Shown here piece after piece: positions 1 to 64,000 of a DNA stretch of 64,000 nt. The position numbers were made by a program, and so were the translations under genes. The number at the start of each line of letters is the position of its first letter. The first letter of the stretch is position 1. Source of the stretch: Psammoneis japonica (taxonomy: Eukaryota); NCBI GenBank assembly GCA_008632985.1, contig QPGO01000024.1, positions 248,001-312,000 of the forward strand, in the 5' to 3' direction. The notes under the pieces were generated by a model that was not told the origin of the DNA, made no database searches, and worked only from the letters and a program-made list of their open reading frames with translations.

Positions 1-3000
1 TGCCATCACTTTGCCATTGCTGCTTGGATGGGGCTTTTGTTCTTCTTTGCCCTTTGGCTGCTGGCTGCACACAACTTGATGAAAGCTTCTCCTGTCAACA
101 GAAGATTGAGCCAGTCCAAGCTTTTCATTTCACTCGTTTCAAGAGTGCATGTGTGAAGTCATTCATTTGACATTTTCTGAAATGGTGCACAACATGATCA
201 CTGCTCAAGGAATGTCATCCCACAAACACCTCTTCTCTCCTCCTCCCGTTTCTCGCATGGACATGCCCCAGTTAAGAATTTTTGCACCCAGACAAAGACA
301 CCATCAAGAACTCAAATTTTGAGCTGGTCTTTTCTCATTTCATGCACATCAGTGCCAGCATGTGCAAGAAGATCTTGGCAGAAAGAAGAGTTTCAGCAGA
401 GTGGAGCATTGCTTCCAGCCCAAGAGCAGCAGCAGCAATGTGGGCATCCAGCCTTTGGTGTGAAAGGTGGCTGCAAAAAGCAAAGGCACCTGGGCCCCAC
501 TTTTAGAAAGTGAAGCAGCACAAACTGCCCAAGATCAACACACCATGGGGGAAAACATGGGCACTGTGCAAAATGTTGAACCATTTGTGGCTTCAGCACA
601 AGCAACACAAATGATGGAAGAGTGCCAAGACACTGCCAGGACATGTCATGCTCCTGCAAATGAAGGCTTTGAGGCTCTTTTTCACAGTGCACATCTCTCA
701 GCAATGTTGAAAACAAGCCTCTGAAGCCAGCTGTCAGCTCTGACACTGTGGCAAGTTCCAAGGTCACAAAGAGCAAGAAAATTGGAGAATTGACTCCTGC
801 TGCAAAAAGAAAAATCTCTGTGCCATGCTCTGATTTGGGCACTGGCTTCACATCTTTCAGACTTGTGCCAGCGTCAATTTCATGTCATCATGATGCATGA
901 GATCATGGGCAGAGGCACAAATGCCAAGAAGCTTGCTTGGCACAGGAAGCACTTTGAACCCCCGGTGCCACATGATTTGCCACACTGCGTGATGACACAG
1001 CTTTGACTCCAGATGATCTGTGCAGTGTTGTTGCCAGAGCCACCGTTGGCATTGTTTGATGGGAACCAAACCCTTCTGTCATGTTCTTGCCTTGTGTTGG
1101 TTGGTGCAAGGACAGCAAGACAATTTGCCAGCAGCTTGACACCAGCCAAGAAGGAATGTCCACTCACTCCTCTGTTTGGTGTCAGCAACACTGCTCAATT
1201 GGCCACAACAACACACTGCAGGTGTGGCACATGTGACTGCACATGCAAGAGAAAGAATGATGGCAAGCTTCTGCAAAAGCTGCCAGCACCTCTCCATCAG
1301 AGTTGTCCTGTGGACATGCAGCACAAAAAAGTGCAAATTCTTCATTGTCTCAAATGATGCTGCCTGTGACTTGACACGTTGTTGGCCACACAATGAGGGA
1401 GCACAGAAACAGAGATGCATTTCTTCATTCTCACATCAACAACAAAGTGAGCCAGCTCTTGACACAAAAGGAGTGGCTCTGCTTGCAGAGCATTGATGCT
1501 GGCAGAAACAATGCCCAACAGATTTGCTGATGCTTGAAGAGTGGGCGGGTTGCCATTTGCCAACAGGGCACAATTTGAGGGACATTTGTGGTGCAGCTGC
1601 ATGTGCTCAGATCTCACTGAAAGTGCTGGCTGGAGTCAGCAACAAGGCCTGTGCCACACAAGAGAAATCCAATTGATTGGCTGCAACATTGGCTTTGCAC
1701 ATGACTGCGCATTTGACCAATTGAAAAGCTGCAAAGAGGACAATGGAGATGGGCTTTTTGCAGTGGCTGCAGAGTCTGGAGAGATTGTGTTCATGCCACA
1801 TTGGTGCAATCTCTTGCAGCCAAGGATCATGCCCATGCAGCAGAGCAAGTTGCAGGATGGCCAATTGATGTCCCAAAAGTCTGCTGCTCCAGCACATTGC
1901 CAAACAAGGAATCTTTTTAGGAAGAAAAATTTGCTCAAAACATCACATGCCACCTTGGTCATTGGCATTGGATGAACCTCATTGTCCACACATTGGAAGA
2001 AATGCATGCAGATTGCTGTCAGCTGTCATGGCATTTGTGATTTGAGGGGTTGCACAAGGTGCAAAAACAAATCTGATGAGTTCAGAGTGGCAGATGCATG
2101 TGCTGGTGTTTTGAAACTGGGATGTGAGAAGCACACTCAGGACAAAGTTTTGGACATCAAAAACAGCAAAAAAATGGAAGAACTGAGAGAAATGCTGTGC
2201 TCAAAAGTGGGCTTGCAGTCTTGAAACATGCAGTCAAAATGTGGAAGCATGGTGGATTGAGCACACATGGCCTTGATGAACCTCTCCCACATTGAGATCT
2301 GTGCAGAGCTGTCAAGCCTTCAAAGATTCCAGGCACAAAGTCAACTCACATGTGGCAACCACTGGAGTGGAGTCCAAGCTTGAGAAGTTCCACGATGTTA
2401 AAGCTTGCAAAGGACTTTGGCAGCTCAGGATGAAGAAGCTCCTTTGCTGATGCTTTGTGTCCAGCTGGAGCACGTGAGCACAATGCTGCAATTCAAGAGC
2501 ATTTGAGGATGGACAAGATGACTGCACCAGAGCATGCAAAGATTGTGCTCATGCCTTTCAAGGGACACTGACATCCTTTCTCAACCATGGCAGGCTCCAC
2601 TGCACAAACAGCTTGGCAAGAAAATCAGGGATCACCCACGCCATTCATTGCAATGTTGGGCAACTGCAAGAGGACAATGGGAGGCTTTTTTCTCCAAACA
2701 TCTGTGGCTGCTGGAGCACACTCAAGAGGAAATCAAAGCACAAGATGATGCACATGACATGTGTTGCTTGTCAAAGCAGTCTCACCGGTGCAAAACCTTT
2801 TCTTTCTGTCATTGTTGTGGCCAGAGGATGTGTGGAAAGAGAATTTCAGGCTGACATGACTGACGTTGTTGGGTGATGCACACCAGTTGTTTCTTTGGTT
2901 TGCCTTTGCATCCACACTCTGGACTTTCCAAAACTGTTTGAAAAGAGCTTTTGCACATCTCAAGAGCACCCAGTTGCAAAGGGTGTGTGGCTGCTTGGCT

Positions 3001-3689
3001 CTGAGCTTTGTGTGCAGAATGTCACAAAACTGAGCCGGCCATTGTTGTTGCCAACATTGTTGTTCTCGTCATTGTCCATGTTGCTGTCACAAGAAGATGG
3101 CAAACTTGTTCACTTCCAGTCTGAAACAAAGATGGTTGTTAAAAGAGGGCCAGCAGGGTGGGAGTGGCAAGCAGGTTTCCGGGTGGCTGACAAGTTGGTG
3201 TGGAGTGCATGGCATGCAACCAGTGCACATTGTGAAAAGTGTGCCCATCTCTGTCTCACTCAGCCCAGAAGGTTTTTCCCTGTTCAAAAACAAGTGCTGA
3301 AAGCCAAGGACACTTCTGTTTTTTGTGCAAAATGGGTGGTGTTTGGCAAGTTCTTAGCTGGTCAGTCTTGTGTGACAGAGAGGTCCTCTGCTGGTGGCCA
3401 ATGGCAATGGCAATGTGTTTGCTGCAAGCCACACAGCGAGTTTGGAGATGGCACGACCAAACACACAACAGTTGGCGAGCCATGAATCTCCAACAAAAGA
3501 GTGCCCCTGTGCTGCTGTTGGGATGTCAGGATGCAGGGCCAAGGAAGTTTTCACAGAACAGATGTCAGAGACACCAAAGAACAAACCAGAGGAGCCAGAA
3601 TGTCCATCGGGTGCAGCTGCACAAGAGAAGGACAAGGCTGTCTGGGGGGGGGGAGCAATGCAATCACCAAACAATGAAACAGGATGCAA

Positions 3690-4320
3690 TCTACAAGATG
3701 CAGAAGGTGAAGGTGTTTGGCACAATTGTGGGACAGTGTGTGAAGGCTGTCTGTCACAAGGTTGAAGGAGTGATGGAGTTTGAGAGGGCCACAAGAAAGA
3801 AGTGGGACATGGCGGTGCTGTTGGAAATTCTCAAGTCAATCTTGTTCAACACAAACAAGAAAATCTGCTTGCAAGCCCAGATGGTCCAGGCTTGGAAGCA
3901 GCTGGCACTCATTCATCAGGATGAAGGAGTGGCACTTCAAGATTGCTGGAGTTGGCTCCTTGTGAACACTGTTGAGATGGTGGCAGGGTCCTGCAGCAGA
4001 CTTGTCCCGGAAGAAATTGCCAAGCAAGGATGCTGATGATGCACAGAAAAAAGAAAAAGGAGCAAGTGCTGCCAATGGAGGGCACCAAGGAACATTGGCT
4101 CATCATCTTGAAAGAAAAGCACTGGCAGCTTGCACTGGAAATTGACAACTGTCCCAACTCAGCTGTGGAGGCACTGCAGGTGTTGGATGCATGTGGGTCT
4201 GACAAGAATTCTGAGGGCATGAGCTTTGCACAAAATGAGAAGAAGCAGATCCAGTGCTGGAAATCTGGAAATGCAACAAGGTTGGGCATGTGAAGAAGGG
4301 CTGTTCTTTGCTCAGTGACA
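3690..4320 (+). mobile_element. Degenerate Ty1/Copia (CoDi-like) gag remnant
   Basis: KVFGTIVGQCVKAVCHKVEG...WDMAVLLEILKSILF resembles the diatom Copia gag pattern (I.GQCS..M..KLE...D...LL..IK). A frameshifted zinc-knuckle-like segment follows (CWKSGN..RLGHVKKGC). Confidence 0.55.
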
Positions 4321-6974
4321 GTGATGATCATTTGTTGGTGGAGTCGGCTGAGGACATTCTCAGTTTTTTTTTTCTGCCAAATCGCCTTTGTTTTTGCTGC
4401 CCCGGCCCCACCACTGAGAATGGTGGGCACATGATGTGCAAAGTGGCAGCCATGCCAACTTGACAAGCATGACTCAGATTCAGTGCAAATTTGTTGTCAG
4501 TGCACTGTGGCCAGAAACTGCACAATTCACCTCACCATGGTGACTCAGCAGCTGCCAATTTCTCAATGGCATTGCTTGAAAGAGCCACAACAATCAACTG
4601 CACATTGCATCTTATGAACTCAAATCCAGGCAGCACAACTGACATGTGAGAGTGCATCTGGCTTGTTGTTGACTCATGCAGGTGAAAAGTGATGGGCAAA
4701 AAATTAAACATTTCAGCTGTTTTTGCTGCAATCAATTAATTTCAAAGCACACAGCAAGGCACACACATTGAAATTCAAATTGCAAGCTGTTGACACATGT
4801 GCCATTGTCATGATGAGTTTGTTGTTGTTGACAGAGTGTGTTGCACTCATGGTCGCCATTGCTCTTGGCACACATGAGGCCAGTCAATTGACAGCTTGTG
4901 CAAAGGAGTGTGTTGGAACGTTGGAGTGCAGTGCAGTTTCCACAGGATGGACAGACAATGTTGCAGTGAATGACATGCACTGACAAGATTGTTGATGATG
5001 TGGTGAATTTGTGCTTGCAACTCATGTTGAGTTGAGGGTCTTTTTTGCTCCCTTTTTGGCTTCTGTGCCTGATTGACACAGCAGCACCAGTGGCAACAGC
5101 AATGGAAATGTGTTTCCAACCCATGTGGCAAGTTTGGGGATCAAGGAGACTGAGCATGCACCTGTCGGCAAGCTGTGAAATTCCAACATGTGGCCAGTCA
5201 CAGAGCTCCTGCATCCAACAACTCCTCCGCATGGCTGGCAAAGACACCACCCCACCTCTGTGCATCACCACCCTCTGTTTTGTTTGGAGGGAGAGCTCTG
5301 TGGCCCAATTGTTGATCAAGACCTTTGATCAACAAGTGCTCCAGGGTCTCTGCAGCAATCATGACTGTTTTTCTCCCCCCAAGCTCTGAGTGATGGATTT
5401 CTCAAGAGAGCAGCAACAATGATGATGAGGTCCATTTTTGTGCATTGTGCCACAGCCCCTAACTTGTCAAATGTGAGTCACACCCTTCCCTGGGGTGGCT
5501 GCCATCAGGCCCCACACTGTTGCCACCAAAAGGGGCAATGAAAACACTGCTTTGGTTTGCCCACATCCAGCGCCATCATGGGCCATTGAAAACACACATC
5601 ATTTGGTGTGATTTTGGCAACAAAAAAGCCTGGGACAAGAAATTTGAGGAAGAGTTCAACCCTGGCTCCTTTGAAAGGGAAGCCACATGCCATGTCATGT
5701 CATGAAATGTGGCAGCAATGAATGTGGTCGTGCAGCTCTTGCTGGGGCAGAGCTGCTGACCAGTCTGCACAGCTTTTGTTGTTCATCAACTGACAAGTTG
5801 GCTTTTGTTTGAGCAGAAGCAGCAAGAGACAAAATGATTTGTTGCAGTTTTTTCAGGTGCAAGCAAATCATGTTGTGGATCTTTCCTGCCTGCCAGCTCC
5901 TCCACAGCAAGCCCACCCTTTTTTTTTGCTGAACGTCCATTTTTCCCCTGGCGGCAAGCCCAGTGGTTGTGCATGGACACAAACATGTCACATGTTGTGC
6001 CAACCATTCTTAAACCCGTTGCAGTCATGATGAAGGGGTGCAACTCGGGGTGTGATTTTGGGGTGTGCACGCGTCTCTGTGCCCCTCAAAAATTGCAGCC
6101 AACAATTGCCCCTCCTGGAACATTCCTGAACCTGCCATCTCAAGACCATTTTGTCAAAATTGTCAATGCCTGCATGTCATGTGCTTGCCATTGAGGTGGC
6201 ACAGGCACAAAAATGCACTGTGGCACTGGATGGACAGAAATCTTGAATGTTTCTGGGAATCAGGAATTTTGTCACCAAGGTTGTTGTTTTGAAAATGTTG
6301 TTGTGTGGACGTGTGAACACATTTGTTTTCCTGCAAAAAATGTCTCTCAAAAATCAACGCTGCTTTTGTTGCAATGCACTGATGTCTTTGCACTGCTGTG
6401 TGAACACCACGCCATTGCAGCAACACATCATTCTCATGACAAACTTTTCAAGTGGCACATGACATGTTTTTTACTTTCTGGATTTGGCAGCATGCAACGG
6501 AGACCCAACATGATGCACGTTGGAGGTCTGCATTGAACACCTTTGCCAAGACATCCATGGGAGATCCTTGCATGCATCCTCTGCATGGACTTCCCTCACA
6601 TTGCTTGTGGTGACGTGACCACCATTTTCATTGTTCGGCCATCCGGGCAGTCAATGGTGTCTCCCTGTTGACTTTCAATGGTCCCTTGGAACGTGTCCTC
6701 CAGCAAGTCAAAATGGCCACAATTGAAATTGTGCTTCTCACAAAAGTCAACTGGCTCACCCTCCTCATGCTCCTGTGGCTCCCCCTGTTTCTTTGCATGA
6801 ATTTCCTTGCAGCCTTCACAAGGGGCCCACGGCTCTGGGATGTCATCCACGATGCTCATTGTTGATTGCACAAGAGTGAGAGCATGTTGTGCACGGATTG
6901 GTTCCAGCTTCCAGCAGCTCAGCATTTTTCTAAGCTTTTTGCCACAACAGACAAACGAATTTGGATTCTGCTGA

Positions 6975-8030
6975 ATGCAAAATGGGGTGTTCTGTGAAAA
7001 ACTCCAGGATTCAAAATGGCAGTTCTTGTCAGACAAATCTGCACGCAAGCTGTGCACCAGTTGGAGAAGGGGGTGTGGGTGGAAACAAATTTGCAACAAG
7101 CAGCAATGCCAGCAGCAGAGTTGGCAGAGCAGGTGTTGTCAAATTTGCACCAACATCCAGTGCAGCAGATCATGTCTCGACGTGAGGTTGAAAACTCAAG
7201 GCTCTGCCTCATGGCAAGCCAGGCACAAGCAGAACAATGTTGCCAGCCATCTCCTTTGGAACTTGCCTGGAACAAGTGTTGCCAATGATGACAGCAGCAA
7301 CAGTTCTGACAACAACAATGGCAATGACAGCCACACACTGCAGTGGACTGAGGATGAATCTGCTGCCAACAAACGCCATCCTGAATCAGAAGACGAATCT
7401 GAAGAGGAAGAGGATGAGCTGAAAGATGACAGAGACTGTTGTGTGTCACTTCCATTGAAAGAACCAACTGAGATGATTGAAAAAAACATGGTTTGCAAAT
7501 GCTGCACAAGTCCTTTCTGTGTCACTGCCAATGAAGTTAGCTTGTCGTGTGCCATCTTGTGCAGATGTGACAAAGGACACGTCACAATGTTGGAGCCCAA
7601 GACTCTTCCCACTGGACACCAGAACAATGCTGTTGCACACACCATCAACATCAAGTCTGTGCTTGCGTGCCACTTGACCGGCTTGGGCAATTCAGACCTC
7701 CAAACAACATGTGGCATCTTGGGCCTGTGCTGTTTCTAAAGCCTTGGTCCACCATTGAGAAGAAGTTGCATCCAATCATGGAAGAAATTGCAAATGAGTG
7801 CATGGATCACAATCTGAAGAAAGAGTGGGAAGCCACCCATGCACAACGGCTCCCCGGATTGGCTGGTGGAATGGACACAGGATGGCAGGCACGTGGGTCC
7901 GGCAACTCATGCAGCTCCAACAGTGGCCATGCATTCACCACCGGCAGCCTGAGCAGCAAAATCATTGCAAAGAGCTTTCCACATGTTTTTGAAGATGTGT
8001 GATGAATCTAAACAGAAAGGTGCCAAAATC
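6975..8030 (+). mobile_element. Degenerate Mutator-like transposase
   Basis: CKCC...CRCDKGH, HTINIKSVLACHLTGLG and MDTGWQARGSGNSCSSNSGHAFTTGSLSSKII match the Mutator-like motif DMGWQKRSSG..Y.S.SGHAF.IG..S.KI. Broken by a frameshift/stop at ~7739. Confidence 0.7.
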
Positions 8031-8450
8031 ACAATGTTCGAGATTTGGCGAGCAATGCTGAATGAGGGGTGCATGGAAACTTGCAGTTTCTTCCCACAAA
8101 CAAGACAAGGGGAGTGTGAATGAGTGCTCCAAACACTTTGTCACAAGAAATGTTCAAGTTTCCATTGTCCGGGAGAGGGTTTCAGTCAGTGAGGTGACTT
8201 TGACAATTTGTGCAGAAAACACACTGAGTTCTACACAACAGAAAATTGGGCCCAAATTTGCACCCGTGCCACCTCAATTGTCACGCTTTGTTGCCAAAAC
8301 AATGTCACACATTTGAATGCTCACATGTCATTGTGGAAAATGCGCAACAAAGAAGACCATCTGGCAAGGCATTCTCATTGCTTAAATTGCAATGACTCAA
8401 GAATGGAGTTGCTCAAATGAAAGTCACAGTTGTCAAACAATGCTTGTGAC

Positions 8451-8712
8451 TCATGACAACTCACAACAACTCACGACAACTCACAACAGCTCACAACAGC
8501 TCACGACGACAAATTTCACTTGACACACTGCAACTCGCGACAATTCTTCAGACAGTGCACATGCACACCAACATGCATCACAACATGTCCAATCACACTT
8601 GGCATCTGAGCACTGTGTGTGCAAGTGCTCCCGACAACTCATGACATTTCTTGCTCAACTCCCAACAACTCACGACAACTCACGACAGCTCACAACAACT
8701 CACAACAGCTCC
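8451..8712 (+). repeat. Two clusters of a 10-bp tandem repeat (consensus ACAACTCACR)
   Basis: tcatgacaac tcacaacaac tcacgacaac tcacaacagc... at 8451-8510, and again at ~8655-8712. Confidence 0.8.
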
Positions 8713-11090
8713 AGACAAGTCAGGTCATTTGATGCAATGACTTGGCAACAAGCAGCTCTCGCCAAAACAATGATCGTTGCTTGTTTGACTTTAAGTGTGG
8801 GTTGAACAAATGGGCTGCATCTTAAAAAATTGTCAAACACTGGTCAGCAGACATTGCAATTTGTTGGGATTGCCAAAATGAGAATGCTGTCAATGTCACA
8901 TTTGCAGAAAAGAAAATGCACAAGGTGGCCGATTCGGGAATGTTCCTGAGGCATGTAATTTTTGCCTGCAATTTTTTGCAAGTGTCTGCAATTTTTCACA
9001 CAAAAACAGACTCATCATCGTCCATGATGGCAACAAACATCAGAATGTCAAACAACAATGGCAACCAACAATCAACAATGAACTTCAACCAGCAAGAGAT
9101 GCAAGAACTTGTTGATGGGGAGCCATCATGACATGGCAAAAAATGGCAAGATTGCCATCAACAGACAACAAAAAAATGAAGGCAAGTTCATGCCATTTCA
9201 GAAGAAAAACACATCACATGGTCACTGAAACTTTGGCTGTGGATGCAATTGCAACACACGATGTCAATCACACAATTGCAAAAGACCACACTTGTCAGAA
9301 CAATGATTTGACATGCGCGCAAGGTTGCAGCGGAGCCGCCAAACACCATGGTGTTTTGATGCTGTCAACAGAATGTTCAGCTGTGTGCACAAATGAGTTG
9401 ATTGAAATCAGAGATGCAGAGTTGTTCCTGCTTTGTTGTCAACAATTTTGAGGAACATGCACTCAATGCATGTGTCATCTCTGGCAGAATTGCAGACATC
9501 CAATTTCACACTCTTGCAGTCGTGAGAAAATCGGGTGTGATTTTGGGGTGCAAGTTGATGCAATGGGCATTTTTGCACCTCCAAATTGCACCCAAATTTC
9601 CACAACTGCAATGGGTCTCAGTGTCAGGCCCCCAGCAGAAAAAAATGGACGTTTGGCAGAAACAAAAAACTCAGCACAGCAAGACAACGTGCCAGGCTCA
9701 GCAATGCCCAGGGCTGGCAGTTGGTTGCCTCTTTCAATGTGTTGGCTCAATCAAGAGGTGGTGGTGAGAAGAATTTTGTGCCAAGCCATGTTTTAAAACA
9801 AAAGAGAAAGCAAACACAGCTGCAGCACAGGCACCTGTGCTGCACATGAAATGAAGGTGGTGCGGCAGATGAAATGAAAATTCAAGGGTGTCATCAAGCC
9901 CATCTGTGATCATCTGTGGTGCTGAACAAAGAGCTGCAAGATGTTGAAAGTGACCAAAAGCTTGTTTCACAGCATCACAAAGCTCTGCCTTCTTGGACAG
10001 CCAAAAAACTGTGATTGCCCCACAATGACAAATCAATCTCAGGGCAAAAATGTTGTCAAGATGCAGCAAAAGCTTTGAGCTGCAGCTCAGATTCTAAAAA
10101 CCTGACTGGAAAAAGCTGGTGTCCTCTGAGAAGTGCAGCAATTGTTCTGCAGGAAACTCAAGAAATTGAAGTGCAAGCTGTGCAGAAAAGCAGCAAGCTG
10201 AGCATGCCTGGAGCAGCTGCGTGTTCAGTGCAACAAGAGACTTGGGCAACTCTTTTGGAAAGAACAGCTGAAAACCAAAAACACTGCAACATGCAAAGGG
10301 GCTTGCTGCCAGTCTTGTTTCAAGGCACAAAGCAACATGCTGGCACATGAAGTGCAGCAAATGGCTTTGCTGCAACCAAGCACCAGCTGAAGTGTGCTGC
10401 TGGTGCCCTTGACAATTGGGTTTTTGCCCTGGCTTGCTCTGCAGTGGTGGTGGGCCAAGGCAACAATGGGTGTCATTTTTGGAAAACAAGAGCAGGGCAT
10501 AACATCAAAGGGGGTCTCAGTGATCTTTGCTTGCAAGATGAGTGCACTTGCCCCCCCCTTGGCAACAAACTTCAGCAACTCAACGCTCACAGTTGCCAGC
10601 GTTTCAGCTGGTGGGAGCCTTGGTGCCATGACAACAAAAGAAGCCTGCTGGGTGCCACCCAAGTGTCAAAAAGTGCTGTGTGGGGAATGTGCCTGCAGCA
10701 GCCCCAGCGGGCTGCAAGCAAGTGTGGTCCCTGAGATGCTTCTGTGCTCCAAGCCCATGCTCCAAAATGATCAAAAAGACTGGAGCATTTGCACTTTATC
10801 CCGAACGCTGGGGAGTGGCTCGTGTTGTGGCAGACAGACGCGCTCCAAGAGATGTTGCGCGTTCATGGTGCGCGCGGAACTCGGAACGCGAGGTACGGTC
10901 GTAGGTCTAGGTAGACGAGCGAGAGACGAGACGGAGTGAGATATGCAGACAATGATGGATGCGACGACGACGACGACTCGATCGGAGTATGCCAGCTCAC
11001 AACGAGTGCGAAACTGTGTGAGTGACCGAGTGAGTAGTCAGTCGAATTTTGCCACCAGCTTGCTCTTGAAGTTTTGGTTGTTCCACGCCA

Positions 11091-12152
11091 ATGCCAAAAA
11101 CAAAGTTGTCAGTGAATTCTTCCTCCCGATCAGCTACAGCTGTCGAGTTTTCTGGTTTTTTGTCTCGCCAAGAGCATGAGGCATCAGCGACGCGAAAATC
11201 GCAGAGACAAAGGCAGAGAAAAGGAGCAAGAAGGAAGAATTCTTCAAGCACTCGAACTGAGCCAACTACATTAAACGCAACAGGCGCAGAGGCGTTAGCT
11301 ACACGAAGATCTCAGGGACGAAAGCAGAGAAAAAGAACAAGAAGGAATTCTTCAAGCACTGGAACTGAGCCAGCTACATCAATCGGAACAGGCACTGCAT
11401 CTCCAACAGCGAGCTCCCTCCATTGGCATACACCACGACCACACGTCCCTCTTCAATGCGAAGAAAAGATGGTGGAGGTCGTCATTCGCTGGAAAGAAAC
11501 AGAACGCGGCATGATGAGGAGTCAGCCAACTTTTCGCCTAAAGGAAATCAAAAAGAAGTGCAGATCCACAGGCATGTATCTTTCTCAGGCGCTCTCGCTA
11601 CGACGACACCACCTGCAATTGAACAATCCAACGAGGCGCCTCCAGCAGCTCGGTTTGGGTGACTACGCAATGATTAAGGAGTCTGCGACTATTTTTGAAA
11701 GCGCAGTTGCAGAATACTTGGACGAGTGCGCTATTTCGTACCACGATGAGGCCGACCAAAAGAAGATATTTTACAAGAACCAAAAGGAAAACGACCTCAT
11801 GCCTCCGACACCCGATTTCTTACTAAAGGATGCTGTCGATTTGTTTGAAAATACTTCTGGGCGTGGGAGACACAGAATCAGGTGGATCGAAGCCAAGATG
11901 TTTTACGGGGCCTCGACCATTCCTCATGATAACAAGAGTGCTGTCGGGAGCATAATGAGAACGGCTCGCAAGTACGTGGAAGCCTATGGACCTGGAGCCA
12001 TGGTTTTTTCGTTTGGATGTGGTGACGTTCTGGCACGCCAGTTGCTCGACATTGGCGTCTGTGCTTTAGATGCAGAGCCTTTGGATCTTCGAGACATGGA
12101 GCGACATCAGAGAACTTGGTGTGCCAACAAGAATGGAGAAATTTTACCATAG
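11091..12152 (+). CDS. CDIN1/C15orf41-like (TPD family, PD-(D/E)XK nuclease) protein
   Basis: 353-aa ORF of normal composition. PTPDFLL...WIEAKMFYG...YVEAYGPGAMVFSFG matches the TPD family pattern. Confidence 0.75.
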   Translation: MPKTKLSVNSSSRSATAVEFSGFLSRQEHEASATRKSQRQRQRKGARRKNSSSTRTEPTTLNATGAEALATRRSQGRKQRKRTRRNSSSTGTEPATSIGTGTASPTASSLHWHTPRPHVPLQCEEKMVEVVIRWKETERGMMRSQPTFRLKEIKKKCRSTGMYLSQALSLRRHHLQLNNPTRRLQQLGLGDYAMIKESATIFESAVAEYLDECAISYHDEADQKKIFYKNQKENDLMPPTPDFLLKDAVDLFENTSGRGRHRIRWIEAKMFYGASTIPHDNKSAVGSIMRTARKYVEAYGPGAMVFSFGCGDVLARQLLDIGVCALDAEPLDLRDMERHQRTWCANKNGEILP

Positions 12153-12239
12153 ACGGGAAACTGGACAGAATACTGTGTCAACATGTGCGCATCATCACAC
12201 TTGGAACAAGAATAGCAGTTTCTACTCTAATTGCATCAA

Positions 12240-13697
12240 AACCTAGAATGCACCTACTGCATCCAAATCCCTCGACTCAAATTGCAACTACATCATACAC
12301 CGGGAGCCCCAGCAGGAGGCTGTCCCGTTTGCTTTCCCGCTCTCTTAACTTCACCCACCAAAAAGAGCTTGTTAGCAAGGACGGTTGCAAGATGGCAGCA
12401 CTGTCTTTTGACACGGATGTTATCCCAGACTCCTCGTCAGCAGGAAGCATTAGGTCGCCAGTCTTACAGTCTAAACCCACTGGCAATCCTGAGGATTCAT
12501 CATCATCTTGCAACCTCAAGATGCTCTCTTGTACATCAAATCCAGAATTCTCCGCAAGAGTCTTTGGAACAAGCAAGAGTGCTTCCGCAAAGGCTTCTAC
12601 ACCAAGCTTTGCTTGTCCCTTTGTTGTCTTGATGATTTTTTTTGTCTGAGATGCGTGGATGTAGCCAGTTGAAGGCCCTGGCTCTCCTGGAGTGACAAAC
12701 CCATCCTCAGTGCCGCCATTCTTGACCACACAAAGTCCATCACCAAATGGCGCCCTTGATCCAGTTGATGGTGTGTGTTTGTTGGGTCCCTGCAGAAGGA
12801 GAGTGCAGCTCTTGGGATGATGACATTTCTCCACAAAGGCAATTTTGCCATCCCCTGGGGGGAGCAACTCCGCAGACCTTTCTTCCGGCCCATGAAAACT
12901 GCTCCTCATCCATGTGTGTTCAACCAAATGAGAATGAGAGAACCTCCACATGCCAAAGTGAGGTGCTCCGTGTTGCACTGCTTGGCATGGTGCAAGCATG
13001 AAATGCCTTCTTTTTTTTGGCAAAAATGTCAAGCGGCAAAATGGGTCAACTCCCTTTTGACCATCATGACAAATCTCTCACTCTGCTGCAAGCAGGAGCT
13101 GTTGTGACAATGATGTGTTGTGGGCTGGCACATCAAGGGCATGATGAGCAATGGAGCAACAGTGGCCATTCTAACCAGCTTTTCTTCTTGGTTTGCAGCA
13201 ACAAGAGACCACCCACAAGCATGATTTGTGGACGCAGCCCTTGGCGGCAAAAAGTGGCCTGCACGCTGCGGCAATTCTCTGTGCACAACAAACACTTGAG
13301 GTCATGCCAACATTGACTCCAGCTGTGCTGTCTTGAGAGGTTGGTGTGCTTGGGCCAAGCCAGCATGCACCTGCACATCAGCATGTGGTGCGCTGGCACG
13401 CACAGGTCAGGGGGTGCTGCTGCACCGGCAGATTGAGAGGCAGCACCCCCCTTGTTGTGCAAGAGAACAACCGCGCACTGCCATCTTTGGAGAGCTCAGT
13501 TCGTCCTGTGCCACTGACCAGCATCCTGAGAGTGCCCAGAGGTCTGAGGTTGCTCTTGACAATGCTCCACAGCCCCGCCCCCGGCTGAGATGCCCCATAA
13601 CAGGCATTGACTCAGAACTCAGAAGACTGCCCTCGTCTGCCCCGGGCATGACACAAATTTTGGCATTGGGGTTGAGTTCTTGAAGATGAGATGTCAT
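12240..13697 (-). pseudogene. CCT6: T-complex protein 1 zeta (CCT6) pseudogene
   Basis: Fragments in shifting frames: MTSHLQELNPNAK, VKSNLRPLGTLRMLVSGTGRTELSKDG, FVEKCHHPKSCTLLLQGPNKHT, KGQAKLGVEAFAEALLLVPKTLAENSGFDVQE. Multiple frameshifts. Confidence 0.85.
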
Positions 13698-13958
13698 GTT
13701 GCTGTTGCTGCTTCTGTCATTGAGAGTGCTGGATGAGAGAAAGTAAGAAACAACAACTCGAAGATGCGGGGCAGTTGGAGTGGGGGTCGAAGCAGGCAGG
13801 GTTGAAGATCGTGTCACCGCGCGATGCATCGCGCGAAATATGCGCGCCAAAACAAACGCAAGCCAGCCGAGCCCAAAATTTCTCGCACCGCAAATCAGAA
13901 GATCAGCCTCACGCCACACTGTTCAGCATTCAGCAGTTACAGTACGGCATCTATCACC

Positions 13959-16900
13959 ATGTCGGGTGAATATTTTGACGATGACGAGCTCATCGAGGAT
14001 GCTATGGAGGAGGAAATGGAGCCTCCTCTGGACTATGAAGATTTTGTGGAGCAGGAGATGCAACTGCAGCGACCTCAGCAAAGCGACAGAACCACAAATA
14101 CCGAACCGCCTCTAGCTCCAGCTTACGAGCACACAACAACCGAGGCAGTCACTGAGGACGTACAACCTCCCCCTTCAGCCGCTGCAGACCAGGAGGAAGA
14201 GCCATCCTTGCAGCATAAGTTGGTCGAAAAGACAGATTTGTACAAATTCGACCGGCAAGTAATCACAGACATCGTGTTTTGCGTATGCTGAAGCCTGTAT
14301 GTATCGCATCCTCTTATACGCTTTTCCTTTCTCTCTCCGAAAATGATTTATACTGTAGATACAGTGGCAGAAGTGAGTGGCGTAAGAAGCCAAAGCAATC
14401 AGATGACACCATGGTTGCCGAAACGTGGAAACGCGGGGAAGACAGCCTCCGAAACTCGACTGTGTTCAGTCGTCAGACAACTGCTCGTTTGCAAGCTGCA
14501 ACCCCAGAAGTGCAATTATTGGGATTCATAAACAAGGAATCATCCAAACCGCTATGCCTCAACAGGACGGAGTCGAGACGACTCAAAAGCCCAAAAGAGG
14601 GGATAACAGTATACCAATAACACTGGGAGATGGAACAGACTCTTTATTCCGTCACACCAAACTACAAGTCAGCTAGAGCGAGGCTCTGAAACAGGGAATA
14701 TGCTTGGCATTTCGATCAAGGAACTATTTCGTCGTTCCAATGCTATTTTGCGCAAAGCTGAACGGCAGAAACTACAGCAGCGTGCAACCAAACAGACCAC
14801 AACCACCAACGGTTCGCACAAGGAAACCGCTGACCATTCTCTTTGGGTGGACAAGCACGCACCGACAGTATTCTCTCACCTCTTATCAGCTGAACGGACC
14901 AACCGGGAGGTGCTTCGGGCGCTTCGTGGATGGGATCCCTACGTTTTTCACCGAGACCCTCCACCACGTCCTGCCATTGTACAACAAGCTCGTGACGAAT
15001 TTCTACAAAAGCAGCAGACGCCGCAAAATGACGCTCCAGCCGTCTCCAACCCAAAAGACACTCGTCCCGACATGTCAAACCGCGTCATTCTCTTGTCGGG
15101 GCCTCCTGGTGTTGGAAAAACAACTTTGGCTCATATAGTTGCTCGCCATGCTGGATACCGACCGATGGAAATCAACGCGTCTGACGAACGATCGGCCTCG
15201 GTTCTCAAGGAGCGGGTGCTACGTGGTATGGAGTCTGCCACTCTCAACATGGCCAAAAACCACGTCAACGCGCCGAATTGTTTGATTCTCGATGAAATCG
15301 ATGGAGCCGACGCTCGCGGGGCTGTTGCGACACTTGTGGAACTTATCAAGGAGGAAATGCCCAGTCGCAGTGGCAACAACAACTCCCGCAAGAAGAAACA
15401 AAATCCTTACCTTCGTCGTCCCATCATCTTTATTTGTAACCACAAGTTTGCACCGGCACTGAGACCGCTCTTGCCATACGCCATGCAGTTTGATGTCAGT
15501 CCACCGTCTCCCACTCGTCTCGTTGCGAGACTCCGGGCTGTGTTGAGCCAAGAGCGTTTGAATTCGACTGGCGCCTTGTTGCATCAATTGGTCACAGGGA
15601 CGGGAGGTGATATTCGTTCTTGTCTGTACACCTTGCAGTTCGCGGCAGCAAGGGCTCGGGAGTTGGCAAGACTGTCCGAGAAGGATCAAAGTCATGCAAC
15701 GGTGGAAATTTCAAAGGCTCTGGGCATGGCGCTTGGTGACACGGGCAATGGGCTCAAAGACGAACGCAACGACGTGGCCGGTGCCATCTCTGCCGTGTTT
15801 CGAAAACAGAAGAAACCACGTCTCATAGACAGTGCCTCAAGCTCCACCTCGAGCGTGGGGTTGGACCGAATCTTGCAGAGCGTCGAGGTGAGTCTTCCGC
15901 TCATTGAGTTCCTCGTTCCTCGTCGTACATTGAGCCTTAGTACCTAAGCGTTTTTTGCATTGCGTATAGAATTTCGGAGACAATTCAAAGACGCTAGATT
16001 GCCTCTTTACCAACCTTTTGCGCGTTTCCTTCGTGGATCCTACCCTCGACAAGTGTTTTGCGGCTCACGAGTGGTTGTCTAGTGCTGATATTTATCGCTC
16101 TCAAAAGACATCCGTGGCATCCAACAACCACATGGAGCATCACACCCTGCAGCGGAACTACATGCCAGCTGCTGCCGCCGCAGTTCATTTGTTTTGTCGG
16201 GTCGAGACAAAGTCGGACCTTGTTTTCTCCACCCGGCAACTAACGGATTCACGATATTTGCTGGAGGCCAATGAGGGACTAGTACACAAGTTTATCGAGG
16301 GATTGGCACCGAAAGCGAGGACGGGTGCGGTTGGAAATAATGTCGTGACAGAGACCATTCCTTACGCCTTGTGGATGCTGTCAGCTGGAGAGGGCAGCTC
16401 CTCCTTGGATCGAGCCGTGTCCACCTTGGAGGTATTGAGCAAACACGAAGTCATTGCCTTTCAGGCTCATGTATCGACGCTTCGAGCTTTGGGCCTCACC
16501 TACGTTGCAGAAGAACAGCAGAGTGTGGATTCGTTATCCCATGCAAAGATGAGGCTTGAACCTGAGATTGATCGGATTGTAAAGTTTGAAGAAATGTCGG
16601 AAGGAAATCTGAGAAAGCAAATCCCATCCACGGTGAGTGCCGATGTTTTGTTCCCATGTTGCATATTCTTTAGCTTATTGTCGGCAATTCTGTCTACTTA
16701 AATGACAGTTAAAAGAGCTCCTTGCTTATCGCGCTTCGCACGAGAAATTGAAAGAACGAGATTCAGCCTTAAATACTGACCCAAAGCATGATGCAACGGG
16801 AAGGGAAATTGCTGTGACGGGCGACAGCTCAAGAGGTGGAAAAGAACCCATGATAGTTCAAGAGGGACCGATCGCCCCAGAGAAAACCGCGAAGCACAAA

Positions 16901-17267
16901 ATATGCGCTAACAAGAACACGGATCCTCCACCGAAGCGACCCAAGGTACGAGGCAAACAGGCTGCGACTTACGTGTTCAAAGCTTACGCATTCTCTGTAT
17001 GTCTTAATCTTTCTAATTTTACCATTGCGGAAATTGTCCCTCCAGACGCAATCGGTGGGAGTCAACTTTTTGGGGATTGGTGCTGCGAAAGCAAAAGCTG
17101 CCAAGACTGCAAGAAAGGCGATGCAAGTTGGTTTCGATCGATCGAAAAAAGTCAAGTTGTCAAATAGCGGCAGTGGGGTTGAATACAAGAATGTAGTTCG
17201 TTTCAAGTTCTCTCGTGGTTTCACTCAGGCGGTTCGGACGCCCTGTCGACTAGAAGACCTCAAGTAA
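13959..17267 (+). CDS. CTF18: Chromosome transmission fidelity protein 18 (RFC-like AAA+ ATPase), multi-exon
   Basis: LWVDKHAP, Walker [35 protein letters not shown] and C-terminal [10 protein letters not shown]. Frame-consistent introns at 14255-14358 (GC-AG), 15888-15969, 16633-16708 and 16946-17045. Apparent frame disruption at ~14590-14640. Confidence 0.9.
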
Positions 17268-17282
17268 AATCGGGGTAAAAAA

Positions 17283-18284
17283 TCAGAACGTATCGTTTAG
17301 CACTTGATCCTCGTCAAGAACAACAGAGAATGAGTTTCTGTACTTCTTCCCTCTCCGAATGATCGTTTCTCTAGTCCATTTGTCGTCTAGGCAGCGCTCG
17401 GTAGCTCCTTCCGGTCGTCGTAGTACGAAAAATGCAACCTTTGGGGATTCTCTCGTCTCTTCAACTTCAAAGCCGATACCACCATTGGTCGACAACATGC
17501 TGAGGAAAAGCTCCGGAGTTGTATGTGGAGATTGGATCAAACAAAGTTTGGGAAGTGTGAGAAATAACAAGCCGCCGGGTCGAAGGTGATGAAACAGTCT
17601 CGCCAGCATGCAACCCCGGTCTTTTGCGGTTGTGACGCAGTTGATCACCATTGAACAAACCGCAACGTCGTATCGCTCTGAGACGTCCCTGTGCAGCAGA
17701 GGAAGCTGCAGAAAATCCATTTCCTCAATGCCTTGGTGACAAGAGTGCAAGTCTATGGCTCGGACGTTCAAATTGTATTTGAGTTGCGTCTTGTCCCACT
17801 CCATGATTGTAGAGCCATCTGAACCTTTGTCAACTCTTTTGACTTCGGCAGCAGCATCCAAAAGCTCGGTATTAATTGCCCCTACTTCCAAGAGTCTCAG
17901 GTGTCGTCGCGGTAGTTTTCTTCTCTTTGTCGAAGTTTGCGTGTGCACTTCACCATTATTTGTTTGCACAGTGATTCCATAGAGCCACCCGCACCTCTCT
18001 AGAAAGCCTAAAACCCATCTACTGGTTGAATGATATGAAGTGCTCAGTTGGCTGGCTCGTTGGTATTCCAACCGACCACCCATTGCTTCAATCTCATCGT
18101 CAAGTCGTTTTGCTTCTGGCAAGTCGCCTTTGCGTACTGCCAAGTCCTTCTCTCTCGTCAATTTATGAAACGTAGACGTGATTACCCTCGCTCTCTTTCT
18201 TGATCGCATTTGAGGCGGAGCCAATGGTATGGCCTGCTGCTTGCCGGCTCTCCCCTTCTTCTTGTTGCCTTTGTTTTTTCTCAT
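17283..18284 (-). CDS. BMT2: 25S rRNA adenine-N1 methyltransferase Bmt2-like
   Basis: STSRWVL, LRLLEVGA, AIDL, IEEMDFLQLP, YDVAVCSMVINCV and LRPGGLLFLTLP. ATG taken at 18284. Confidence 0.8.
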   Translation of the reverse strand: MRKNKGNKKKGRAGKQQAIPLAPPQMRSRKRARVITSTFHKLTREKDLAVRKGDLPEAKRLDDEIEAMGGRLEYQRASQLSTSYHSTSRWVLGFLERCGWLYGITVQTNNGEVHTQTSTKRRKLPRRHLRLLEVGAINTELLDAAAEVKRVDKGSDGSTIMEWDKTQLKYNLNVRAIDLHSCHQGIEEMDFLQLPLLHRDVSERYDVAVCSMVINCVTTAKDRGCMLARLFHHLRPGGLLFLTLPKLCLIQSPHTTPELFLSMLSTNGGIGFEVEETRESPKVAFFVLRRPEGATERCLDDKWTRETIIRRGKKYRNSFSVVLDEDQVLNDTF

Positions 18285-18666
18285 CGTCAATACAGTGTAT
18301 GTAACCCGCACCTCCACCCTCAACTGGCTCCCACGCCATGTACCGGGATTTTCACGATTTTGTGGCGGCAAAACTGGAACCGGGGCGGCGTCCAGACTGT
18401 TGAAATGAAATATTTTAAATGATGGATATATTATTATTTATCTTACCCAATTCAAATCGCATCGCATCAGTTTTTTTCTCTCAAACGAAAGAAGCGAAGA
18501 TCGAAGCAAGATAGACAGCGACGAGACGTACGAGGCTGTTATGTTTGGCGTTTCGCTTGCTATTCCTTTTACGAGTAGGTCTTACGTAGGTTTCATCGTA
18601 GCGCTTCCTTGATTTATAAACGGTTAGTTTCTTGTTTTGCGGTTTAGAGAAGTTGTTAGTTACCGG

Positions 18667-19632
18667 ATGAACGAATTCAGCGGAGGCCTTGACACCGACA
18701 ACAAATCAGAAGAGCTGTGCAGGCTCTTCTCGTCAACAGTTTCGTCCCTTTCAGCAGATACTGAGGCGCTCAAACAATTGTTGTGTCTGAAGCAAATGAT
18801 TGCAATAAATGATATGAGCACAATCAATAGAGAAAACATGGAGCCTAATCGCCCAAATGAACGCAGAGACGCGAAGGTCGCGAGCTCCAATGCCACCATT
18901 GTGGACCTTTTCCAGATTGACAATGTCGTTACCGACTTGGAGAACAAGCTGCACGATCTGAGAGAGATTGTTGCAGAGGAACAGCGTGCGTTGAAGAAAT
19001 TAGAATCCGTGAAAATTGCCGCGGAAGCACAGAAGGAGGTGTTGGAGTACATGGTTGAAGAATGCAGAGACGTGCCACTTCCGGGAGATTCGAAGCCGTC
19101 GAGGTCACGGAAGAGTAGCCTTTCGTCTCGCGTCAACATTTCTCAACGCGAATCTACAGTAGAGAGAGCACATCCGCAGAGACGCGATCAAATGAGAAAC
19201 TCCTTGAGTATTCGTCGAGTTTCAGTCTCAGAGTTCAACAACGTACCGAGAACCCTCCGTGGCCGAGTAACTCTTATGGACATCAACGGCGCCTTGGAAG
19301 ACATTGAAAATGTTTGCAAATCCAAGTATGATGCTCTCTATCATCACAAAAAGTCGGCTGAACAGCTTATTCACTGTGGACGAAGCCAACACATAATGGC
19401 GTCGGCGCAAGACCGGCAGCAGGTTCAGCGCCACTACGAGTTGTTGACAGAGGAACACGAGGATCTTCCATGGGTAGCAGAAGTAGATCTAAGGCATTCT
19501 TGTGCTTTCTTTCGAATAGGAGAAAGCACAGCCAGGGCTATCCTTTCTGTGCTGCGAAGTCTCAAACGGCTCAAGCAGGTTCCTGGCAAGAAGACGTCCG
19601 AAGTTACTTACATTGTACTTGGTAGCAAATGA
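18667..19632 (+). CDS. SKA1: Spindle and kinetochore-associated protein 1
   Basis: N-terminal coiled coil. C-terminal EFNNVPRTLRGRVTLMDIN...KSKY...AEVDLR...ARAILSVLRSLKRLKQV is typical of the SKA1 microtubule-binding domain. Confidence 0.8.
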   Translation: MNEFSGGLDTDNKSEELCRLFSSTVSSLSADTEALKQLLCLKQMIAINDMSTINRENMEPNRPNERRDAKVASSNATIVDLFQIDNVVTDLENKLHDLREIVAEEQRALKKLESVKIAAEAQKEVLEYMVEECRDVPLPGDSKPSRSRKSSLSSRVNISQRESTVERAHPQRRDQMRNSLSIRRVSVSEFNNVPRTLRGRVTLMDINGALEDIENVCKSKYDALYHHKKSAEQLIHCGRSQHIMASAQDRQQVQRHYELLTEEHEDLPWVAEVDLRHSCAFFRIGESTARAILSVLRSLKRLKQVPGKKTSEVTYIVLGSK

Positions 19633-20171
19633 TGTACAACATTGTTGTTTCGGGCTCCGACTCCAGTTGTTTTTATAACGATGATAGCACACCCGTACTG
19701 ATAATACGTTCTCGACGTCTCAAAGGCGGCTACACTATTTCCTTGCGCTTGTAATATCTTTCGAACCGCTTCGACCTGTTCCTTTCGTTCAAGATGGTTA
19801 GGATTTACGGTACATGTTTCAGGGTCGGTCTTTCCAACGCTACTCAGTAGTCCAGCCTCTGCATTGATACATGGATAAGTTGGGGCGATCTTTAGTCTTC
19901 GTAAGATGGAGTAATTTGAAATCACCGAACCGTGGAGAGAGGAAACGAGGATAGAATCGCACGATACGACTAGAAGAGATCCTCAGAGCAAGTGGACAGC
20001 ACGGCAGGTTTCAATTACGTCTGCGCAAAATCTTTTGGACTAATTTACACTCTCACTATTAGTAAGCCACAATAAGGGCGACAAAGCTTTTCTAGGTAGA
20101 GCATTCTGTTGGTAGACGCTCTGGGAGAGAGGGGAAATCAACTATCATAGAGAGGTGCTTCAGGAATTGTC

Positions 20172-21573
20172 TTACAGTCCAGCGCCCAGGAGCGCAAAGC
20201 TTATTCCGAGTCCAAGTAGAATCGAAGAACTAAAACAAACATTGCCGAGGCTGGTCTGTTTCGGTATGCTGCCATCGACCACCTGACCTTCCAATGAAGA
20301 CAACAGGTCGGGTGCAAGCTGATAGCAAGCTGTAGCGAAGTATCCGGAGGTGAACGCAAACGCAGCAACACCTAACGTGATAGCGAAATCGCTTCGTGGC
20401 AGGGTGTCTTCTCCCCAAGCTGAAGCATAAAGGAAGAAGTAAGGACAGCAGCATGATCGCACAATGGCCAAAAAGCCAACACAGGAAATTGATGACGGTT
20501 TTAATAGCAGGGTAGCCGGTCGTCCAAGTAGATCAGAGAAGAGTCGTGTGTAAAACAGAATTTGCGGGAGAGAGTGGTTGGATGGGTTCGTGCTGGTGAA
20601 TCGATTGAACCACGAAGCCACCGACATTGAAGATGCCACGGTCACCATAAGGGCGGCACAAGCTGGCCATGTCTTAAGCCATATTTCTTTGCTGGTCAGT
20701 TCACCATTGATGTTCAAGCTCTGTTCCTCATTCTCAAGTAGTGGCGATTCATCCGCGTCAAGTTCTCCATCGGACGTGTTCTGTTCAGTTCCTTGAGTCA
20801 AGAGTGGTTCAGACATACGTTCCGTTGAGGAGTAGTAGGCCATCATGACAGATGCTCCGATTGATGAATCCCGCTGCCTCATTGAAAGCCACACGCCGTG
20901 ACTATGCCGCATGAGGATAGCGAACCCAACCCAACAGAGAACGACAATTCCCGCAATCGACAAATAGAACGGCACGAGGCCGGAAGACGCGCTGCTTCCC
21001 CCAAAAACCCGTCAACATCGAAGCCACAAGAACCAGTCCAGCAGATGCTTGCATCCCACCTGAAACAGCAGCTGGGAGCGTCTTGCATTCAGGATATACA
21101 AAGCAAGCCATTTGCTTCATCGTGCCATGAAGCACACTTGCCGCAAGACCTAAAGCAAAAGTGACAAGCGACAGTAATGCCAAATTGTAGCTCACGAGAG
21201 GTATGAGCAGCACAGACAGAAGCGAGAACGCGAATCCAAACTCTCCGCGAAAAGAATAAGTGCGGAGACTATTGAATTGGCGGTCAAAGTAAGAATCCCA
21301 CCGGGCTTGAGCCATTGTGACCGGCAGCATGGGGAAAAATACAGCCAGATTCAAGTATAAAAATGAATTCATTCCTAACGTTTCTGAGTAGAAAACCAAG
21401 CTAGAAAGTACGGCAGTCCATCCAACCGTGGAGCCAACGCCACACAGGAAAAAGAGGAAGATTTCAGTTTTCTGGGCTTGGCCCCGTGATCGTTGAGATT
21501 GGGTATCGTCCGGAGAAGCCATTCTCTCGCTGCTGGTATTTTGCGAGAGTAGGAGCGGCGACATCGTCTGCAA
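20172..21573 (-). CDS. Equilibrative nucleoside transporter-like membrane protein (apparent frameshift at ~21000)
   Basis: Two overlapping hydrophobic ORFs with FFLCGVGSTVGWTAVLS, AVSGGMQASAGLV, SDLLGRP and FAFTSGYFAT. The frame changes in a T/G homopolymer run. Confidence 0.7.
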
Positions 21574-22264
21574 TTCCCTCTCAGCCGGTACCCTGCCTTC
21601 TAATTTCTACTCCTGCTGCTGATCCATCTCAAATAGCAATAATGAGTGGTGAGTTCTCCTAGTGTGTCCGTTCTGTGTGTGAGGATGGAACGAAGTGAGA
21701 TGCACAGCACGGTGCGGCTGTCGGCTGCAACTCCCTCGCAATTTGCCAACAACTCAGATTGCCACGTGTCGTTACAGTAGTTGACACGGCGTGCAGACGT
21801 CAATCGCGCACGCTTGGCTGGCTGGATAGCTAGTAGCTAGACTAGGATGGAGGGCGGCCTGTTGTTGTGTTACTGCAAGTGATTAGGTAGGAACAGATCA
21901 TGAGGGTGAGCACAAGGGTCAAAGCGAAACAATATTATCAATAGCAATGCAACACAAAGGCTGTGGCTGGTGGCTCTCGATCTCAAAGATTGAACTTCCA
22001 GAGTGTTTTGCAACGTCAAGTTGTTTAAAAAAAATCGTCGTCATTGCCATTGTCCGAATTCGGCGAATGTTCTTCAATGTGCGTCAAACATCAGAACCAC
22101 AGGATATAATCGTCTCCATGAAGCATGAAAGCTTATCAGGAATAATGAAAAGTTAAAAGTATATCGTCTTCATCACTTGTTGACGCACATTGAGATGCCA
22201 GTAACATTCGGAAAAACCACCCATGTTTCGATAGCGTAGCTTTTGTGACGTACCATTATCCGGT

Positions 22265-23132
22265 CTATGTATCAAACGCACTTGCAACTGCGGCGTGCCC
22301 CGTCCTTGCAGCCAGGTGTGTTGAAGCATGTTCCCGAATTGCAGCTTGAAGAACGTCGAAGACAGTACGACAGGCCTCCAAGCCCGAGTCCAGCACTTGC
22401 TGCATCACATTGAGGTTCGGCAGACGAGCTTCGCACTGAGACAGGACGACGGTCCCCCTCTGCGGCATGCACGCGACTGGCATGTATACGGCAGCCGTCA
22501 TATCCTGACCAAGCTCCTCTATTCGATTCAGGTCAACAATCGGTGCCTCATTCTGCCATCCGGCGGAACAACTGCACACCAAGTCTCGCATCGGAACGCC
22601 AGCATGAACCAGAGCGCAAGTTGTAGCATTGACAGCTGCGCATAATCGGCCACCGTCGTCGGCTAATACCCAAACAATAATTTCAATCTTTGATTTGGGA
22701 AAGAGCCTCACTAATACAGATGATTCCATCGCCTTCTTCAGCAAGTTAGAATGTTCCACCAGACGCCGATCTGTGTTTGGGTTTGCTACGCGTCGATCGG
22801 TGGAAGGAGCAAAGGGCGCTGACTTGACCGTCACATCTATGATAGCGCTAAAAGCATGATATCCGCAAGTCAGTCAACTTTGACAGAAAATAGCCGCAAC
22901 GCAACGCAACGTACCGATCCGACAGTTCATCTGATCGCCTCGTGCACTCCGTAGGCCCACGTACTGTAGCCAACACAACGGTTAATCCCATTTCTACCAA
23001 CGCACTCCCCGCCACATCCTTGTCAGGTAGTGGACCCATCTGAATCCTCATACGTCTAATTTCGTGTGGCTTTCGACCATCGTTGCGCAAGTTCGACAGT
23101 GCCAGAAGATCGGCTCGTCTCAGAGATGTCAT
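22265..23132 (-). CDS. RRP41: Exosome complex component RRP41 (RNase PH family), one intron at ~22849-22914
   Basis: LRNDGRKPHEIR, GSALVEMGLTVVLATVRGP, FPKSKIEIIVWVLADDGG, AGVPMRDLVCSCSAG. Confidence 0.9.
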
Positions 23133-24192
23133 TGTACAACAAGAACTTCTATTGAAATAGAGCAAGAGGAACTGTCTTCAATTCCTATTCTTATCCTCTC
23201 AGAAGTACGCTTTTCTGTTACGACTTTCACGAAGCGTGGTGCGTCGGTATCAGGTATCAGGGACGGAAGATCTCGACCACACATCACCATTGCGGCCGCA
23301 ATCAATTTTCAGCGTCTTTGAAAGCATATTCAAAGCTGATAACCTGTTACAGTACACTGTACGTAGAGCTTGTACCAGACAGAAACCGGATCTAAGCATA
23401 GCTAAAGTACGTTCAATTCTACGGGGAGTTGCAGGAAAAAACGTCTACGCATGGTTCCACGCGTTTTTTCCCTAAAAAGGCGCCACCAGCCCGCGCCGCA
23501 GATAGCTGGCTACTAGTCCCACTACTAGCAGTAGCTAGAGTGGAGAGAGCAGGGCCCTACAGAAACGAACCCACTGTATGTACCGGGCGGCCGTACTGTA
23601 CTGCACCTACCAGAGAAAGAGAGCAGACGATTACGACGACTGCCAGCATGCCGCACGTACGTCGTACGTGCAACAGCGAAAAGCCAAAGGCGTGAGCACT
23701 GCTGCACTCGTACTGCCGAGTTCATCACCGAGTCAAACTACAGTCTACTCTGCTAGCTAGAGCAGGCCCTGCTGCTGCTACAGTAGCAGCTGTGCTAAGA
23801 CTGTTATTGAAAGAATATTTTGTTGTGCCAATCAGTCACTAATGATCCTAAATCCCAATCTGTGCATTGTGTCAAATGCGCGCGCATCCTGTCCGCTGGC
23901 GTCCAGCTGCCCTGTGTTTGTGCCAGGCGCTGAAAAAGAAGATGTGTTACGACTCTGTCGTTGTGAAAATTATGAGCTAGTTTAGAGTAGAGAAAATGGG
24001 ATCGTGCGAACAGGGAATCTTGCCAAATCCCTGTTCGTTCGCACTTGGATCGCATCAAATCGATCGTGCGCTCGCATTGTGGATCGTGCGAATCAAGCCA
24101 TCATGCGCCATGCACGAGTGATGTCATCGTGTGGAATCACGCTACCATCGTGGGCCAGACGACGGGCTAGTGTGCTTCACACGGATGCTCTC

Positions 24193-25463
24193 TCAGCATC
24201 CTTCTGGAATTGCCTGAGACCTGGAGCCACGCCCTCCTGTGGTCGTGCTTCCCAGGCACGTGTCAACAACACTGCGTTGCCACGTGCAAGAGGCTTGTGC
24301 ACGGTCTCGCCGTGTTGTCCAGCAGCGAGGCATGCTGCACAGCTCCCAATTGCAGCCAATGAGTCCAACACCGTCGCCTGTGGCATCAATCAACTTGACT
24401 TTTGGATTCTCCACAGCGCAGCATGTCGAATCTTCCGACTTGAGGTCCACATGAATGATCCTGGACCCATCGCGACCACCCAACAAATGAACCTTGTTGA
24501 TTTTCCTAGAGACCTGGATTGGCAAGGGCACGAGGGATGTGGAAGACAGGACCTCAGAGTCACACTGCCTCATTGAAGACAGCTCATCTGAAAGAGCTTC
24601 AAGGCGCTTGCAGACGTCACGGAGTTCATCATCGCCACCGTGGTTTCCCCCTTGGGCAGTGGCTTCATCAAGGAGAACTGCGTGGAGAGCGTCCATGTCC
24701 ATGGAGTGCTGTGGCCACTGGGAAACGCAACTGAGCATCCACCCATTGCTCACAACAGACAGCTGGATGCCAGAAAGGTCCGTGGTGCAAACACCAGATG
24801 GAGCCACAATGACCAACATGACATGATTGGTCTTGGTGACAGAGTCCTTGCAAGTGGCTTGCAAAACCATGGGCTTGAAGCTTTTCCAAGAACCTCCTTG
24901 CCCACCACCACGTGCCTCCATCACAGAAGCAACACCAGCTCCATTCATGACAGCAGCTGCATCGTTGTTGTTTGCAGGAGCTGGAGCCGACACCGTCCGA
25001 CGAGTGCTGTCAAGGCCACCCGAGAACAGCTCTTCGTCGCCGTCGTCGGTGTCTGTGGCCAGATGAAAAAAAAGAACACCGCGCGACGCGGTCAAATGAA
25101 AATGCACGCGCAAGCAACACAGTGACGTCACTCACATTCATTTCGAATGCATGTGCGAACACGGTGAAAATCAAAACTCACCGTCAGGGTTCTCATTGCT
25201 GTCGTTCATCGTTGACGAAGATTGAACCCGGTTTCGTCTTTGAGCCTGTGCAAGCCAGTGCGGAACTTGTCCAGTGGATGGTGCATGAACTCTGCACGCA
25301 TCTGCTGGATCTCTTTTGGCGTCGCTCCAGCGCTTGCCCTCCCATCCATCAGCATCTCCTTCAAGAGTTTGCAGTCGGCAGACCCCTTGCGCCACACTGC
25401 TCGAAGGGGGCCGGCGGCCTCAGTGTCAAGAACCGATTTGGTTCGTTGGTTGAGTTTGGGCAT
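24193..25463 (-). pseudogene. Degenerate accessory ORF, probably of the adjacent PIF/Harbinger element
   Basis: ORFs 25206-25508 (WRKGSADCKLLKEML..PKEIQQMRAEF..PLDKFR) and 24193-25131 are Tyr-free and divergent from the transposase. Harbingers typically carry a second ORF. Confidence 0.45.
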
Positions 25464-26402
25464 GGCTTCTTTGGTTTTCTCTTTTTTATGAGAGGATTGA
25501 TGGTGCACAGTCGAGAGTCGTCAAGATCAGCGTTCGCATTGACGGGCAGCAATGAGAACCCCATTTTTGAATGGGTCACGACCAACTTACCTCACCACTG
25601 TCCGCGGGACACTCTTTTCAAATTTGAACAAATTCCAACCGCCAAAGTGAGATTTGAGAAAACACCAACCGCCAACATTGAGAAAGGGCCTCTTGACAAT
25701 GAAGATTCCCTCAAGACCACACGAAAAATGTTCCGAGACCACACAAAAATCGTTCCCAAATCACACCCAAAACGATTTTCAGCTCCAGAACGATGACTTT
25801 GGACCCACTCAACTGAAGAATGAGTGGCTGAATCCTGAGCTTCGGCGTGTGTTTGCGACAGCACTGATGGCAAACCAGCTCCTGATGTTTATTTTGGCTT
25901 TTCATTGGCATGTTTCCGTGCGCTTTTCGTCCATGAAAAGGCGATTTCATTTTGATTTGTAGAACAAGAATGCTTTTTTAATGCCCCACCAACAACGGAC
26001 CATGGTTGTAAAATTCTGTGTCGCATGTTGCATGTAAACTGCTGTGTCAGTTGAGCCAAGAGCACGCTTTGGAATGGTTGTTCTGCCGTGTTCCGGTTGA
26101 CAAAATGACGCCCAAAGTTGCCCATTGTGAACGTCCCGAAGTCACCATTCGGAAACCACACCCGAATCGCATTTTTTTCGCATTTTCTTCAAACACAACG
26201 GAACCTCACCAAAGGCCTCTTCCAATGAGAACCCCAACTGCATGAAGACGACAAAACATGGTTGTCAAATGTAAAACAACTGCCACTCTAGAGCAGCCAG
26301 CTGGAGACTGGAGACTGGCCACTGGCAGCAGAGACTGGCACAAACGGCGCAACAGAGAAAAGACTGAAGCAACACACTGTGGCACATTGCTGGTTGCTCA
26401 TC

Positions 26403-27320
26403 ATGAGACTGCCCAAAGAGGCCGCAGAGCACTTGGCACAGACGATCATTCAGAAGCCAAAAGGGTCAACTGCAGTGTGGAAACGTCGGTTCGCACCACA
26501 CTTCTGCACCCCAGAAGAAGTGGCACCTGAGTTGTGGGGGCTTCTCCTTGACGACGGGAAAATGCCACGAGGTTTTTTGCCCATTCACATGCTCTGTGCC
26601 CTTTGCTTTCTCAAATTGCACGAATCTGAGACAGTCGTTGCTGGCATCTGTAATAAAATCCATGAAGACACGCTGAGAAAATGGGTTTGGGTCGGAGCTC
26701 AACTCATTGGACAGTTGAATTTGGTGCGCACCATTCCAGATGGGACTTGCATGCATGAAACAAATGGGCTGACACCTTGTTCTTAGATTCGCTGGGAAGA
26801 CCGCTTCATTGATGATGATGGCAGCAGATGTTTGGTGACACTCGACGGCACTGACTTCAGAGTCTACGAGCCATCAAAATTCGATCCAACATGGCTCTCC
26901 CATGAATTCCACGGTGCTGGTCTGCGGCATGAAATTGGAGTGTGCATTCAGACAGGGTGGATTGTTTGGGTCAATGGGCTGCACCCAGCTGGGTTGCCGG
27001 ATCTGAACATTGCTCGTGAATGGATCGTTGAAGAGCTTGAAGATGGCGAGATGCACCCAGCCGACGGTGGCTGCAGCGACGGGAGCCAGCACAGCTCGAC
27101 TCCATCCGGCCTAAGAAATGCAGACGAGGCTGTGAAAACAACAGCAAGGGCAAGGCATGAGGCTGTCAATGGATGGTTCGAGCGTTTCGGAACACTTGAC
27201 AAAAGATGCCGCCACGCGAAGGAAACACATTGCCACGTGTTTCATGCCGTGGCCAACATCACACAGTTGGCCCTCATGATGGGTTGCTCACCATTTGATG
27301 TGGATTGTTTTGACAACTAA
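26403..27320 (+). mobile_element. PIF/Harbinger DDE transposase, mutated (likely intron ~26723-26787)
   Basis: VTLDGTDFRVYEP, SHEFHGAGLRHEIGVCIQTGWIVWVNG, ADGGCSDG and RARHEAVNGWFERFGTL. Positions expected to be Tyr read as His/Cys. Confidence 0.85.
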
Positions 27321-28414
27321 AATTAACAGTGGAAAGCATGTTGTCGCCAAGATGATGTTGCCGTGAACGTTCCTTAATCTCATTGTCGATGCAACGCCTC
27401 GCGAGTTCGATCGCGAGCAAAAGCGAACCCCTCCTCCCCACCACAGGCAGCCTGCAGCAGCGCCCTACAGCACTGTCATAGGGCCCACAGCATGCGCCGG
27501 ACTGCATCTCCGTGACGCACGGGCGGGTGGCGGCAGCGCGCCCGGGGATGAAAATGCACCCACCGATGACGCAATTGTGACGTGTGCTTCACGCGCTTTT
27601 TCGTGGTAAGCCTTGCGGGGTGCAGACAGACGCCGGCAGTGCATCAGCGCATGCATTTTTTATTTCTGATGATTCCGCGCGCAGATGATGGGGATATCAT
27701 GCCGTACGACAGAGATGCCGATGCCGAGCTTCAAAACCACACTCTTGTCTCACACCCATTGAAGCTTGTGGTTGGTTGACTCCATTTCTCTTCAACCAAA
27801 AGCACTCACTTTTTCCTCTCGCATGGCAAATTTCAAGATTCTCAGCAACAAAAATCAAAAGCACAAAACAGCCCTCTGTTCGTTTCCACGACAGACACAC
27901 CCAGCATGACAACTGGCAGACAAGATGATGATGTTGTTTGCGGGGCAATGCGGCAGACAAACAATGCTACAAAAAAAGCTGCCGCGTGTCACATCATCCG
28001 TGCCATCAAGCAGCAGTGCAACAATTGTTTTTTCCTGCAACTCCCGGTACTGATAGAGATAAAAGGTACGCAGTACCAACCACAAATCAGATTTTCAAAA
28101 ATTTGAAAAAGAGATGATTCGAGCTAAAGATCGTCTCACACTCCAACATCGTCCGAGTTTTCCCTTCGTTTTCTTTGCTGAAGAAGACAATAAGATGCTA
28201 CACATGGTGATGGAAGAGTGCTGCCATACCCGCGTTAGACCTGGAGGCAGGCTTGCAATGTTGAGCTATCACGGCATGGAAACGTGTAGAAACGAATACG
28301 AGTTACCGAAGACGAACTAAAAAACAATCCAAGATAGCCAGGAGTGCGACGCTGCTGCAGAAAGGGTAGAAACGATAAAACATTAGCGTTGGCTATAGAT
28401 ATCATCAAAGCACG

Positions 28415-30858
28415 TCACGCTAACACAAACTTGGTGCTCTCATTGTCATCGCCGTCATCCGTAGCAACTCCAGAATTCTTCTGTTTCAGATATTCATCAA
28501 CGAATTCGTCGCCGCCTGGCAGATCCCCGGCTTCTCCCGATCCCTTTTGGCCGTTTGGGGAGATTTCTTCGTCCTCGCGTCGTTCATCGGTTTCGTCCGT
28601 TTCTTCAACATACTCGACAATGCATTCGTGGTCGGAAACCATTCGGTATCTTGCCTTCTTTGGCCGCTCTTTAGGAGGGATCTTTTTTGGCTTGATCCGC
28701 GGATCGCGATTGCCAATAGCATTGCGGGGTATCAGGCGTTTAAGAGTATTCGCCAAGTACTGTATCTCGAGGTCTGACTCCTTTCTCATTTCCTTAGCTC
28801 GTCGATCTCGCTCAGCGAGATCTTTTATGGAATCCAATTCCTCTTTCGCGTCTCGTGCATTGTAAATATCTCTTGCACGAAAGACTGCGCTTTTTGCAGC
28901 CCGAGCACTCAATCTCCAGAGAGACGGTTCTTCGCCATCCTCCAAGTCGGTCCAATGATCAAACTCATAATTCAATCCAATGCCAAAAGTTCTCCATACA
29001 GCAACACCAAGAGGGTCCTGACAAAAAAAACGAAAGAGAAATTAGGCCGATTACTCCATGCGACTATGCGAAGAAGGCATTGTTGTAAATGCCGCCCTGG
29101 CTTCTCTTCGTACCTGGAACTCCTTCGACTTGTAGTCGGCTTCATGTTTAGCAGCGAGTCTTTCCATTTGTGCAGTAAGGTTGCGAGGGTTAATCGGGCC
29201 CACGACTTTCGGGTTTTCAGCAAACATTTTTACGTAGTCTGGAATCGATTTCCAAAACTCTTTCCTTTGTCGTTCACGAGCTTGTCGCCTTACTGATCCA
29301 TGAAAGAAGAGCCAATCAAACAGCATAAGACCAGCACGGGATGAAACCTCGGACACGGGTTCTGGCTCTCTCCAATCCCAGTCCCAGCGCCACTTATAAT
29401 GAGCGTTCGTTGAGTTCGTGCGCGCCTCGTACCGAAGTATGTCTTTTGTATCTTGTTCGTAAGCACCAGAGAACCCATGGCTATATGTGATACTTGCAAT
29501 TCTTTTTATCGCCACCAAGTGCCAAATTGGACTGCGCTTTCGATTGTACGTGAAGCAGAGCAAAAGAGGTGTGATGGGAATTTACGCGGGGATCCGGAAT
29601 GAGGAATAATGAAGAGGTACGCTTACCCAATAAGAGAAAGAAAGAGACTAAGCCCGACAGTCCCACGAGCAGCTCCATTTAGGATGCGACGATGAATTAA
29701 AGGAGCTGCGGTTATTTTCTTTGGAAGTGCGCCGCTGAAAATCAATTTAAGGGACGAGATCAGAGACGGTACCCAAGATCTGGGTTGCCGTAGGAGCGTT
29801 GGATAAGCCAAACAAGCTTTGGCTAAGTCGCATGCAATACCCAATGGGAGCGTGATTTTGGCGGCTCGGATTAACGTTAACAATCGAACTCTGTATCGCT
29901 CCATTGGGCGCGGTTGTTTATCAGATTTCAAGTTCCAATAGAGTTCTGGATACTGATGAAATGACAACGCCATGGCGATACGATTCAGTAGTTGCGAAAT
30001 AGTGCCAATCCAGCAAAAGGTCGATGCGCTCTTGGAGTACATTGGCTTTGGGAAGAGCCATCTCAGAACACCAAACACTGCAATGCCCTTGACACATGAC
30101 ATACACAGCTCTAGTAAGCACAAAACGCCATCGGAACAAGTTGTTTCTGGGTCTTGCCAAGGAAGTTGCTCGTCTATCTCATTTGTTGTATGAAATCTCA
30201 GAAAACCCAATTCATCAATTTTTCTATGCCCCGGGAAAGTCGGGGGAGGCGCTGATTGGGATCGACGATACGACCAAAGCATGAGTAGTGGCCACCACAC
30301 GACAACTAACCAAAAGTGCCAATCCATTATCCTTATCGTCAGTCTCGACAACATCAATAGAGTACCATTTTTAGCCGTCGAACCAAGCCCCATGATTAGG
30401 AATGTTGTAACACACAGGGTTGGAAGACACTTCAAAAACAAGGCCAAGATGAGTGGATTCGACACAAAGTCGTTTACAGGAAGTTGTTGCGCAGCATACA
30501 TGTCCAAGTCCTGTTTGTGTTCATACATTCGTTTGTATATCGGTGCATCAGCATAAGAAATGGCGCGCTCCAATCGATCGAAATCATCGTAGACATTTCC
30601 TACTTTCCAACCTCGCTCGTTGAGACTGTCGGTACCTGCTTCATCCTTTGCGAGTCGGAGGCGTGAGGTGTTGCACTTTTTTGACAACTTGTTGAGTTGG
30701 ACTTTGTGTGGAGAGAAAATTATCTGTGTCCCTGGAGTCCATGAGGCCAACGCCATGCCGAAGAGGAGTTTGCCTCGTTCAAAGCAAAGTGCAATCAGCC
30801 ACAGCACAAGACATCTTTGGAGATGATACCTTACTTCACCACATCTTCTGAGCTTCAT
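28415..30858 (-). CDS. Hypothetical multi-exon membrane protein
   Basis: Chain of minus-strand ORFs of normal composition (29623-30885, 29290-29499, 29051-29563, 28415-28975) with hydrophobic segments. Family not recognised and exon structure uncertain. Confidence 0.5.
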
Positions 30859-31394
30859 TCTTCTCGTGTCGATACCGACCGTCAATAATTGTACCGGTAC
30901 TGCAACTACCGTAAAGAAGCCTAATTCCGTTCGAGGGATAGCACAAGAAGGCAGTTAATGGATATTCAAATATTAGCTCATGATGGATTTACTCGCCGAT
31001 TCAAAATGTTTCGTCATTGTCGATCCCAAGATCTGCGGGTGATGATGAGAATGTTGAATTCCAGAATGTGCTTTCGCTTGAAACGTGTACATCTCAGTAC
31101 TCATCTACGTGAAAGAGCTCGTGGTAGGTCGAAATTTCGCTGCAACGATTGCATACGGTACATAGATCCGGAATCTTTTCAAAACATTAAATTCGAGCTC
31201 GTGGCCCCCGGCTGTCTCGCTTGCTTTCGCGCGCGCCCCGCGGGCCGCCATCCGCCACGCACATCATGATGACGATGGTGCGATGAGACATGAGCAAGAC
31301 CGACGATGGCGAGCTGCGGCGGTAAGAGGTTGCAGCAACACCACGCAACACCGTCTTCGAGTTGTCAGCCATTATTTTCCGTTTTACGAACAAC

Positions 31395-33101
31395 ATGCCA
31401 CCGCAAGAAACATTGCTTAGTGCGGAGGCACAACGCGAGTCGTTGAGAGAACCTCTAGTTACTTCAGCACAGAACGACGAACCGGAAACAGATCGTAGCC
31501 CCAACATCCGCTGGATCCTCTCCTATACTCTGTTTGCGTTTGCTGGAAGAGCCATTTGGTATCAAAGTGTGCTGAGTACATATTGCTACTTGCTTCAGAA
31601 TGACAATCCTGAATCGGTCGGCTTCATCACGTCCGTCATGGGAATATGCCAACTCTTGGCATCGATACCAACTGGCGTTGTCGCTGATCGGTGGAGTCCA
31701 TCTCATGGAAGACGTCGGGATTTGTTGCTAAGAATTGCTGCTGTGATTGGATTGACTGCAGTTGGAATGACTTCGTTTTCAGTTTATAGAGAGAGCTACA
31801 TGCTCCTTGCTTCCGCTTTGGCATTGTGGGGTGTAGTGTACGGTGTGGTCAATACAGCCTTGACTGCAATGTTTGCAGATTCGATTGATAACGGAGAACG
31901 TTCAAAATACTTTACACAGCGCTCAATACTGATCAAGCTGGGTAATACCATGGGCCCAGCTGTGTCTTTGATTCTCTTTGCCTTCCTGGGAGACAAGTGG
32001 TCGATTCGGGACTGTTCGATTGTCATGGTGGTAGGACAAGTGATTTGTTTGCCCAGCATGGTCCTCTTGTGCTGCCCCAGCGATAAGCACGTGGTTCTCC
32101 CTGTTGATTCCAGAGAAGAATCATCATGCGAGCCGAACGACACCATGGACGTCGTTTCACCGAGCAACACCTTTTTGACGACTCACGTCGACATGAATAC
32201 TATAGATGATTCGCCTCCTTTGTTGTTGCTACCGTCACCAAACTCCCCCGAGTCGAATGTAATGGAGGATGACGATTTCATGGCATGTTGTGAATCTGGT
32301 GGCGACAAAATCGACAGTTCCTTCCTGATTTCGAGCATACCGGGCGAGTCACAGTCTGAAGGGTTGCATGAAGAGCGCGGCTCGTTTTGCTTTTGCCAAG
32401 GACGGATGATTCCTATATTGGTGGCTGTAGCAGACATCATTTCAGGATTGGCCTCCGGCATGTCGATACGCTATTTCCCTATTTTCTTTTACGAAAACTT
32501 GAGACTCGGCCCAGTGATTGTTCAAGTGCTGGGAATTGCTTGTCCACTCGCAGGCACGATGCTGTCACATTTTGCTCAGCACTGGTCTTTGAAGATCGGC
32601 CCGTGTCGCATGGCTTGTATTTACAAATGGATAGGGTTAGCATGCATGGTTTCCATGATTGCATCCTACAAACTATCGTGGCCCACCTGGTGCACTTGTG
32701 TCTTGTATGTTTTGCGGACATCCTTTATGAATTCGACGTCTGCTCTCACCAAGAGTGTCATGATGGATAGTGTACCATCTAGTGAACGTGGGAAGTGGAG
32801 TGCGCTTGAGTCCGTAAACATGTTTTCTTGATCGGGTAGTGCAGCCTTGGGTGGAATCATGGTGGGTCTCAATGGTATCTTGTTTAACTTTTGCATTACC
32901 GCAAGTCTACAATTCGTGGCGACTATGCCTCTTGTTGTCTTGTTTACGAGATTCGAAAGACAGGATCGTAACGAGGAACCTCAAGGTGCAACGTCGGATT
33001 GCGCAAGCGCAAGCGATAATTGCGCCGACGAAGGCCCTCTGTTTCCACACTTTACAAATGACGACCGTTTCAGGGTATATCGTCCCTCCGCGTCGACTTA
33101 G
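31395..33101 (+). CDS. MFS transporter with an in-frame TGA at 32829-32831
   Basis: Multiple TM segments, PTGVVADRW and MMDSVPSSERGKWSALESV. The reading frame continues after the TGA (SGSAALGGIMVG...). Confidence 0.8.
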
Positions 33102-33920
33102 ACCCAGCTCGCAACAGAAAGTGAAACGATGTATTGGAATAGAGAGCGATGCCTTACTCTGCAGTCCTCCAGGTGGATGTCTCGTTTTGCAATACTTTTG
33201 AGGGGCTGAGGAAGACGCAAACCGTAGCGCAAGCACGATGTATTTGCTAATTTGTTCTCGGCAATGACTGGAGCAGGACGATTGTGACTGAATAGGCCTC
33301 GCACGACAGGGCGAAGGATCTTGAAATTCGCATTCTGCCAATGCTACTCATTGCTTTCCTGAAGTCCGCGTGGTCTGTATCGTTGATCTTGGAAAAGGCA
33401 CTTCAACAAGGTCTCATGTCAGATGTCTCGAATAGAACGTTCGAATTCGATCAGGCTCTGCTGCAGTACAGCTGCATCTGTTGCTCATCCACCACTCTCT
33501 ATGATTGTCTCAGTAGATGGAGCTTCTCGTCGGCGAAAGCTGGACGACTGAAACAACAACGGCCTCTCCGAATATTACCTACCGGTAGGCCTAGATTGAA
33601 AGACAGATGTACGTAGCCTAGACAACACGCCCATACTGAAATTTGAGGAAACTTTTTGTGCTTGAGGGCAGCCTCGAAGGGACCTTGGATCTGAGGCTGT
33701 ACGTAAGGCGGGAAGCTCGTGCTTGCTGCATGGACCCGCGTTAGTAAAAAGGGCAGATGACAACATTGGGCAGGAATCCATGACGATTCGTGGACACAAC
33801 ATACGGTATCATAAGAGTATAACAAACTGCGTCTTATAATCGCACACAGAGGTGCCTTTTCTTCTGTTATATATGATGCATCTTGGAAACAAAATCGTAT
33901 CCAGCTATCCCAACATCTAT

Positions 33921-35082
33921 TTAGTTGCGGCGAAACTCTTCTGGAAGGTTATCAGGAAGCCATCCCATCTCCTCTAGGTTCTTCTTCATCCGCTGGAAGC
34001 AGAGTTCATAGGCCGTTTTGATATCGTTGATGACGACTCCCTTCGGCATATCTCGCATCAACTTCGTCGTATCCAGTTCGTTGTTGGATCGAGGAGCCTT
34101 GATGACTTGAGCCTGTTCTTCCACCGTAAAGTTTTTGTAGGTATAAGTGGGGTCAATGTATTTCTTGTATAGTTCAAGCACCTCATTGTGACTAATGACG
34201 CCGGGATTGGTGAAGTTGTAGATTCCGGTGAGTCCAGCCGTTGCCATGGCAAGAGAGGCTGGAAGCATCTCGTGAAGAATCGTCATGGAATTTGGGATGT
34301 TCACAACTTTCTCGTACTTGACGATCTTGGTGACAAAGCTCCTATGAATCAGGTCGTCCGAAATGGGCATTCTCACGCGGAGGATTAGCACATTGGGATA
34401 GCAAGCGAGCATGGGCTCCATGTATCCCTTGGTTTCGCTATAGAACGACCCATCGAAATTGGGCTTATCCTCTTCCGTAAAGCCGATACCAGAACCTTCA
34501 GGATGTTTTTCGTCGTAAACAAAGATGCATCCAGTAGCATAGACAGTGCAGTGAATACCGCGAAGGTTACAGAGATCAGCTACGTTGAGCGTTCCAATGA
34601 CATTGGTTCGGATCGTTTCGGGCTTATGGTCCTCACACCAGTCAATGTTGGGACGACCCGTGATACCAGCAGCCATGAAGACGTGACTGGGTTTGACTGC
34701 GTCGAGCTCCTTGGCCACGTCTTCGCGATTCTCAATCCTTGCGTCGGCCTTTACAACTTCAATACCTGTTCGGTACAGTACGAGAGATCCAGAAGGCAAG
34801 AGGCAAGCACAGGAGTAAGCAAAGATATGGATGGAAGACATACACATGACAAGCTTGTTCTCGACTTCCAAGTCGCTGGAAAAGGCGTCTGCCCCCCAAA
34901 AAAATGCTAATCGGTATGCTCAAGCGACTCGGATAGCTCTCAGATTTCATCGACTGACTCCAAGAGCATTGACGACGTTGTGACTTACCCTCCTTCTTCA
35001 CGAGGTCATACATCAATCCACCGATCCAACCTGTATGGCCTCCATAGATGAGAACTTTGGTCATCGGCGTAGCAGCGGTCAT
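33921..35082 (-). CDS. Bifunctional NDP-4-dehydrorhamnose 3,5-epimerase/reductase (NRS/ER)
   Basis: VLIYGGHTGWIGG, AAGITGRPNIDWCEDHK, SFYSETK, LRVRMPIS and APRSNNELD. Intron 34766-34988. Confidence 0.92.
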
Positions 35083-35303
35083 GGTAAAGGCAAACGGCGT
35101 TCAATGAAGTGGTTGTTGCTTTTTGCTTTTTGCGTGGGCGGCGACCGTTGAAAATGACTCCATTACTTTATATTCAGTGACTAAGATGAAAGATAAACTA
35201 AACGAGCTACGCGAGCTCCAATCTTTCCAATCTTCGCACCTTCAAAGCAAGGTTGGACAAGAAAATAGAAAATGGCTAAAACCTAAAGATTACCGTAGAG
35301 CTG

Positions 35304-38086
35304 TTACATTACAACACAGCACACGACGCCAGGTGGACATCCTAAGGCACCTGCCAAGCCACCAGCACTGTTCTGAGCACCCGAAGCTGCTGCGGCTGCA
35401 TGATCCCCAGACTCGTTTCCATCGTCGTCAGGGGCGTACCCAAGTTTCACAACATCCGCAAGTTTGGTGATTGTCGTCGATTCCCGGAAAAGATATTCGT
35501 CGGAGAGCTTAGTGGCATACTGTGCCTCAATTTGGCCTTTGAACTGAGAAATACTCAAACTATCGAGGATCGTGGAGAGAGCGACATCCCTTCGAATCGA
35601 TTCGGGGGGGACTTGCGCAATCCGAGCAACATCATCTACTAATTTCGAAACAATATCCTTCTTCTCCATGGCACGGATATCCTTGGGATCTATTCTCATC
35701 TTTGCAGAAGCACTCGCCGCAATTGGTGTGGATTCCACTTCCATTGGTGACACGGACTCCTTGAATCCCTTCTTGTACACGGTGTCCAATGTATCTGCCA
35801 CAAATGCTTTTCGGCACCAGGAACGAGCAATTTTTCCGCTTGTAGTTTTTGGAACGGTTCGGGTTTTTAGAAGATATATTTTGGAAATAGCCAGCGAATG
35901 CTCCTCAAGGATGGCAGCCTGAACACCGTTCACGATCGGAGCACAAATCTCATCGGCATCCTGGGCATCACATATCAAAACCCGATTGAGGTCTACGCAT
36001 GTCGCGTATTGCAAAAACCATTAACAAACATGTTCTTCTCACCTTTGGCTTTGGCACATCCCGAAGTTCCATTAGTAGTGCGACTTGTTCGTCTCCTTGG
36101 CCGGTGGGGTCAATCGTGAATGCCGCCGAACACCCCGGACGAACGGAAGACGATGCGGTAGCTTCAGCGGTTGCCTCAATATCTTGGGGATAGTAATTAC
36201 GCCCGCCCACGATGATCAAGTCCTTCAGACGACCACAGATGAAAAGCTCCCTGTTATGAAGAAAGCCTAAATCACCGGTTCGCAAATATCCTGTAGAAGC
36301 AACAGCCTCACTCTTTGTTCCAGCTATTTGACCATGAAAGTCCTCTGCTGTAGCTTCCTCGTTGCCGTAATAGCCTGCTGCCTTACTTGGAGAATCAATC
36401 CAGACTTCTCCAACTGTATCCTCTCCGAGCTGTTCCATTGTTTCCGTAGAGACAATACGAACATCAACTCTCTGTCGATGAGGATAACCACAGCCCAAAA
36501 GCTTGGTAACCTCTGTTGTAGAATTGTCTTGCTCTACCAAAACAACTTTGTCATTAACCTCAAGCTCGTGCTTCGAAAGCCTCAATTTCTGTGTACCTCC
36601 AGAACACACAAAAACGGTGTGTTCTGCGAGTCCGTACGTGGGATAAATTACTTGTTTCAGCCCAAACTGACCAAATTGTTTGTAAAAAGAAAGAATACTG
36701 TCTTCGTCGACCGGCTCCGCACCATTTATAATGTGACGCACACTGGACAAGTCTAGTTTGTCCTTGTACTCTGCAGCAACTAGTTTTCGTGACGCGAGCT
36801 TAAACGCAAAGTTTGGGGCTTGTAAATGAGTTGCCCTGTACTCGGAGACGGCCTCCAACCACAGCATGGGGCGCGATAGAAAGGAAAGCGGTGACATGTA
36901 GTATCCTGAGCCACCACAGTACAAGACACCGAGATACGAGCCTATGGACCAGCAACAAAACGACTTTAAGTCCCAAAGTGCAGATGAAACAGGAGCCTAC
37001 TCCTCCGTTCGTTTGCGACTTACCAATCAACCCCATGTCATGGTACTGTGGCAGCCAGCTCACGACTACGGTGTCGTCTACTGCCTTCAATTCGTTTGTA
37101 ATAATAGAAAGATTGTGCCCCAGGTTGCCATGAGTCTACGTGTAAGACATTGGACGGGGCATGAGATACAGCACGTCGAAACGGGCAGTCAACATCAGCT
37201 CACTGTTCATCACTTACAATCATAACGCCTTTTGGTTCACTTGTCGACCCAGATGTGTATTGTAAGAAGGCGGGCTGGACAAACATACCCATAAAAAGGG
37301 AGTAAGCGTCCACTACAATCAACCTGGGTAAACCGACTACTGCAAAGAACTTACATCTGAAGGCAACCGTGTGTATTCCTCGGCTACTTGAGGTGCGTTT
37401 GACGAAGAATCTTTCTTATTCGTAATTATCCAGTCCAGGTCGTCTGGCCAAGCTGTACCGACTCGTTTCAATTTTTGAATGGAATCTTTGATGCCTGCGT
37501 AATAGTCATCAGTTACAGGGCGGCGACGAATGAGACACAGCACGTTCAACAAAGAAAACTAACACAGGATCATTCACTGCTCACCCGCGACTTTTTTAAT
37601 GTGATTGTAAGAAACGTTTGTAAGGACATGTTTTGCACCGCATCCCTTGACGATTCTTGAAAACATTAGCAAGGTATCTTTTCTCGTTGGATTGGGGGGG
37701 AAAACCGGTACAGCCACAATTCCAGCCTTGAGACAAGCGATAAATCCCACCATGAAATCAAGGGACGGAGGATACACCAACACGGCTCTTCCAGCCAGTC
37801 ACCGCCATGCATAGCAACAGAACAAACAATTAGCTGAAGCAAAACAAAGCAGAAATGAGGAGAGCTCCCGTGTCAAAACTTCTCACCTGTCTCCTTTTTT
37901 CAGTCCACTTTTTAACAAACGTGCGGCAAGAGAACTTGTTTCTGATGCCAACTCCTTGTAGCTGAGTTGATTCTCCACCTTTCCCGCATTGGGTCCAGCA
38001 GCGAGAAACGTGACGGCAGTTTTGTCCGAGAATTTATCAACATTCTTCTCGAAACGGTCTAACAAGAGCTCTGGATGTTCACCCAT
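35304..38086 (-). CDS. Fatty acyl-AMP ligase with C-terminal acyl carrier protein domain, multi-exon
   Basis: YTSGST, VSWLPQYHDMGLIG, APNFAF, YGLAEHT, LRTGDLGF, GRLKDLII and PKTTSGKI. ACP-type LDSLS motif. Ends in CCVVM. Confidence 0.88.
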
Positions 38087-38636
38087 TTTACCGATTCAAT
38101 TTAAAGACTGTACGAGATTAGGAAGCGTTGTTCTGGTAAGACTATTACAGACAGAGATGACTTGGAGCCGCTACCGCTCGTCTTCGTGGCAGCTTTGCGT
38201 CGAAGGTGGCGGATATCTAAAAAGCAGTCGTGGGACGTTGGTCCGTCGTGCGTTGCCCCGCTTCAATCCCATTTTCATTCCTATTCGGAACCTCTAGCTC
38301 TACTTGTGTTCCATCGCATGGGAGGTTCTACTAACCTGTATGAATACTTGCCACTCCCATGCTCTCTAGCTAGAGCTAAATAGAGATGTTTACGGTATGA
38401 TTCCTCGGGATAATTATGCGCGGAATTTTGCGTCTGAGCCACTGGATGCCGCCGCTCGTTGCATCTATTTCTAGCTTCTTCACGGTGTCAGCATCAGACA
38501 CGGTGTCGCATGAGTTTCTTGATTCACTTGTTACTGTTATAAAGTACGGTATATCTACGCTCTACTTGTACGAAACCTAATCTCTTCATGACCCGAACAG
38601 GCTACACGCTGATCCAATTTCGCTTCCTAAAAATCA

Positions 38637-39458
38637 TCAAAACTCATCAAAATTGGGAGTCCCACCACCTAGTTCACCCCGCCTCTGCTTTTCTAACGTC
38701 TCTCCAATTACCTTTCGCATGTTGTCATCCCCTGACTCATACATGTCCTTCATGAGATCCATGATCCCATCTGCGGGGTTCTCCTTGTTTTTTAGTTTGC
38801 TTGCACTGTTTCGCTTGTCTACTAAATCACTCCAGAACTCATAGCTCCCGTAATCCGTTTTGGTCTTGGCCAACTTGACAATCACCTTGTCCGCTTTCAC
38901 CACTCGTTTCGACTTTTCCGGATCAATATCATGCGACAAGCTGTCCTTGGTGAGGCGATAAGATTTCCCGTTCAACTCCTTGACGACTAAATCAAATGAA
39001 TTCTTGGTAAATGCACAAGACACTTGATCTCGAGGAATAGATCCAACGCCAGGAAGAGGCACGTAAATAGTTACAAACGGAGAATTGTATTCACCGGCAT
39101 CAAAAGAGAACCGATCAATGGGTGTAAACTTCTGTCCGGAACTCACCGCAGGTGGATCTGTGGGGATCAACACTGGCGGTTCTGGCTCGGTTGGCGCCGG
39201 TGCTTCTTCTTCAGCAGCCAATTTGATTTCTGCTTCGGACTCTTCGTTGGCGATGGTGTGACTCTTTTCCACACGCTTGAGCGCCTCACTCTCCTTTCGT
39301 AGTTTCGTAGCGAGCGCTTCTAAGTGCATCTTTGTCGAAACACGAGTCACCAAAGGCGACGAAGCAACCTTCTCGATCTCTTGCGCATCCAAGAGGCGTT
39401 CCTCTGACTTCAAGGCTGGGGGCGAGGCCTCAACATCTACGGCTTCAATCTCAACCAT
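38637..39458 (-). CDS. CACYBP: Calcyclin-binding protein/SIP-like (CS + SGS domains)
   Basis: FVTIYVPLPGV, SFDLVV, IDPEKSK and PADGIMDLMKDMYESGDDNMRKVIGE. Confidence 0.85.
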   Translation of the reverse strand: MVEIEAVDVEASPPALKSEERLLDAQEIEKVASSPLVTRVSTKMHLEALATKLRKESEALKRVEKSHTIANEESEAEIKLAAEEEAPAPTEPEPPVLIPTDPPAVSSGQKFTPIDRFSFDAGEYNSPFVTIYVPLPGVGSIPRDQVSCAFTKNSFDLVVKELNGKSYRLTKDSLSHDIDPEKSKRVVKADKVIVKLAKTKTDYGSYEFWSDLVDKRNSASKLKNKENPADGIMDLMKDMYESGDDNMRKVIGETLEKQRRGELGGGTPNFDEF

Positions 39459-40211
39459 TCTCAGAACCTTTGTCTTGTCTTCTTTTCAATCCCTTAGTTT
39501 ACACCATAAGATCGAAGATCGAAGAGTGCATCGAAGGTGCGCGCAAATATCGTCGTGGACGCGGTTCTGTGTGCCGCGCGTTGCTTTGCGCTGCGCTGCT
39601 GCATGAATGGCGGGAGTCGTCGTCAAGAAGACTCATACGGTACTGTACAATACGGTACTACTAGAGGCTTGCTTTCGTTTAGATCCTGCATGTGATTGGG
39701 TCACTGTACTGATCTTTAGCAGACGCCACATTGAATAGTCTAGTAGCATGCCAGTTGCGGCCGTAGCCAGGATTTTATTCACAATATTTGGGGCTGGCAT
39801 TCAATCTTAAGTTTTGGGTCCACTAGCTACAGAAGAGGAGAGAATGATTCATTCGGAAGAACAGCGCATTGGTTGCGCCGCTAAATACTATTTGGGGATA
39901 TACCGGTACACCGCATGGTTAGAAGAATGGGCTTTGCAAAAACGAAAAGATACTCTAGATTGCTGTAGGTACTTCTAATTTACAGATAATACCGCAAACA
40001 CCAAGTCACGTCTACAGTATGGGTATATCTTATGTATTGCCATGCTCCTCGAGTTCGGAACCGACGCGCTGTGCTCACTACCATGTGAAGGGAACGACGT
40101 TCATTTCCTGGATATCTCTGGTTTGTTCGTGATGACACGGTAAACATGGATGTTTCTCATACACTCGTACGTACATCCCATACTCCTCGAATCCGAAACC
40201 GACCCTCAGTT

Positions 40212-41186
40212 CTAAATCCCATGAAGAGACAATGGCGTTCGTTCCTTGAGAATCGCTGGTTTGGCCTTGATAACACGGTAACGGAGGGTGGGGTTGTTGC
40301 CGAGCCGTGCCAACACCTTGGCCCAAACGCTATCGGGAACCGAATCACAACGCAACAACCTCTGAACGCCCCGCAACATCTTCTGCTCCCTTCTAATCTC
40401 AGAAATTAGCTCCTCACCGATGCCGTTCCACAAAGCTGAAGGATCAACCTTCACATTTTGCTTTGCGCCGTCTACTAAGGCCGCCTGCCCCTCGCCTCCA
40501 ATACAGTTATGCGACACACACAAAAAATTGATTGCGTCGTTTTGCGCAAGCATTTGTCCAAGGGCTCTTGCGCCACCGTCTTTAATGCCGTTACGTGCAA
40601 GACTAAGAGTGAAAATGGTTGGGTTTGCTTGCATTTTCCTGGCCAACGCTTTAGCTCCCTTGTCCCCAATGCTACAACTCGGCAACAAAACTGTCAGTTT
40701 GCGATTCAGCACCAGGTCTCCAATGAATTCTGCACCTCTACAGCCAACTGCATTATCACCGAGGTCGACATACACGATTGCTCTGCTCTGGTGCAATGCT
40801 CCGCACAAAGACTCCGTGCCCTCAGGGCCTATGCCGTTGTTATGAAGCATGAGTTTCTCCAACCGAGAAAGGGAAGGGATGTATTCCGACAAATACTTGA
40901 TGCCTTCATCCCCAAGCTTGTTTCCATCCAAAGCAAGGACAAGCAGTTCTGGGATCCACAAAAGGGCTCGAGACAAATGGTACATGCCCTCTGAACCAAT
41001 TTCACACCAACTCAACCGAAGCTCCGTTAAGTTACAAAAGGACGGAAGAACTCGGCACAATTGCTTCACGTCTTCCACGTCGCGGAATTGGCGATCCACG
41101 TTGAAAATACCGAAGATTTGGATGACGTCGACCTCCCTTGGGTTTGCTTCGGCCAACACCGCTTGCAAGCTGCGTAAAATCCTCAT
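40212..41186 (-). CDS. RNI-like leucine-rich repeat protein
   Basis: Repeated L.L..N.IG.EG...L...L units of about 28 aa. Confidence 0.8.
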   Translation of the reverse strand: MRILRSLQAVLAEANPREVDVIQIFGIFNVDRQFRDVEDVKQLCRVLPSFCNLTELRLSWCEIGSEGMYHLSRALLWIPELLVLALDGNKLGDEGIKYLSEYIPSLSRLEKLMLHNNGIGPEGTESLCGALHQSRAIVYVDLGDNAVGCRGAEFIGDLVLNRKLTVLLPSCSIGDKGAKALARKMQANPTIFTLSLARNGIKDGGARALGQMLAQNDAINFLCVSHNCIGGEGQAALVDGAKQNVKVDPSALWNGIGEELISEIRREQKMLRGVQRLLRCDSVPDSVWAKVLARLGNNPTLRYRVIKAKPAILKERTPLSLHGI

Positions 41187-44100
41187 TGCAGGCAACTGTG
41201 GGAGACGCGGCAAACGCGGCAACACAGCAACACGCACACAACGGCGATACATACAAGTACATTATCCCGGGAATACAACCCATGTTGTATTCCGTAGTAT
41301 TTCTCCGTTGAATTCTACACATTGTACTGACCGTTACCCCACTTCAGCGACCGTATCTTCCGTGTTCTTGTGGAGGAAGCACGGGAATTTTTCCCGCATC
41401 GAAACAACCGGGTTGTTGCATGGTACGTCGCGTTTTTGATAGATTTATGCAACAACACAACCGAGACCATGCCGTCTAAAAAGTATTACAAGCCAACCTT
41501 GATAGCACTCACGTTATTTCTTGGCGGGGTGACTTGTCAATGTGAACAAGACTTCACCAACCAGAGGCCATTCAAACAACCCCCAACGATGTCGTGGTGG
41601 ATGGGTCTAAAGGCGCATGGAACGCCCGAACCAGGCGACAACAGCTTGCCCATGCAAGCAAGGTCAAATTGGTTGGAACACTGGAGGAAGCCGATTTCCA
41701 GCTGCATGTCAAACCGGTTGGTGCCGTGGAATGTTCTGTCAAATCAAGGCAACCCGACACGATCAACTGACGTAAAAAACCCCGTGCCATGTTTGACACT
41801 CACATTCAATGTTCTTGTTACATGCAGTGCGTGTCTAGGGCTTCATTCTTCCTTGTTCAATCCACAACATCGCTGGAGCGCCCCTTCCAATTGAAGCATC
41901 ATTTCTGTGCGCACGGCATCCAATAAATCCATCTGCACAGAATGGAATTTTGCACAACAAAGCCAAGCCTCTTGGATTCCTTGTACAATTTCCATTGACA
42001 ATGAAACAAGAATCGCAAAAATCGGCCCAAGGGATGTTGAGATGTTACCGCCGCCAACTCTTTGCCATAAATTCCAGTGGCAGCTCAATTTTGATTGTTC
42101 AACGACAAGCTCCGAAGAGAAAGTCAGCACCACAAAAACCCAAGCCCCGTGGACACCTTGTGGCACATGAGTCAAAATGATGACAAGAAGTGAGAAACAA
42201 CACCAAAGGTGCAATGGCACATCACAAAAATCCGTCATGTTGATGCTGCATTCTCACAATTTCTGCACTGCACCTTCAGCGACAAATCCGCCTCGACGGA
42301 TTGAACTCAACGCCAGCACCACTAGCCCATCACATTGCTTGCATGAAAGCTCCGAATGCTGCGAAAAGAAACGGGAAAATGCGGCAAAAATAGACACAGA
42401 TGTCAGCGACGCAAGGGAGGCCATTGTCGCGATCGTTTTCTTTTTTGGTTGTCTTCGCAGCTGCGCGTCTTGGAGGGTGCTGCAGGTTGATGTAGCGGAA
42501 GTCGGTGTCTGTGCTTTCCTGGTGACCCTGTAGAAGAAGTGCTAGACCCTGCGCAGTTGTGCCCAGGGTTGCATTCTTTCCGTCTGCCTCCACAATGCAC
42601 ACCTTGTGTCCAGCTTTGGCCAAAGTTGGCCACATGTCCGGGTTTTCCTTGGTGCACATTCAGCGCACATTCTACGCAGTTGGCCAACATCGACTCGAGC
42701 TCCGATGACTGGTTTCAGATTTTGCGGCCGGCTCGCGCGAATTTTTCGTTTTTCGACGTTTATCATGCAGCATTTCTGTTTGAAAATGTCCACAATTATG
42801 TTGTATTTTATTCATCATACACATGTTAGCACTCGCCACTGCACGTTTGTGCCAAAGCACACGCAGGGCAGATCGCTTCACCAAGCTCGATTCGAACGAA
42901 ATCCCGTGGACTCAAGGACAGTTTTGCTTGCACAGACCCTTTCAGTCGGCAAAACCACAGCATGCTGCAGCACTTGGGTACAAAATTACGCAAGTGCTTC
43001 ACCGTGTTAAAAAATGGCAACCACGGCGAAAGCACGAAGGAAAGAGACAATCTGTTGTCTGCCCTGTTTAACACTGGGACGTATCTTGACTGTACAAACT
43101 GATTGAACAGACACACTTGACAACACGCAATGATCTTCTGCCGAAGGAATCTACTTTGTCAGTCATTTAGAGTCTCACAAAGTGTCGCCAGTTAATTGCT
43201 GGCGTTTTGCGCGGCAATTTGGCGAGCGACTCACCGCACTTTACCGTGGTGAAACAAGGATTGTCCAAAATTTTCGATTTGACATCTCTGCTAGCGAAAG
43301 TTTCGAGTTGCACAACCTTTTCATGTGTCGAGCAACAGTTGCACAACGTCAAACCGCTTGCATTGCTCATGTGGACGTTCTCCACCCCTCAAACTTTTCA
43401 CCATGCTTTCATCACGTAATTTTGATTTGCAACGTAGAATTCTGCGTAGTTTGTGTGTGGCATGCTGTGGTTTGGCCTTTTTCTGAAAACTGAAAGGGTT
43501 TGCTGCATTGCTTCGTTTTGTTTTTGTCTGTCGTGCGTGTCGGAGCGATGGTGAAAATCCAACCGCCAAACCATTTGAACGCATTTGTGAAAGTTGTTGA
43601 ACAATGTGCTTTTGTTGCTTTTCTCTCATTCTTCCGAAGAGCAAAGCAACAACAGCCAACCAGATGGTTTTAATTGCTCTCACGTCTCCCACTCTCTGGT
43701 TTGTCCACCCAGCTTGGGGGGGCTGGGATTGGGGATTGGGGCTTGCAGAGCCGCTTGGCAAAACCACCCCACTCTGCCAACCAAGACCTGCTCCAGTCTG
43801 TTGCTGGGAAATGCAGGAGAACAACCAAGAAGGGCAACAACAGTTGCCCTGATTTAAGGTGCACGCAAATTGTCATGGACCAAGTTCTGTGTGCCATGCA
43901 TTGCACTGCAGTCACGGACAAAGATGTGGTTGGAGATTGGAGCAACACAGCTGCGTTGTGTGGCCGTTGATCTGCTGCATGTCAACTGCAGCCCAGAGAC
44001 TGCACAAAATGGACAATGATGGAAATGTCCAGAGCTGCACTGGTGTGACCAGAGGGTTGATCATTGCTGGCGCATGGGCGCTTTGCTGGTTGGCCATTGT

Positions 44101-45005
44101 CAACACAACAACAAACATGGATTTGAGACAAAACATTTTACGTTTCAATGATTGATGATCTCAGGTTTGTCAATCTTAGAGTGAGGGACATCTGGGGTGC
44201 TCTTTGTCTTTGTTTGGATGCTTGTCTCCCACCACAAATGAGAGCTTTGCAACACCTGTGGGCATGGAAGCATCACAAAGTGCCTGATCTGCGCCATCCT
44301 CATGACTGCATGCCTTTCAAATCAACTTGACAATGGCACTTGTGGTCTGCAAATGGCTCAGCACAATGAGTGGAGAGTGAGTGATGTCCTGCAACTCATC
44401 ATCATGATCAACACACTCTGTTTTGTGCTTGCAGTCCCCTGCCCTTGTGGCACCTTCATCCTGTCCAGATGCCCACGTCAAGCAAGTTGGCAATGAGCCC
44501 AAATGCGTGCTCCAACTTTCAAGCTTTGCCATGGCTGCCCTCTTGTGTGACAAACCTTGGCCAAACTGTTGAGAGAAGAGAGGCCAGCAGCAGCACTGTT
44601 GGCTTTTTTGTGGAAGCTGAGCTGAAGAAAAGTGCTTTGTTACAAGATTTGGAGTTGACAAAGATTGATGGGGTGGCTTGGTGGGATCAGCCTGCATTCA
44701 CAAGCTGGGTCCCTTGTCCAAAGGGATGAGAAAAGGGCAGTGGAAGGAGGCTTGTTTTGTGTGGTGACTCTCCAAGGAGCAGAGAGATGCACATTGTGAA
44801 CTTTCCTGTCCCCACGGTGGGTCCCACCGACAAAAAAGTCCAGAAGATGCATGTGACCCAGCTTCCAGTTTTGTGCAACAATGCCACAGCTGCCCACAAG
44901 CTCCATTGAAAGCATCAGTTGAAAGCCTTGTTGTTGACATTTTTGGCTGCAGAAACAAGTGGGGCTGTGTGGTTCTGTCTACAGTCACAACATAAAAGGG
45001 TCTTG

Positions 45006-45372
45006 TGCACTATGCTCGAAGAACGAGTGTAAACGAAAGTAGAACGAAGTTCGAAAAGTGAAAATTATGAGATTAATTTTTGCTCTGTGATTTTTGGTTT
45101 TTCCGAACGAGTTCTCAATGGCCTAAAGCTTCTGCACTGCTTCTACAGACAAAAGGCCTTTCGGAGAATATATTCGTGACAACAGATTGTCCGGATACGA
45201 TTGCTATTGACACGTAAGATGTCAACATCGTCAATCGATCGTATTTGCAATTTTCGACATCCGATCAACTCTGTGTGATCGTTCTGTCCTTTGTACGTAT
45301 CCACGACTGTGGTACGATTGACATATAAATAATATATAATCATAAATATGTATATAACAGCCGCATGCTGCA
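45006..45372 (-). mobile_element. Solo LTR (367 bp), same family as the element at 55838-60563
   Basis: Reverse complement of the LTRs at 55838 and 60197, with TGCA ends. Flanked by a CTTG duplication (45002-45005 and 45373-45376). Confidence 0.93.
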
Positions 45373-45963
45373 CTTGCCCTGGAAAAAAGCTTGCTGACAG
45401 GAAAACAAAGGGTGTGTTGCTGGCACTGGGCAAGCTTCTCACACAGTCTTTTTGGGTGCACAAAAGAGGGCTCCAACAAGGAGCTTTTCATCATGCCCCT
45501 GCTGCAAATGAACATGCAAAACAAGGCAGCGCAGTTGACAACAATGCCGCGTGACACTGATTTTTAAAACAATGCAGCAAAAATCTGTGGGGCTGTGTTG
45601 TGCAGCTGCCAGAGCATCAAAGCAAGGTTTGAGCAGCTTTGCTCACTGTCAACAAGTCTTGCACAATTGCCAATGAGGGTGGATCAGAACAAGACCAAAA
45701 AGACTGACTCTTAATTGTTTGAAAACAACAGCCACAAAGTGAAAAAATGCCCATTGGCTGGCCAGGAGAGGCAGTCATTTTTCAACCAAAGAGTGACTTG
45801 AGGCAACTCAAAACCCAGTGTGCTTGATGCTCACACATGAAGCAAATTGGGTGTGAGCCCTGGAGCATTTAAAAGTCATTGATTGCTGTTTTGTGCACAA
45901 AAATTTCTCACAAATTCAGTCATTTTGAGAGTGATCAGCCCCAAACCCCAACTTCATTCGCGT

Positions 45964-47639
45964 GGGGGGAAGGGTGGGGGGGGGGGCACAGATGGACACA
46001 GGGCCTGCCCCAGCAACAAGCAGAGCCCACAAAGGGATGAGGCAGGGGGAGTGCAAAAGGGATGTGACAGCATCAGCCACATTGAGTTTGTCACTTGGGC
46101 TGATTTGCAAAGTGCCATGTGTTGGCCAATCTGTTAGAAAAGCCTGCTTTTGAAGCAACTGAGCAGCTGCAAATCCTGCATGGAGCATTGCCCACAAAAG
46201 ATCCAAGAGCATGCTTGGCCTGCAGCAAGTTTTGCTGCAGCATTTTGTCCCCATGCACAGCCTGTCATGTCTGCCAAAGGCTCAGTTGCAGCTCAGGCCC
46301 ATGTTCTTCTTTGCACATCAATTGCCAGCTTGTGGTGCACTTGGTGTTGAGTGCTTTGCAAAGGAGCTCTTTAAGAGTCTTGACAATGGCAAGCACAGCA
46401 GCTCCACACATCTGCACTGTGTCAAGCAGCTCAACGATTGAATGCTGTTGAGCTTTCTGCTGAAAAATGGCGGTCCAAGCTCTGCAACATTTGGGCACTT
46501 TGGATGCACTTCGGAGTGCACTTCAAATGGTTTGCTGGAGTCTGGATGATGTGCATGCAATGACTTTTCAGATGTCATGCAAGAGTTGCCAAAAGGTCAA
46601 AAAAATGCAGCCACATGTCTTGTCAGCAGCCAGTCATCTCTGCAAATTGGCGCAGTTTTTTCTGTTTGTGGGCTGGCTGTGCATGCCTTGACCTTCTTTT
46701 TTGTCAACAACCAAGCCTTCCCTGCCATTTTCACACTTCCCAAGGCGCTCCAGGCAAGTTTGGCAAAGATTGATCTTGCTTGTCTCTGGCGAGTTGCATC
46801 GGGGGAAGGGTCGGGGGGGGGGGGGGGGCACAGATGGACACAGGGCCCACCCCAGCAACAAGCGGAGTTCACAAAGGGATGAGGCAGGGGGAGTGCAAAA
46901 GGGATGTGACAGCATCAGCCACATTGAGTTTGTCATTTGGGCTGATTTGCAAAGTGCCATGTGTTGGCCAGTCTGTTGGAGAAGCCTGCTTTTGAAGCTT
47001 GGACCCATGCAGGCATGGCTGCTTTGCAACAAAGCAGCTGAAAATCCTGCATGGAGCATTGCCCACAAAAGAGCCAAGAGCATGCTTGGCCTGCAGCAAG
47101 TTTTGCTGCAGCATTTTGTCCCCATGCACAGCCTGTCATGTCTGCCAAAGGCTCAGTCACAGCTCAGGCCCATGTTCTTCTTTGCACATCAATTGCCAGC
47201 TTGTGGTGCACTTGGCATTGAGTGCTTTGCAAAGGAGCTCTTTAAGAGTCTTGACAATGGCAAGCACAGCAGCTCCACACATCTGCACTGTGTCAAGCAG
47301 CTCAATGATTGAATGCTGTTGAGCTTTCTGCTGAAAAATGGTGCTCCAAGCTCTGCAACATTTGGGCACTTTGGAGTGCACTTCAAATGGTTTGCTGGAG
47401 TCTGGACAATGTGCAAGCAATGACTTTTCAGATGTCATGCAAGAGTTGCCAAAAGGTCCAAAAAATGCAGCCACATGTCTTGTCAGCAGCCAGTCATCTC
47501 TGCAAATTGGCGCAGTTTTTTCTGTTTGTGGGCTGGACGTGCATGCCTTGACCTTCTTTTTTGTCAACAACTGAGCCTTCCCTGCCATTTCCACACTTCC
47601 CAAGGCACTCCAGGCAAGTTTGGCAAAGATTGATCTTGC
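45964..47639. repeat. ~0.84-kb tandem duplication within the Gypsy remnant
   Basis: Units ~45964-46779 and ~46801-47639 both begin with a G-run plus CACAGATGGACACAGGGCC and end GATTGATCTTGC. Confidence 0.9.
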
Positions 47640-49200
47640 AACACTCAATTTGAGCTTGACAACTTTGAGCTCCTTCTTGAGCACAACATGAGCTTGTTAA
47701 GGTGGTCTTCAAGTGAGCCTTTTGCAGTGACCAGCAGACTGTGTGTGCATGCAAAAGATGGGTTGAGAGCACCAGCACCAGCAGACATTTTCTCCTGAAA
47801 CATGTCTGGCAGTGAGTTGCACAGCAGCCATGTTGGAAGACACTGCACTTTCTCATGCTTTCCCCATGGAAAGGATGAAATGCAAAGCTTCCTTGGCACC
47901 AAGTCAACACATGCGTGCACTGTGCTGGCAGCAACCCTTGCTCAGATCCAGGTGACGTTGGAGCCCCTGAGTGTCAAAAACACACCCTGGGTGTGAGCAG
48001 GAGTCAAGTGCAGCACCTGTTCTGTCCATGAGCACAGCTTGCAAAAGTTGTTGATGACAGCTGTGTGCCATTTGATCTTTCTTGGGTGATGAGCACTGAG
48101 GCAGCTGCTCACCCTGCTTTCTTCTTGCACTGTAAAATGGCAAAAGTCACATGGCCTTTTTGCTTCTGTTTTCAAAGTTTGCTTGCAAGACCTTGGAACC
48201 TTGTGGGGTCTGGCATGAAATGGATCAAGAGCATCCTTTGGCTGCCTGGTGCCTGGCATCATCCAGGGCTGCTGCAGCTTGCTCACCACTGCCTCGCTTT
48301 GGCTTTTCTGAATCTTGGGCACAGAGTGTGTCTGTGTGCCTCATTCATTGGGCATCATGTGGTCATGCAGCTGTGGGCCACTCTGGATGGTTTGTTTGGA
48401 GAGCAAAATGTCAACTCCAAATGGTGTGCTCTGCAGTCATTTTGCAATGTCCAAGCTTGCTGTTGTGCCAATGGGAGCTGCATCTTCAAATGCGGCTGCC
48501 CAGGCAAGCTTTCAGACATCTCTGGTGGCATCAGCTGAGTCTTGTGTGCACTTGCACATCAAAAGAATCTGCCAGCAACTGTGCTTGCTCTAGCACATTT
48601 TTTGCTGCAGTTTCTTCCTTGCAGCAATCTCTGCCTGCTGGCATGCCACTGTCTCCAGCACCCAACAAAGCCATTGCTGTTTTCACTTTGCCTTTGCTGT
48701 GCATGGTTTTCAAGGCTGCAAGCAAGAGTGATGCCATGTGCTGTCACTTTTTCCATTTTTGTGAGTGGCCCACAACAAAGTGCTCACCTTCACACTGCTT
48801 GAATTTCAGCCATTGTGTCAGCCCACACTCCAAGCACACAATGCCCTTGGGTGCACTGGTCTTTGAATCTGTTAAAGAGCAAAACCACACTGCATTTGTT
48901 GAGCTCTTTTTTGACTTTCTTGTGCTTGGTTTTCTCTGTCCTCAGCACTTCCTCAGCACAGCTGTGTCGTGGAATTTAATCAATTCTTGATCATCTTTTT
49001 TTAAAACTTGATGGAGAATTTGTCTGATCTTCTTCTTCTTGACCTGGCACTTCAAACTGCAGCACTCCTCAACCAAGTGTCTCCCACTGGTGCCACACAA
49101 CATGCTGGGCTTTCTGCATTTTTCTTGCTGCTCACTGTGAGCAACTTGGCTGTCTTCTTCCCAGCTGTGCTTGTGTGAGACTTTCATCTCAAGCAGCTGC
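46300..49200 (-). mobile_element. Degenerate Ty3/Gypsy pol (protease-RT-RNase H)
   Basis: In order: ALLGAGDSG, PFHARPH, LDLSKGCCQH, PWGKHE...LCNSLPDMFQEKMS, GSLEDHL, PDSSKPFEVHS, FFSRKLNS and VLAIVKTLKE. Confidence 0.8.
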
Positions 49201-49977
49201 ATGGTTCAACTCAACAGCCCTTGTGTTGTCAGAGCCCAAGTTTTCATTTTTCAGGCTTTCACATGAGCAAAACACCTCAAGCAGTGCACCAGATTGTTGT
49301 GTTTGTCAGAGCAAGAGAGCAGAAAGCAGTGCTTGTGGAGAGCCCAGGGGGGGGAGGAGGCAAAACAAACAAGAGCAAAGGATTTGTCCCAATTTGTTCT
49401 CCATCCCTTTTTGTCACATTGCAACATGTCAGATGAGGAGAGGGAAGTTTTGGCACAGTGGACAAATTGCAGTTTCTCTTTGATGCTGACAATGGCAGTG
49501 GTGGGCAGTGTGCTGCAACATCTTGTTTTTCCAAACTTCCTTGAGGCAAAAAATGTTGGCATGTCTTTGTGCCTTTTTGTTGCAAAAGGTGCCCTCTCTG
49601 TGGCCTGCAGTGCCTGCATTGTCAGCTTGCAAATCTTTAGAGACAAAAAAGCACTGCGTGCAGTTTTTTTTTTTGAAAACAGGAGCTCAAAATGCATGTG
49701 ATCTGTGGAGCACTGCTGAAGGGGCAAAAGCAATCCTGGGAAAACAAGTGCTCAAGAATTGTTTGATCTTTTTTCTGTGCTTGCTCTGCTCCACAACTGG
49801 TGTGTTTTGTTGCTGAGTGCTGGTGCCATGCAGTGCACAAAGAGCACACAGCATGGCCGGGCCCTTCAGCACCACAGTGCAGCAAAATGGAAAATGGAGC
49901 TCTCTGAAGAAACTTCAGAAAAACAGCCCAAGCATTGCACAAAGTGGTCAAAAGAAACCTTGCAGCTGCTGGTGTGT

Positions 49978-49978
<1 letters not shown>

Positions 49979-50015
<37 letters not shown>
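49979..50015 (+). repeat. (CT)n microsatellite
   Basis: About 18 CT units. Confidence 0.95.
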
Positions 50016-50019
<4 letters not shown>

Positions 50020-53000
50020 CAGCTGATGCCAGCAACAACTTCTCTGTTTTCTCTCAACTGGTGCCAAAAAAGCAGCTGCACATGGCTTGCTGCTGTGACA
50101 CCCTTTTCTGTTTGAGAGCTCCAGACTCAACCAATGCACAAAAACACTTCAGACAATGGAAATCCACAAATTGTTTCTCTCCAGAATTACAAAAAAAGAC
50201 CATGGTTGCATGAAAATCCACACAAGAAGGTGAAAAAAACTTGAGCACCCCTGTAAAACCAGTCCCTTGCAGTGTTTCTCTGTTTGATGTGGCTGCTTTT
50301 TAGCAGTCCAAAACCTGTCACGCAAGAGAGCAATCAGGAAGTGACCCAGACAACATGATCCCTTTCATCTCTGATGTCAACCACAGCTGTGATTCTCACC
50401 AACACAGGGATGCACAGAATTTGTTCCACAAAAAAAAGTGAGAAATCAAAAATGAGCAATGACAGCAGTGCCAATTCTGAGAGCAACAATGAGTCTCCAG
50501 GAGACTCTCCTTCATCAAGCCAGCAGGCAAATGACACACAGAGGAAATGGAGGAAAAGAACAAGCACCTGGAACAGCCCACAGCACAAACAAAAAATGAC
50601 ACAGCGGAAGCTTGAAGAGATCAAAGTGATCTCCAGCAAGTGCCCTGAACAGTGCCAGTTTCAGTGTGCCATTGCAGTCACCACTGCACAAGCCAAGGCT
50701 GCTCTTTTGGCAAGTGAGTTTTGCTGTGCAACGGAAGCACAAAAGAGAAAAAGCTCAACAGAAAAGAGAAGGAGCCACAGAAGCATTTGGAGAGTGTGCC
50801 TGCATGAGTTCAGTGGTGGCTCAAATGCAAGGCCTTGGGTTTGAAAGCCAAAGCACTGTTGAAAAGCAGCAAGCAGCACAAATGACATTTGTTGTGCATG
50901 TGTGACCCACCTCCTGTGCTTCAAATCTTTGCACTTTGTGTGAGGCATGAATGGATTGCAAGCAAGTGGCAAGCAGCAGTGCAAGTGTGTTGTGTTGAAT
51001 TGCAGCGCAACAAGATGTGGCAGATGGCACTGCACACACAGAAAGTGACTCACTTTGTTGTGCATGTTGAATTTTGCCACTTTGTGCAAGGCATTGATGC
51101 ATTGACATTGCCATCACAACAGCTCCAACAGACCAAAAGCTGACAAAAATGCCAAGGAGAAGAAGGGTTGCCACAGTCAGTTGCTTGAAAAGACCAGTTG
51201 GGTGAGGCCTGGCATTGTGCCTCCAGTGCCTCCCAACCCTCCTCTTCCACCTGCTCCTGTGCCTCCCCCCCCCCCCCCCCCCCCCACCTTGTGAAGAAAA
51301 AGATTTGAGCAAGGAAAGCTGCGCTTGCAGCCAGTGTGAACCAACCTCTGGGGCACTGCTTCAAGAAAGGTCATCACAGTGGGCATGTGAAGCACAGCAC
51401 AGTGTCTTTTTCTTGCAGCAGCACTGGACATTGTGGTGCAATCAGATGACATTTAGGACCCTTTGCTGGCACTGCACATGATCTGCTTTTCATGCAACTG
51501 CTTTTGTTTTGCATGAAAAAGTGACAGCACCATTGAGTTGGGAGTGGCTGCTGGCACAATGACACATTTGCCAAGCACTCAATGACGCCACATTCCAGAG
51601 AATCCATTGGTGACACCTGAAGTCAATTTGCTGAATTTGTTCTTGCTCCTCTTCTGGATTCAAAGCCATGGCTCTGACACCTTCTGTCTGCTTTTGACCT
51701 TGAGCTGGTTCATTTGGATCAACCACATGACCACAACCTCACAATTGACTTCATCCCTCATCTGTGCAACTTCTTTCTTTGCACAGCCCCAAGAACAAAT
51801 GTGGCACAGCTCAACAAAATCAGCAGGCTTTGGCAGCTTCCCTGTTGTTGACAAAATTTTTAGTTCTTGTGCACCCTTGCAATCACAGGTTTGTTCAAAA
51901 TGTAACAAGGCCAGCTGGCTGGCCTTGCTTTTGCAATGTCTGCCATTTGCATCAATGCCAAACCCTGATGCCATCCTGCTGAAGAAGATGGTGTTGAAAA
52001 TTGCAGCCAGCACTTTGCATCATCAGCACCTCCTCAAACCTCAAGTGCGTGTCAAGCATCATTTTTAATTTGGTGTGACATTTCAGATGGCATGCTTTTG
52101 CTGCAGCCATCCACTGCTTTTGGCATCAAAACTTCTGGAAAAAGGAAAACACGACAATGTCTGTGCAATCAAAACTGAGGTTCTTGTCACTTTTTGAGGA
52201 TTTTTCAGTGTGCACCAAAGGAAGAATTCACGTGCAAAGCAACCACTTTCACACACAATCCCAAGCAGAGGTGCACATGTCAAATGGCTGCCCCAGCTGC
52301 ACCTTCTGACAATGTGCATTTTTTGGAGCCACTTGGTCCACCAAAAGTTCTGACATGATTGTCAATCCAAGAAGTTTTGGCAACAATGTTCTGCAAGTTG
52401 TTCTGTGGCACGGCTTTCTCTGCTCATGGGGCATCTGATCTTTGATGTCCTGTTTGGGCACACAATGATGCGGGCAATTTCATCCTTTGTTCTGGCAAGT
52501 CAAGCTGTAAAAACACAGTCCTGTTGGCTCTGGGTCATTGCTTGCTGGACAACATTTGATGCAATGTGTGAGGTGATTTGACGCAAACTTGGGGGGTGTG
52601 GTGGGAGGGACATGTTGAAGCAAAAATGAAATTTCATGGAGTCAGTCCATGGCCTCTTCTTCTGCACTCACAAACTGTGGAAGTCAAAGCATGCCAATCT
52701 TGGCTGCCCCACCTGACGTGCAGCGGACCTCCTCAATTGGCTCCATGACTTGGCTTGGCTGAGTGCTCTTCATCACTGCACATTTGCCATTGTCACCATT
52801 GCATTGCCCCACTCCAGTTTCCTCATCACATGCTTCATCACTGGCACCTGTCTCATCTTCAGTTTGCTTGTCACCAAGCAAACAAGCAACATGCTCTGTC
52901 TCAGCACTCATGAACTGCTTCATTGCCAGTGTCGGCCTGCTCCAGCTCCAGGTGATGTGCAGAGGTTTGATTCCCATCGCTGGCCATCATCATTTGTGCA

Positions 53001-54273
53001 TTTGGCACAATGAACTCACTCTAAATCCATTTTTTCCCAAATCAAAGGGCAAGTGCACACAAAACTCACATTTTTTTGTGTGCACTTGCCTTTCGATTTT
53101 CAAAAAAATCAAATTTGAAGGAATTTGATGTGCCAAACTGCACCCTTTTGTGTGATGGATTGCGCATCACCTGGAGCTGGAACAGGCTTGTCCATTTTGT
53201 CTCCAGCTTTCTTGCTGCTGAGCAGACAACTTGCTCCAATCTCCTCATGTTGCCAAGCAAAAACCCTGTTTTCCCCATTTTTCCTTGTCACTGAGCAGAT
53301 GGCCAAGACAACAACCTGCTCCAGGTTCCTTGTTGCCAAGCAGATGACCAACAGGACAGCCAACAGGATGACCTGTTCTGGTGCCAAGTGTGTGACCATG
53401 ACCATGACCTGCTCGAGCATCATTTGTTTTGGAGTTCTCATTGTTGTCACCATGATTTGATGGCAGCATGTCTCTCCCATTGCCCACACAGTGATGTGAT
53501 CATTCTTCTTCATCATCATCATGATCGTCGCTGTTGCTCTTTCCATGTGATGGCTCTTTCTTGCCATCATTGTTGTTGTTGTCATTGTCATCTTGATGTG
53601 ATGCCCTCCCCCCCTCTTGTGTGACCCAGATGGAGAGCCACCGTCCTTGCCAGTTCTGTCATCATGGTTGTGGTCATCTCAGAAGCAACACAACCAGCAC
53701 TTTTGGTGCAATGGGAGTGACCCATGGTTGGAAAGGACAGCACCCATCTTGTTGTGTCATCTGCATCAACCAAATGGGTCTCAACATTGTCTGCTCCATT
53801 GTCTTCACCATTGGCATCATGCAGCAGGCAGGAAGCAACAACATGACTGATGGGGTTGCTGTTTGCCATTTTATGCTTTGAAGAAGTGTGACAGCATTCT
53901 CCGCTGTCTCCAACAAAGTAAGGGCTTTTTGAACATTCCACACATGCGTTGTCTTCTTTTTCTTCTTCAATGGAAGGGGCAATCAAGCACTCTCCACAAC
54001 AATGCTTGGGAAATGGGCATTGCTTCTTTGAAGAAAGAATGATTTTTTTCCGAACGAAGAGAGCATAAAAGAGGCCGATGACTGTACCTTTTGAGGACAT
54101 GTATCACACGGAAACCTGAGACACCCTACGCGCAGTGACGTCCACCATATGCAGATTTCGAAATAGAAGAAGCATCATGATTCTTGTGCGACTACTCTGG
54201 AGCATCGCACCAAGAAGAGAGGTAAAGTTCATTCAAAGCAGAATCCATGTAAACTCTTCATGTATCTAGATAA

Positions 54274-55608
54274 CTACCAAAAGAATAAACCATTCAAGAA
54301 AACAATGGACATCATGAACGAAGCAAAGCTCCCGCTCAAGAATGAGGCGGGTGCCATTGCCGCACCAGATGAGGCTTCAATGTTATCCGTGGGAGCCGTC
54401 TCGGGCTGATAACCAGGCATAGTCGGGACTGTTGGTCCGTTATTACTGTTGTTGCCAGGTATGGGAGCTGTTTCTTCATTATTGTTATTGCCATCCAGCG
54501 TATCAGTGGTTTCATCGTCCGGCCCGGTCCACGGGGACACGTACGTATTACCCGTGACACAATCCTTCATGGTGCCGCATTCACGTAACAAGGTACATCC
54601 ACCGTCGGGGCATTTCTTTCCCTCGGCAATAAGCTTAATGTGACACACATCGGACGTAGGGGGGTCCATTTCACTGGGAAGGCAACTGGTAGCACGACAG
54701 GCCTCACTAACTTCAATTTTCCATGCATCTGGTAACGATTCGATACCCTTTTTTGTGTACTGAATATTAGAGACTTCAAAGATAGGCCATGAGGTAAGTG
54801 ACGCTGGGACGCATCCGCTCACCCATTTCCAAGAGAACATTGGTTCAAAGAACTTGAGTTGACAATTGTGCGATCCGACAATCGTAACGGGTGTGCTCCA
54901 TTCTTCAAGCGTTTCACGGGCATCTCCGTAATGCACTCCACTCCGCAGAACGGCACTACTGGCGTCAACGCAGAAATCGTACTTGGCATCAGTGAGCACG
55001 GATGCGACACCGTTTCCACTATTTGGAGAACTGGCGGACATGGCTAGGGGAATACTGTGATTAATAAGACGAAAGTATTGATGATTCGTGATGGAGGTGG
55101 CGGAATCTTGACAAACAGGCAGGTCTGGATTGGTTGGGACACCAATTTCACACATGGGCATAGAATTCATGACAGTCTCGTCTTCGTAGTACATGTGAAA
55201 GTCGTAATGACTTTCGGCGTGACAAATAGTAATTTCCTTGTGTCCACAGGGTTGCCAATCGGGAGAAGCAAACTTGACGCCGGTGACGCGAGTGATTTCG
55301 GCACTGACGGGACGAGGGAAGAAACGAGGCATCCAAAAGGGTTGTCCATCGCGTGCCACAACACTGGAATCACCATTACATCGGATATCATCTTCGGCAT
55401 TAAAGACGCGTCCGCCTTTCTCTCCATCGACAAAGATCGTGGCATTGTGAATATGATCCCATTCAAACACCAACCGGTACTTCGTTTCAGCGTCCGTCGG
55501 ATGAGGTTCCAAGTGCGCTTGCCAATTGGACACTTGTTCCGCCTTGGCGGGCGTCCCGCAAAGGAACAACATGGCGGCGAGAGAGGAAGCGGAGAATTTC
55601 ATTGTCAT
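54274..55608 (-). CDS. Secreted/surface-anchored Cys-rich protein with a HYDFH motif
   Basis: Signal-peptide-like MKFSASSLAAMLFLCGTPAKA, DWQPCGH...HAESHYDFHMYY, a P/T/N-rich linker and a hydrophobic C-terminus after ASSGA (GPI-like). Confidence 0.75.
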   Translation of the reverse strand: MTMKFSASSLAAMLFLCGTPAKAEQVSNWQAHLEPHPTDAETKYRLVFEWDHIHNATIFVDGEKGGRVFNAEDDIRCNGDSSVVARDGQPFWMPRFFPRPVSAEITRVTGVKFASPDWQPCGHKEITICHAESHYDFHMYYEDETVMNSMPMCEIGVPTNPDLPVCQDSATSITNHQYFRLINHSIPLAMSASSPNSGNGVASVLTDAKYDFCVDASSAVLRSGVHYGDARETLEEWSTPVTIVGSHNCQLKFFEPMFSWKWVSGCVPASLTSWPIFEVSNIQYTKKGIESLPDAWKIEVSEACRATSCLPSEMDPPTSDVCHIKLIAEGKKCPDGGCTLLRECGTMKDCVTGNTYVSPWTGPDDETTDTLDGNNNNEETAPIPGNNSNNGPTVPTMPGYQPETAPTDNIEASSGAAMAPASFLSGSFASFMMSIVFLNGLFFW

Positions 55609-55837
55609 CGTCTTGTGAATGGTGTTGATTCTTTCCGAAATAACAATGAAGAACCCAGTGTGTGCGTGTTCTTGGACAACATTCTTCCACATACAGAGAA
55701 AGCCACAGAGGTGTGACCAATGAGTTGTTCTGGGGGAACGGCTTCCTCCCATGCACATCCAGCATATCGACTACTCTTTTCTTTGCTCATTTTTTCCACG
55801 TCAGTCTTTCCCTGTTTGATTGGTCGCACATGCATGC

Positions 55838-58800
55838 TGCAGTATGCGACTGTTATATACATATTTATGATTATATATTATTTATATGTCAATCGTACCA
55901 CAGTCGTGGATGCGTACAAAGGACAGAACGATCACACAGAGTTGATCGGATGTCGAGAATTGCAAATACGATCGATTGACGATGTTGACATCTTACGTGT
56001 CAATAGCAATCGTATCCGGACAATCTGTTGTCACGAATATATTCTCCGAAAGGCCTTTTGTCTGTAGAAGCAGTGCAGAAGCTTTAGGCCATTGAGAACT
56101 CGTTCGGAGAAACCAAAAATCACAGAGCAAAATTTAATCTCATAATTTCCACTTTTCGCACACTATTCTACTTTCGTTTACACTCGTTCTTCGAGCATAG
56201 TGCATTGTGTATACACACCACAGAAGGTAAAAAGCACGGAAAATGAAAATTTTAACTAATGTGCCTTTGCAAATTCTTCTATAAACAGGAACGAATCGCA
56301 TCAGTTCTGCTGGAATCGATTTCCGAGCGGAAGAAGCTCAAGCCGAGCAGTGCCTCAAGATGGAACGCTGTTTTTCGTCTACCAGACAAGAGGATTCGCT
56401 CTAATACGGTCTATTCCAAGCACCCAAGGATCAAGGGCTCTCAAGTACACCGCATTATCAAAAAATCTACACCAAGTCATGGTTGCAGAGAATGCAAGTT
56501 CCGAGTCGATCAGGTCCGAGAAATGCGTCTAGCATGCAAGGAGAGACTGTTGGAGAGTTTTTGGAGACCGAATCAACGAGCCTCGAGTCCAAGAGCAAGA
56601 TGGAACCGTTGGAAAGTACCTCAAGAGTCTCATGTCTCATGTCTTTCCAAGAATTGCACTTCAGAATCAGAGTTGTCATTTTCAAGACGATCTGAAGAAA
56701 CCAGAGCTGCTTGACAGCAAGAAAGCCTCTGTTAGACCCAAGAGGTCAATGATGAGAGTCCATGCGACCCTCAGATGGATTCTAAGTCGAATCTAGCGGG
56801 AAACCGAGCGCTGATTTATCAGCTGTCACTCGCACCGCAAGGATGGCAGCATCAGTCTACTGTCCAAAACAATCAACTGTTGCAACTCATCCTTGATGAG
56901 CTGATTAAGTTTTGAGTCATCTAAAGGTCGTTCATGACGTCCGTGACGAAAAAACATGTCAACTCAGGCTCTGACAGCGCAGTTGGTTCCAAAATAAAAA
57001 AGGTTCCAAATTTGGTTCCAAAAATGGTCTCCCACATGGTGCCAGAACAATCCAAAGTGAATGCAAGGTCTCATCTTTAAAAAAAGAACACCCACATCAC
57101 GGATTGAAGCTGTTCTAAAAATGAACTAGCAAAAGAGTGCAAGGGTGACTCTGAAAGAGACCCAAAAATGCGCCGTTCAAATGGCAATCGCACGCGGTCG
57201 CGTCGCGACAACGAAAATGCCGCTCGCAAAAAAGAGTTGAACGTCATGGTTGATCAGGCGGTTCAAAAAATGCTCAAAGCGAGTTCCTCGAACAAAGAAA
57301 AAGAGCACAAGGGCAAAGAAACAGATTCTGATGCCCTCAGTGAAGAAAAGTGCCAATTTGATCGGATGATCCAGACTGAATCCGAAGAACAATTTTGGTC
57401 CATTCACGAATTGTGTGCTTCACTGGATGTTAGGAAGCCTAGAAAAAAGGCAGAAATAATTCATGCCAGTCCAGGAGTCATCATTTGTGTGAATGCTTCC
57501 TTGGGAAAGGAGAGAAAAAAAAGCATCTACGTGTTCCCATCGATGACGGAACATCGTCAACCACAATTTTGCGCAAATTCGTGCGAAAGTTGAGAACACA
57601 AGAATCCGCCACCAAAAACTTGGGAAACCAAGGGTGAGCTCTTTACGACTGACAGCAAACACCGAATTCAGTTCTCACTGTGCGAAATTTAAGGCATGCT
57701 GACATTCAAACAGCACATGTTGAAAACACCAAATTTTCTTCAGGTTCAAATGATGTGATCATGGGACGCGACTTAATGTCCAGTCCTGCAAGTCACATTG
57801 GACTGCGCAAATGAAGAAATCTAATGGGAAGAAGCAATTGCCTTATGAAGAATGTTCGTGCACTCTTCGATGCCGATGTTTTCAAGCTGAAAACCGATCA
57901 CATTGAAAAATGTGACGCCGTGAATGGAGTCAATGACGGAACCAATGGTCCTCGACTCACATTGTCACGCCATCGATCTTAATCAAGTGACAACTGCGGC
58001 AATGCATCTAACCCAAATGAACACAACCAACTCAATCTTCTTCTTGAGAGGTTGAAATCGTTTTGAAAAGTTCCTCAGACGAATGTGTGGGAAGCATCAG
58101 TGGATCTCATCGTGGAAAATCTGACGCGATTCCACGACGCGTGAGAACCTTCTCCTGTCACAGTCTTTGGAGGCGTCCAATCAAAAGGAGTTTGACCTGT
58201 TGTGAAAGATTGAAGTCTTGAGAATGAAATTGCTCTGAACAAGTCGCTCTGAGACTCATTGTCTGAAGAAAACAGGTCGAGTTCGACCGCATCCGACACT
58301 CAGAAGCTCAGCACAAGGTTCGTGCAGGTGGTGCATCCTTTGCCCAACATTCAGGAAATGCCATTGAAGCAAGAACGTTTCATGTGTGCAATCTATTTGA
58401 TTCAAACATGGAATGCCACCATGTCAAATAAAAAAAGCACACGTCGTGCTCACACGAAAATCATGCCGTGGGGAGAAAATGAGCACTGTGGACTTCCAAT
58501 GAGAATCTGTGGAGCCCCAGACATTTTTGTGCAACACTTGAGTGAACTCATGGCAGGTTTGAAGTTGTCAGAACGACTGTGTGTGATCGTTTGTGCCTGA
58601 CAAAAGTAACTTCAAAATGTCACCTGTGCAAGCAACAGCTTAGTGCGGCATTCAAACGACTGGAACAGTCGCTTAGAAGGTCAACAACAAAAGTCCTTCA
58701 CTGTTTAACTTGAAACAAACTGTCAAGACTTCCACACGTGACGACATGCAATCGATTGCAAAGAAAATGGAGGCGATTCAAGCAATCGCAACACGAGAAA

Positions 58801-60563
58801 AACGTGGAGAACACTGCGACATCTCGTTGTCATGCGTTGCTGTTGTCGAGACATGTGGTCTCAACGATCTCCTGTGCAATGCTAACCAAATTCACCTCAA
58901 CAAAGGTCAAACGGCAAAAGTGCAAGTACGGAATGAAAAGTCTCCGAAAACATGGAGCGCATCAAATCAAAAACTGTGTTGTCATCATGCACAGATTTCA
59001 ATGCTGTGCGTCACAACGGAAAAAAGAACTTCTGTCCACAGTGAAAACACTCACAAAATTCCAAAATGTGCTGTTTGGCCAACAGATTTATGCACACACG
59101 GATCATGAGACACAATGGACAAAGTCGTGCGTTGACAACTTCAGCCCCGAATTAGAGTGCAACGAGGGCAAGGCGAACATCGTCGCGACAGACGCGATCA
59201 GCCGACTTGCCATGGAAAATTGAATCCTACGACAATGTCCCACTGTTAAAACGGGATGAAGACATTCCCTCCAAATTGTCGGACGCGACATGTCATGCGA
59301 ACACTTTTCGTGGAGGCGAGCGAGATCGAAAAATGCTCATGTCACAAGGACAAAATCGCCTTTTTAAAGGACGATTTAGGAAAAAACAGCGACAGATTGG
59401 CACACATTATACGCATCCACTTCACACTGGCAAAAGACAATCTCACAACACCCGCACGGTTGCATTGTACAATGCACGAGGCAAGACATTAAAACATGCA
59501 TCATGTCGACACACGAGATGTGCCAAAGATCTAGAAAAAGAAAAGAAAAATGGACATTTATCCACTTAGTGCACGAAACCAGTGCCTTCGGAATGACAAA
59601 ATAACACCGGTATGTCAGAAAGAAACGTCCAAATAACGATTAAAATCCAACTGATAGATGGTTGAAGTGCAAAAAAAAAAAAATCCATAATGGAATTCAT
59701 AACCATCACAGGATTGATTATCAAGACGAAATGGTCATAATATCTTTGACCATCGTTTATTATTACTTATGAAACGTGGTAGTGCAGCAGAGCAATATGG
59801 CATATAAAGTAAGCCCGCCAAACTACATGAAATCCACAAGTAAGTAAGTGAACGCCATAATTAAGAGCGTACATTAAGTACTGGGCACGATGCCATGTAC
59901 AATCGATATCAGGAAAAACACTTACTCCAGGACAATTAGTCCTTGTGTTCATATCAACAAGAACGTCAATGAGAATACTCGACGTAATACTATATATATA
60001 CATATTAAGTGAGAAACAAACAATGTCACTCTCAAAAGACATTCGGAAATTAGAACGGCCCTATATTGCCTATACAAAACAACAACAGTCATTGCTAATG
60101 GCACAATACAGTGAAAGTGGAGACATTATTGACACTGTCGATGTCCGTCGAATAATCCACTTACAAATGACTCTAATGTGCAATTAGGGAGGCGAATGCA
60201 GTATGCGACTGTTATATACATATTTATGATTATATATTATTTATATGTCAATCGTACCACAGTCGTGGATGCGTACAAAGGACAGAACGATCACACAGAG
60301 TTGATCGGATGTCGAGAATTGCAAATACGATCGATTGACGATGTTGACATCTTACGTGTCAATGGCAATCGTATCCGGACAATCTGTTGTCACGAATATA
60401 TTCTCCGAAAGGCCTTTTGTCTGTAGAAGCAGTGCAGAAGCTTTAGGCCATTGAGAACTCGTTCGGAGAAACCAAAAATCACAGAGCAAAATTTAATCTC
60501 ATAATTTCCACTTTTCGCACACTATTCTACTTTCGTTTACACTCGTTCTTCGAGCATAGTGCA
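55838..60563 (+). mobile_element. Non-autonomous Ty3/Gypsy-derived LTR retrotransposon, recent insertion
   Basis: LTRs 55838-56204 and 60197-60563 (367 bp, TG...CA, one mismatch seen). TSD ATGC at 55834-55837 and 60564-60567. Purine tract AGGGAGGCGAA precedes the 3' LTR. Internal pol relics IMPWGENEHCGLPMRICGAPDIF and HTDHE...GKANIVATDAISRL. Confidence 0.92.
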
Positions 60564-62700
60564 ATGCTGTTGCTGAGAGCGAGCCGTCATGATGAAGCAA
60601 AAAGGGCAATTTTTTCATGTTCGTGGCCGGCCAAAGGAAAAGAGAAAAAAAGAGGGGAATCAACCGTTGAACACACACACACAATTGACCATGCAACCAT
60701 GGCCAGAGTTGCACTGGCTTCTTTTGATCCAGGGTGGTTGCTGCAGGTGCAAAGAGTGGGGCACATTGCAGTTGCAGGAGGGTGACAATGTGGCACTGAG
60801 TGTGTGCCACCAGGCTGAGCAGCCCAGCTTGGGTGTCAGCCAAGCCCTGCCAGGCCAGCTGCCCTGGCTCCAGCTGCTCTTCCCAGTGTGCGTGAGTTGT
60901 TGAAGGAGCACCACATTGACTCAAAGGCTGTGTTTTAAGTGGGGCAGAGAGAAAAAAACTGTTGTCTTGGCTGGTGCTTGCTTCAGACCCTGCATCATGA
61001 GTGCAAGCTCCTCTTGAGGAATGAGCAAGAACAGCCATTTTTGGCGCCTCTCTTTGGTTGCCCACTTGGCATTGCCAACAAATCTTGAACCAAACTTCAC
61101 TCACAGTTTCTTCACTCTTCAACCACAAAACCAGGTTCAACTTTTTGTTGGCTTCTTTGTGGCTGGGGTCGCTGTTGCAGGCACAAATGGTGGGCACATG
61201 CCATGCGGCTGCTTGGCAACAAGAATGTGATGCCAAGCATGTGCTGCACACCAAGGAGCCAAGCAGCCCAGCTTGGCTTTGAATGGAGCCCCAGGACAGC
61301 AGCCAACTCTGGGTGATCTCAGCATGGTGTGCTTGTTTGGGCTGTGCTGCACTCACCCCACAGTGCTCTGTGTTGTGGTGGCTTGTTGTGCAAGCCGTGT
61401 GGCTGAGGAGCCAGCAGCCAGCCAGGGCCCATCTTGCAAAGGCCACACATGTTGACCCTGTGCAAAGCTGTGTGAGGGGGCAGGCACAGGGATTTGCAAT
61501 GATGGCTTCACAGCCATTGGCCCCAAGTTGGCATTTGATTGGGAGCCAGTGCTGAGGGGCTGTGAAGTGTGGGGTTGGGAGCCCAGCCAGCTCGCACTCT
61601 CTTTGTTGTCACAAAGTGCTGCCACAGCTGTCTTTGCATTGCAACCAGCCAGGTGCTGTTGACCCCAATTTGGCACTTGATTTGGGGTGACTGCCAAGGA
61701 GCTGTGAAGTGTGGGGTTGGGCAGTCCAGCCAGCTCACACTCTTTGCTGACAGCAGAAAGCGCTGTCGCAGCTGTCCTTGCGCACACATGGCCAGAGCAG
61801 CCTTGGCGCATCCTGCTGACAAAACTGACAAAGACAGCGACTCTTGTGGTTGAGCCACTCAGCACGCAGGAGATCTGGGCACACTCCTGGGAAGTCAAAC
61901 AGGAAGGAGGGCTCAGCATTGCCGCCAGTGCCAGGCACAAATGTCAGCTTGTCTTGAGAGAGATTCGAGCCCACACAGCCCCGCGTTGGGCATCTTTGCT
62001 GGCAAAATGGAAAGCATTCTTGAGCACATTCTGGCATGTGGGCAGCACTGTCACCAAGAGGGCTGCTCTGCAGAGGAAGAGGGAAACAGGCAACAACATT
62101 TTGCAAGAACTGTTTTGTGTCAATGGTCGGGTGGGATGTGGCAGCATCTGGACTTTGATGGAGCATTTGGCGGACAAAGCTTGAGCACAGAGAGTTGTCC
62201 ACTCAAGCTCCACAAGTGGCACTTTCCAAAGGTGACACCACACATGGGCCATGTGTTCATGCATCAACATGCCTCAAGCTGCAAGTCACATAAAAAAACC
62301 ACCACCGACCTTTCAACCAACCACCATCATGGACAGAACAGGTCAAGAGGTTCAAAACAAGAGCGATTCATTGACTCTCTTCTGGTTCCATGCATTCAAG
62401 AGCTTCTTGTCCTTCTCAAATGTTTGTTGTGCATTGTTGTCTCTTTTAATTCAAGTGCAAAGAGGAGTCACTTTTCTTGTTTCCATCTCTTGAGATGTTG
62501 TTGGTTGTTGAGTGATGCAATTTTTGTTGTCACATTTTTGGAAATGTTGGCAAACCCGATCACTGCTTGATTGTCAACCCATTTACTGTTTTAAGTCTCC
62601 ATGGCATAAAATGCCATAATTCCAGAGCCCTCAATTGTTTCATCAAACGCAGTGCTTTGAAACACGTCCAACATCAACTCGACTCAGTTGAAATCCCAGT
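60564..62700. repeat. TpA/CpG-depleted degenerate repeat block
   Basis: Near absence of TA, Tyr-free ORFs, and an internal ~140-bp-period duplication at ~61520-61750. Family not identified. Confidence 0.65.
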
Positions 62701-63022
62701 TTGTGGGCGATGAAAAATCACGAATGTCAAACAAATGGCTACTTTCGACATCAAGATCCCCGAGTTCAATCCAAATGTGACGGTACGCCTCACAGCTTAT
62801 GGCCATGACACATACAAGCATGCCTCATTGTTGTCATCGCGTCGAGTACTCGTATCGAAAATGCCGATAGATCAAAGTTCAGGAAAAGGATGGAATACAA
62901 ATTCATTTGTGTATTCATTAGTGGCATTGGCGTAATGATATTTACGGCAGAAGCAATCTAAAATCCTTATTCATCATTGACATTTCTGTATTGCTCAGAT
63001 TTTGAAATCTGACCACTACCGT

Positions 63023-63158
63023 TAAGCATTTAGCTGTCTTTGTATGGAAGTGGAAATGACACTTAAGTATTTACACTAACCATTTAGCTTTCTTTGTGTC
63101 GAAGTGGAAATGACACTTAACGATTTACACTAACCATTTAGCTTACTTTGGCTCGAAG
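63023..63158 (+). repeat. 54-bp tandem repeat, ~2.5 copies
   Basis: CATTTAGC recurs at 63027, 63081 and 63135, with GAAGTGGAAATGACACTTAA in the first two units. Confidence 0.85.
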
Positions 63159-64000
63159 TCAGACAAAGAGATTGGGCTATGGGCTTATCGTTAACCAGCC
63201 ACGAGCATGAAATCTTTACCGCAAAAAGAGGTTTTCAAAAGGTCCCCGATGACGGCAAGACGAAATTGTGGCACTGTAAGTAAGTAAGTGGCAATTAAGT
63301 AAAGTGGGGCCCTCAGTAAGTTGAAAGTTGTTGAAAGCATGTTGGATGTCAACAAAGAGCAGAGAGAAGGTGAGCATTGTTGGCCAATTGGCCTGGGTGA
63401 AAGATGGAATTTCTTTTCACTCCTGAACAATTTTGGTCCCCTCTGCCGCAGGTTCTTGGTCTTTTGAGTTCGATCCATTCGCGGCTCATTCTCTGCCATG
63501 CTCAATTCGCAGAAATTGTCAGGTGCTCCAGACCACGGCAAAATTGATTGAGTGCCGACAATGCCATGTGGCGACATTTCTTGCACAGCTTCCTTCCCAC
63601 ATTGGCATGGCCGGCGACGAAGAGCAGCTTCTCGGGTCTGTCATGAGCCAAATCTTCTGCGAGCCGCGTGGATCAAAAGAGCATGTCCTGGAGGAGTGGC
63701 TGCAATTCAAGGAGGAAGGTGAGCAAAGCAGAGACAATGAGAGCTTTTGATGCCCGTTGTGACAGAGAGCTCCTTCGACAGTCTTGCCGACGTGCTCCAC
63801 GGAGGCAATGTTCAGGTCAGAGCTACGACGGCAGGCCCAGCACAAGGAGAGGATGCCCTGTGGGTGGCTGCACTCTTGGAGGAGTCACCGCATGACAGCA
63901 GCGCGAAGTGGAAGGCAGACAGACAGACAGATGGATGATGACGAAAGGCCGCCCCAGTTCCCCTCATTGTGTTTGGCGGATCACTGGCGACGATGGGATC

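Follow-up and report, generated by a model that had tools for sequence, protein, structure and literature searches.

Blocks lacking TA and CG between the genes of a diatom-like nuclear genome: a probable footprint of TpA-directed hypermutation and CpG decay

Non-functional DNA lying between expressed genes in the 64,000-nucleotide stretch analyzed here (the window) was very probably rewritten by two mutational processes, which jointly form the best explanation for blocks nearly devoid of TA and CG. In this diatom-like nuclear genome, the affected DNA would comprise remnants of transposons together with a dead copy of a gene. The first process, fast and earliest in the sequence of events, would be a TpA-directed A:T to G:C hypermutation, striking the adenine of each strand independently and only after a 5' T, at a rate set by the 3' neighbor (TAT > TAC > TAG >> TAA). 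Strand-independent strikes under such a 3' context turn TA into TG or CA at random and thus let TTAA persist. The second and slower process would be the ordinary decay of methylated CpG to TpG and CpA, leading to an end state with neither TA nor CG. Chemically, the first process may be the enzymatic deamination of DNA adenine, with the resulting hypoxanthine read as G. The deaminase, ADAT2/TadA-like or of another type, would be recruited to silent or foreign chromatin, rather than to repeats as such, and would act in bursts. The footprint of a targeted A to G mutator has previously been reported once, in the unrelated alga Bigelowiella natans (Mettrop et al., bioRxiv 10.64898/2026.01.13.699255), and the system proposed here is likely of the same kind. 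New with respect to that report are the survival of TA chiefly as TTAA and a strand-independent context rule.

Extent and content of the erased blocks

The depletion of TA and CG is real and extreme. By dinucleotide count, bases 1-10790 contain 25 TA, whereas base composition predicts 746 and the TA density of gene regions in the window predicts 443 (Poisson P ~4e-152); CG occurs 99 times, with 602 expected, and TG and CA are nearly doubled. The observed/expected ratios (o/e) are TA 0.03, CG 0.16, CA 1.85 and TG 1.92 in block 1-10780, TA 0.04 and CG 0.10 in block 45400-54000, and TA 0.02 and CG 0.17 in block 60600-62300. The gene regions show TA 0.59-0.63, CG ~1.0 and 1.1-1.2 for TG and CA each, and the TG/CA excess described in a first-pass annotation of this DNA (o/e ~1.9 in block 1-10780) is thereby borne out. 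A recount also reproduces exactly its TA counts of 1 in bases 1-300 and 11 in bases 17281-17580, and the sharp edges it placed at ~10790, ~13740, ~28040 and ~54050 hold at single-site resolution, falling at ~10797-10802, ~13744, ~28048 and ~54050-54066. Block B starts at ~12640-12662 and block C at ~23988-23990. Blocks 24000-28000, ~41500-43500 and 56600-59400 are depleted of TA (o/e 0.12-0.27) and retain CG (o/e 0.79-0.91), and the big erased block encloses 367 bp (45006-45372) in which TA and CG are normal. In the large blocks, TG and CA counts are balanced (1241 vs 1288; 978 vs 991) and the two follow one another in random sequence (runs-test z = 0.04, 0.43 and -0.66; autocorrelation ~0), and TA loss is the same across all reading frames and the non-coding parts.

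Table 1. Erased blocks and recognizable elements of the window
Feature	Positions	Strand	Description
Block A, saturated erased	1..10797	none	window begins inside; TA o/e 0.03, CG 0.16, TG/CA ~1.9
Mutator-like transposase remnant	7751..7969	+	PF20700, E 9.9e-8, residues 61-133 of ORF 7571-7999
CCT-zeta (TCP-1 zeta) pseudogene	12296..13697	-	frameshifts, in-frame stop, internal deletion of ~residues 100-296
Block B, erased	12640..13744	none	5' two thirds of CCT-zeta pseudogene; TA o/e 0.05, CG 0.27
Block C, TA-only erasure	23990..28047	none	TA o/e 0.12, CG 0.79; Harbinger/PIF-like DNA transposon remnant
Harbinger-type DDE transposase reading frame	26292..27317	+	single in-frame TGA at 26784-26786
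Block D, partial TA loss	41520..43500	none	TA o/e 0.27, CG 0.86 (retained)
Block E, saturated	43500..45001	none	TA o/e 0.07, CG o/e 0.24
Solo LTR, 367 bp	45006..45372	-	TSD CTTG/CTTG; inserted in erased block; unmutated (27 TA, 22 CG)
Block F, saturated	45377..54050	none	TA o/e 0.04, CG o/e 0.10
Tandem duplication within block F	45965..47639	+	copies 45965-46779 and 46801-47639; 91% identity including gaps
LTR retrotransposon	55838..60563	+	TSD ATGC/ATGC; LTRs 55838-56204 and 60197-60563
Block G, TA-depleted interior of LTR element	56600..59400	none	TA o/e 0.18, CG 0.91
Block I, saturated	60568..62300	none	TA o/e 0.02, CG 0.17; begins exactly at the LTR element insertion site

The transposon identity of the blocks appears only thinly recoverable, from three domain matches in all. 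The PF20700 match is the sole recognizable domain in block A; this Mutator-like remnant was not recovered in a six-frame read-through, and a search for its homologues found none. The other two are a DDE_Tnp_4 (Harbinger) match at 26787-27317 (E 0.006) and a weak RT_RNaseH match (E 5e-4, ~59011-59112) in the otherwise degenerate coding interior of the LTR element. Both LTRs of this element, which differ at one site (TA vs TG), are TA-normal together with the adjoining 0.4-0.8 kb (o/e 0.77).

Erasure includes a dead host gene copy, and not transposons alone. The 3' end of the CCT-zeta pseudogene (12296-12640) is TA-normal, such that erasure stops within continuous sequence, and conserved columns are kept at 91/177 positions in the erased part vs 69/82 in the TA-normal 3' part. 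Seven of the ten changed conserved Arg residues are now His, Cys or Gln, which corresponds to CGN to CAN or TGN. The conserved Tyr columns of CCT-zeta lie in the deleted part of the pseudogene.

Mutation versus native composition or artefact

The pyrimidine-purine (YR) dinucleotide fraction is 0.2425 in blocks and 0.2412 in genes, while TA + CG falls from 0.099 in genes to 0.010 in blocks and TG + CA rises from 0.142 to 0.232. A shift of this kind arises only from transitions at TA and CG. When TA and CG conversions alone are applied to gene sequence, the ratios of all 16 dinucleotides match those of the blocks with r = 0.97 (0.70 unconverted), and with r = 0.82 vs 0.58 unconverted when the four YR dinucleotides are left out. 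The tandem copies in block F differ by 30 mismatches, 10 of which pair up as 5 TG/CA double differences; simulation gave 0.15 on average and never as many as 5 in 20,000 runs. These double differences may have originated from CpG as well as TpA.

In the Harbinger reading frame, conserved Tyr columns (at least 71% Tyr among 101-150 homologues) were compared over 26787-27317: columns 48, 96 and 174 read CAT, TGC and TGT (3/3), and the codons at two Phe/Tyr columns are CAC and TGC. In the best 150 homologues from the database, Tyr occupies column 48 in 134/148 and column 96 in 134/150, and the median Tyr content is 3.5%. The earlier claim of His or Cys in place of Tyr in several transposon families is thus upheld for the Harbinger frame only. 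Two Lys to Glu changes in this frame fit poorly: one would be an A to G change in a TAA context and the other lies outside TpA.

That selection or codon usage made such families TA-poor from the outset is scarcely credible. TA is mildly under-represented across the window (o/e ~0.6 in genes), yet family members elsewhere retain Tyr and TA, and the first-pass test of whether relatives are equally TA-free came out against native poverty, the 150 best homologues having kept Tyr. The same loss also affects the host chaperonin pseudogene, it is alike in all frames and non-coding parts, and the surviving contexts obey a kinetic and not a coding rule. The evidence supports a mutational origin, namely saturating, context-specific A:T to G:C transitions at TpA in delimited blocks, atop ordinary CpG decay. 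The saturating A:T to G:C mutator of the first-pass annotation agrees with the YR total, the conversion test, the pseudogene and the Harbinger Tyr columns.

A search of environmental contigs encoding related transposases extends the footprint beyond one assembly, arguing against an artefact. TA o/e over the gene is at most 0.30 in 16/80 contigs, and His or Cys occupies the two conserved Tyr columns in 20/32 cells of these 16 vs 4/120 of the other 64 (Fisher P 3e-13). In five of the 16, sharply bounded TA-poor blocks retain CG and follow the same context gradient (retention 14%, 23% and 69%). Misreading of modified bases in methylated regions, or another assembly or base-calling error, is very improbable. 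The blocks are probably methylated, but strand-specific miscalls at a palindromic site should give conflicting calls and leave some TA and CG in the consensus, where both are nearly absent. The frameshifts, deletions and stops in the blocks are typical of old pseudogenes, an unmutated LTR with its TSD lies inside an erased block, and unrelated metagenome assemblies contain the same blocks and Tyr to His/Cys changes. The B. natans process, moreover, was measured with short reads (10.64898/2026.01.13.699255).

Context rule, order of events and chemistry

The context rule takes the gene regions of the window as its baseline, ancestral TA contexts being assumed to resemble them. From genes to saturated blocks, TA sites without a TAA half-site fall from 25.0 to 0.21 per kb and those with one from 14.4 to 1.39, compared to 1.31 to 0.97 for TTAA, whose share of surviving TAs is 23/61 in saturated blocks vs 33/1028 in genes (Fisher P 2e-16). 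A strand-independent model with four rates fits the ten contexts in saturated blocks (deviance 6.1, 6 df, P 0.41) and in partial blocks (P 0.12), and the ranking TAT > TAC > TAG >> TAA is identical from both. Context-free TA loss was rejected (P 3e-29 saturated, 2e-11 partial). TTAA would be relatively and not fully resistant if the baseline were richer in it, as in the LTR element's own ends (~4 per kb); TCA and TGA gains in partial blocks exceed the prediction of strict TAA immunity, a comparison confounded by the baseline. Three blocks of the window are TA-poor yet CG-retaining, and none is CG-poor while keeping TA; TA loss is thus separable from CG loss and appears to precede it.

The first-pass annotation put forward a Pol-eta-like polymerase that makes WA to WG errors in repair synthesis, a candidate that can hardly be maintained. 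TA does belong to the WA motifs, and Pol eta errs most often from A to G, but AA, the other WA motif, is undepleted (o/e 1.24-1.34 in blocks vs 1.00-1.13 in genes), and WA to WG is therefore rejected; AG does not rise consistently, and the unchanged YR total leaves little room for the transversions of this enzyme. Almost as implausible is editing of RNA (ADAR-like A to I) or of cDNA during retrotransposition, with integration of the edited copies. Block G lies in an LTR retrotransposon and shows a sense-strand asymmetry (TG o/e 1.61 vs CA 1.29), and ADARs favor a 5' U (discussed in 10.64898/2026.01.13.699255). Yet a Harbinger DNA transposon and a host pseudogene are also erased, TG equals CA in the large blocks without strand runs, one-sided contexts survive equally in block G (10 TTAB and 10 VTAA), AA is undepleted, and the LTRs, which belong to the same RNA, are untouched.

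Modification of thymine, whereby a TET/JBP-type oxidase would produce 5-hydroxymethyl- or 5-formyl-uracil at TpA in silent chromatin that mispairs with G and yields T to C, is an improbable but more serious alternative. TpA being its own complement, adenine deamination is indistinguishable from a thymine-centered lesion, and susceptible V-T-A with resistant T-T-A fits all counts equally. In dinoflagellates, TpA and TpC are enriched for 5hmU, and 5-formyluracil causes T to C. Against this stands the natural target of TadA and ADAT2/ADAT3, A34 of tRNA, which always follows U33 in a U-A context. The authors of the B. natans preprint also favored adenine deamination and found an ADAT2 candidate (10.64898/2026.01.13.699255).

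Targeting and comparison with known systems

The restriction to repeats proposed in the first-pass annotation is unsupported: the blocks are unrepeated within the window, the CCT-zeta pseudogene is erased, and the 367-bp LTR, the only high-identity dispersed repeat of the window, is untouched in all 3 near-identical copies. A homology trigger as in fungal RIP, by which duplicated DNA above a length threshold is mutated and unique DNA spared, is unlikely, although erasure ends abruptly, as in RIP, inside the continuous CCT-zeta pseudogene and the LTR element interior, and the spared repeats are short, 367 bp being close to the length threshold of Neurospora RIP. Diatoms also have DNMT4 enzymes related to fungal RID (PMC9998398). 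Nevertheless, the window contains no second copy of the blocks except for one tandem duplication, and in B. natans the target is reportedly single-copy and mutated in asexual growth (10.64898/2026.01.13.699255). The blocks have their edges at CpG-dense gene starts and in the intervals separating expressed genes, positions that a chromatin boundary fits equally well.

The process proposed here shares with ascomycete RIP sharp edges, repeats left unrecognizable and the irreversible mutational inactivation of selfish DNA by transitions of a single class tied to a dinucleotide. RIP is premeiotic and needs duplication. Its C to T changes, which in Neurospora convert CpA to TpA, create TpA; the process here destroys TpA, raises G+C at those sites and spares the one dispersed repeat family of the window. 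APOBEC3 and ADAR editing of animal retroelements and viruses is likewise a deaminase-type hypermutation of invaders with a neighbor-base preference, yet it acts on single-stranded cDNA or double-stranded RNA and leaves strand-biased runs of G to A or A to G, whereas here the two strands are struck independently and to the same extent, and the targets extend to DNA transposons and a pseudogene. Methylated-CpG decay in silenced transposons resembles the CG half of the footprint (CG to TG/CA, CG o/e 0.10-0.27, pseudogene Arg to His/Cys/Gln), and DNMT5-type enzymes are documented to methylate CpG in the repeats of diatoms (PMC9998398, PMC5124317). This decay cannot remove TpA and thus explains the CG half only; here TpA is removed too, and in three blocks without CG loss. 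ADAT2/ADAT3 and TadA, the candidate class of the B. natans preprint, which cites DNA activity for some of them (10.64898/2026.01.13.699255), may also be the candidate class here, the A after T in TpA matching the A after U of their substrate.

The first-pass annotation knew of no described pathway with this signature, but the same TpA to TpG/CpA hypermutation has been measured in B. natans mutation-accumulation lines: in two integrated viral regions, A to G and T to C changes made up 230/231 new mutations and fell without exception at TpA, arising at ~6e-7 per site per generation and in some lines only, and TpA-poor coding sequences were enriched for DDE and RT domains and unannotatable genes (10.64898/2026.01.13.699255). 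That evidence consists of measured new mutations and the present evidence of a historical footprint. B. natans is a chlorarachniophyte (Rhizaria), whereas the genes here are diatom-like (stramenopile). Unlike in B. natans, a host pseudogene is struck here and CpG loss is coupled, CpG, trinucleotide context and TTAA being absent from the preprint's main text; depletion here is saturated (TA o/e 0.02-0.05), compared to Rho 0.45 in the B. natans NCLDV region, where Rho 0.43 is the 5% cut-off for TpA-depleted windows (10.64898/2026.01.13.699255). As in the integrated NCLDV and virophage DNA of B. natans, TpA to TpG/CpA transitions alone act in delimited non-host or silent regions, leaving TpA-poor stretches rich in CpA and TpG through a process that is apparently not constitutive (10.64898/2026.01.13.699255).

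Dinucleotide loss in delimited blocks

Two separable transition processes, one at TA and the other at CG, act on delimited, non-functional DNA. In bases 1-10790, TA occurs 25 times, against 746 predicted from base composition and 443 from the gene regions of the window, and CG occurs 99 times against 602 predicted. The first-pass annotation had counted a single TA in bases 1-300 against 11 in bases 17281-17580, which is exact on recount, and the sharp edges that it described are confirmed site by site, at approximately 10797-10802, 12662, 13744, 23988, 28048 and 54051-54066. Erasure is confined to delimited regions, with edges defined to tens of bases and adjoining genes at ratios of about 0.6 (TA) and 1.0 (CG). 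The largest block is interrupted by a 367-bp island of normal composition. In three blocks TA is lost and CG kept, and the reverse is never seen in the window.

Coordinates and composition of the features in the window (o/e, observed/expected dinucleotide ratio; saturated blocks have lost TA and CG, partial blocks TA only)
Feature	Position	Strand	TA o/e	CG o/e	CA / TG o/e	Remarks
Block A, saturated	1-10780		0.03	0.16	1.85 / 1.92	
Block B, saturated	12600-13740		0.05	0.27	1.69 / 1.84	
Block E, saturated	43500-45000		0.07	0.24	1.75 / 1.79	
Block F, saturated	45400-54000		0.04	0.10	1.88 / 1.80	
Block I, saturated	60600-62300		0.02	0.17	1.98 / 1.76	
Block C, partial	24000-28000		0.12	0.79		
Block D, partial	41500-43500		0.27	0.86		
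Block G, partial	56600-59400		0.18	0.91		
Gene regions			~0.6	~1.0	1.1-1.2	
Mutator-like remnant	7751-7969					
CCT-zeta pseudogene	13697 down to 12296	-				frameshifts, stop, internal deletion
Harbinger-type DDE frame	26292-27317					one in-frame TGA
Solo LTR	45006-45372					duplication CTTG; inserted into block F
494-aa ORF	54274-55758	-				
LTR retrotransposon	55838-60563					target-site duplication ATGC; flanked by two 367-bp LTR copies
RNase H match	~59011-59112					weak
369-codon frame	60502-61608	-				
Short direct repeat	63023-63159

The pyrimidine-purine (YR) dinucleotides make up an equal fraction of blocks and genes (0.2425 and 0.2412), TA and CG being shifted into TG and CA; this unchanged total matches transitions at TA and CG and leaves little room for transversions. 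When these two conversions alone are applied to the gene sequence, the 16-dinucleotide profile of the blocks is reproduced with an r of 0.97 (0.82 when the four YR dinucleotides are set aside), together with a secondary rise in GC and fall in AT, and neither AA, AT nor the other dinucleotides containing A or T are depleted beyond the prediction. A Pol-eta-like polymerase changing WA to WG had earlier been put forward as a candidate mutator, yet AA is at 1.24-1.34 in the blocks compared to 1.00-1.13 in genes, and the constancy of the YR total likewise speaks against it.

At the protein level, the Harbinger-type DDE frame was compared with the best 150 of 1998 database relatives. All three columns with 71-91% tyrosine read CAT, TGC and TGT, a further two of Phe/Tyr hold CAC and TGC, and 56 of 70 conserved columns are otherwise intact. 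The replacement of tyrosine by histidine or cysteine, claimed by the first-pass annotation for several unrelated transposon families, thus holds for the Harbinger frame; a homologue search with the Mutator remnant found none, and the three well-conserved tyrosine columns of the CCT-zeta pseudogene all lie within its deletion and are hence uninformative on tyrosine loss. The CG ratios of 0.10-0.27 in five blocks and the change of arginine to histidine, cysteine or glutamine are as expected for the decay of methylated CpG, as judged from the sequence.

Within block A, TA loss is the same over the first 5.5 kb as between 5.5 and 9.5 kb, but the CG ratio differs (0.07-0.16 and 0.22-0.38, respectively), which suggests that pieces of different age were placed side by side. 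At the window end (62300-64000), TA-normal and TA-poor stretches alternate, the region as a whole having ratios of 0.37 for TA and 0.68 for CG; a short direct repeat is also found there. The 494-aa ORF between two erased blocks is of normal composition, matches no Pfam family and may be a lineage-specific gene.

Sequence context and strand independence of TA loss

Among the 61 TAs surviving in the saturated blocks, 56 are preceded by T or followed by A and 23 lie in TTAA, while TTAA accounts for 33 of 1028 TAs in genes. Sites with no TAA half-site fall from 25.0 per kb in genes to 0.21 in the saturated blocks (0.8% retained), those with one half-site from 14.4 to 1.39 per kb (9.6%), and TTAA from 1.31 to 0.97 per kb (74%). 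Retention with one half-site is approximately the square root of that with none (~9%), as expected if both adenines of a TA are hit independently and an adenine followed by A is resistant. With the unmutated ends of the LTR element as its own baseline, the retentions are about 9%, 27% and 69%.

The ten symmetric contexts were fitted with a model of four parameters, in which each 3' neighbour has its own hazard and the strands are independent. It describes both the saturated blocks (P 0.41; hazards of 3.2 for TAT, 2.5 for TAC, 1.6 for TAG and 0.13 for TAA) and the partly erased ones (P 0.12; 1.4, 1.0, 0.4 and 0), and both sets reject a model that ignores context. The 3' neighbour thus has a strong effect, in the order TAT > TAC > TAG >> TAA. 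Given that the ancestral context frequencies are assumed, TTAA can safely be called much more resistant, though not necessarily immune; a second test of the TAA effect, by gains of TGA/TCA against CAA/TTG, is confounded by ancestral composition.

The two strands are struck independently of each other and to an equal extent. ADAR and APOBEC enzymes produce strand-biased clusters in retro-copied sequence, whereas here TG and CA are about equally frequent and alternate along the blocks in random order, with no strand-coordinated runs. Editing of an RNA or cDNA intermediate is disfavoured, since erasure extends to a DNA transposon and a pseudogene and since one-sided TA contexts survive equally in block G, the interior of the LTR element.

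Erased DNA in the window and in environmental contigs

The window is an intron-poor nuclear region with ordinary genes, including those for an MFS transporter, a CTF18-like AAA ATPase, Bmt2 and SKA1. The CTF18-like protein shares 56-60% identity with its best homologues, and of those listed the one with a name is a Bacillariaceae MAG. For the chaperonin fragment, the best named matches are Cyclotella, Thalassiosira, Conticribra, Skeletonema and other diatoms, with Triparma and Ectocarpus ranking below. On these matches the DNA was taken to be that of a diatom, and not of Bigelowiella.

The targets of erasure comprise remnants of Mutator, Harbinger and LTR elements as well as a host CCT-zeta pseudogene. 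A Pfam search of 134 stop-to-stop ORFs from the blocks gave family matches at E <=0.01 in five, of which Mutator, DDE_Tnp_4 and RT_RNaseH were taken for transposon remnants, and Apc5_N and Toxin_TOLIP were judged to be chance; a sixth, from the edge of block B, matches Cpn60_TCP1. Most of blocks A and F has no family match and no viral domains were seen; six-frame read-through of block A yielded no families, and read-through of the LTR element interior nothing beyond the one weak RNase H match. Terminal inverted repeats were sought in the Harbinger block and not found, as would be expected if both ends mutated independently. In block I, a 369-codon frame runs unbroken despite frequent TGA until cut off by the LTR insertion; its product matches no Pfam family and has no relative in a protein atlas (best score 0.78). 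When the LTR element is removed in silico, this ORF (then 363 aa) and its TA-normal neighbour (498 aa from stop to stop) do not form one frame.

Block B (12640-13744) corresponds to the 5' two thirds of the CCT-zeta pseudogene and is not a transposon, and the last 340 bases of the pseudogene are TA-normal. Of the conserved columns, 91 of 177 are kept where the pseudogene is erased and 69 of 82 where it is normal, and 7 of the 10 changed conserved arginines are now histidine, cysteine or glutamine, the CpG signature.

Self-comparison shows the blocks to be single-copy within the window apart from one tandem duplication inside block F. The two copies differ by 30 mismatches, 10 of which form five TG/CA double differences, as expected when an ancestral TA or CG common to the copies mutates separately in the one and in the other; five or more such differences arose in none of 20,000 simulations (mean 0.15). 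The 367-bp LTR is spared, each of its three copies retaining 27-28 TA and 21-22 CG, and the two LTRs of the complete element differ at one base, a TA in one and a TG in the other. The interior of this young element is, unlike its LTRs, degenerate and TA-depleted, the depletion being limited to the middle 2.8 kb (56600-59400 versus 55838-56599 and 59401-60563). A sense-strand excess of TG over CA is seen in this middle part only and is absent from the other blocks (TG ratio 1.61 versus 1.14 in the ends; CA 1.29 in both). The element, with duplications at 55834-55837 and 60564-60567, sits exactly at the junction of TA-normal (54050-55837) and saturated (60568-62300) sequence, and its pre-insertion site was already a block edge.

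When metagenome contigs were scanned with the transposase alignment, 80 loci were recovered, of which 16 have a gene TA ratio of <=0.30, although several of these are near-duplicates and the independent elements are fewer than 16. At two conserved tyrosine columns, histidine or cysteine fills 20 of 32 cells in these loci versus 4 of 120 in the other 64. Five contigs have sharp TA-poor blocks with CG kept and normal flanks, and repeat the context gradient of the window with retentions of 14%, 23% and 69%, of which only the gradient is informative, the segments having been chosen by eye for low TA. Approximately 10 of the 150 best database homologues are nearly devoid of tyrosine, with histidine or cysteine at these columns. 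Erased transposase copies have been called as genes among public database representatives: P0243, P0248, P0310, P0379, P0304, P0281, P0301 and P0269 belong to the same transposase family and have 0-1% tyrosine, with histidine or cysteine at the conserved tyrosine columns.

Mechanism, significance and comparison with known systems

We infer that the TA process is an enzymatic modification of single bases, most simply the deamination of adenine, and that it is fast, with CpG decay following slowly. A TpA-directed process would act first, and the slower decay would then remove CG. Block edges match gaps between genes and CpG-dense gene starts, and erasure of the CCT-zeta pseudogene stops about 500 bases past where the adjacent convergent ORF ends, which together favour a chromatin-state boundary. 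The CpG-dense stretches just outside block edges and beside gene starts (26 CG in 10801-11000; a cluster at 13810-13868) look like unmethylated promoter islands marking that boundary. A RIP-like trigger responding to homology or length would also agree with the unmutated LTRs and with erasure halting abruptly inside the LTR element. Within the window, the blocks have no second copy save for the tandem duplication, and the LTR, present in three copies, is spared. As for timing, the intact solo LTR within a saturated block suggests bursts and no continuous action.

It is possible, though we offer it tentatively, that an old SAR-wide defence enzyme of diatoms and chlorarachniophytes, a natural DNA adenine deaminase, is recruited to newly silenced chromatin and rewrites 5'-T-A-(T/C/G)-3' on either strand in bursts, sparing TTAA; with CpG decay it would irreversibly erase invaders and dead genes, and be the reason that a large share of diatom repeats defies classification. 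Such a deaminase, if true, would interest base-editing work. In Cyclotella cryptica, unclassified repeats are reported to make up 40% of the genome (PMC5124317). Erased DNA loses all tyrosine codons and TAA/TAG stops and acquires long false ORFs, a concern for the prediction of genes and the annotation of repeats in diatom genomes.

At least one test speaks against each of RIP, Pol eta, ADAR/APOBEC, native composition and artefact. RIP creates TpA by C to T changes and lowers G+C, whereas here TpA is destroyed and G+C is 0.47-0.54 in the blocks versus 0.48 in genes. RIP acts on duplicated sequence only; within the window the blocks are single-copy save for one tandem. A TpA-removing mutator is thus the mirror image of RIP, and was undescribed before 2026. 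A full-text literature search returned no work on TpA loss in diatom repeats, and the earlier statement that no pathway with this signature was described must be amended by one work, a preprint on Bigelowiella natans (B. natans; Mettrop et al., bioRxiv 10.64898/2026.01.13.699255). According to its main text, 230 of 231 new mutations in integrated giant-virus and virophage regions are A to G or T to C, without exception at TpA, at ~1000-fold above background and in some lines only, and the authors' candidate enzyme is an ADAT2 homologue; CpG, diatoms, trinucleotide context and TTAA go unmentioned in that main text. A rate of ~1e-5 per TpA per generation was computed from the preprint's 211 mutations, 6169 TpA and 3132 line-generations. 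A footprint of almost only A to G and T to C changes, at TpA alone, is found here too, as historical and not new mutations. With a saturated footprint now seen in environmental contigs and in another, distant lineage of algae, the process is probably a widespread genome defence and no peculiarity of one strain. The trinucleotide rule with its strand independence provides a fingerprint against which the published mutations of B. natans and any candidate enzymes can be tested. The targets in B. natans are integrated foreign or selfish DNA, whereas here they are transposon remnants and also a host pseudogene. The process described here is of the same kind as that of B. natans, in another lineage; new are its saturation, the coupling to CpG decay, the host-pseudogene target, the spared LTRs and the context rule.

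Follow-up and report, generated by a model that had tools for sequence, protein, structure and literature searches.

Context-dependent loss of TpA in repeats and a duplicated gene of a diatom-like genome suggests a TpA-directed DNA mutator

Repeated and duplicated DNA in the window (the whole 64-kb stretch analyzed, from a diatom-like nuclear genome) has lost TpA and gained TpG and CpA, and, with a probability of roughly 0.65, we attribute this to a TpA-directed, context-dependent DNA mutator that acted on these blocks in place and drove them nearly to saturation. Such a mutator would convert TpA to TpG or CpA (A:T to G:C at TpA, on either strand) after insertion or duplication of its targets, which would comprise MULE and PIF/Harbinger remnants, unnamed multi-copy families and a CCT-zeta pseudogene. 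It would act fastest where T or C lies 3' of the A, wiping out RTAY, at an intermediate rate with G, very slowly with A, and more slowly still at T-run/A-run junctions. The expected residue would be TTAA and, less so, TTAG/CTAA, a class that ordinary C-to-T drift in the flanks and in CA/TG may keep supplying, and older blocks would have lost CpG in addition through cytosine methylation of silenced repeats. The agent would be an enzyme; the simplest candidate is the one put forward for Bigelowiella natans, a polynucleotide adenine deaminase.

Dinucleotide counts give 1-6 TpA per kb across 1-10 kb. TpA o/e there and in the blocks at large is 0.01-0.08, and TG and CA stand at o/e 1.7-2.1, an enrichment of about 1.9-fold; genic DNA, for comparison, has TpA o/e of about 0.4-0.9 and TG/CA o/e of about 0.85-1.4. 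TG and CA are both raised on one strand, about equally, G+C is up where TpA has been destroyed, and block boundaries are abrupt at the 250-bp scale (Table 1). No viral gene was recognized among the affected blocks of the window.

Table 1. Blocks and features along the 64-kb window.
Feature	Position	Strand	Remarks
Old hypermutated block containing the interval 270-10100	1..10902		TpA ~2.3/kb, CpG ~9/kb, TG/CA o/e 1.7-2.1
Multi-copy repeat family inside the 1..10902 block	3336..5336		Summed contig depth 740-1280 vs ~62 single-copy
Mutator-like (MULE) transposase remnant	7571..7999	+	PF20700, E 9.9e-8
Second multi-copy repeat family	8005..10005		Contig depth 360-1070
Host CCT-zeta (TCP-1) gene copy, truncated, frame-broken	12296..13697	-	
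TpA-poor block, CpG kept	23989..28000		3-11 TpA/kb, 37-65 CpG/kb
PIF/Harbinger (DDE_Tnp_4) transposase remnant	26292..27317	+	One in-frame TAG at 26784
Partly TpA-depleted stretch, CpG kept	42001..43492		
Old hypermutated block, TpA and CpG low	43436..45011		
TA-rich unmutated 370-bp repeat inside old block	45006..45372	-	
Old hypermutated block	45354..54066		2.8 TpA/kb, 5 CpG/kb
TpA-poor stretch, CpG kept	57001..58900		Core 57845-58607
Old hypermutated block	60529..62584		Core 0-2 TpA/kb
TpA-poor stretch, CpG kept, cut by window edge	63297..64000		

The old blocks have lost CpG as well as TpA (CpG o/e 0.04-0.38, and 0.07-0.38 across 1-10 kb). Judged from the sequence, this loss together with the TG/CA gain is as expected if silenced repeats carry methylated cytosine, and the CCT-zeta pseudogene has probably undergone at least 14 CpG-type changes. 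Decay of methyl-cytosine alone, which would likewise leave TG/CA products, differs from the pattern here in that several TpA-free blocks (24-28 kb, 57-59 kb) retain normal CpG; CpG decay is a layer separate from TpA loss. We read the first of these blocks as a younger or unmethylated target.

The preliminary description had claimed that the TpA surviving in 270-10100 is mostly YTAR, and this is borne out. Every TpA of 1-10712 was listed, and 19 of the 24 in 270-10100 are YTAR (10 TTAA, nine CTAA/TTAG, no CTAG), compared with 182 of 1071, or 17%, in a genic reference of 26.1 kb of blocks (binomial p = 4e-11). The five others are CTAC (twice), TTAT, TTAC and GTAA, and no RTAY occurs among the 24, although it makes up 31% of genic TpA (P = 1e-4 for 0 of 24). 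Each of the 13 sites named at the outset proves to be a TpA to within 1-2 bases, and each is YTAR; the 11 further TpA of the interval comprise six YTAR and the five exceptions.

Among all strongly depleted blocks, pooled as old blocks (22.1 kb, 55 TpA), the counts are 23 TTAA, 16 CTAA/TTAG, nine GTAA/TTAC, four ATAA/TTAT, two CTAC/GTAG and one CTAG, with no ATAT, ATAC, ATAG or GTAC (density ratio 0). When survival is expressed as block density over genic density, with genic DNA assumed to stand in for the ancestral repeat composition, TTAA retains 0.78, CTAA/TTAG 0.18, GTAA/TTAC 0.07, ATAA/TTAT 0.04 and CTAG 0.03, the last being one site seen against 34.7 expected. The younger blocks (8.5 kb, 78 TpA) follow much the same ranking, with CTAG, still at 0.60, as the exception. 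YTAR is thus roughly right as a survivor motif, but too coarse in wording, since CTAG is lost from the old blocks.

A four-parameter half-site model describes these data far better than uniform depletion, both in the old blocks (LRT chi2 140.7, p = 3e-30) and in the younger ones (chi2 40.8, p = 7e-9), and its fits reproduce all ten tetramer classes. The fitted values for the base 3' of A (equivalently, its complement 5' of T) are A 0.10, G 1.68, C 2.62 and T 3.52 in old blocks and A 0.11, G 0.49, C 1.15 and T 1.51 in younger blocks, which gives the order T >= C > G >> A and a span of about 15- to 35-fold. TAG half-sites are lost at about one-third to two-thirds of the TAY rate. The only refractory half-site is TAA, and TAAA and TAAAA are more refractory. 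The comparison of NTAN tetramers between depleted and genic blocks had been proposed beforehand, with unequal depletion predicted and equal depletion as the contrary outcome. The inequality found is the footprint expected of a context-selective mutator and not of drift, in agreement with that part of the earlier suggestion; the agent would be an enzyme.

A mutation-removal equilibrium, in which a single rate of loss applies to every TpA and ordinary C-to-T regeneration from TCAA/TTGA and the flanks produces the excess of TTAA, appears very unlikely. Ordinary transitions are present in this DNA, as discussed later, and the fall of CTAG from 0.60 in younger to 0.03 in old blocks while TTAA stays is in keeping with such an equilibrium. 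However, if the residual TpA were fresh transitions out of the local TG/CA pool, 22.5% YTAR and 6.9% TTAA would be expected, whereas 40 of 55 (73%; p = 3e-15) and 23 of 55 (42%; p = 4e-13) are observed, and the hierarchy is already established in the younger blocks, in which regeneration should have been slight.

The context that resists loss is TA preceded by T and followed by A, the more so the longer the T/A runs around it. At TAA half-sites, A occupies position +2 in 40 of 75 survivors against 141 of 452 genic sites (p = 3e-4), and position +3 in 24 of 40 against 41 of 141 (p = 6e-4); with TG/CA sites from these blocks as the reference, the longer-context test gives p = 3e-5. The ratio TA/(TA+TG+CA) is 0.001 where no T/A run flanks the step and 0.05-0.10 where runs do, and the effect reaches one-sided runs (class 0,3, 12 seen vs about 28 predicted by genic density). 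The one-sided effect fits protection by the duplex or chromatin as well as direct base recognition. It is therefore conceivable, though we think it unlikely, that accessibility rather than base recognition sets the pattern, with T-run/A-run junctions shielded by duplex stiffness or chromatin exclusion. The growth of protection with run length would agree with this, as would the finding that an additive and a multiplicative (whole-step) half-site model describe the tetramers about equally well (deviance 3.3 vs 6.8 and 7.3 vs 7.8, df 6). By contrast, the +1 base alone is graded T >= C > G >> A, which is not plain AT-richness, and the tetramers hit hardest include ATAT and ATAA.

A stricter form of the context rule, that of the preliminary description, supposes a strand-specific enzyme that changes A to G only in T-A-Y, so that YTAY becomes YTGY, RTAR becomes RCAR, RTAY takes either course and YTAR is immune. 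We regard this form as possible but doubtful. The loss of TAG half-sites at about half the TAY rate, together with the near-absence of CTAG from old blocks, indicates that YTAR is not immune, and the survival counts themselves do not distinguish a 3' rule from its mirror-image 5' rule. The putative Tyr-derived codons of one Harbinger ORF fit the strict form weakly: after a purine there are five His and one Cys, and after a pyrimidine no His and four Cys (Fisher p = 0.048 for all 10). The p value becomes 0.107 with the eight better-supported sites and 0.33 with the four strongly conserved ones, and four of the five His cases are GTAC, a palindrome for which the tetramer rule predicts 50:50.

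Composition gives a similarly divided picture. In old blocks, the gain of YTGY is 33.9 per kb against 13.2 for RTGR, as full polarity plus unpolarised CpG decay would produce, but the CpG-retaining blocks have no YTGY excess (8.8 vs 12.6 per kb for RTGR). Single differences that agree with the strict form are TTAG versus TTGG in a tandem duplicate and ATAA versus ACAA in the comparison with run X1. Against it stand the probable events K205E and N11D (K to E and N to D) at ATAA to ATGA, L to P at CTAT to CCAT, L to S at TTAT to TCAT, and CTAA to CTGA twice; polarised events other than Tyr codons are split about evenly between the outcomes. Some of these contrary events may be ordinary substitutions, and detection through amino acids is biased. 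A link between the flanking base and the TG-versus-CA outcome is thus not established. Four codon pairs cited earlier for the rule (CGG CAT, ATG CAC, GGC TGC, GAT TGT) are confirmed against homologues, although they lie at 26787-27317 and not in 270-10100; AAG CAT, GGT TGC TGC and PFHARPH (48203-48223, minus strand) are without homologue support.

The TpA loss arose in place, because the CCT pseudogene is a copy of a host gene yet is essentially TpA-free over 1 kb (2 TpA in 1078 bp of the region 12533-13839), because conserved Tyr columns hold His or Cys in the transposase of the window, because sister copies differ in outcome, and because a tandem duplicate carries TG/CA double differences. 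The Harbinger ORF, with 214 homologues and 2381 HMMER hits, has one Tyr in 342 codons against a homologue median of 3.4% Tyr, with His or Cys where the homologues have conserved Tyr. The public proteins P0257 and P0391, sisters within a single 90% cluster, differ from each other at two Tyr columns, where one has His and the other Cys. The tandem duplication (45965-46779 and 46801-47639, 91% alike) lies in the block 45354..54066 and, besides the double differences, has one TTAG opposite TTGG.

RNA editing of transposon transcripts by an ADAR-like enzyme followed by reverse transcription, or the arrival of natively TpA-poor DNA, is highly improbable. In its favor, ADAR usually prefers U upstream of the edited A, as noted in the Discussion of the B. 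natans preprint (10.64898/2026.01.13.699255). Against it, a single strand carries the rise of both TG and CA, DNA transposons and the host-gene copy are among the targets, and sister copies differ in outcome. The CCT-zeta pseudogene is about 89% alike to a paralogue in both the X1 and the X2 contigs; over this copy the X2 contigs (labeled ‘DNA?’) are broken into segments with parts of the window missing between them, and we read these gaps as introns retained in the copy. The pattern accordingly does not fit ADAR-type editing fixed by retrocopying. The pattern resembles hyper-editing by ADAR or APOBEC3 in its clustered deaminase-type transitions, neighbor preferences and selfish-element targets, but the substrate of ADAR is RNA and that of APOBEC3 is C in single-stranded DNA, whereas here A:T became G:C on both strands of resident DNA, DNA transposons included.

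The hypermutation matches a type already reported in B. natans, where a 2026 preprint describes hypermutation of TpA to TpG/CpA in viral DNA that has integrated and in other foreign DNA (10.64898/2026.01.13.699255). According to its main text, 230 of 231 single-nucleotide mutations in two hypermutable regions of mutation-accumulation lines were A to G or T to C, all of those at TpA, new TpA mutations appeared in culture at about 1000 times the rate of background mutation, and an ADAT2-like polynucleotide adenine deaminase is the candidate agent (10.64898/2026.01.13.699255). A search of that main text returned no mention of flanking, context, tri-/tetranucleotide or CpG (10.64898/2026.01.13.699255). 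As in the main-text account of B. natans, the change is TpA-specific and A:T to G:C, TpA loss with matching TpG and CpA gain falls in discrete, depleted clusters, and the targets are non-core DNA (here MULE, Harbinger, multi-copy families and the pseudogene); transposons are affected in both, with transposase and reverse-transcriptase domains enriched among affected sequences there. Unlike B. natans as described in that text, the CCT-zeta matches and long unbroken ORFs here mark the host as diatom-like and not as a chlorarachniophyte, a duplicated host gene is among the targets, and old blocks are also depleted in CpG.

The natural target of TadA and ADAT2-ADAT3, A34, follows the invariant U33 and so lies in a U-A context. 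The order T >= C > G >> A seen for the 3' base is, however, one that we could not derive from their tRNA substrates. Some protists have their hydroxymethyl-uracil concentrated in TpA, and the footprint cannot separate A to G on one strand from T to C on the other, which would accommodate TET/JBP-type oxidation or another T modification in TpA that miscodes as C. We consider such thymine chemistry quite unlikely: the 64-kb window holds no evidence for it, and the only experimental study, that of B. natans, proposes adenine deamination, itself from candidates only in its main text (10.64898/2026.01.13.699255).

The pattern also resembles RIP of ascomycetes in its near-saturating transitions confined to repeats, its dinucleotide preference and the independent outcomes in sister copies. 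Fungal RIP chemistry itself was rejected, since RIP changes C to T, enriches TpA and lowers G+C, whereas this DNA has lost TpA and gained G+C. The targets comprise repeats and a duplicated gene, as under a RIP-type trigger with thresholds of duplication length and identity, yet three 370-bp copies that are 96-99% alike (the one in Table 1, and 55838-56207 and 60197-60566) are unmutated. We propose tentatively, at somewhat less than even odds, that diatoms or a close ochrophyte relative possess an adenine-directed, RIP-like repeat hypermutation, an ancient system shared with the rhizarian Bigelowiella, and hence widespread in the SAR lineages, with the footprint T-A-not-A and immune T-run/A-run junctions. 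If so, the T-A-not-A motif could serve in the search of any genome for hypermutated DNA and, through a match with specificity in vitro, in the identification of the enzyme.

The residual TpA may still be labile: three of 25 differ between the window and the X1 contigs, compared with about 0.2% of positions elsewhere (Fisher p = 1.6e-4), in an unpolarised comparison over an unspecified time span in which X1 may be the source sample. Two of these three unpolarised differences are accompanied by a further change next to them. About 10 of 23 differences from X1 are exchanges of CpG with TpG/CpA, and one difference creates TTAG; part of the TpA residue may be regenerated rather than surviving.

The window holds nuclear eukaryotic DNA, with uninterrupted long ORFs for SKA1, Bmt2, an RFC-like AAA ATPase, an MFS transporter, an epimerase, an AMP-binding enzyme, and an LRR protein. 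Over its whole length the observed/expected (o/e) ratio is 0.34 for TpA and 1.46 for both TG and CA, and the loss of TpA is localized to sharply bounded blocks (see the table below). Old blocks are low in both TpA and CpG, whereas other TpA-poor blocks, termed younger here, have retained CpG; therefore, TpA loss and CpG loss are two separate layers. Overall, the process is a TpA-specific change of A:T to G:C that affects both strands, is confined to blocks, and depends strongly on the neighbouring bases.

Blocks and features of the window, with positions in window coordinates
Feature	Position	Strand	Remarks
Old blocks	1-10.9, 43.4-45.0, 45.4-54.1, 60.5-62.6 kb		1-6 TpA/kb; o/e of TpA 0.00-0.08, TG/CA 1.6-2.1, CpG 0.04-0.38
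TpA-poor blocks, CpG largely or wholly kept	12.5-13.8, 24-28, 42-43.5, 57-59, 63.3-64 kb		
Genic DNA			about 40 TpA/kb, about 55 CpG/kb
Mutator-like transposase	7571-7999		Pfam E 9.9e-8
Harbinger transposase remnant	26292-27317	+	
Harbinger DDE_Tnp_4 domain	26787-27317		weak Pfam match
CCT fragment	within depleted blocks		Pfam match
CCT-zeta (host chaperonin gene), copy truncated and with broken frames	13697-12296	minus	
Tandem duplication	45965-46779 / 46801-47639		91% alike, inside an old block
370-bp repeat, three copies	45006-45372, 55838-56207, 60197-60566		96-99% alike

The preliminary description had held that the TpA surviving in 270-10100 are mostly YTAR, and this observation was confirmed. 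All 13 places that it listed are correct, and 11 more bring the TpA of this stretch to 24: TTAA (10), CTAA/TTAG (9), CTAC (2), and one each of TTAT, TTAC, and GTAA, with no CTAG. YTAR thus makes up 19/24, compared with a genic share of 17% (p 4e-11); for RTAY the figures are 0/24 vs. 31% (p 1e-4). A null model in which residual TpA arise anew by transition from the TG/CA present locally expects 6.9% TTAA and 22.5% YTAR, against an observed 42% and 73%. Across the old blocks (22.1 kb, 55 TpA), densities relative to genic DNA fall from TTAA (0.78) through CTAA/TTAG (0.18), GTAA/TTAC (0.07), ATAA/TTAT (0.036), CTAG (0.029), and CTAC/GTAG (0.015) to zero for ATAT, ATAC, ATAG, and GTAC. The corresponding values in the CpG-retaining blocks (8.5 kb, 78 TpA) are 0.97 for TTAA, 0.60 for CTAG, 0.38 for CTAA/TTAG, and 0.28-0.05 for the others. 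YTAR as a protected motif is therefore a fair shorthand for 270-10100 and not the rule, because G protects weakly and CTAG is lost from the old blocks (1 seen vs. 34.7 expected).

The hierarchy is captured by a half-site model with one rate for each base that follows the A on its 3′ side (the complement 5′ of the T serves just as well as index). Mathematically, survival counts do not distinguish an effect of the edited base's 3′ neighbour from one of its 5′ neighbour. Its rates are 0.10 for A, 1.68 for G, 2.62 for C, and 3.52 for T in the old blocks, and 0.11, 0.49, 1.15, and 1.51, respectively, in the younger blocks. The model reproduces all ten tetramer classes, and equal depletion of all NTAN tetramers is rejected by likelihood ratio tests (p 3e-30 in old and 7e-9 in younger blocks). 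We also considered additive vs. multiplicative combination of half-sites as a test of strand independence and set it aside, as the two fit about equally and do not discriminate. Protection extends past the bases adjoining the TA step: TAA survivors carry A at +2 in 40/75 vs. 141/452 cases (p 3e-4); at +3, the corresponding figures are 24/40 vs. 41/141 (p 6e-4), and the ratio TA/(TA+TG+CA) rises with the length of the flanking T/A run, one-sided runs included. This run-length effect is compatible with duplex or chromatin accessibility and leaves room for its contribution to the flank pattern. The simplest agent would be an adenine deaminase, an enzyme that would act on resident DNA. Modification of thymine at TpA would yield an identical footprint, and we regard this alternative chemistry as improbable. 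The earlier interpretation is partly supported: the strong neighbour dependence fits a context-selective mutator, but the strict direction rule attached to it does not hold.

In its strict form, that rule has A changing to G only in TAY, such that the flank decides between TG and CA, and Tyr can become His after a purine and becomes Cys after a pyrimidine. Among homologue-Tyr columns of the Harbinger remnant, those after a purine read His at one G|CAT and four G|CAC and Cys at one A|TGC, whereas Cys is found at all of those after a pyrimidine (C|TGC, T|TGT, C|TGT, and T|TGC) and His at none. Four of the five His cases are palindromic GTAC, which counts against the rule. Fisher's test of flank vs. 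His/Cys gives p 0.048 for all 10 columns; p is 0.107 when the 8 columns are taken in which 23% or more of the homologues have Tyr, and 0.33 when the 4 strongly conserved ones are taken. The CCT pseudogene offered no informative conserved Tyr column across its aligned depleted parts. Consistent with the rule are the TTAG/TTGG difference between the halves of the tandem duplicate and the ATAA/ACAA difference between the window and contigs of X1, a public sequencing run of the same organism. Inferred events contrary to it are ATAA to ATGA (K205E, N11D), CTAT to CCAT, TTAT to TCAT, and CTAA to CTGA (K56E in CCT, and position 5461 vs. X1); ordinary substitutions may account for some of these, given that 22 of 29 changes at conserved Harbinger columns belong to neither the TA nor the CpG type, and at most sites the amino-acid read-out makes just one of two outcomes visible. 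In favour of the rule, the old blocks gain YTGY at 33.9/kb vs. 13.2 for RTGR, equal to full polarity plus unpolarised CpG decay. By contrast, polarity is absent or reversed in the CpG-retaining blocks (8.8 vs. 12.6/kb overall, 43 vs. 52/kb in 24-25.9 kb), and therefore the old-block signal may stem from CpG decay or ancestral composition. Tetramer composition was rejected as a decisive test of direction: it would require the ancestral composition, CpG decay distorts it, and the old and the CpG-retaining blocks point in opposite directions. We conclude that the strict rule is refuted, while a statistical tendency may exist; the finding is weakest in the direction of change.

Several comparisons bear on whether copies are altered in place. 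Two public Harbinger homologues from ENA that fall in one 90% cluster (P0257 and P0391) disagree, His vs. Cys, at two conserved Tyr columns that follow Gln, and a third from a JGI metagenome (P0244) has C, C, C, H at the columns that are H, H, C, C in the window; copies of the family were therefore hit independently, outside the window too. All three proteins contain only 0.6-1% Tyr and have Cys or His where Tyr is conserved, which indicates the same scar in other assemblies. Self-comparison of the window yielded 10 repeat pairs, with one useful pair in a depleted block, the tandem duplication. Its halves show, besides the TTAG site, several adjacent TG/CA double differences that fit ancestral TA or ancestral CG alike, and therefore mutated independently after duplication. 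Over 10.7 kb, the window differs from single-copy contigs of X1, which may be its own source sample, by 23 unpolarised differences. Of these, three fall on the 25 residual TpA (TTAA, CTAA, and ATAA; Fisher p 1.6e-4), which may reflect continuing lability, and about ten are CpG vs. TpG/CpA. Two of the three TpA differences are paired with an adjacent transition (TTA vs. CCA and ATA vs. GCA, at 3139-3140 and 10499-10500), and these pairs may be clustered events or paired C-to-T changes.

Searching the 144 stop-to-stop ORFs of at least 90 aa in all six frames of the depleted blocks with Pfam profiles identified three real families, two above the curated cut-off and a third, Harbinger, weak but confirmed by homologues. 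For the Harbinger remnant, 214 homologues were retrieved, and HMMER gave 2381 hits. Its sole in-frame stop is a TAG in TTAG context (26784-26786), over which long homologues align uninterrupted; the stop therefore lies within the coding region and is not an intron boundary. An inverted-repeat search of 23600-28400 found no convincing termini, and metagenome scans queried with the window ORF and then P0244 confirmed no DNA loci of its relatives. The homologue search was empty for ORF 3236-4033, and ORF 24196-25131 had no match in Pfam, PDB, or Atlas. Contigs of a public same-organism run pile up 6- to 20-fold over 3336-5336 and 8005-10005, which are therefore multi-copy families. Weak matches to Sha_B_N, Apc5_N, and Toxin_TOLIP (E 7e-4 to 8e-3, none reaching its curated cut-off) lie in spurious, Cys-rich ORFs and were put down to chance. 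In the TpA-free blocks (e.g., 1-10902 and 45354-54066), TAA and TAG are gone and only TGA stops are left, and the ORFs are rich in Cys and His, lack Tyr, and match Cys-rich Pfam families at chance level. The missing stops and Tyr codons produce long spurious ORFs and proteins missed by homology searches, a trap for gene callers; annotation pipelines should flag such blocks.

The CCT-zeta copy lacks residues ~115-292 and has broken frames. Its top match is a cluster with Attheya, followed by Cyclotella (~75% identity in the least damaged part), Thalassiosira, Triparma, and Ectocarpus, and every named match falls among diatoms or other ochrophytes; we therefore read the host as diatom-like. The copy is nearly free of TpA across 1 kb, and its CpG-type changes, which include Arg to His, Cys, or Gln, number at least 14. 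Contigs of X1 and of a second public run of the same organism, X2, contain a paralogue that is ~89% alike where the damage is least. The X2 paralogue aligns in pieces, and we read the skipped parts as introns retained in the window's copy, although X2 carries the label "DNA?" and one of the skips covers 680 bases. A duplicated host gene is therefore among the targets besides transposons, which suggests that the mutator tracks duplication or silencing and not foreign origin.

Targeted hypermutation of selfish DNA is well known from fungi (RIP) and vertebrates (APOBEC). Our full-text searches for TpA hypermutation returned one relevant study, a preprint on the chlorarachniophyte Bigelowiella natans, with the other results on fungal RIP and none on diatoms. 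In mutation-accumulation lines of B. natans, two viral inserts are reported to have 231 single-nucleotide mutations, of which 230 are A to G or T to C, all of these at TpA; 124 clusters show depletion of TpA with enrichment of CpA+TpG, transposase and reverse-transcriptase domains are enriched in the sequences hit, and the authors put forward an ADAT2-like candidate (10.64898/2026.01.13.699255). From what that preprint reports, both systems share the TpA-specific A:T to G:C change, TpA-poor and TG/CA-rich clusters, and transposase targets, and the basic phenomenon is therefore already known from this one source. The terms flanking, context, tri-/tetranucleotide, and CpG do not occur in its main text. 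New here are the diatom-like genome, the duplicated host gene as a target, the separate CpG layer, and the neighbour hierarchy. The scar extends TpA hypermutation to a major, genetically tractable algal group, where its targets are transposons and a duplicated host gene, and the quantified hierarchy is the specificity that any candidate deaminase must match.

The 370-bp repeat is TA-rich and unmutated, even in the copy inserted within an old block (45006-45372), and escapes either because it is too young or because it is too short for targeting. The stretch 59750-60250, a few hundred bases upstream of the TpA-free block starting at ~60.5 kb, is also very TA-rich (26-30 TpA per 250 bp).

Follow-up and report, generated by a model that had tools for sequence, protein, structure and literature searches.

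In the diatom Psammoneis japonica, a dead copy of the chaperonin subunit gene CCT6 (CCT-zeta) has lost every aligned TA dinucleotide, and nearly every aligned CG, in a block that covers its 5' part. The block ends at some distance from the live genes on both sides, and beyond its lower edge the equally old 3' end of the same dead gene keeps most of these sites. With a probability of about 0.6, we read this pattern as the work of a TpA-specific A-to-G mutator, together with methyl-CpG decay. Both would act on silent chromatin, which would be fenced off 200-600 bp from live genes.

The window is the whole stretch of 64,000 nt analysed here and belongs to contig C25. C117, C15 and C108 are other contigs of the same genome. 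The features of the locus are as follows.

11091-12152, plus strand: intact CDIN1-like gene (Pfam TPD, PF14811), in convergent orientation to the dead CCT6 copy
12200-12480: spared zone, the 3' end of the dead coding sequence plus the former 3' UTR, evolving neutrally and with two frameshifts (TA kept 9/14, CG 7/10, both small counts)
12288-13697, minus strand: dead CCT6 copy, former ATG at 13697 and former stop at 12288-12290
12481-12670: edge zone (TA kept 2/4, CG 1/11; one insertion)
12671-13740: fully hit zone (aligned TA kept 0/18, aligned CG 2/56; 32 insertions vs 8 deletions)
13085-13182, minus strand: remnant of the CCT6 intron (TA kept 0/7)
13745-13958: divergent promoter stretch common to CCT6 and CTF18, with TA O/E 0.48 and CG O/E 1.15, like live genes
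13959-15947, plus strand: 5' part of an intact CTF18-like gene (AAA, RFC1 lid and Rad17 domains)

The minus-strand frame at 12280-13077 has its best match in TIGR02347, CCT-zeta (101.8 bits; runner-up 64.6). Its aligned coding sequence carries 28 frame-breaking indels in 13697-12671, one in 12670-12481 and two in 12480-12290. In addition, about 500 bp of sequence present in the intact gene, the end of exon 1 and the start of the intron, is deleted at ~13185. Searching the genome at the DNA level with the dead copy found two partners, an intact gene on C117 and a dead 3' half on C15. The C117 gene has 544 codons and one GT-AG intron. It is the sole locus of the genome that scores at CCT-zeta level (418 + 375 bits, against at most 301 for the other subunits). 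The intact paralog that the earlier note had expected from the dead copy is therefore present.

The pattern in the dead copy is no assembly artefact, because separately assembled run contigs reproduce the sequence. One comparison gave 0 substitutions and one gap over 786 bases; a second gave five substitutions and three gaps over 1102 bases. These contigs come from public runs of one study, possibly of the source sample. Four small indels of the window are absent from them, and among the 31 indels that break the coding frame, about four may be errors or alleles. The neighbouring genes are intact. The CDIN1-like frame has its predicted start at the first in-frame ATG (11091) and its stop at 12152. 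The name CTF18 is that of the earlier note, and the Pfam matches are consistent with it. The CTF18-like frame is broken at 14604 and 14633; these breaks are probably assembly errors, because the run contigs carry one extra A at each position.

The zone 12671-13740 holds two TA where 39.8 are expected (O/E 0.03, Poisson P 4e-15) and 20 CG where 62.9 are expected (O/E 0.27, P 3e-10), with expectations taken from the rate in the genes of 14000-23400. On the other hand, CA (O/E 1.68) and TG (O/E 1.88) are raised. The zone had been described as poor in TA and CG and heavily frameshifted, and it is both. Its composition matches that of large depleted blocks elsewhere in the window. At 12290-12480 the TA O/E is 0.65 and the CG O/E 0.55. 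The upper end of the zone lies at ~13734-13744. It is thus 215-225 bp before the CTF18 ATG at 13959, in agreement with the earlier figure of ~220 bp. Blocks at 24000-28000, 41500-43500 and 56500-59500 of the window have lost TA but largely keep CG.

We compared the dead copy with the intact C117 gene as the reference. Over 13697-12671, 17 of the 18 TA and 46 of the 56 CG have become TG or CA, so that the differences from the intact gene are enriched at TA and CG, as proposed before. Both strands are affected: TA changed to TG nine times and to CA eight times, CG to TG 18 times and to CA 28 times (P 0.18). Across 62 orthologous loci, the intact state is the commoner one at 40 of the 41 TA/CG sites that change an amino acid. 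The spectrum and the direction of the changes are read directly from these alignments.

Retention differs strongly between the outer zones 13697-12671 and 12480-12200 (P 7e-5 for TA and 5e-6 for CG). The earlier note saw a gradient along the gene. Aligning the two copies and classifying the substitutions along them gave another picture: the TA/CG transitions are localised in a block, and transversions are flat. The switch from hit to spared sequence is a step ~200 bp wide (12670-12460), and this block edge lies 300-520 bp from the CDIN1-like stop. Within 12481-12670, CG loss extends ~100-150 bp beyond TA loss, on small counts (CG 1/11, TA 2/4 kept), and some of the CG changes there are transversions on the intact branch.

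Transversions do not differ between the hit part (43/853) and the spared part (10/274; P 0.41), so both ends of the dead gene are equally old. Private changes of the spared end are nine non-synonymous and two synonymous. Together with its two frameshifts, they argue that selection did not preserve it. Recent gene conversion is rejected as well, since the end evolves neutrally and has the same transversion age. It means that the earlier note was right about the TA kept at the 3' end, but not about a near-intact protein sequence.

The same spectrum appears when contexts are pooled over seven hit and four spared segments, counting sites with both neighbours unchanged and leaving the edge segment in neither pool. 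Transitions reach 56/64 at TpA and 111/178 at CpG in hit segments (other contexts 2-10%), compared with 7/53 and 11/114 in spared ones, a contrast that is partly circular because the pools were chosen after the composition had been seen. This circularity does not touch the rows for transversions, insertions and other contexts. Pooled transversions are 150/2965 in hit segments (5.06%) and 65/1276 in spared ones (5.09%). The losses of TA and CG are separable, as one relic keeps 0/15 TA and 20/56 CG. In hit zones the divergence is inflated about twofold, which would bear on the dating of pseudogenes and transposons if our reading holds.

The intact CCT6 contains 120 CG, with 100 expected. Its ratio for TA outside tyrosine codons is 0.53, and 23 other reading frames range from 0.31 to 1.0. 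We looked in this gene for an excess of synonymous TA/CG loss and found none. In exon 2, outside TA/CG sites, the window copy has 48 non-synonymous and 14 synonymous private changes, and the C15 copy has 50 and 14. The neutral reference is a site ratio of 3.3 non-synonymous to synonymous. Changes common to both dead copies, mostly changes of the intact branch, are 5 and 16. These dN/dS comparisons show that the C117 gene was kept under purifying selection and that the window and C15 copies became non-functional soon after the split.

The homology between the window and C117 covers the last 230 bp of the CDIN1-like gene, CCT6 and the first 550 bp of CTF18 (window 11888-14374). Both neighbours are whole in the window, and only their cut ends are found on C117 and C15. 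This makes the window the most likely donor site: the parent copy here would have died, and the moved C117 copy would have taken over. Synteny in related species, which had been suggested as a check, gave no support. Ten neighbour queries returned 0 matches across 80 metagenome CCT6 loci, only 32 of which are at least 4 kb long, so the evidence for the donor site is entirely internal. The copies are not uncollapsed haplotypes: the three have unrelated flanks, and contig depth is alike (53-61), a depth that is not equal to copy number. Likewise, a whole-genome or large block duplication is rejected, given that the other genes in 13750-23900 and most of CDIN1 have no second copy.

Two further observations concern these loci. 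Near-equal scoring CCT and deaminase loci are paired across C188/C220, C361/C246 and C41/C317, and these pairs are possibly uncollapsed haplotypes or recent duplicates. On C117, a 2.2-kb element with 106-bp terminal inverted repeats (84015-86189; 65 genomic matches) sits 100 bp upstream of the CCT6 ATG. The sole intact copy of this essential gene is thus left with very little native upstream DNA.

Which sequences are hit, and which are spared? Our comparisons point to chromatin state and position more than to homology or transposon identity, because of the spared intact copy, the reciprocity of the two loci, the 3' end present in three copies, the asymmetry on C108, one transposon stretch and the block edges. 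On C117, the dead head of CTF18 (86205-86812) keeps 0/21 TA and 4/32 CG. Immediately past the stop of the live CCT6 lies the dead CDIN1 tail, a duplicate of the last 230 bp, which is not depleted in TA; it keeps 6/6 TA, a small count, and 11/14 CG. The roles are therefore reciprocal: the window hits the CCT6 copy and spares the end facing CDIN1, and C117 hits the CTF18 relic. The middle of the CTF18-like gene has two dead duplicates on C108 with a common deletion, one spared (TA kept 10/14) and the other hit (0/15). Other relics of duplicated genes had been proposed as a test, and both the C117 head and this second C108 copy carry the signature.

C108 also contains a 4-kb inverted duplication of dead sequence (58997-62976 and 19257-23398), with one sister erased of TA and one spared. 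The erased sister keeps 5/120 of the other's TA and 79/197 of its CG, and changes in the opposite way are 1/495. The ~11 kb around the spared sister hold one long frame only. Here the rule of proximity to a live gene fails, and dead DNA can apparently escape in some other way. The element beside the promoter of the intact CCT6 keeps six TA, again a small count, in a stretch that lies 250-400 bp from the ATG; two other copies of this stretch keep 0 and 1. With three host-gene relics hit and this transposon stretch by a live promoter spared, the earlier view that the process is blind to transposon identity agrees with the data.

For eight block edges, we took the distance to the closest start or stop of an adjoining long frame. 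It is ~210, 460, 225 and 225 bp for the edges at 10881, 12608, 13734 and 54049 of the window. On C117 it is ~420 and 230 bp (84336 and 87563), and on C15 ~625 and 860 bp (662118 and 665005). So, the distance is ~210-630 bp at seven of the eight edges and 860 bp at the eighth. The asymmetry between copies and these edges are direct observations.

Homology could instead start the process. Repeat sensing, by RIP/MIP-like pairing or by small RNAs from duplicates, would mark all copies; active chromatin and selection would protect the expressed one, and the mutators would work on the rest. All the relics studied are duplicates, each with a partner in the genome at 72-87% identity, and the genome has 27 C5-methylase family matches. 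Diatom DNMT4 enzymes are described as RID-related and of unknown function in the consulted part of PMC9998398. Nevertheless, the CCT6 3' end is present in three copies and is the least mutated part in the window. The homology covers 11888-14374 and the hit zone only ~12500-13745. One of the two dead C108 sisters is spared over 4 kb, and the intact copy has no excess of synonymous loss. Moreover, a comparable region in Bigelowiella natans is single-copy, according to the parts consulted of a preprint (10.64898/2026.01.13.699255). We consider a homology trigger unlikely. Of the two causes that the earlier note offered, duplication or silencing, duplication as such fits less well, and silencing is the better supported half, as far as sequence patterns can suggest it.

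RIP mutates both copies of a duplication, acts before meiosis and depends on RID/DNMT4. The process described here resembles it in that context-specific transitions destroy redundant copies, host genes included. In contrast to RIP, only one copy is hit and the intact CCT6 is undepleted, one of two dead C108 sisters is spared, and the mutated zone ignores the homology limits. The change at TA is also opposite. In Neurospora, RIP is a C-to-T change in duplicated DNA that raises TpA at the expense of CpA and TpG (PMC7296669, in the part consulted), whereas here TpA is removed and CpA and TpG are made, with CpA>TpA at only 4/265. The analogy with RIP in the earlier note is thus not upheld.

Another possibility is that nothing is targeted. 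TpA and CpG lesions would arise everywhere, faithful repair, coupled to transcription or chromatin, would work only in or near transcribed genes, and the rest would drift to TG and CA. The edges follow live genes at 5' and 3' ends alike, and transposons and host relics are handled alike, as this would predict. However, the spared C108 sister is dead and equally old, and its 4 kb, remote from long frames, retain their TA. The losses of TA and CG can separate (the relic with 0/15 and 20/56 kept), and in B. natans the change arose in some lines only, as the consulted parts of the preprint report (10.64898/2026.01.13.699255). Such a lack of targeting seems quite improbable to us.

Beyond substitutions, the hit part carries an excess of insertions: 32 insertions and 8 deletions, against 2 and 5 in the spared part (P 0.008 for insertions). 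The first 387 coding bases of the dead CCT6 have expanded to 510 (window 13697-13190). The excess is robust to heavier gap costs (the strictest setting still yields 23 insertions), and a simulation with substitutions only gave 0.13 false insertions per 774 bases. Many of the insertions are short duplications of neighbouring bases. The dead CTF18 head on C117 has 21 insertions and 7 deletions. On the other hand, the C108 pair, in which one copy has fully lost TA, lacks an excess (27 vs 25), and that of C15 is weak. We therefore reject the idea that insertions generally accompany TA loss; by this comparison, they seem to go with long or deep silencing and not with the TA step itself.

Polymerase eta prefers WA sites, and its patches act in the A:T phase of somatic hypermutation. 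With error-prone repair of this type at methyl-CpG mismatches, CpG decay might generate both the TA changes and the insertions as side products. It would account for the coincidence of TA loss, CG loss and insertions in the hit zone, and the most-hit segments show slightly more T>C at sites other than TpA (39/438 vs 8/227, P 0.01). Yet the AA context (TpT 21/250) is not above GA (19/242) or CA (16/280) in the hit segments, which disfavours a source of the polymerase-eta type. TA can vanish with 40% of CG remaining, and a search for enrichment of the insertions at former TA/CG sites found none (31/64 vs 27.6 expected). This origin is very improbable. Finally, two further readings are considered refuted: a genome-wide neutral bias that shows wherever selection is relaxed, in which selection or recent gene conversion would have preserved the 3' end, and an assembly artefact, in spite of the few window indels absent from the run contigs. 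Against them stand the neutral and equally old spared end (9:2, two frameshifts), the dead CDIN1 tail and the dead C108 sister that retain TA, and the 0 and 5 substitutions of the run contigs.

Under the favoured combination of a TpA mutator and methyl-CpG decay on silent chromatin, the history of the locus would be as follows. A segment of ~2.5-3 kb (CDIN1 tail, CCT6, CTF18 head) would have been copied from the window to C117, and C15 would have received a shorter piece; the limits of homology are observed, and the donor direction is the probable one given above. The redundant window copy would then have entered the silent, CG-methylated chromatin of the genome. There, methylated CpG would decay to TpG and CpA on both strands, a pattern seen in the alignments for which methylation is the putative cause. 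A TpA-specific mutator would convert TpA to TpG and CpA on both strands; this pattern is likewise observed, with an enzyme as its presumed agent. The simplest agent would be an enzyme of the TadA/ADAT2 type that deaminates the TpA adenine in DNA to give hypoxanthine. Stretches silent for long would gain short insertions, as observed at two relics. The silent domain would be barred from ~200-600 bp around an active gene. This barrier, suggested by the observed edges, would spare the end facing the CDIN1-like stop and the CTF18 promoter. Duplication would matter only by making the host gene dispensable. The silence, the methylation, the enzyme and the trigger are what we infer from the sequence patterns.

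Candidate agents are present, and the inventory of deaminases and methylases singles out none of them. The genome has five MafB19-type deaminase loci, two A_deamin loci and an ADAT2/TadA-like gene; the last two kinds are what tRNA editing by itself would call for. A deaminase with a chromatin-reading domain was sought in the scanned frames and not found. One of the C5-methylase family matches has a chromodomain-like stretch just under the cut-off. We dropped a deaminase-2OG-Fe(II) dioxygenase fusion (C79, minus strand), which is widespread in named diatoms. Its motif, which we take to resemble that of guanine deaminase, suggests that it probably serves base metabolism. On C301 and C297, several similar copies of a C5 DNA methylase lie in DNA without TA but with CG, and they are possibly carried by a repeated element.

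Decay of methylated CpG yields TpG and CpA. It accounts for the CG half of our pattern (CpG 111/178, other contexts 2-10%), but it leaves the TpA loss unexplained, and the TpA loss can run ahead of the CpG loss. In diatoms, CG methylation of transposons depends on DNMT5, according to the consulted part of PMC9998398. Literature searches, with most subscription papers outside their reach, did not turn up any description of TpA loss in a diatom.

The closest known process is the TpA hypermutation of integrated viral DNA in B. natans (Mettrop et al., bioRxiv 10.64898/2026.01.13.699255), and ours is a variant of it on a native essential gene. In the consulted parts of that preprint, the same change arises de novo in a viral region that is silent and single-copy, at a rate raised ~1000-fold and switched on in some lines only. 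Foreign origin is treated as the trigger, although host-type domains are also listed, and an ADAT2-like deaminase is proposed as the agent. The words 'CpG', 'diatom' and 'pseudogene' gave no hit in a term search of its main text. As far as these parts of the preprint go, the two cases share the change from TpA to TpG/CpA on both strands in a strict context (here TpA 56/64 vs 6-8% in other T contexts) and the confinement to regions. Homology is not needed in B. natans, where the larger region is single-copy and silent, and an ADAT2-type deaminase is proposed in both. In contrast, our host is a diatom, from a different supergroup, and what is hit is not foreign DNA but a housekeeping gene of the host, at the probable donor site. 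The loss is saturated here (0/18 TA kept), compared with a Rho of 0.45 for the B. natans region. CpG loss, the insertion excess and edges set by neighbouring genes are additional here.

The sole published case that we found frames TpA hypermutation as a defence against foreign DNA; here, a copy of a native essential gene was destroyed. The locus offers built-in controls that separate sensing of repeats from sensing of silence, and the reciprocal control and the insertion excess are new. A wider interpretation is tentative and, in our estimate, less probable than its negation. Diatoms might possess a heterochromatin-coupled 'reverse RIP', in which DNA adenine editing follows the silencing of any sequence, self or foreign, and makes the choice between duplicates irreversible. 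By erasing the parent copy at one locus and, in mirror image, the CTF18 relic next to the daughter at the other, it would have made the relocation of an essential gene permanent. Active genes would fence off a few hundred bases, and a by-product of repair would add the short insertions. Such editing could be shared with Rhizaria, as an old SAR-wide pathway. If our reading holds, silencing in this lineage becomes permanent loss, with consequences for what happens to duplicates. It would also bear on the search for a natural DNA adenine deaminase that acts on double strands.

Follow-up and report, generated by a model that had tools for sequence, protein, structure and literature searches.

Loss of TA in a diatom transposon suggests rapid mutation specific to TA, apart from a slower loss of probably methylated CG

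Within a 64,000-nucleotide stretch of Psammoneis japonica DNA (contig QPGO01000024.1; here the window) lies a transposon core that has lost most of its TA dinucleotides and kept most of its CG. The tract holds 27 TA where 163.7 are expected at the genic rate (Poisson P = 5e-40), and 211 CG against 234.3 expected (P = 0.07). TA loss here, judged from dinucleotides and related copies, is a process distinct from CpG decay and faster, because near-identical related copies differ mainly at TA sites. The explanation that we regard as likely for the observations as a whole is conversion of TA to TG or CA in a Harbinger-like element, distinct from a slower CpG decay, with the two losses giving an ordering only.

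Between positions 24901 and 25200, where a sequence-only reading had counted no TA and about 24 CG by hand, a recount gives 0 TA and exactly 24 CG (CG o/e 1.11). Base composition predicts 15.3 TA and the genic rate (40.6 TA/kb) predicts 12.2 (Poisson P = 5e-6); two TA or fewer occur in just 1 of 457 genic windows of 300 bp. The longest TA-free gap in the tract spans 980 bp (P = 0.016, uniform placement). Across the 64 kb, 22 of 114 TA-poor 250-bp windows keep at least 8 CG, and CG is lost in none of the 113 with normal TA.

Accompanying the loss of TA is a gain of its transition products, with TG+CA reaching 191/kb in the tract against 141–144/kb in genes. The sum of TA, CG, TG and CA is roughly constant, at 225–268/kb across all 16 blocks of the window and at 232–250/kb in the eight depleted ones (B1–B8), except for 225/kb in the 600-bp block at the window end. 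The TG+CA excess equals missing TA plus missing CG in every block: in the tract TG+CA is up by ~49/kb, with TA down by ~34/kb and CG by ~6/kb, and in the oldest blocks it is up by ~90/kb, with TA down by 38 and CG by 50. This balance shows that TA was removed by mutation to TG and CA and that the low TA is not a native composition. The two products are equal in number and are not grouped by strand: z is −0.04 and +0.57 for two blocks of 8–11 kb, against a simulated benchmark of about −3.3 for tracts of at least 100 bp.

Table 1 Features of the window (o/e, observed over expected)
Feature	Position	Strand	Basis
Old repeat block without TA or CG	1–10750		TA o/e 0.03, CG o/e 0.16, TG+CA 235/kb
TA- and CG-depleted part of CCT-zeta chaperonin pseudogene	12501–13750	-	TA o/e 0.08, CG o/e 0.28
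Left terminal inverted repeat	23420–23442		23 nt, 96% complementary to 28027–28049
Left subterminal part, spared by hypermutation	23443–23889		30 TA in 447 bp; TA o/e 1.22, CG o/e 0.87
Nested very high-copy repeat, ~440 bp	23890–24340		TA o/e 0.31, CG o/e 0.97
TpA-depleted, CpG-retaining tract (main finding)	23991–28026		Dinucleotide counts against genic rate
ORF1, second gene of the element, now interrupted	24193–25520	-	Homology to divergent ORFs beside transposase in locus L037
DDE_Tnp_4 (PIF/Harbinger-type) transposase gene, full length	26403–27320	+	68 homologs, best E 1.6e-64
Right terminal inverted repeat	28027–28049		23 nt, 96% complementary to 23420–23442
TA-poor, CG-retaining block	41501–43750		TA o/e 0.24, CG o/e 0.83
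Old repeat block without TA or CG	43751–54000		TA o/e 0.04–0.07, CG o/e 0.10–0.17
Young LTR element	~55838–60566	+	Direct repeats 55838–56207 and 60197–60566, 99.46% identical, 2 substitutions
Block without TA or CG	60751–62500		TA o/e 0.03, CG o/e 0.16
TA-poor, CG-retaining block, cut by window end	63401–64000		1 TA and 30 CG in 600 bp; o/e 0.03, 0.68

Around the tract extends a PIF/Harbinger-like DNA transposon with two genes, of which the tract forms the 4-kb core; the element is larger than the range of 24000–28040 proposed earlier, its terminal inverted repeats putting it at ~23420–28049. On the left, a unique contig of sequencing run X1 stops at 23453, as fits 31-letter words if the repeat begins near 23423; on the right, the repeat unitig stops at 28045 and a unique contig begins at 28016. 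Beyond the right inverted repeat the flanks are TA-normal and the boundary is sharp. No canonical target duplication (3 bp, TWA) can be made out. The left subterminal part has a depth of 282–681 against 62–64 in unique flanks and is therefore repeated. Inside the element is the nested ~440-bp repeat, with a summed depth of 34,000–70,000 against the same 62–64; contig joints 23889→24340 and 23903→24340 bypass it, so some paralogs lack it. Two pieces of ORF1 (25206–25520 and 24193–25131) match the divergent ORFs of L037 (E = 4e-9 and 2e-11), and the ORF1 region has a TA o/e of 0.03. A Pfam search of ORF1 gave no family match and no detectable Myb/SANT domain. ORF1 has a putative intron recognized by eye (GTGAGT..CCACAG, ~25053–25181) and a stop at 25206–25208, with small indels at 25198–25213 in paralogs.

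The transposase frame comprises 342 codons and is largely open, as the sequence-only reading had it: the single TAG lies inside a 63-nt GT..AG in-frame intron (26724–26786), the natural TAA stop (27318–27320) is retained, the start lines up with those of homologs, and D185, D258 and E290 are kept. Such an open frame does not indicate youth, since TA-to-TG/CA change cannot make a stop codon and the frame is thus uninformative on age. The family call rests on the 68 homologs, many with PF13359, and not on the Pfam DDE_Tnp_4 score, which at 13.8 bits (E = 0.044) falls short of the cut-off of 24.8.

Tyrosine accounts for 1 of 341 residues (0.3%) in the window transposase, against 0.9–6.9% in all 68 homologs. 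Y110H, Y213H, Y261C, Y339C and K205E each correspond to a single TA-to-CA or TA-to-TG change. At conserved columns the window differs in 34 of 133, of which 25 are one base change away; six of these 25 are TA-type and two are CG-type, the opportunity for either kind being 6.7%. Of the CG-decay type are R295W and P230L (CCG to CTG, the C being retained in paralogs). Variant places relative to paralogs total 636, of which 40 are listed; the classification covers 31 listed rows. The window has TG or CA where the paralog has CG in six of the 31, the paralog has the alternative product (CA versus TG) at two sites, and three sites pair TA in the paralog with TG or CA in the window. CpG decay is thereby shown to be active in this copy as well, several-fold slower per site than TA loss. 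At codon 339, where 15 of 16 homologs have Tyr, the window reads TGT and paralog contigs read CAT; a second site with TG in the window and CA in the paralog is 27453–27454; and the Tyr codon of an LRYE motif is CAC in loci L021 and L022 and TGC in L015. Such alternatives speak for independent conversions.

Elsewhere in the window, the TA-poor, CG-retaining state recurs where it had been noticed before, at 56501–59400 (TA o/e 0.18, CG o/e 0.92) and at the window end, and the blocks described as more decayed do lack both dinucleotides (Table 1; TA o/e 0.03–0.08, CG o/e 0.10–0.28 over four blocks). A further such stretch, 41501–43750, was missing from that reading; it has no match in a Pfam search and directly adjoins the CG-poor block that follows it. 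That block has no recognizable domain in a Pfam search, and carries a later solo-LTR insertion (45006–45378) and a tandem duplication (45965–46779 and 46801–47639, 91% identical). The sole domain found in the first block is a Mutator-like fragment (7571–7999). The CCT-zeta pseudogene (Pfam Cpn60_TCP1, E = 8e-21; PDB CCT zeta, E = 1.2e-31) has frame changes and stops, and its 3′ part (12300–12600) has normal TA and CG. Best protein matches place the element in a diatom nuclear genome; for the Bmt2-like host gene, every named match is diatom.

By eye, the LTR element shows TG..CA termini, a 4-bp flanking repeat ATGC and a purine tract ahead of its 3′ LTR; its internal region has no family above the Pfam cut-off. 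TA o/e is 0.78 in the LTRs and 0.76 in 59401–60700. Each of the young LTRs retains 27 TA, and a single difference between the two is TA-type, so the TA process is uneven across an element. Present in three copies in the window, the 370-bp LTR is untouched by TA loss.

Rates were compared in close pairs of related elements (loci numbered L) from metagenome contigs of other organisms, of which only L033 and L037 are placed among diatoms, the named matches to the gene flanking L037 being all diatom. Three near-identical pairs differ 5–15 times more per TA site than per CG site: L015 and L022 at 32 of 55 TA and 7 of 66 CG sites (Fisher P = 2e-8), with three other transitions and eight transversions at 1,227 other sites; L033 and L037 at 22 of 240 and 4 of 225 (P = 4e-4); and L021 and L022 at 9 of 34 and 2 of 51 (P = 0.006). 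L033 and L037 are allele-like over ~4.5 kb, with 22 TA-type changes within 1,035 columns and one difference in the other 3,485. In five of eight close pairs TA sites differ no more than CG sites do (ratio 0–0.6), for example at 0 of 43 TA and 7 of 45 CG sites between L017 and L020, and in locus L012 CG is gone (o/e 0.04) with TA kept (o/e 0.42); TA-first is therefore not general. Transversions in mosaic contigs fall mostly inside TA-conversion tracts (5 of 8 and 4 of 5), and such mosaics may thus stem from paralog recombination or from chimeras in the assembly instead of mutation along tracts.

The proposal that TpA conversion is faster than 5mC deamination and not its by-product accordingly stands for this window and the three pairs, where the two losses are separate and TA is ahead, but not as a general rule. 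Faster TA loss takes repeats through a TA-poor, CG-rich state before both are lost, and independent hints of age agree with that order: the CG-retaining 56.5–59.4 kb lies within an element with 99.5% identical LTRs (young), and 43.8–54 kb, with neither dinucleotide, has the later solo LTR and no domain (old). A point against the proposal is that TA and CG o/e rise and fall together (rho = 0.65 over windows, 0.50 across 80 loci); two age-dependent decays would yield the same correlation. The TA process is shown to be patchy, affecting element cores in tracts, sparing some ends and LTRs and varying between copies. This patchiness within single elements and amplification of converted copies, together with the five CG-leading pairs, reduce the suggested two-stage decay clock to an order of events without a metric.

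The alternative with the best standing, which we hold to be possible though doubtful, is that the copy was already TA-poor on landing: a converted non-autonomous master was amplified, its cis-acting ends TA-rich since only masters with intact ends spread, and the state of a block dates nothing here. An exact 287-nt unitig from the TA-poor 3′ end (27759–28045) has a depth of 363.9 against 62–64 for unique sequence, ~5.8x single-copy, so the TA-poor state is partly inherited and not acquired at this locus; a consensus lacking TA thus partly applies to the youngest subfamily, not to the deeper ancestor. Fitting the same account are the sharp right boundary with TA-normal flanks, the TA-rich left subterminal part and the TA-normal, 99.5% identical LTRs around a TA-poor interior. 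Deeper ancestors, however, carried TA at conserved Tyr codons, the listed paralog variants include two alternative products and three TA, and the L033/L037 pair has its TA-type changes within 1,035 columns. Inheritance would change the place of the loss; that TA loss in the lineage ran ahead of CG loss would be unaffected.

We think it unlikely that the blocks represent two classes instead of stages, with all repeats losing TA and only some being CpG-methylated, so that TA-poor, CG-rich blocks are unmethylated copies with no place in time. L012 and the five CG-leading pairs do indicate that the processes vary independently between copies or hosts, and the LTR element interior has a CG o/e of 0.92 and no family above the cut-off. 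Against this, CpG decay is seen in the copy itself (six of 31 among the rows listed; P230L, R295W), CG o/e over the eight depleted blocks is graded and not bimodal (0.92, 0.83, 0.78, 0.68, 0.28, 0.16, 0.16, 0.10), the CG-rich 41.5–43.75 kb abuts a CG-poor block, and CG-rich blocks look young (99.5% LTRs; intact full-length transposase frame) and CG-poor ones old.

A single editing system, efficient at TpA and weak at CpG, which would make something other than 5mC deamination the cause of CpG loss in old blocks, seems improbable. On the L015 side, TA-conversion tracts contain all six changes of CG type, but those tracts hold most transversions and the co-location may be mosaic ancestry. The constant TA+CG+TG+CA total would fit, and ADAT2-type enzymes editing A and C in DNA are cited in the accessible text of a Bigelowiella natans preprint (bioRxiv 10.64898/2026.01.13.699255); in that text, however, 230 of 230 GC-biased mutations in viral regions are at TpA. 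CG is depleted alone in L012 and without TA loss in L017/L020, the contexts differ (5′ T for A, 3′ G for C), and CpG methylation of diatom transposons is established (PMC9998398).

Chance, artefact or a native TA-poor composition we regard as scarcely credible: the Poisson P of 5e-40 counters the first, exact sequencing-run contigs, which may derive from the sample that was assembled, recover parts of the tract, and, although the 440-bp insert departs from the majority of its family at only four of the places listed, so that the consensus of that family may be TA-poor, native composition is opposed by Tyr-to-His/Cys changes at invariant columns, by the TA-rich left part of the same element and by related copies that differ at exactly the TA sites.

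The preferred reading, TA conversion ahead of CpG decay, involves A:T-to-G:C transitions confined to TpA, with either strand open to attack. As no TA site can be hit twice, the process goes on until almost no TA is left; it raises G+C, turns Tyr into His or Cys and never creates a stop, and frames remain open under any load. Copies already converted can be amplified. The agent may be a DNA adenine deaminase that favours a 5′ T, and the process would have silenced or foreign DNA as its target. The context in which tRNA A34 deaminases work is U33-A34. An ADAT2-like candidate has been proposed for B. natans (accessible text of bioRxiv 10.64898/2026.01.13.699255). CpG decay would be deamination of 5-methylcytosine; in Phaeodactylum, transposons are CpG-methylated through DNMT5a (PMC9998398, accessible part).

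A literature search found no report of a TpA hypermutation signature in diatoms. In Neurospora and other fungi, RIP converts CpA to TpA (C-to-T), enriching TA, lowering G+C and creating stop codons. Like RIP, the present process involves dinucleotide-specific transitions that ruin repeats and leave sharply bounded, compositionally odd blocks; unlike RIP, it destroys TA, raises G+C and can create no stop, and no dependence on duplication is evident, given the untouched three-copy LTR. APOBEC/ADAR editing of animal retroelements acts on RNA or cDNA intermediates and leaves strand-coherent runs. ADAR prefers a 5′ U (bioRxiv 10.64898/2026.01.13.699255, accessible text). Common to that editing and our case are context-specific transition clusters in mobile elements, enzyme-driven there and probably here; here, however, the changes lie in a DNA transposon and in a pseudogene, with TG equal to CA in number and no strand runs. 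CpG decay of methylated transposons by 5mC deamination has the signature of the slower process (CG to TG/CA) in the same blocks, but does not remove TA. With PIF/Harbinger elements (DDE_Tnp_4) the element shares the retained D, D and E, terminal inverted repeats, a second gene beside the transposase and multiple copies; it differs in missing the Pfam threshold, in a second gene without detectable Myb/SANT and in having no evident TWA duplication.

Closest is the TpA-targeted hypermutation of integrated viral DNA in B. natans (Mettrop et al. 2026, bioRxiv 10.64898/2026.01.13.699255). Its accessible text has no occurrence of CpG, diatoms or stramenopiles, so, to that extent, it treats neither how TA loss relates to CpG decay nor the patchy sparing of element ends. 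That host is a chlorarachniophyte (Rhizaria), ours a diatom (Stramenopila); mutations arose de novo there and are deduced from sequence here; and the viral regions are mildly depleted (Rho 0.45), against o/e 0.03–0.11 in our transposons and chaperonin pseudogene. According to the same text, two viral regions of mutation-accumulation lines gained 231 mutations, 230 of them A-to-G or T-to-C and all of these at TpA. As here, such changes occur only at TpA, giving TpG and CpA, are regional and are inactive in some lines or copies, and in that genome the signature goes with sequences that code for DDE endonucleases and reverse transcriptases.

Across the window (G+C 47.96%), TA is depleted at an observed/expected ratio (o/e) of 0.34 and CG at 0.65, and TG and CA are both enriched at 1.46. 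Segmentation yields 16 segments, of which eight are depleted blocks (table below). Loss of TA is restricted to these repeat blocks (TA o/e 0.03–0.24), whose boundaries are sharp to tens of bases; genes have TA o/e of 0.59–0.63 and CG o/e of 0.99–1.02. Four of the blocks also have a CG o/e of only 0.10–0.28, with a matching gain of TG+CA. At the genic rate of the window (40.6 TA and 58.0 CG per kb), the core of a Harbinger-like element at 23991–28026 contains 27 TA where 163.7 are expected (P = 5e-40) and 211 CG where 234.3 are expected (P = 0.07). Its interval 24901–25200 has no TA and 24 CG, exactly as a sequence-only reading had counted by hand, against 12.2 TA expected (Poisson P = 5e-6); just 1 of 457 genic 300-bp windows has two TA or fewer. 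The further TA-poor, CG-retaining stretches proposed by that reading (~56.7–59.4 and 63.3–64 kb) are confirmed, as are more decayed blocks lacking both dinucleotides, such as that at the left end, and 41.5–43.75 kb is an additional CG-retaining block.

Depleted blocks and annotated features, with dinucleotide o/e for the blocks.
Feature	Position	Strand	TA o/e	CG o/e	Details
Depleted block	1–10750		0.03	0.16
Mutator-like transposase fragment	7571–7999				Pfam E 1e-7
CCT-zeta (TCP-1 chaperonin) pseudogene	12300–13700	minus			Frame changes, stops
Depleted block	12501–13750		0.08	0.28
Inverted repeats, Harbinger-like element	23420–23442, 28027–28049				23 nt, 96% complementary
Nested repeat	~23890–24340				~440 bp
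Depleted block	23991–28040		0.11	0.78
Second gene of Harbinger-like element	24193–25520	minus			Divergent; homologous to same-position ORFs in environmental locus L037
Transposase frame	26292–27320
Depleted block	41501–43750		0.24	0.83
Depleted block	43751–54000		0.04–0.07	0.10–0.17
Solo LTR, family of the LTR element	45006–45378				96% identical; 4-bp duplication CAAG; within block without TA and CG
Tandem duplication	45965–46779, 46801–47639				91% identical; inside block without TA and CG
LTR element	55838–60565	+			370-bp direct LTRs, 99.46% identical; interior is the 56.5–59.4 kb block
Depleted block	56501–59400		0.18	0.92
TA-/AT-rich stretch	59401–60200				Up to 30 TA per 250 bp, G+C ~0.39
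Depleted block	60751–62500		0.03	0.16
Depleted block	63401–64000		0.03	0.68

The element is a two-gene PIF/Harbinger-like transposon of ~4.6 kb. The genes lying between the blocks are long single ORFs, including SKA1, a Bmt2-like rRNA methyltransferase and an MFS transporter; every named relative of the Bmt2-like protein is from a diatom (Cylindrotheca, Nitzschia, Seminavis, Pseudo-nitzschia and Odontella; best identity 59%), which makes the host a diatom without a near relative in the protein collection searched. The transposase frame scores below threshold for Pfam DDE_Tnp_4 (13.8 bits, cut-off 24.8). Its homologs number 68 (best E 1.6e-64); many carry PF13359, and the two that are named come from Seminavis, a diatom. 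Aligned with these, the frame retains the catalytic residues D185, D258 and E290, and the homolog starts line up with Met 26403. It is full length and free of frameshifts; its sole in-frame TAG closes a 63-nt GT..AG intron, and it still ends in its natural TAA. The second gene has no Pfam match at E ≤0.1, and no Myb/SANT-like domain was found.

In contigs from three DNA sequencing runs of one sample, unique sequence (depth 62–64) flanking the element stops at 23453 and restarts at 28016, consistent with inverted-repeat ends for 31-letter words. Both outer ends have TA as part of the inverted repeat, and no direct TTA/TAA repeat is seen by eye; the canonical 3-bp TWA target duplication is not evident. 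Body depth is 200–1500, which points to a copy number between several and a few dozen at ≥80% identity; self-comparison of the window revealed no second copy within the 64 kb. The nested repeat, skipped in some paralog contigs, reaches a summed contig depth of 34,000–70,000 against 62–64, implying hundreds of copies. Its family consensus may already be TA-poor, because this copy has only four differences from the family majority among the places listed.

The ancestral element had TA, which separate copies converted independently to TG or CA, given the dinucleotide balance, the loss of tyrosine, the changes at conserved codons and the paralog sites at which TG faces CA. The sum of TA, CG, TG and CA is 225–268 per kb in all 16 segments, and 232–250 in the depleted blocks except the 600-bp end block. 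In the element core, TG+CA is raised by ~49 per kb, with deficits of ~34 TA and ~6 CG per kb; in the oldest blocks it is raised by ~90 per kb, with deficits of 38 TA and 50 CG per kb. Tyrosine is reduced to 1 of 341 transposase residues (0.3%; range across all 68 homologs, 0.9–6.9%). The window differs at 34 of the 133 transposase columns conserved at ≥60%; nine of these differences are multi-step and 25 can be reached by a single base change. The latter comprise six TA-type changes, that is, TA to TG or CA (Y110H, N176D, K205E, Y213H, Y261C and Y339C), two corresponding CG-type changes (P230L and R295W), five other transitions and 12 transversions, with an opportunity of 6.7% for each dinucleotide type. 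Codon 339, tyrosine in 15 of 16 homologs, is TGT in the window and CAT in paralog contigs, and a second site with TG against CA lies at 27453–27454. Totals of the contig variants (636 places: A>G 97, T>C 112, C>T 147, G>A 131, transversions 139) fit independent TA loss somewhat better than shared loss, and are not taken as evidence. CpG decay is also active in this copy, judging from the paralogs: among 31 variant rows classified from the 40 listed of these 636 places, six have TG or CA in the window and CG in nearly all paralog depth, and P230L is a CCG-to-CTG change at which the paralogs retain C.

The transposase frame, noted from the sequence alone as still largely open, is indeed open, full length and closed by its TAA, but this is not evidence of youth. 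Conversion of TA to TG or CA can turn TAA into TGA and cannot turn a sense codon into a stop codon, so an open frame is expected whatever the mutation load. Disappearance of TAA and TAG as the source of open frames was rejected: stop density is nearly unchanged in the tract (8.85 versus 9.75–11.2 per kb per frame in genic sequence), because out-of-frame TGA increases.

The repeat states give a usable order, TA first and then CG. Among the 256 250-bp windows, those with at most two TA include 83 with four CG or fewer and 22 with eight or more, and those with at least six TA include 108 with eight or more CG and none with four or fewer; the state in which CG is lost and TA kept is thus absent from the window. 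Scanning metagenome contigs with the transposase alignment identified 80 loci with related elements from other organisms. Their transposase segments span TA o/e of 0.11–0.93, TA and CG jointly explain TG+CA o/e (R2 0.71), and the four dinucleotides add up to 245 ± 11 per kb. Eight pairs of these loci are close (95–99% DNA identity), and three pairs from two families are dominated by TA sites (table below). In these three, all on contigs of other organisms, per-site divergence at TA is 5–15 times that at CG, and CG sites lie ~20–45 fold above other transitions; TA-site divergence reaches 0.87 in L015/L022, where other transitions stand at 0.0024. A BRAP2-like gene beside L037 has named relatives exclusively in diatoms.

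Differing sites in the three TA-led pairs of metagenome loci.
Pair	TA	CG	Fisher P	Other
L015/L022	32/55	7/66	2e-8	3 transitions, 8 transversions in 1227
L021/L022	9/34	2/51	0.006	1 transition, 0 transversions in 934
L033/L037	22/240	4/225	4e-4	3 transitions, 5 transversions in 3589

In the remaining five of the eight pairs, divergence at CG sites is at least as high as at TA sites (ratio 0–0.6), and one further locus, L012, has a CG o/e of 0.04 with a TA o/e of 0.42. With these five pairs and L012 beside the three TA-led pairs, TA loss and CG loss are separable in both directions. The proposal that TpA conversion is not a by-product of CpG decay is thereby supported. Its greater speed holds where the TA process is active, as in the three pairs, and some copies or hosts escape the process. 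Within L012, positions 1000–2000 show reverse decoupling, a state not seen in the window, with 0–1 CG per 200 bp and near-normal TA (6–9 per 200 bp). Locus L040 carries, at 1200–3658, a 2.4-kb block without TA and CG beside its transposase copy, matching the end state of the old blocks in the window.

The two-stage decay clock put forward in the sequence-only reading does not survive, since TA loss is patchy within elements and the TA-poor state can be inherited; what remains is the order in which the losses occur. Within the inverted repeats, the leftmost 447 bp have a TA o/e of 1.22, and the residual TA of the core is clustered (longest gap 980 bp, P = 0.016). In a three-way alignment of L015, L021 and L022, columns 1–125 are identical and keep TA, 126–600 are converted in L015 alone, 601–984 are TA-free in all three, and 985–1114 are converted in L015 and L021. 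Differences between L033 and L037 fall within 1035 columns, the other 3485 columns containing one transversion. This ~1-kb tract (L033:2–1036, L037:1974–3008), immediately upstream of the transposase core, has 22 TA-type differences (20 on the L033 side), four CG-type, three other transitions and four transversions. Its appearance suggests either hypermutation that is polymorphic in a natural diatom population or gene conversion within it. Most of the transversions, too, fall within the mosaic tracts of these environmental copies, so the tracts may instead reflect paralogs that recombined, or chimeric assembly, rather than tract-wise editing.

Inheritance is indicated by a 287-nt unitig identical to window 27759–28045 with a depth of 363.9, ~5.8 times single copy: independent conversion could not yield such identity. 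A family consensus itself lacking TA, the circumstance that would have argued against the sequence-only reading, thus applies in part to the youngest subfamily and not to the deeper ancestor. Hints of block age, from just four blocks, are suggestive of the order. Those retaining CG look young (LTRs 99.5% identical, transposase frame full length), and those without both dinucleotides look old, with one Mutator fragment in ~22 kb and 239 scanned ORFs and a later solo LTR inside one of them. Pfam searches of these stop-to-stop ORFs, taken from the depleted blocks (97 of ≥110 aa, 142 of 70–109 aa) gave the Mutator fragment, which is the sole recognizable domain of the 10.7-kb left-end block, a CCT fragment and weak RT_RNaseH; matches to Toxin_TOLIP and Apc5_N were taken as chance. 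The tandem duplication differs between its copies by 28 substitutions: five TG-versus-CA doubles (10), five CG-type, one TA-type and 12 others, types which imply that part of the decay postdates the duplication.

Two other targets differ in kind from the Harbinger-like element. Read by eye, the LTR element has TG..CA ends, a 4-bp ATGC target duplication and a purine run (polypurine tract). Its LTRs have a TA o/e of 0.78 and a single TA-type difference. TA is also abundant in the final 0.8 kb of the interior, which adjoins the TA-poor part. The interior is most likely non-autonomous or decayed: no gag-pol scores above the Pfam cut-off, RT_RNaseH is sub-threshold (20.5 and 16.5 bits versus 24.8), and reading through stops finds no domain. 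The CCT-zeta pseudogene lacks TA and CG in its 5′ 1.1 kb and is compositionally normal in its 3′ 300 bp (12300–12600), so that the depleted domain ends within a host-gene relic and not at a transposon edge.

The observed signature is TpA-specific and A:T to G:C, yields TG and CA equally, and is sharply bounded and self-limiting. Strand-coherent editing runs in the style of APOBEC or ADAR would leave TG and CA in ordered tracts; runs tests on three blocks returned z values of −0.04, −0.09 and +0.57. Those of −0.04 and +0.57, for the two large old blocks, show no such runs, as simulated tracts of ≥100 bp give z of about −3.3 to −4.5 for 10–24 kb, with low power for the 4-kb tract itself. RNA editing followed by reverse transcription fits neither a DNA transposon, nor a pseudogene, nor the strand symmetry, and GC-biased gene conversion would lack TpA specificity. 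The agent may be an adenine deaminase with a 5′-T preference, comparable to the ADAT2-like enzyme proposed for Bigelowiella natans. The natural substrate of the candidate enzymes is tRNA U33–A34, which would fit this preference. The slower decay of CG to TG or CA would most simply be 5mC deamination; transposons are reported to be CpG-methylated in the diatom Phaeodactylum (PMC9998398).

With confidence a little short of even, we propose that diatoms possess an active enzymatic defence converting TpA to TpG/CpA in tracts over transposon coding cores and pseudogenes. The system would be shared with the rhizarian Bigelowiella, hence old in SAR, and would still be working in natural populations (allele-like environmental contigs, identical over the rest of 4.5 kb, show 22 TA-type changes within 1 kb); it would leave full-length ‘ghost’ frames misread by gene finders and age estimates, and elements with TA-free or protected ends would spread on after editing. 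Diatoms are among the most important marine primary producers. If the proposal is correct, a RIP-like and chemically opposite defence (A:T to G:C at TpA) exists in diatoms, beyond the one chlorarachniophyte reported in 2026, and its origin, enzyme and targeting rule become testable in organisms with genetic tools. TA-free ORFs in such genomes are no proof of live genes, and transposon ages estimated from divergence carry a strong bias if TA and CG sites are not excluded. Tyrosine-less proteins also weaken homology searches, the transposase here being missed by Pfam and found by sequence search at E 1e-64.

The TpA hypermutation described here is a further case of a recently described process. 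In mutation-accumulation lines of B. natans, according to the preprint's main text, two integrated viral regions acquired 231 mutations, of which 230 changed A to G or T to C, in every case at TpA; they arose in some lines only and at a de novo rate ~1000 times background, and its authors propose an ADAT2-like adenine deaminase (bioRxiv 10.64898/2026.01.13.699255). The words CpG, diatom and stramenopile are absent from that main text. In the literature searched, TpA-specific hypermutation is described in this preprint only and for no diatom; PMC9258296, which combines diatoms and hypermutation, is unrelated. Added here are a second eukaryotic supergroup lineage, targets that include transposons and a host pseudogene, TA depletion that is almost complete, a quantitative relation to CpG decay, patchiness, an inherited converted state and the persistence of open frames under such editing. 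As in B. natans, A:T-to-G:C transitions are restricted to TpA and to regions of foreign or mobile DNA, with the difference that one target here, amid the repeats, is a host-gene pseudogene, CCT zeta. Fungal RIP, in contrast, changes C to T at CpA, raising TpA and lowering G+C, whereas the tracts here have TA o/e of 0.03–0.24 and CA+TG o/e of 1.4–1.9, and G+C in the element core is 0.517 against 0.48–0.49 in genes.
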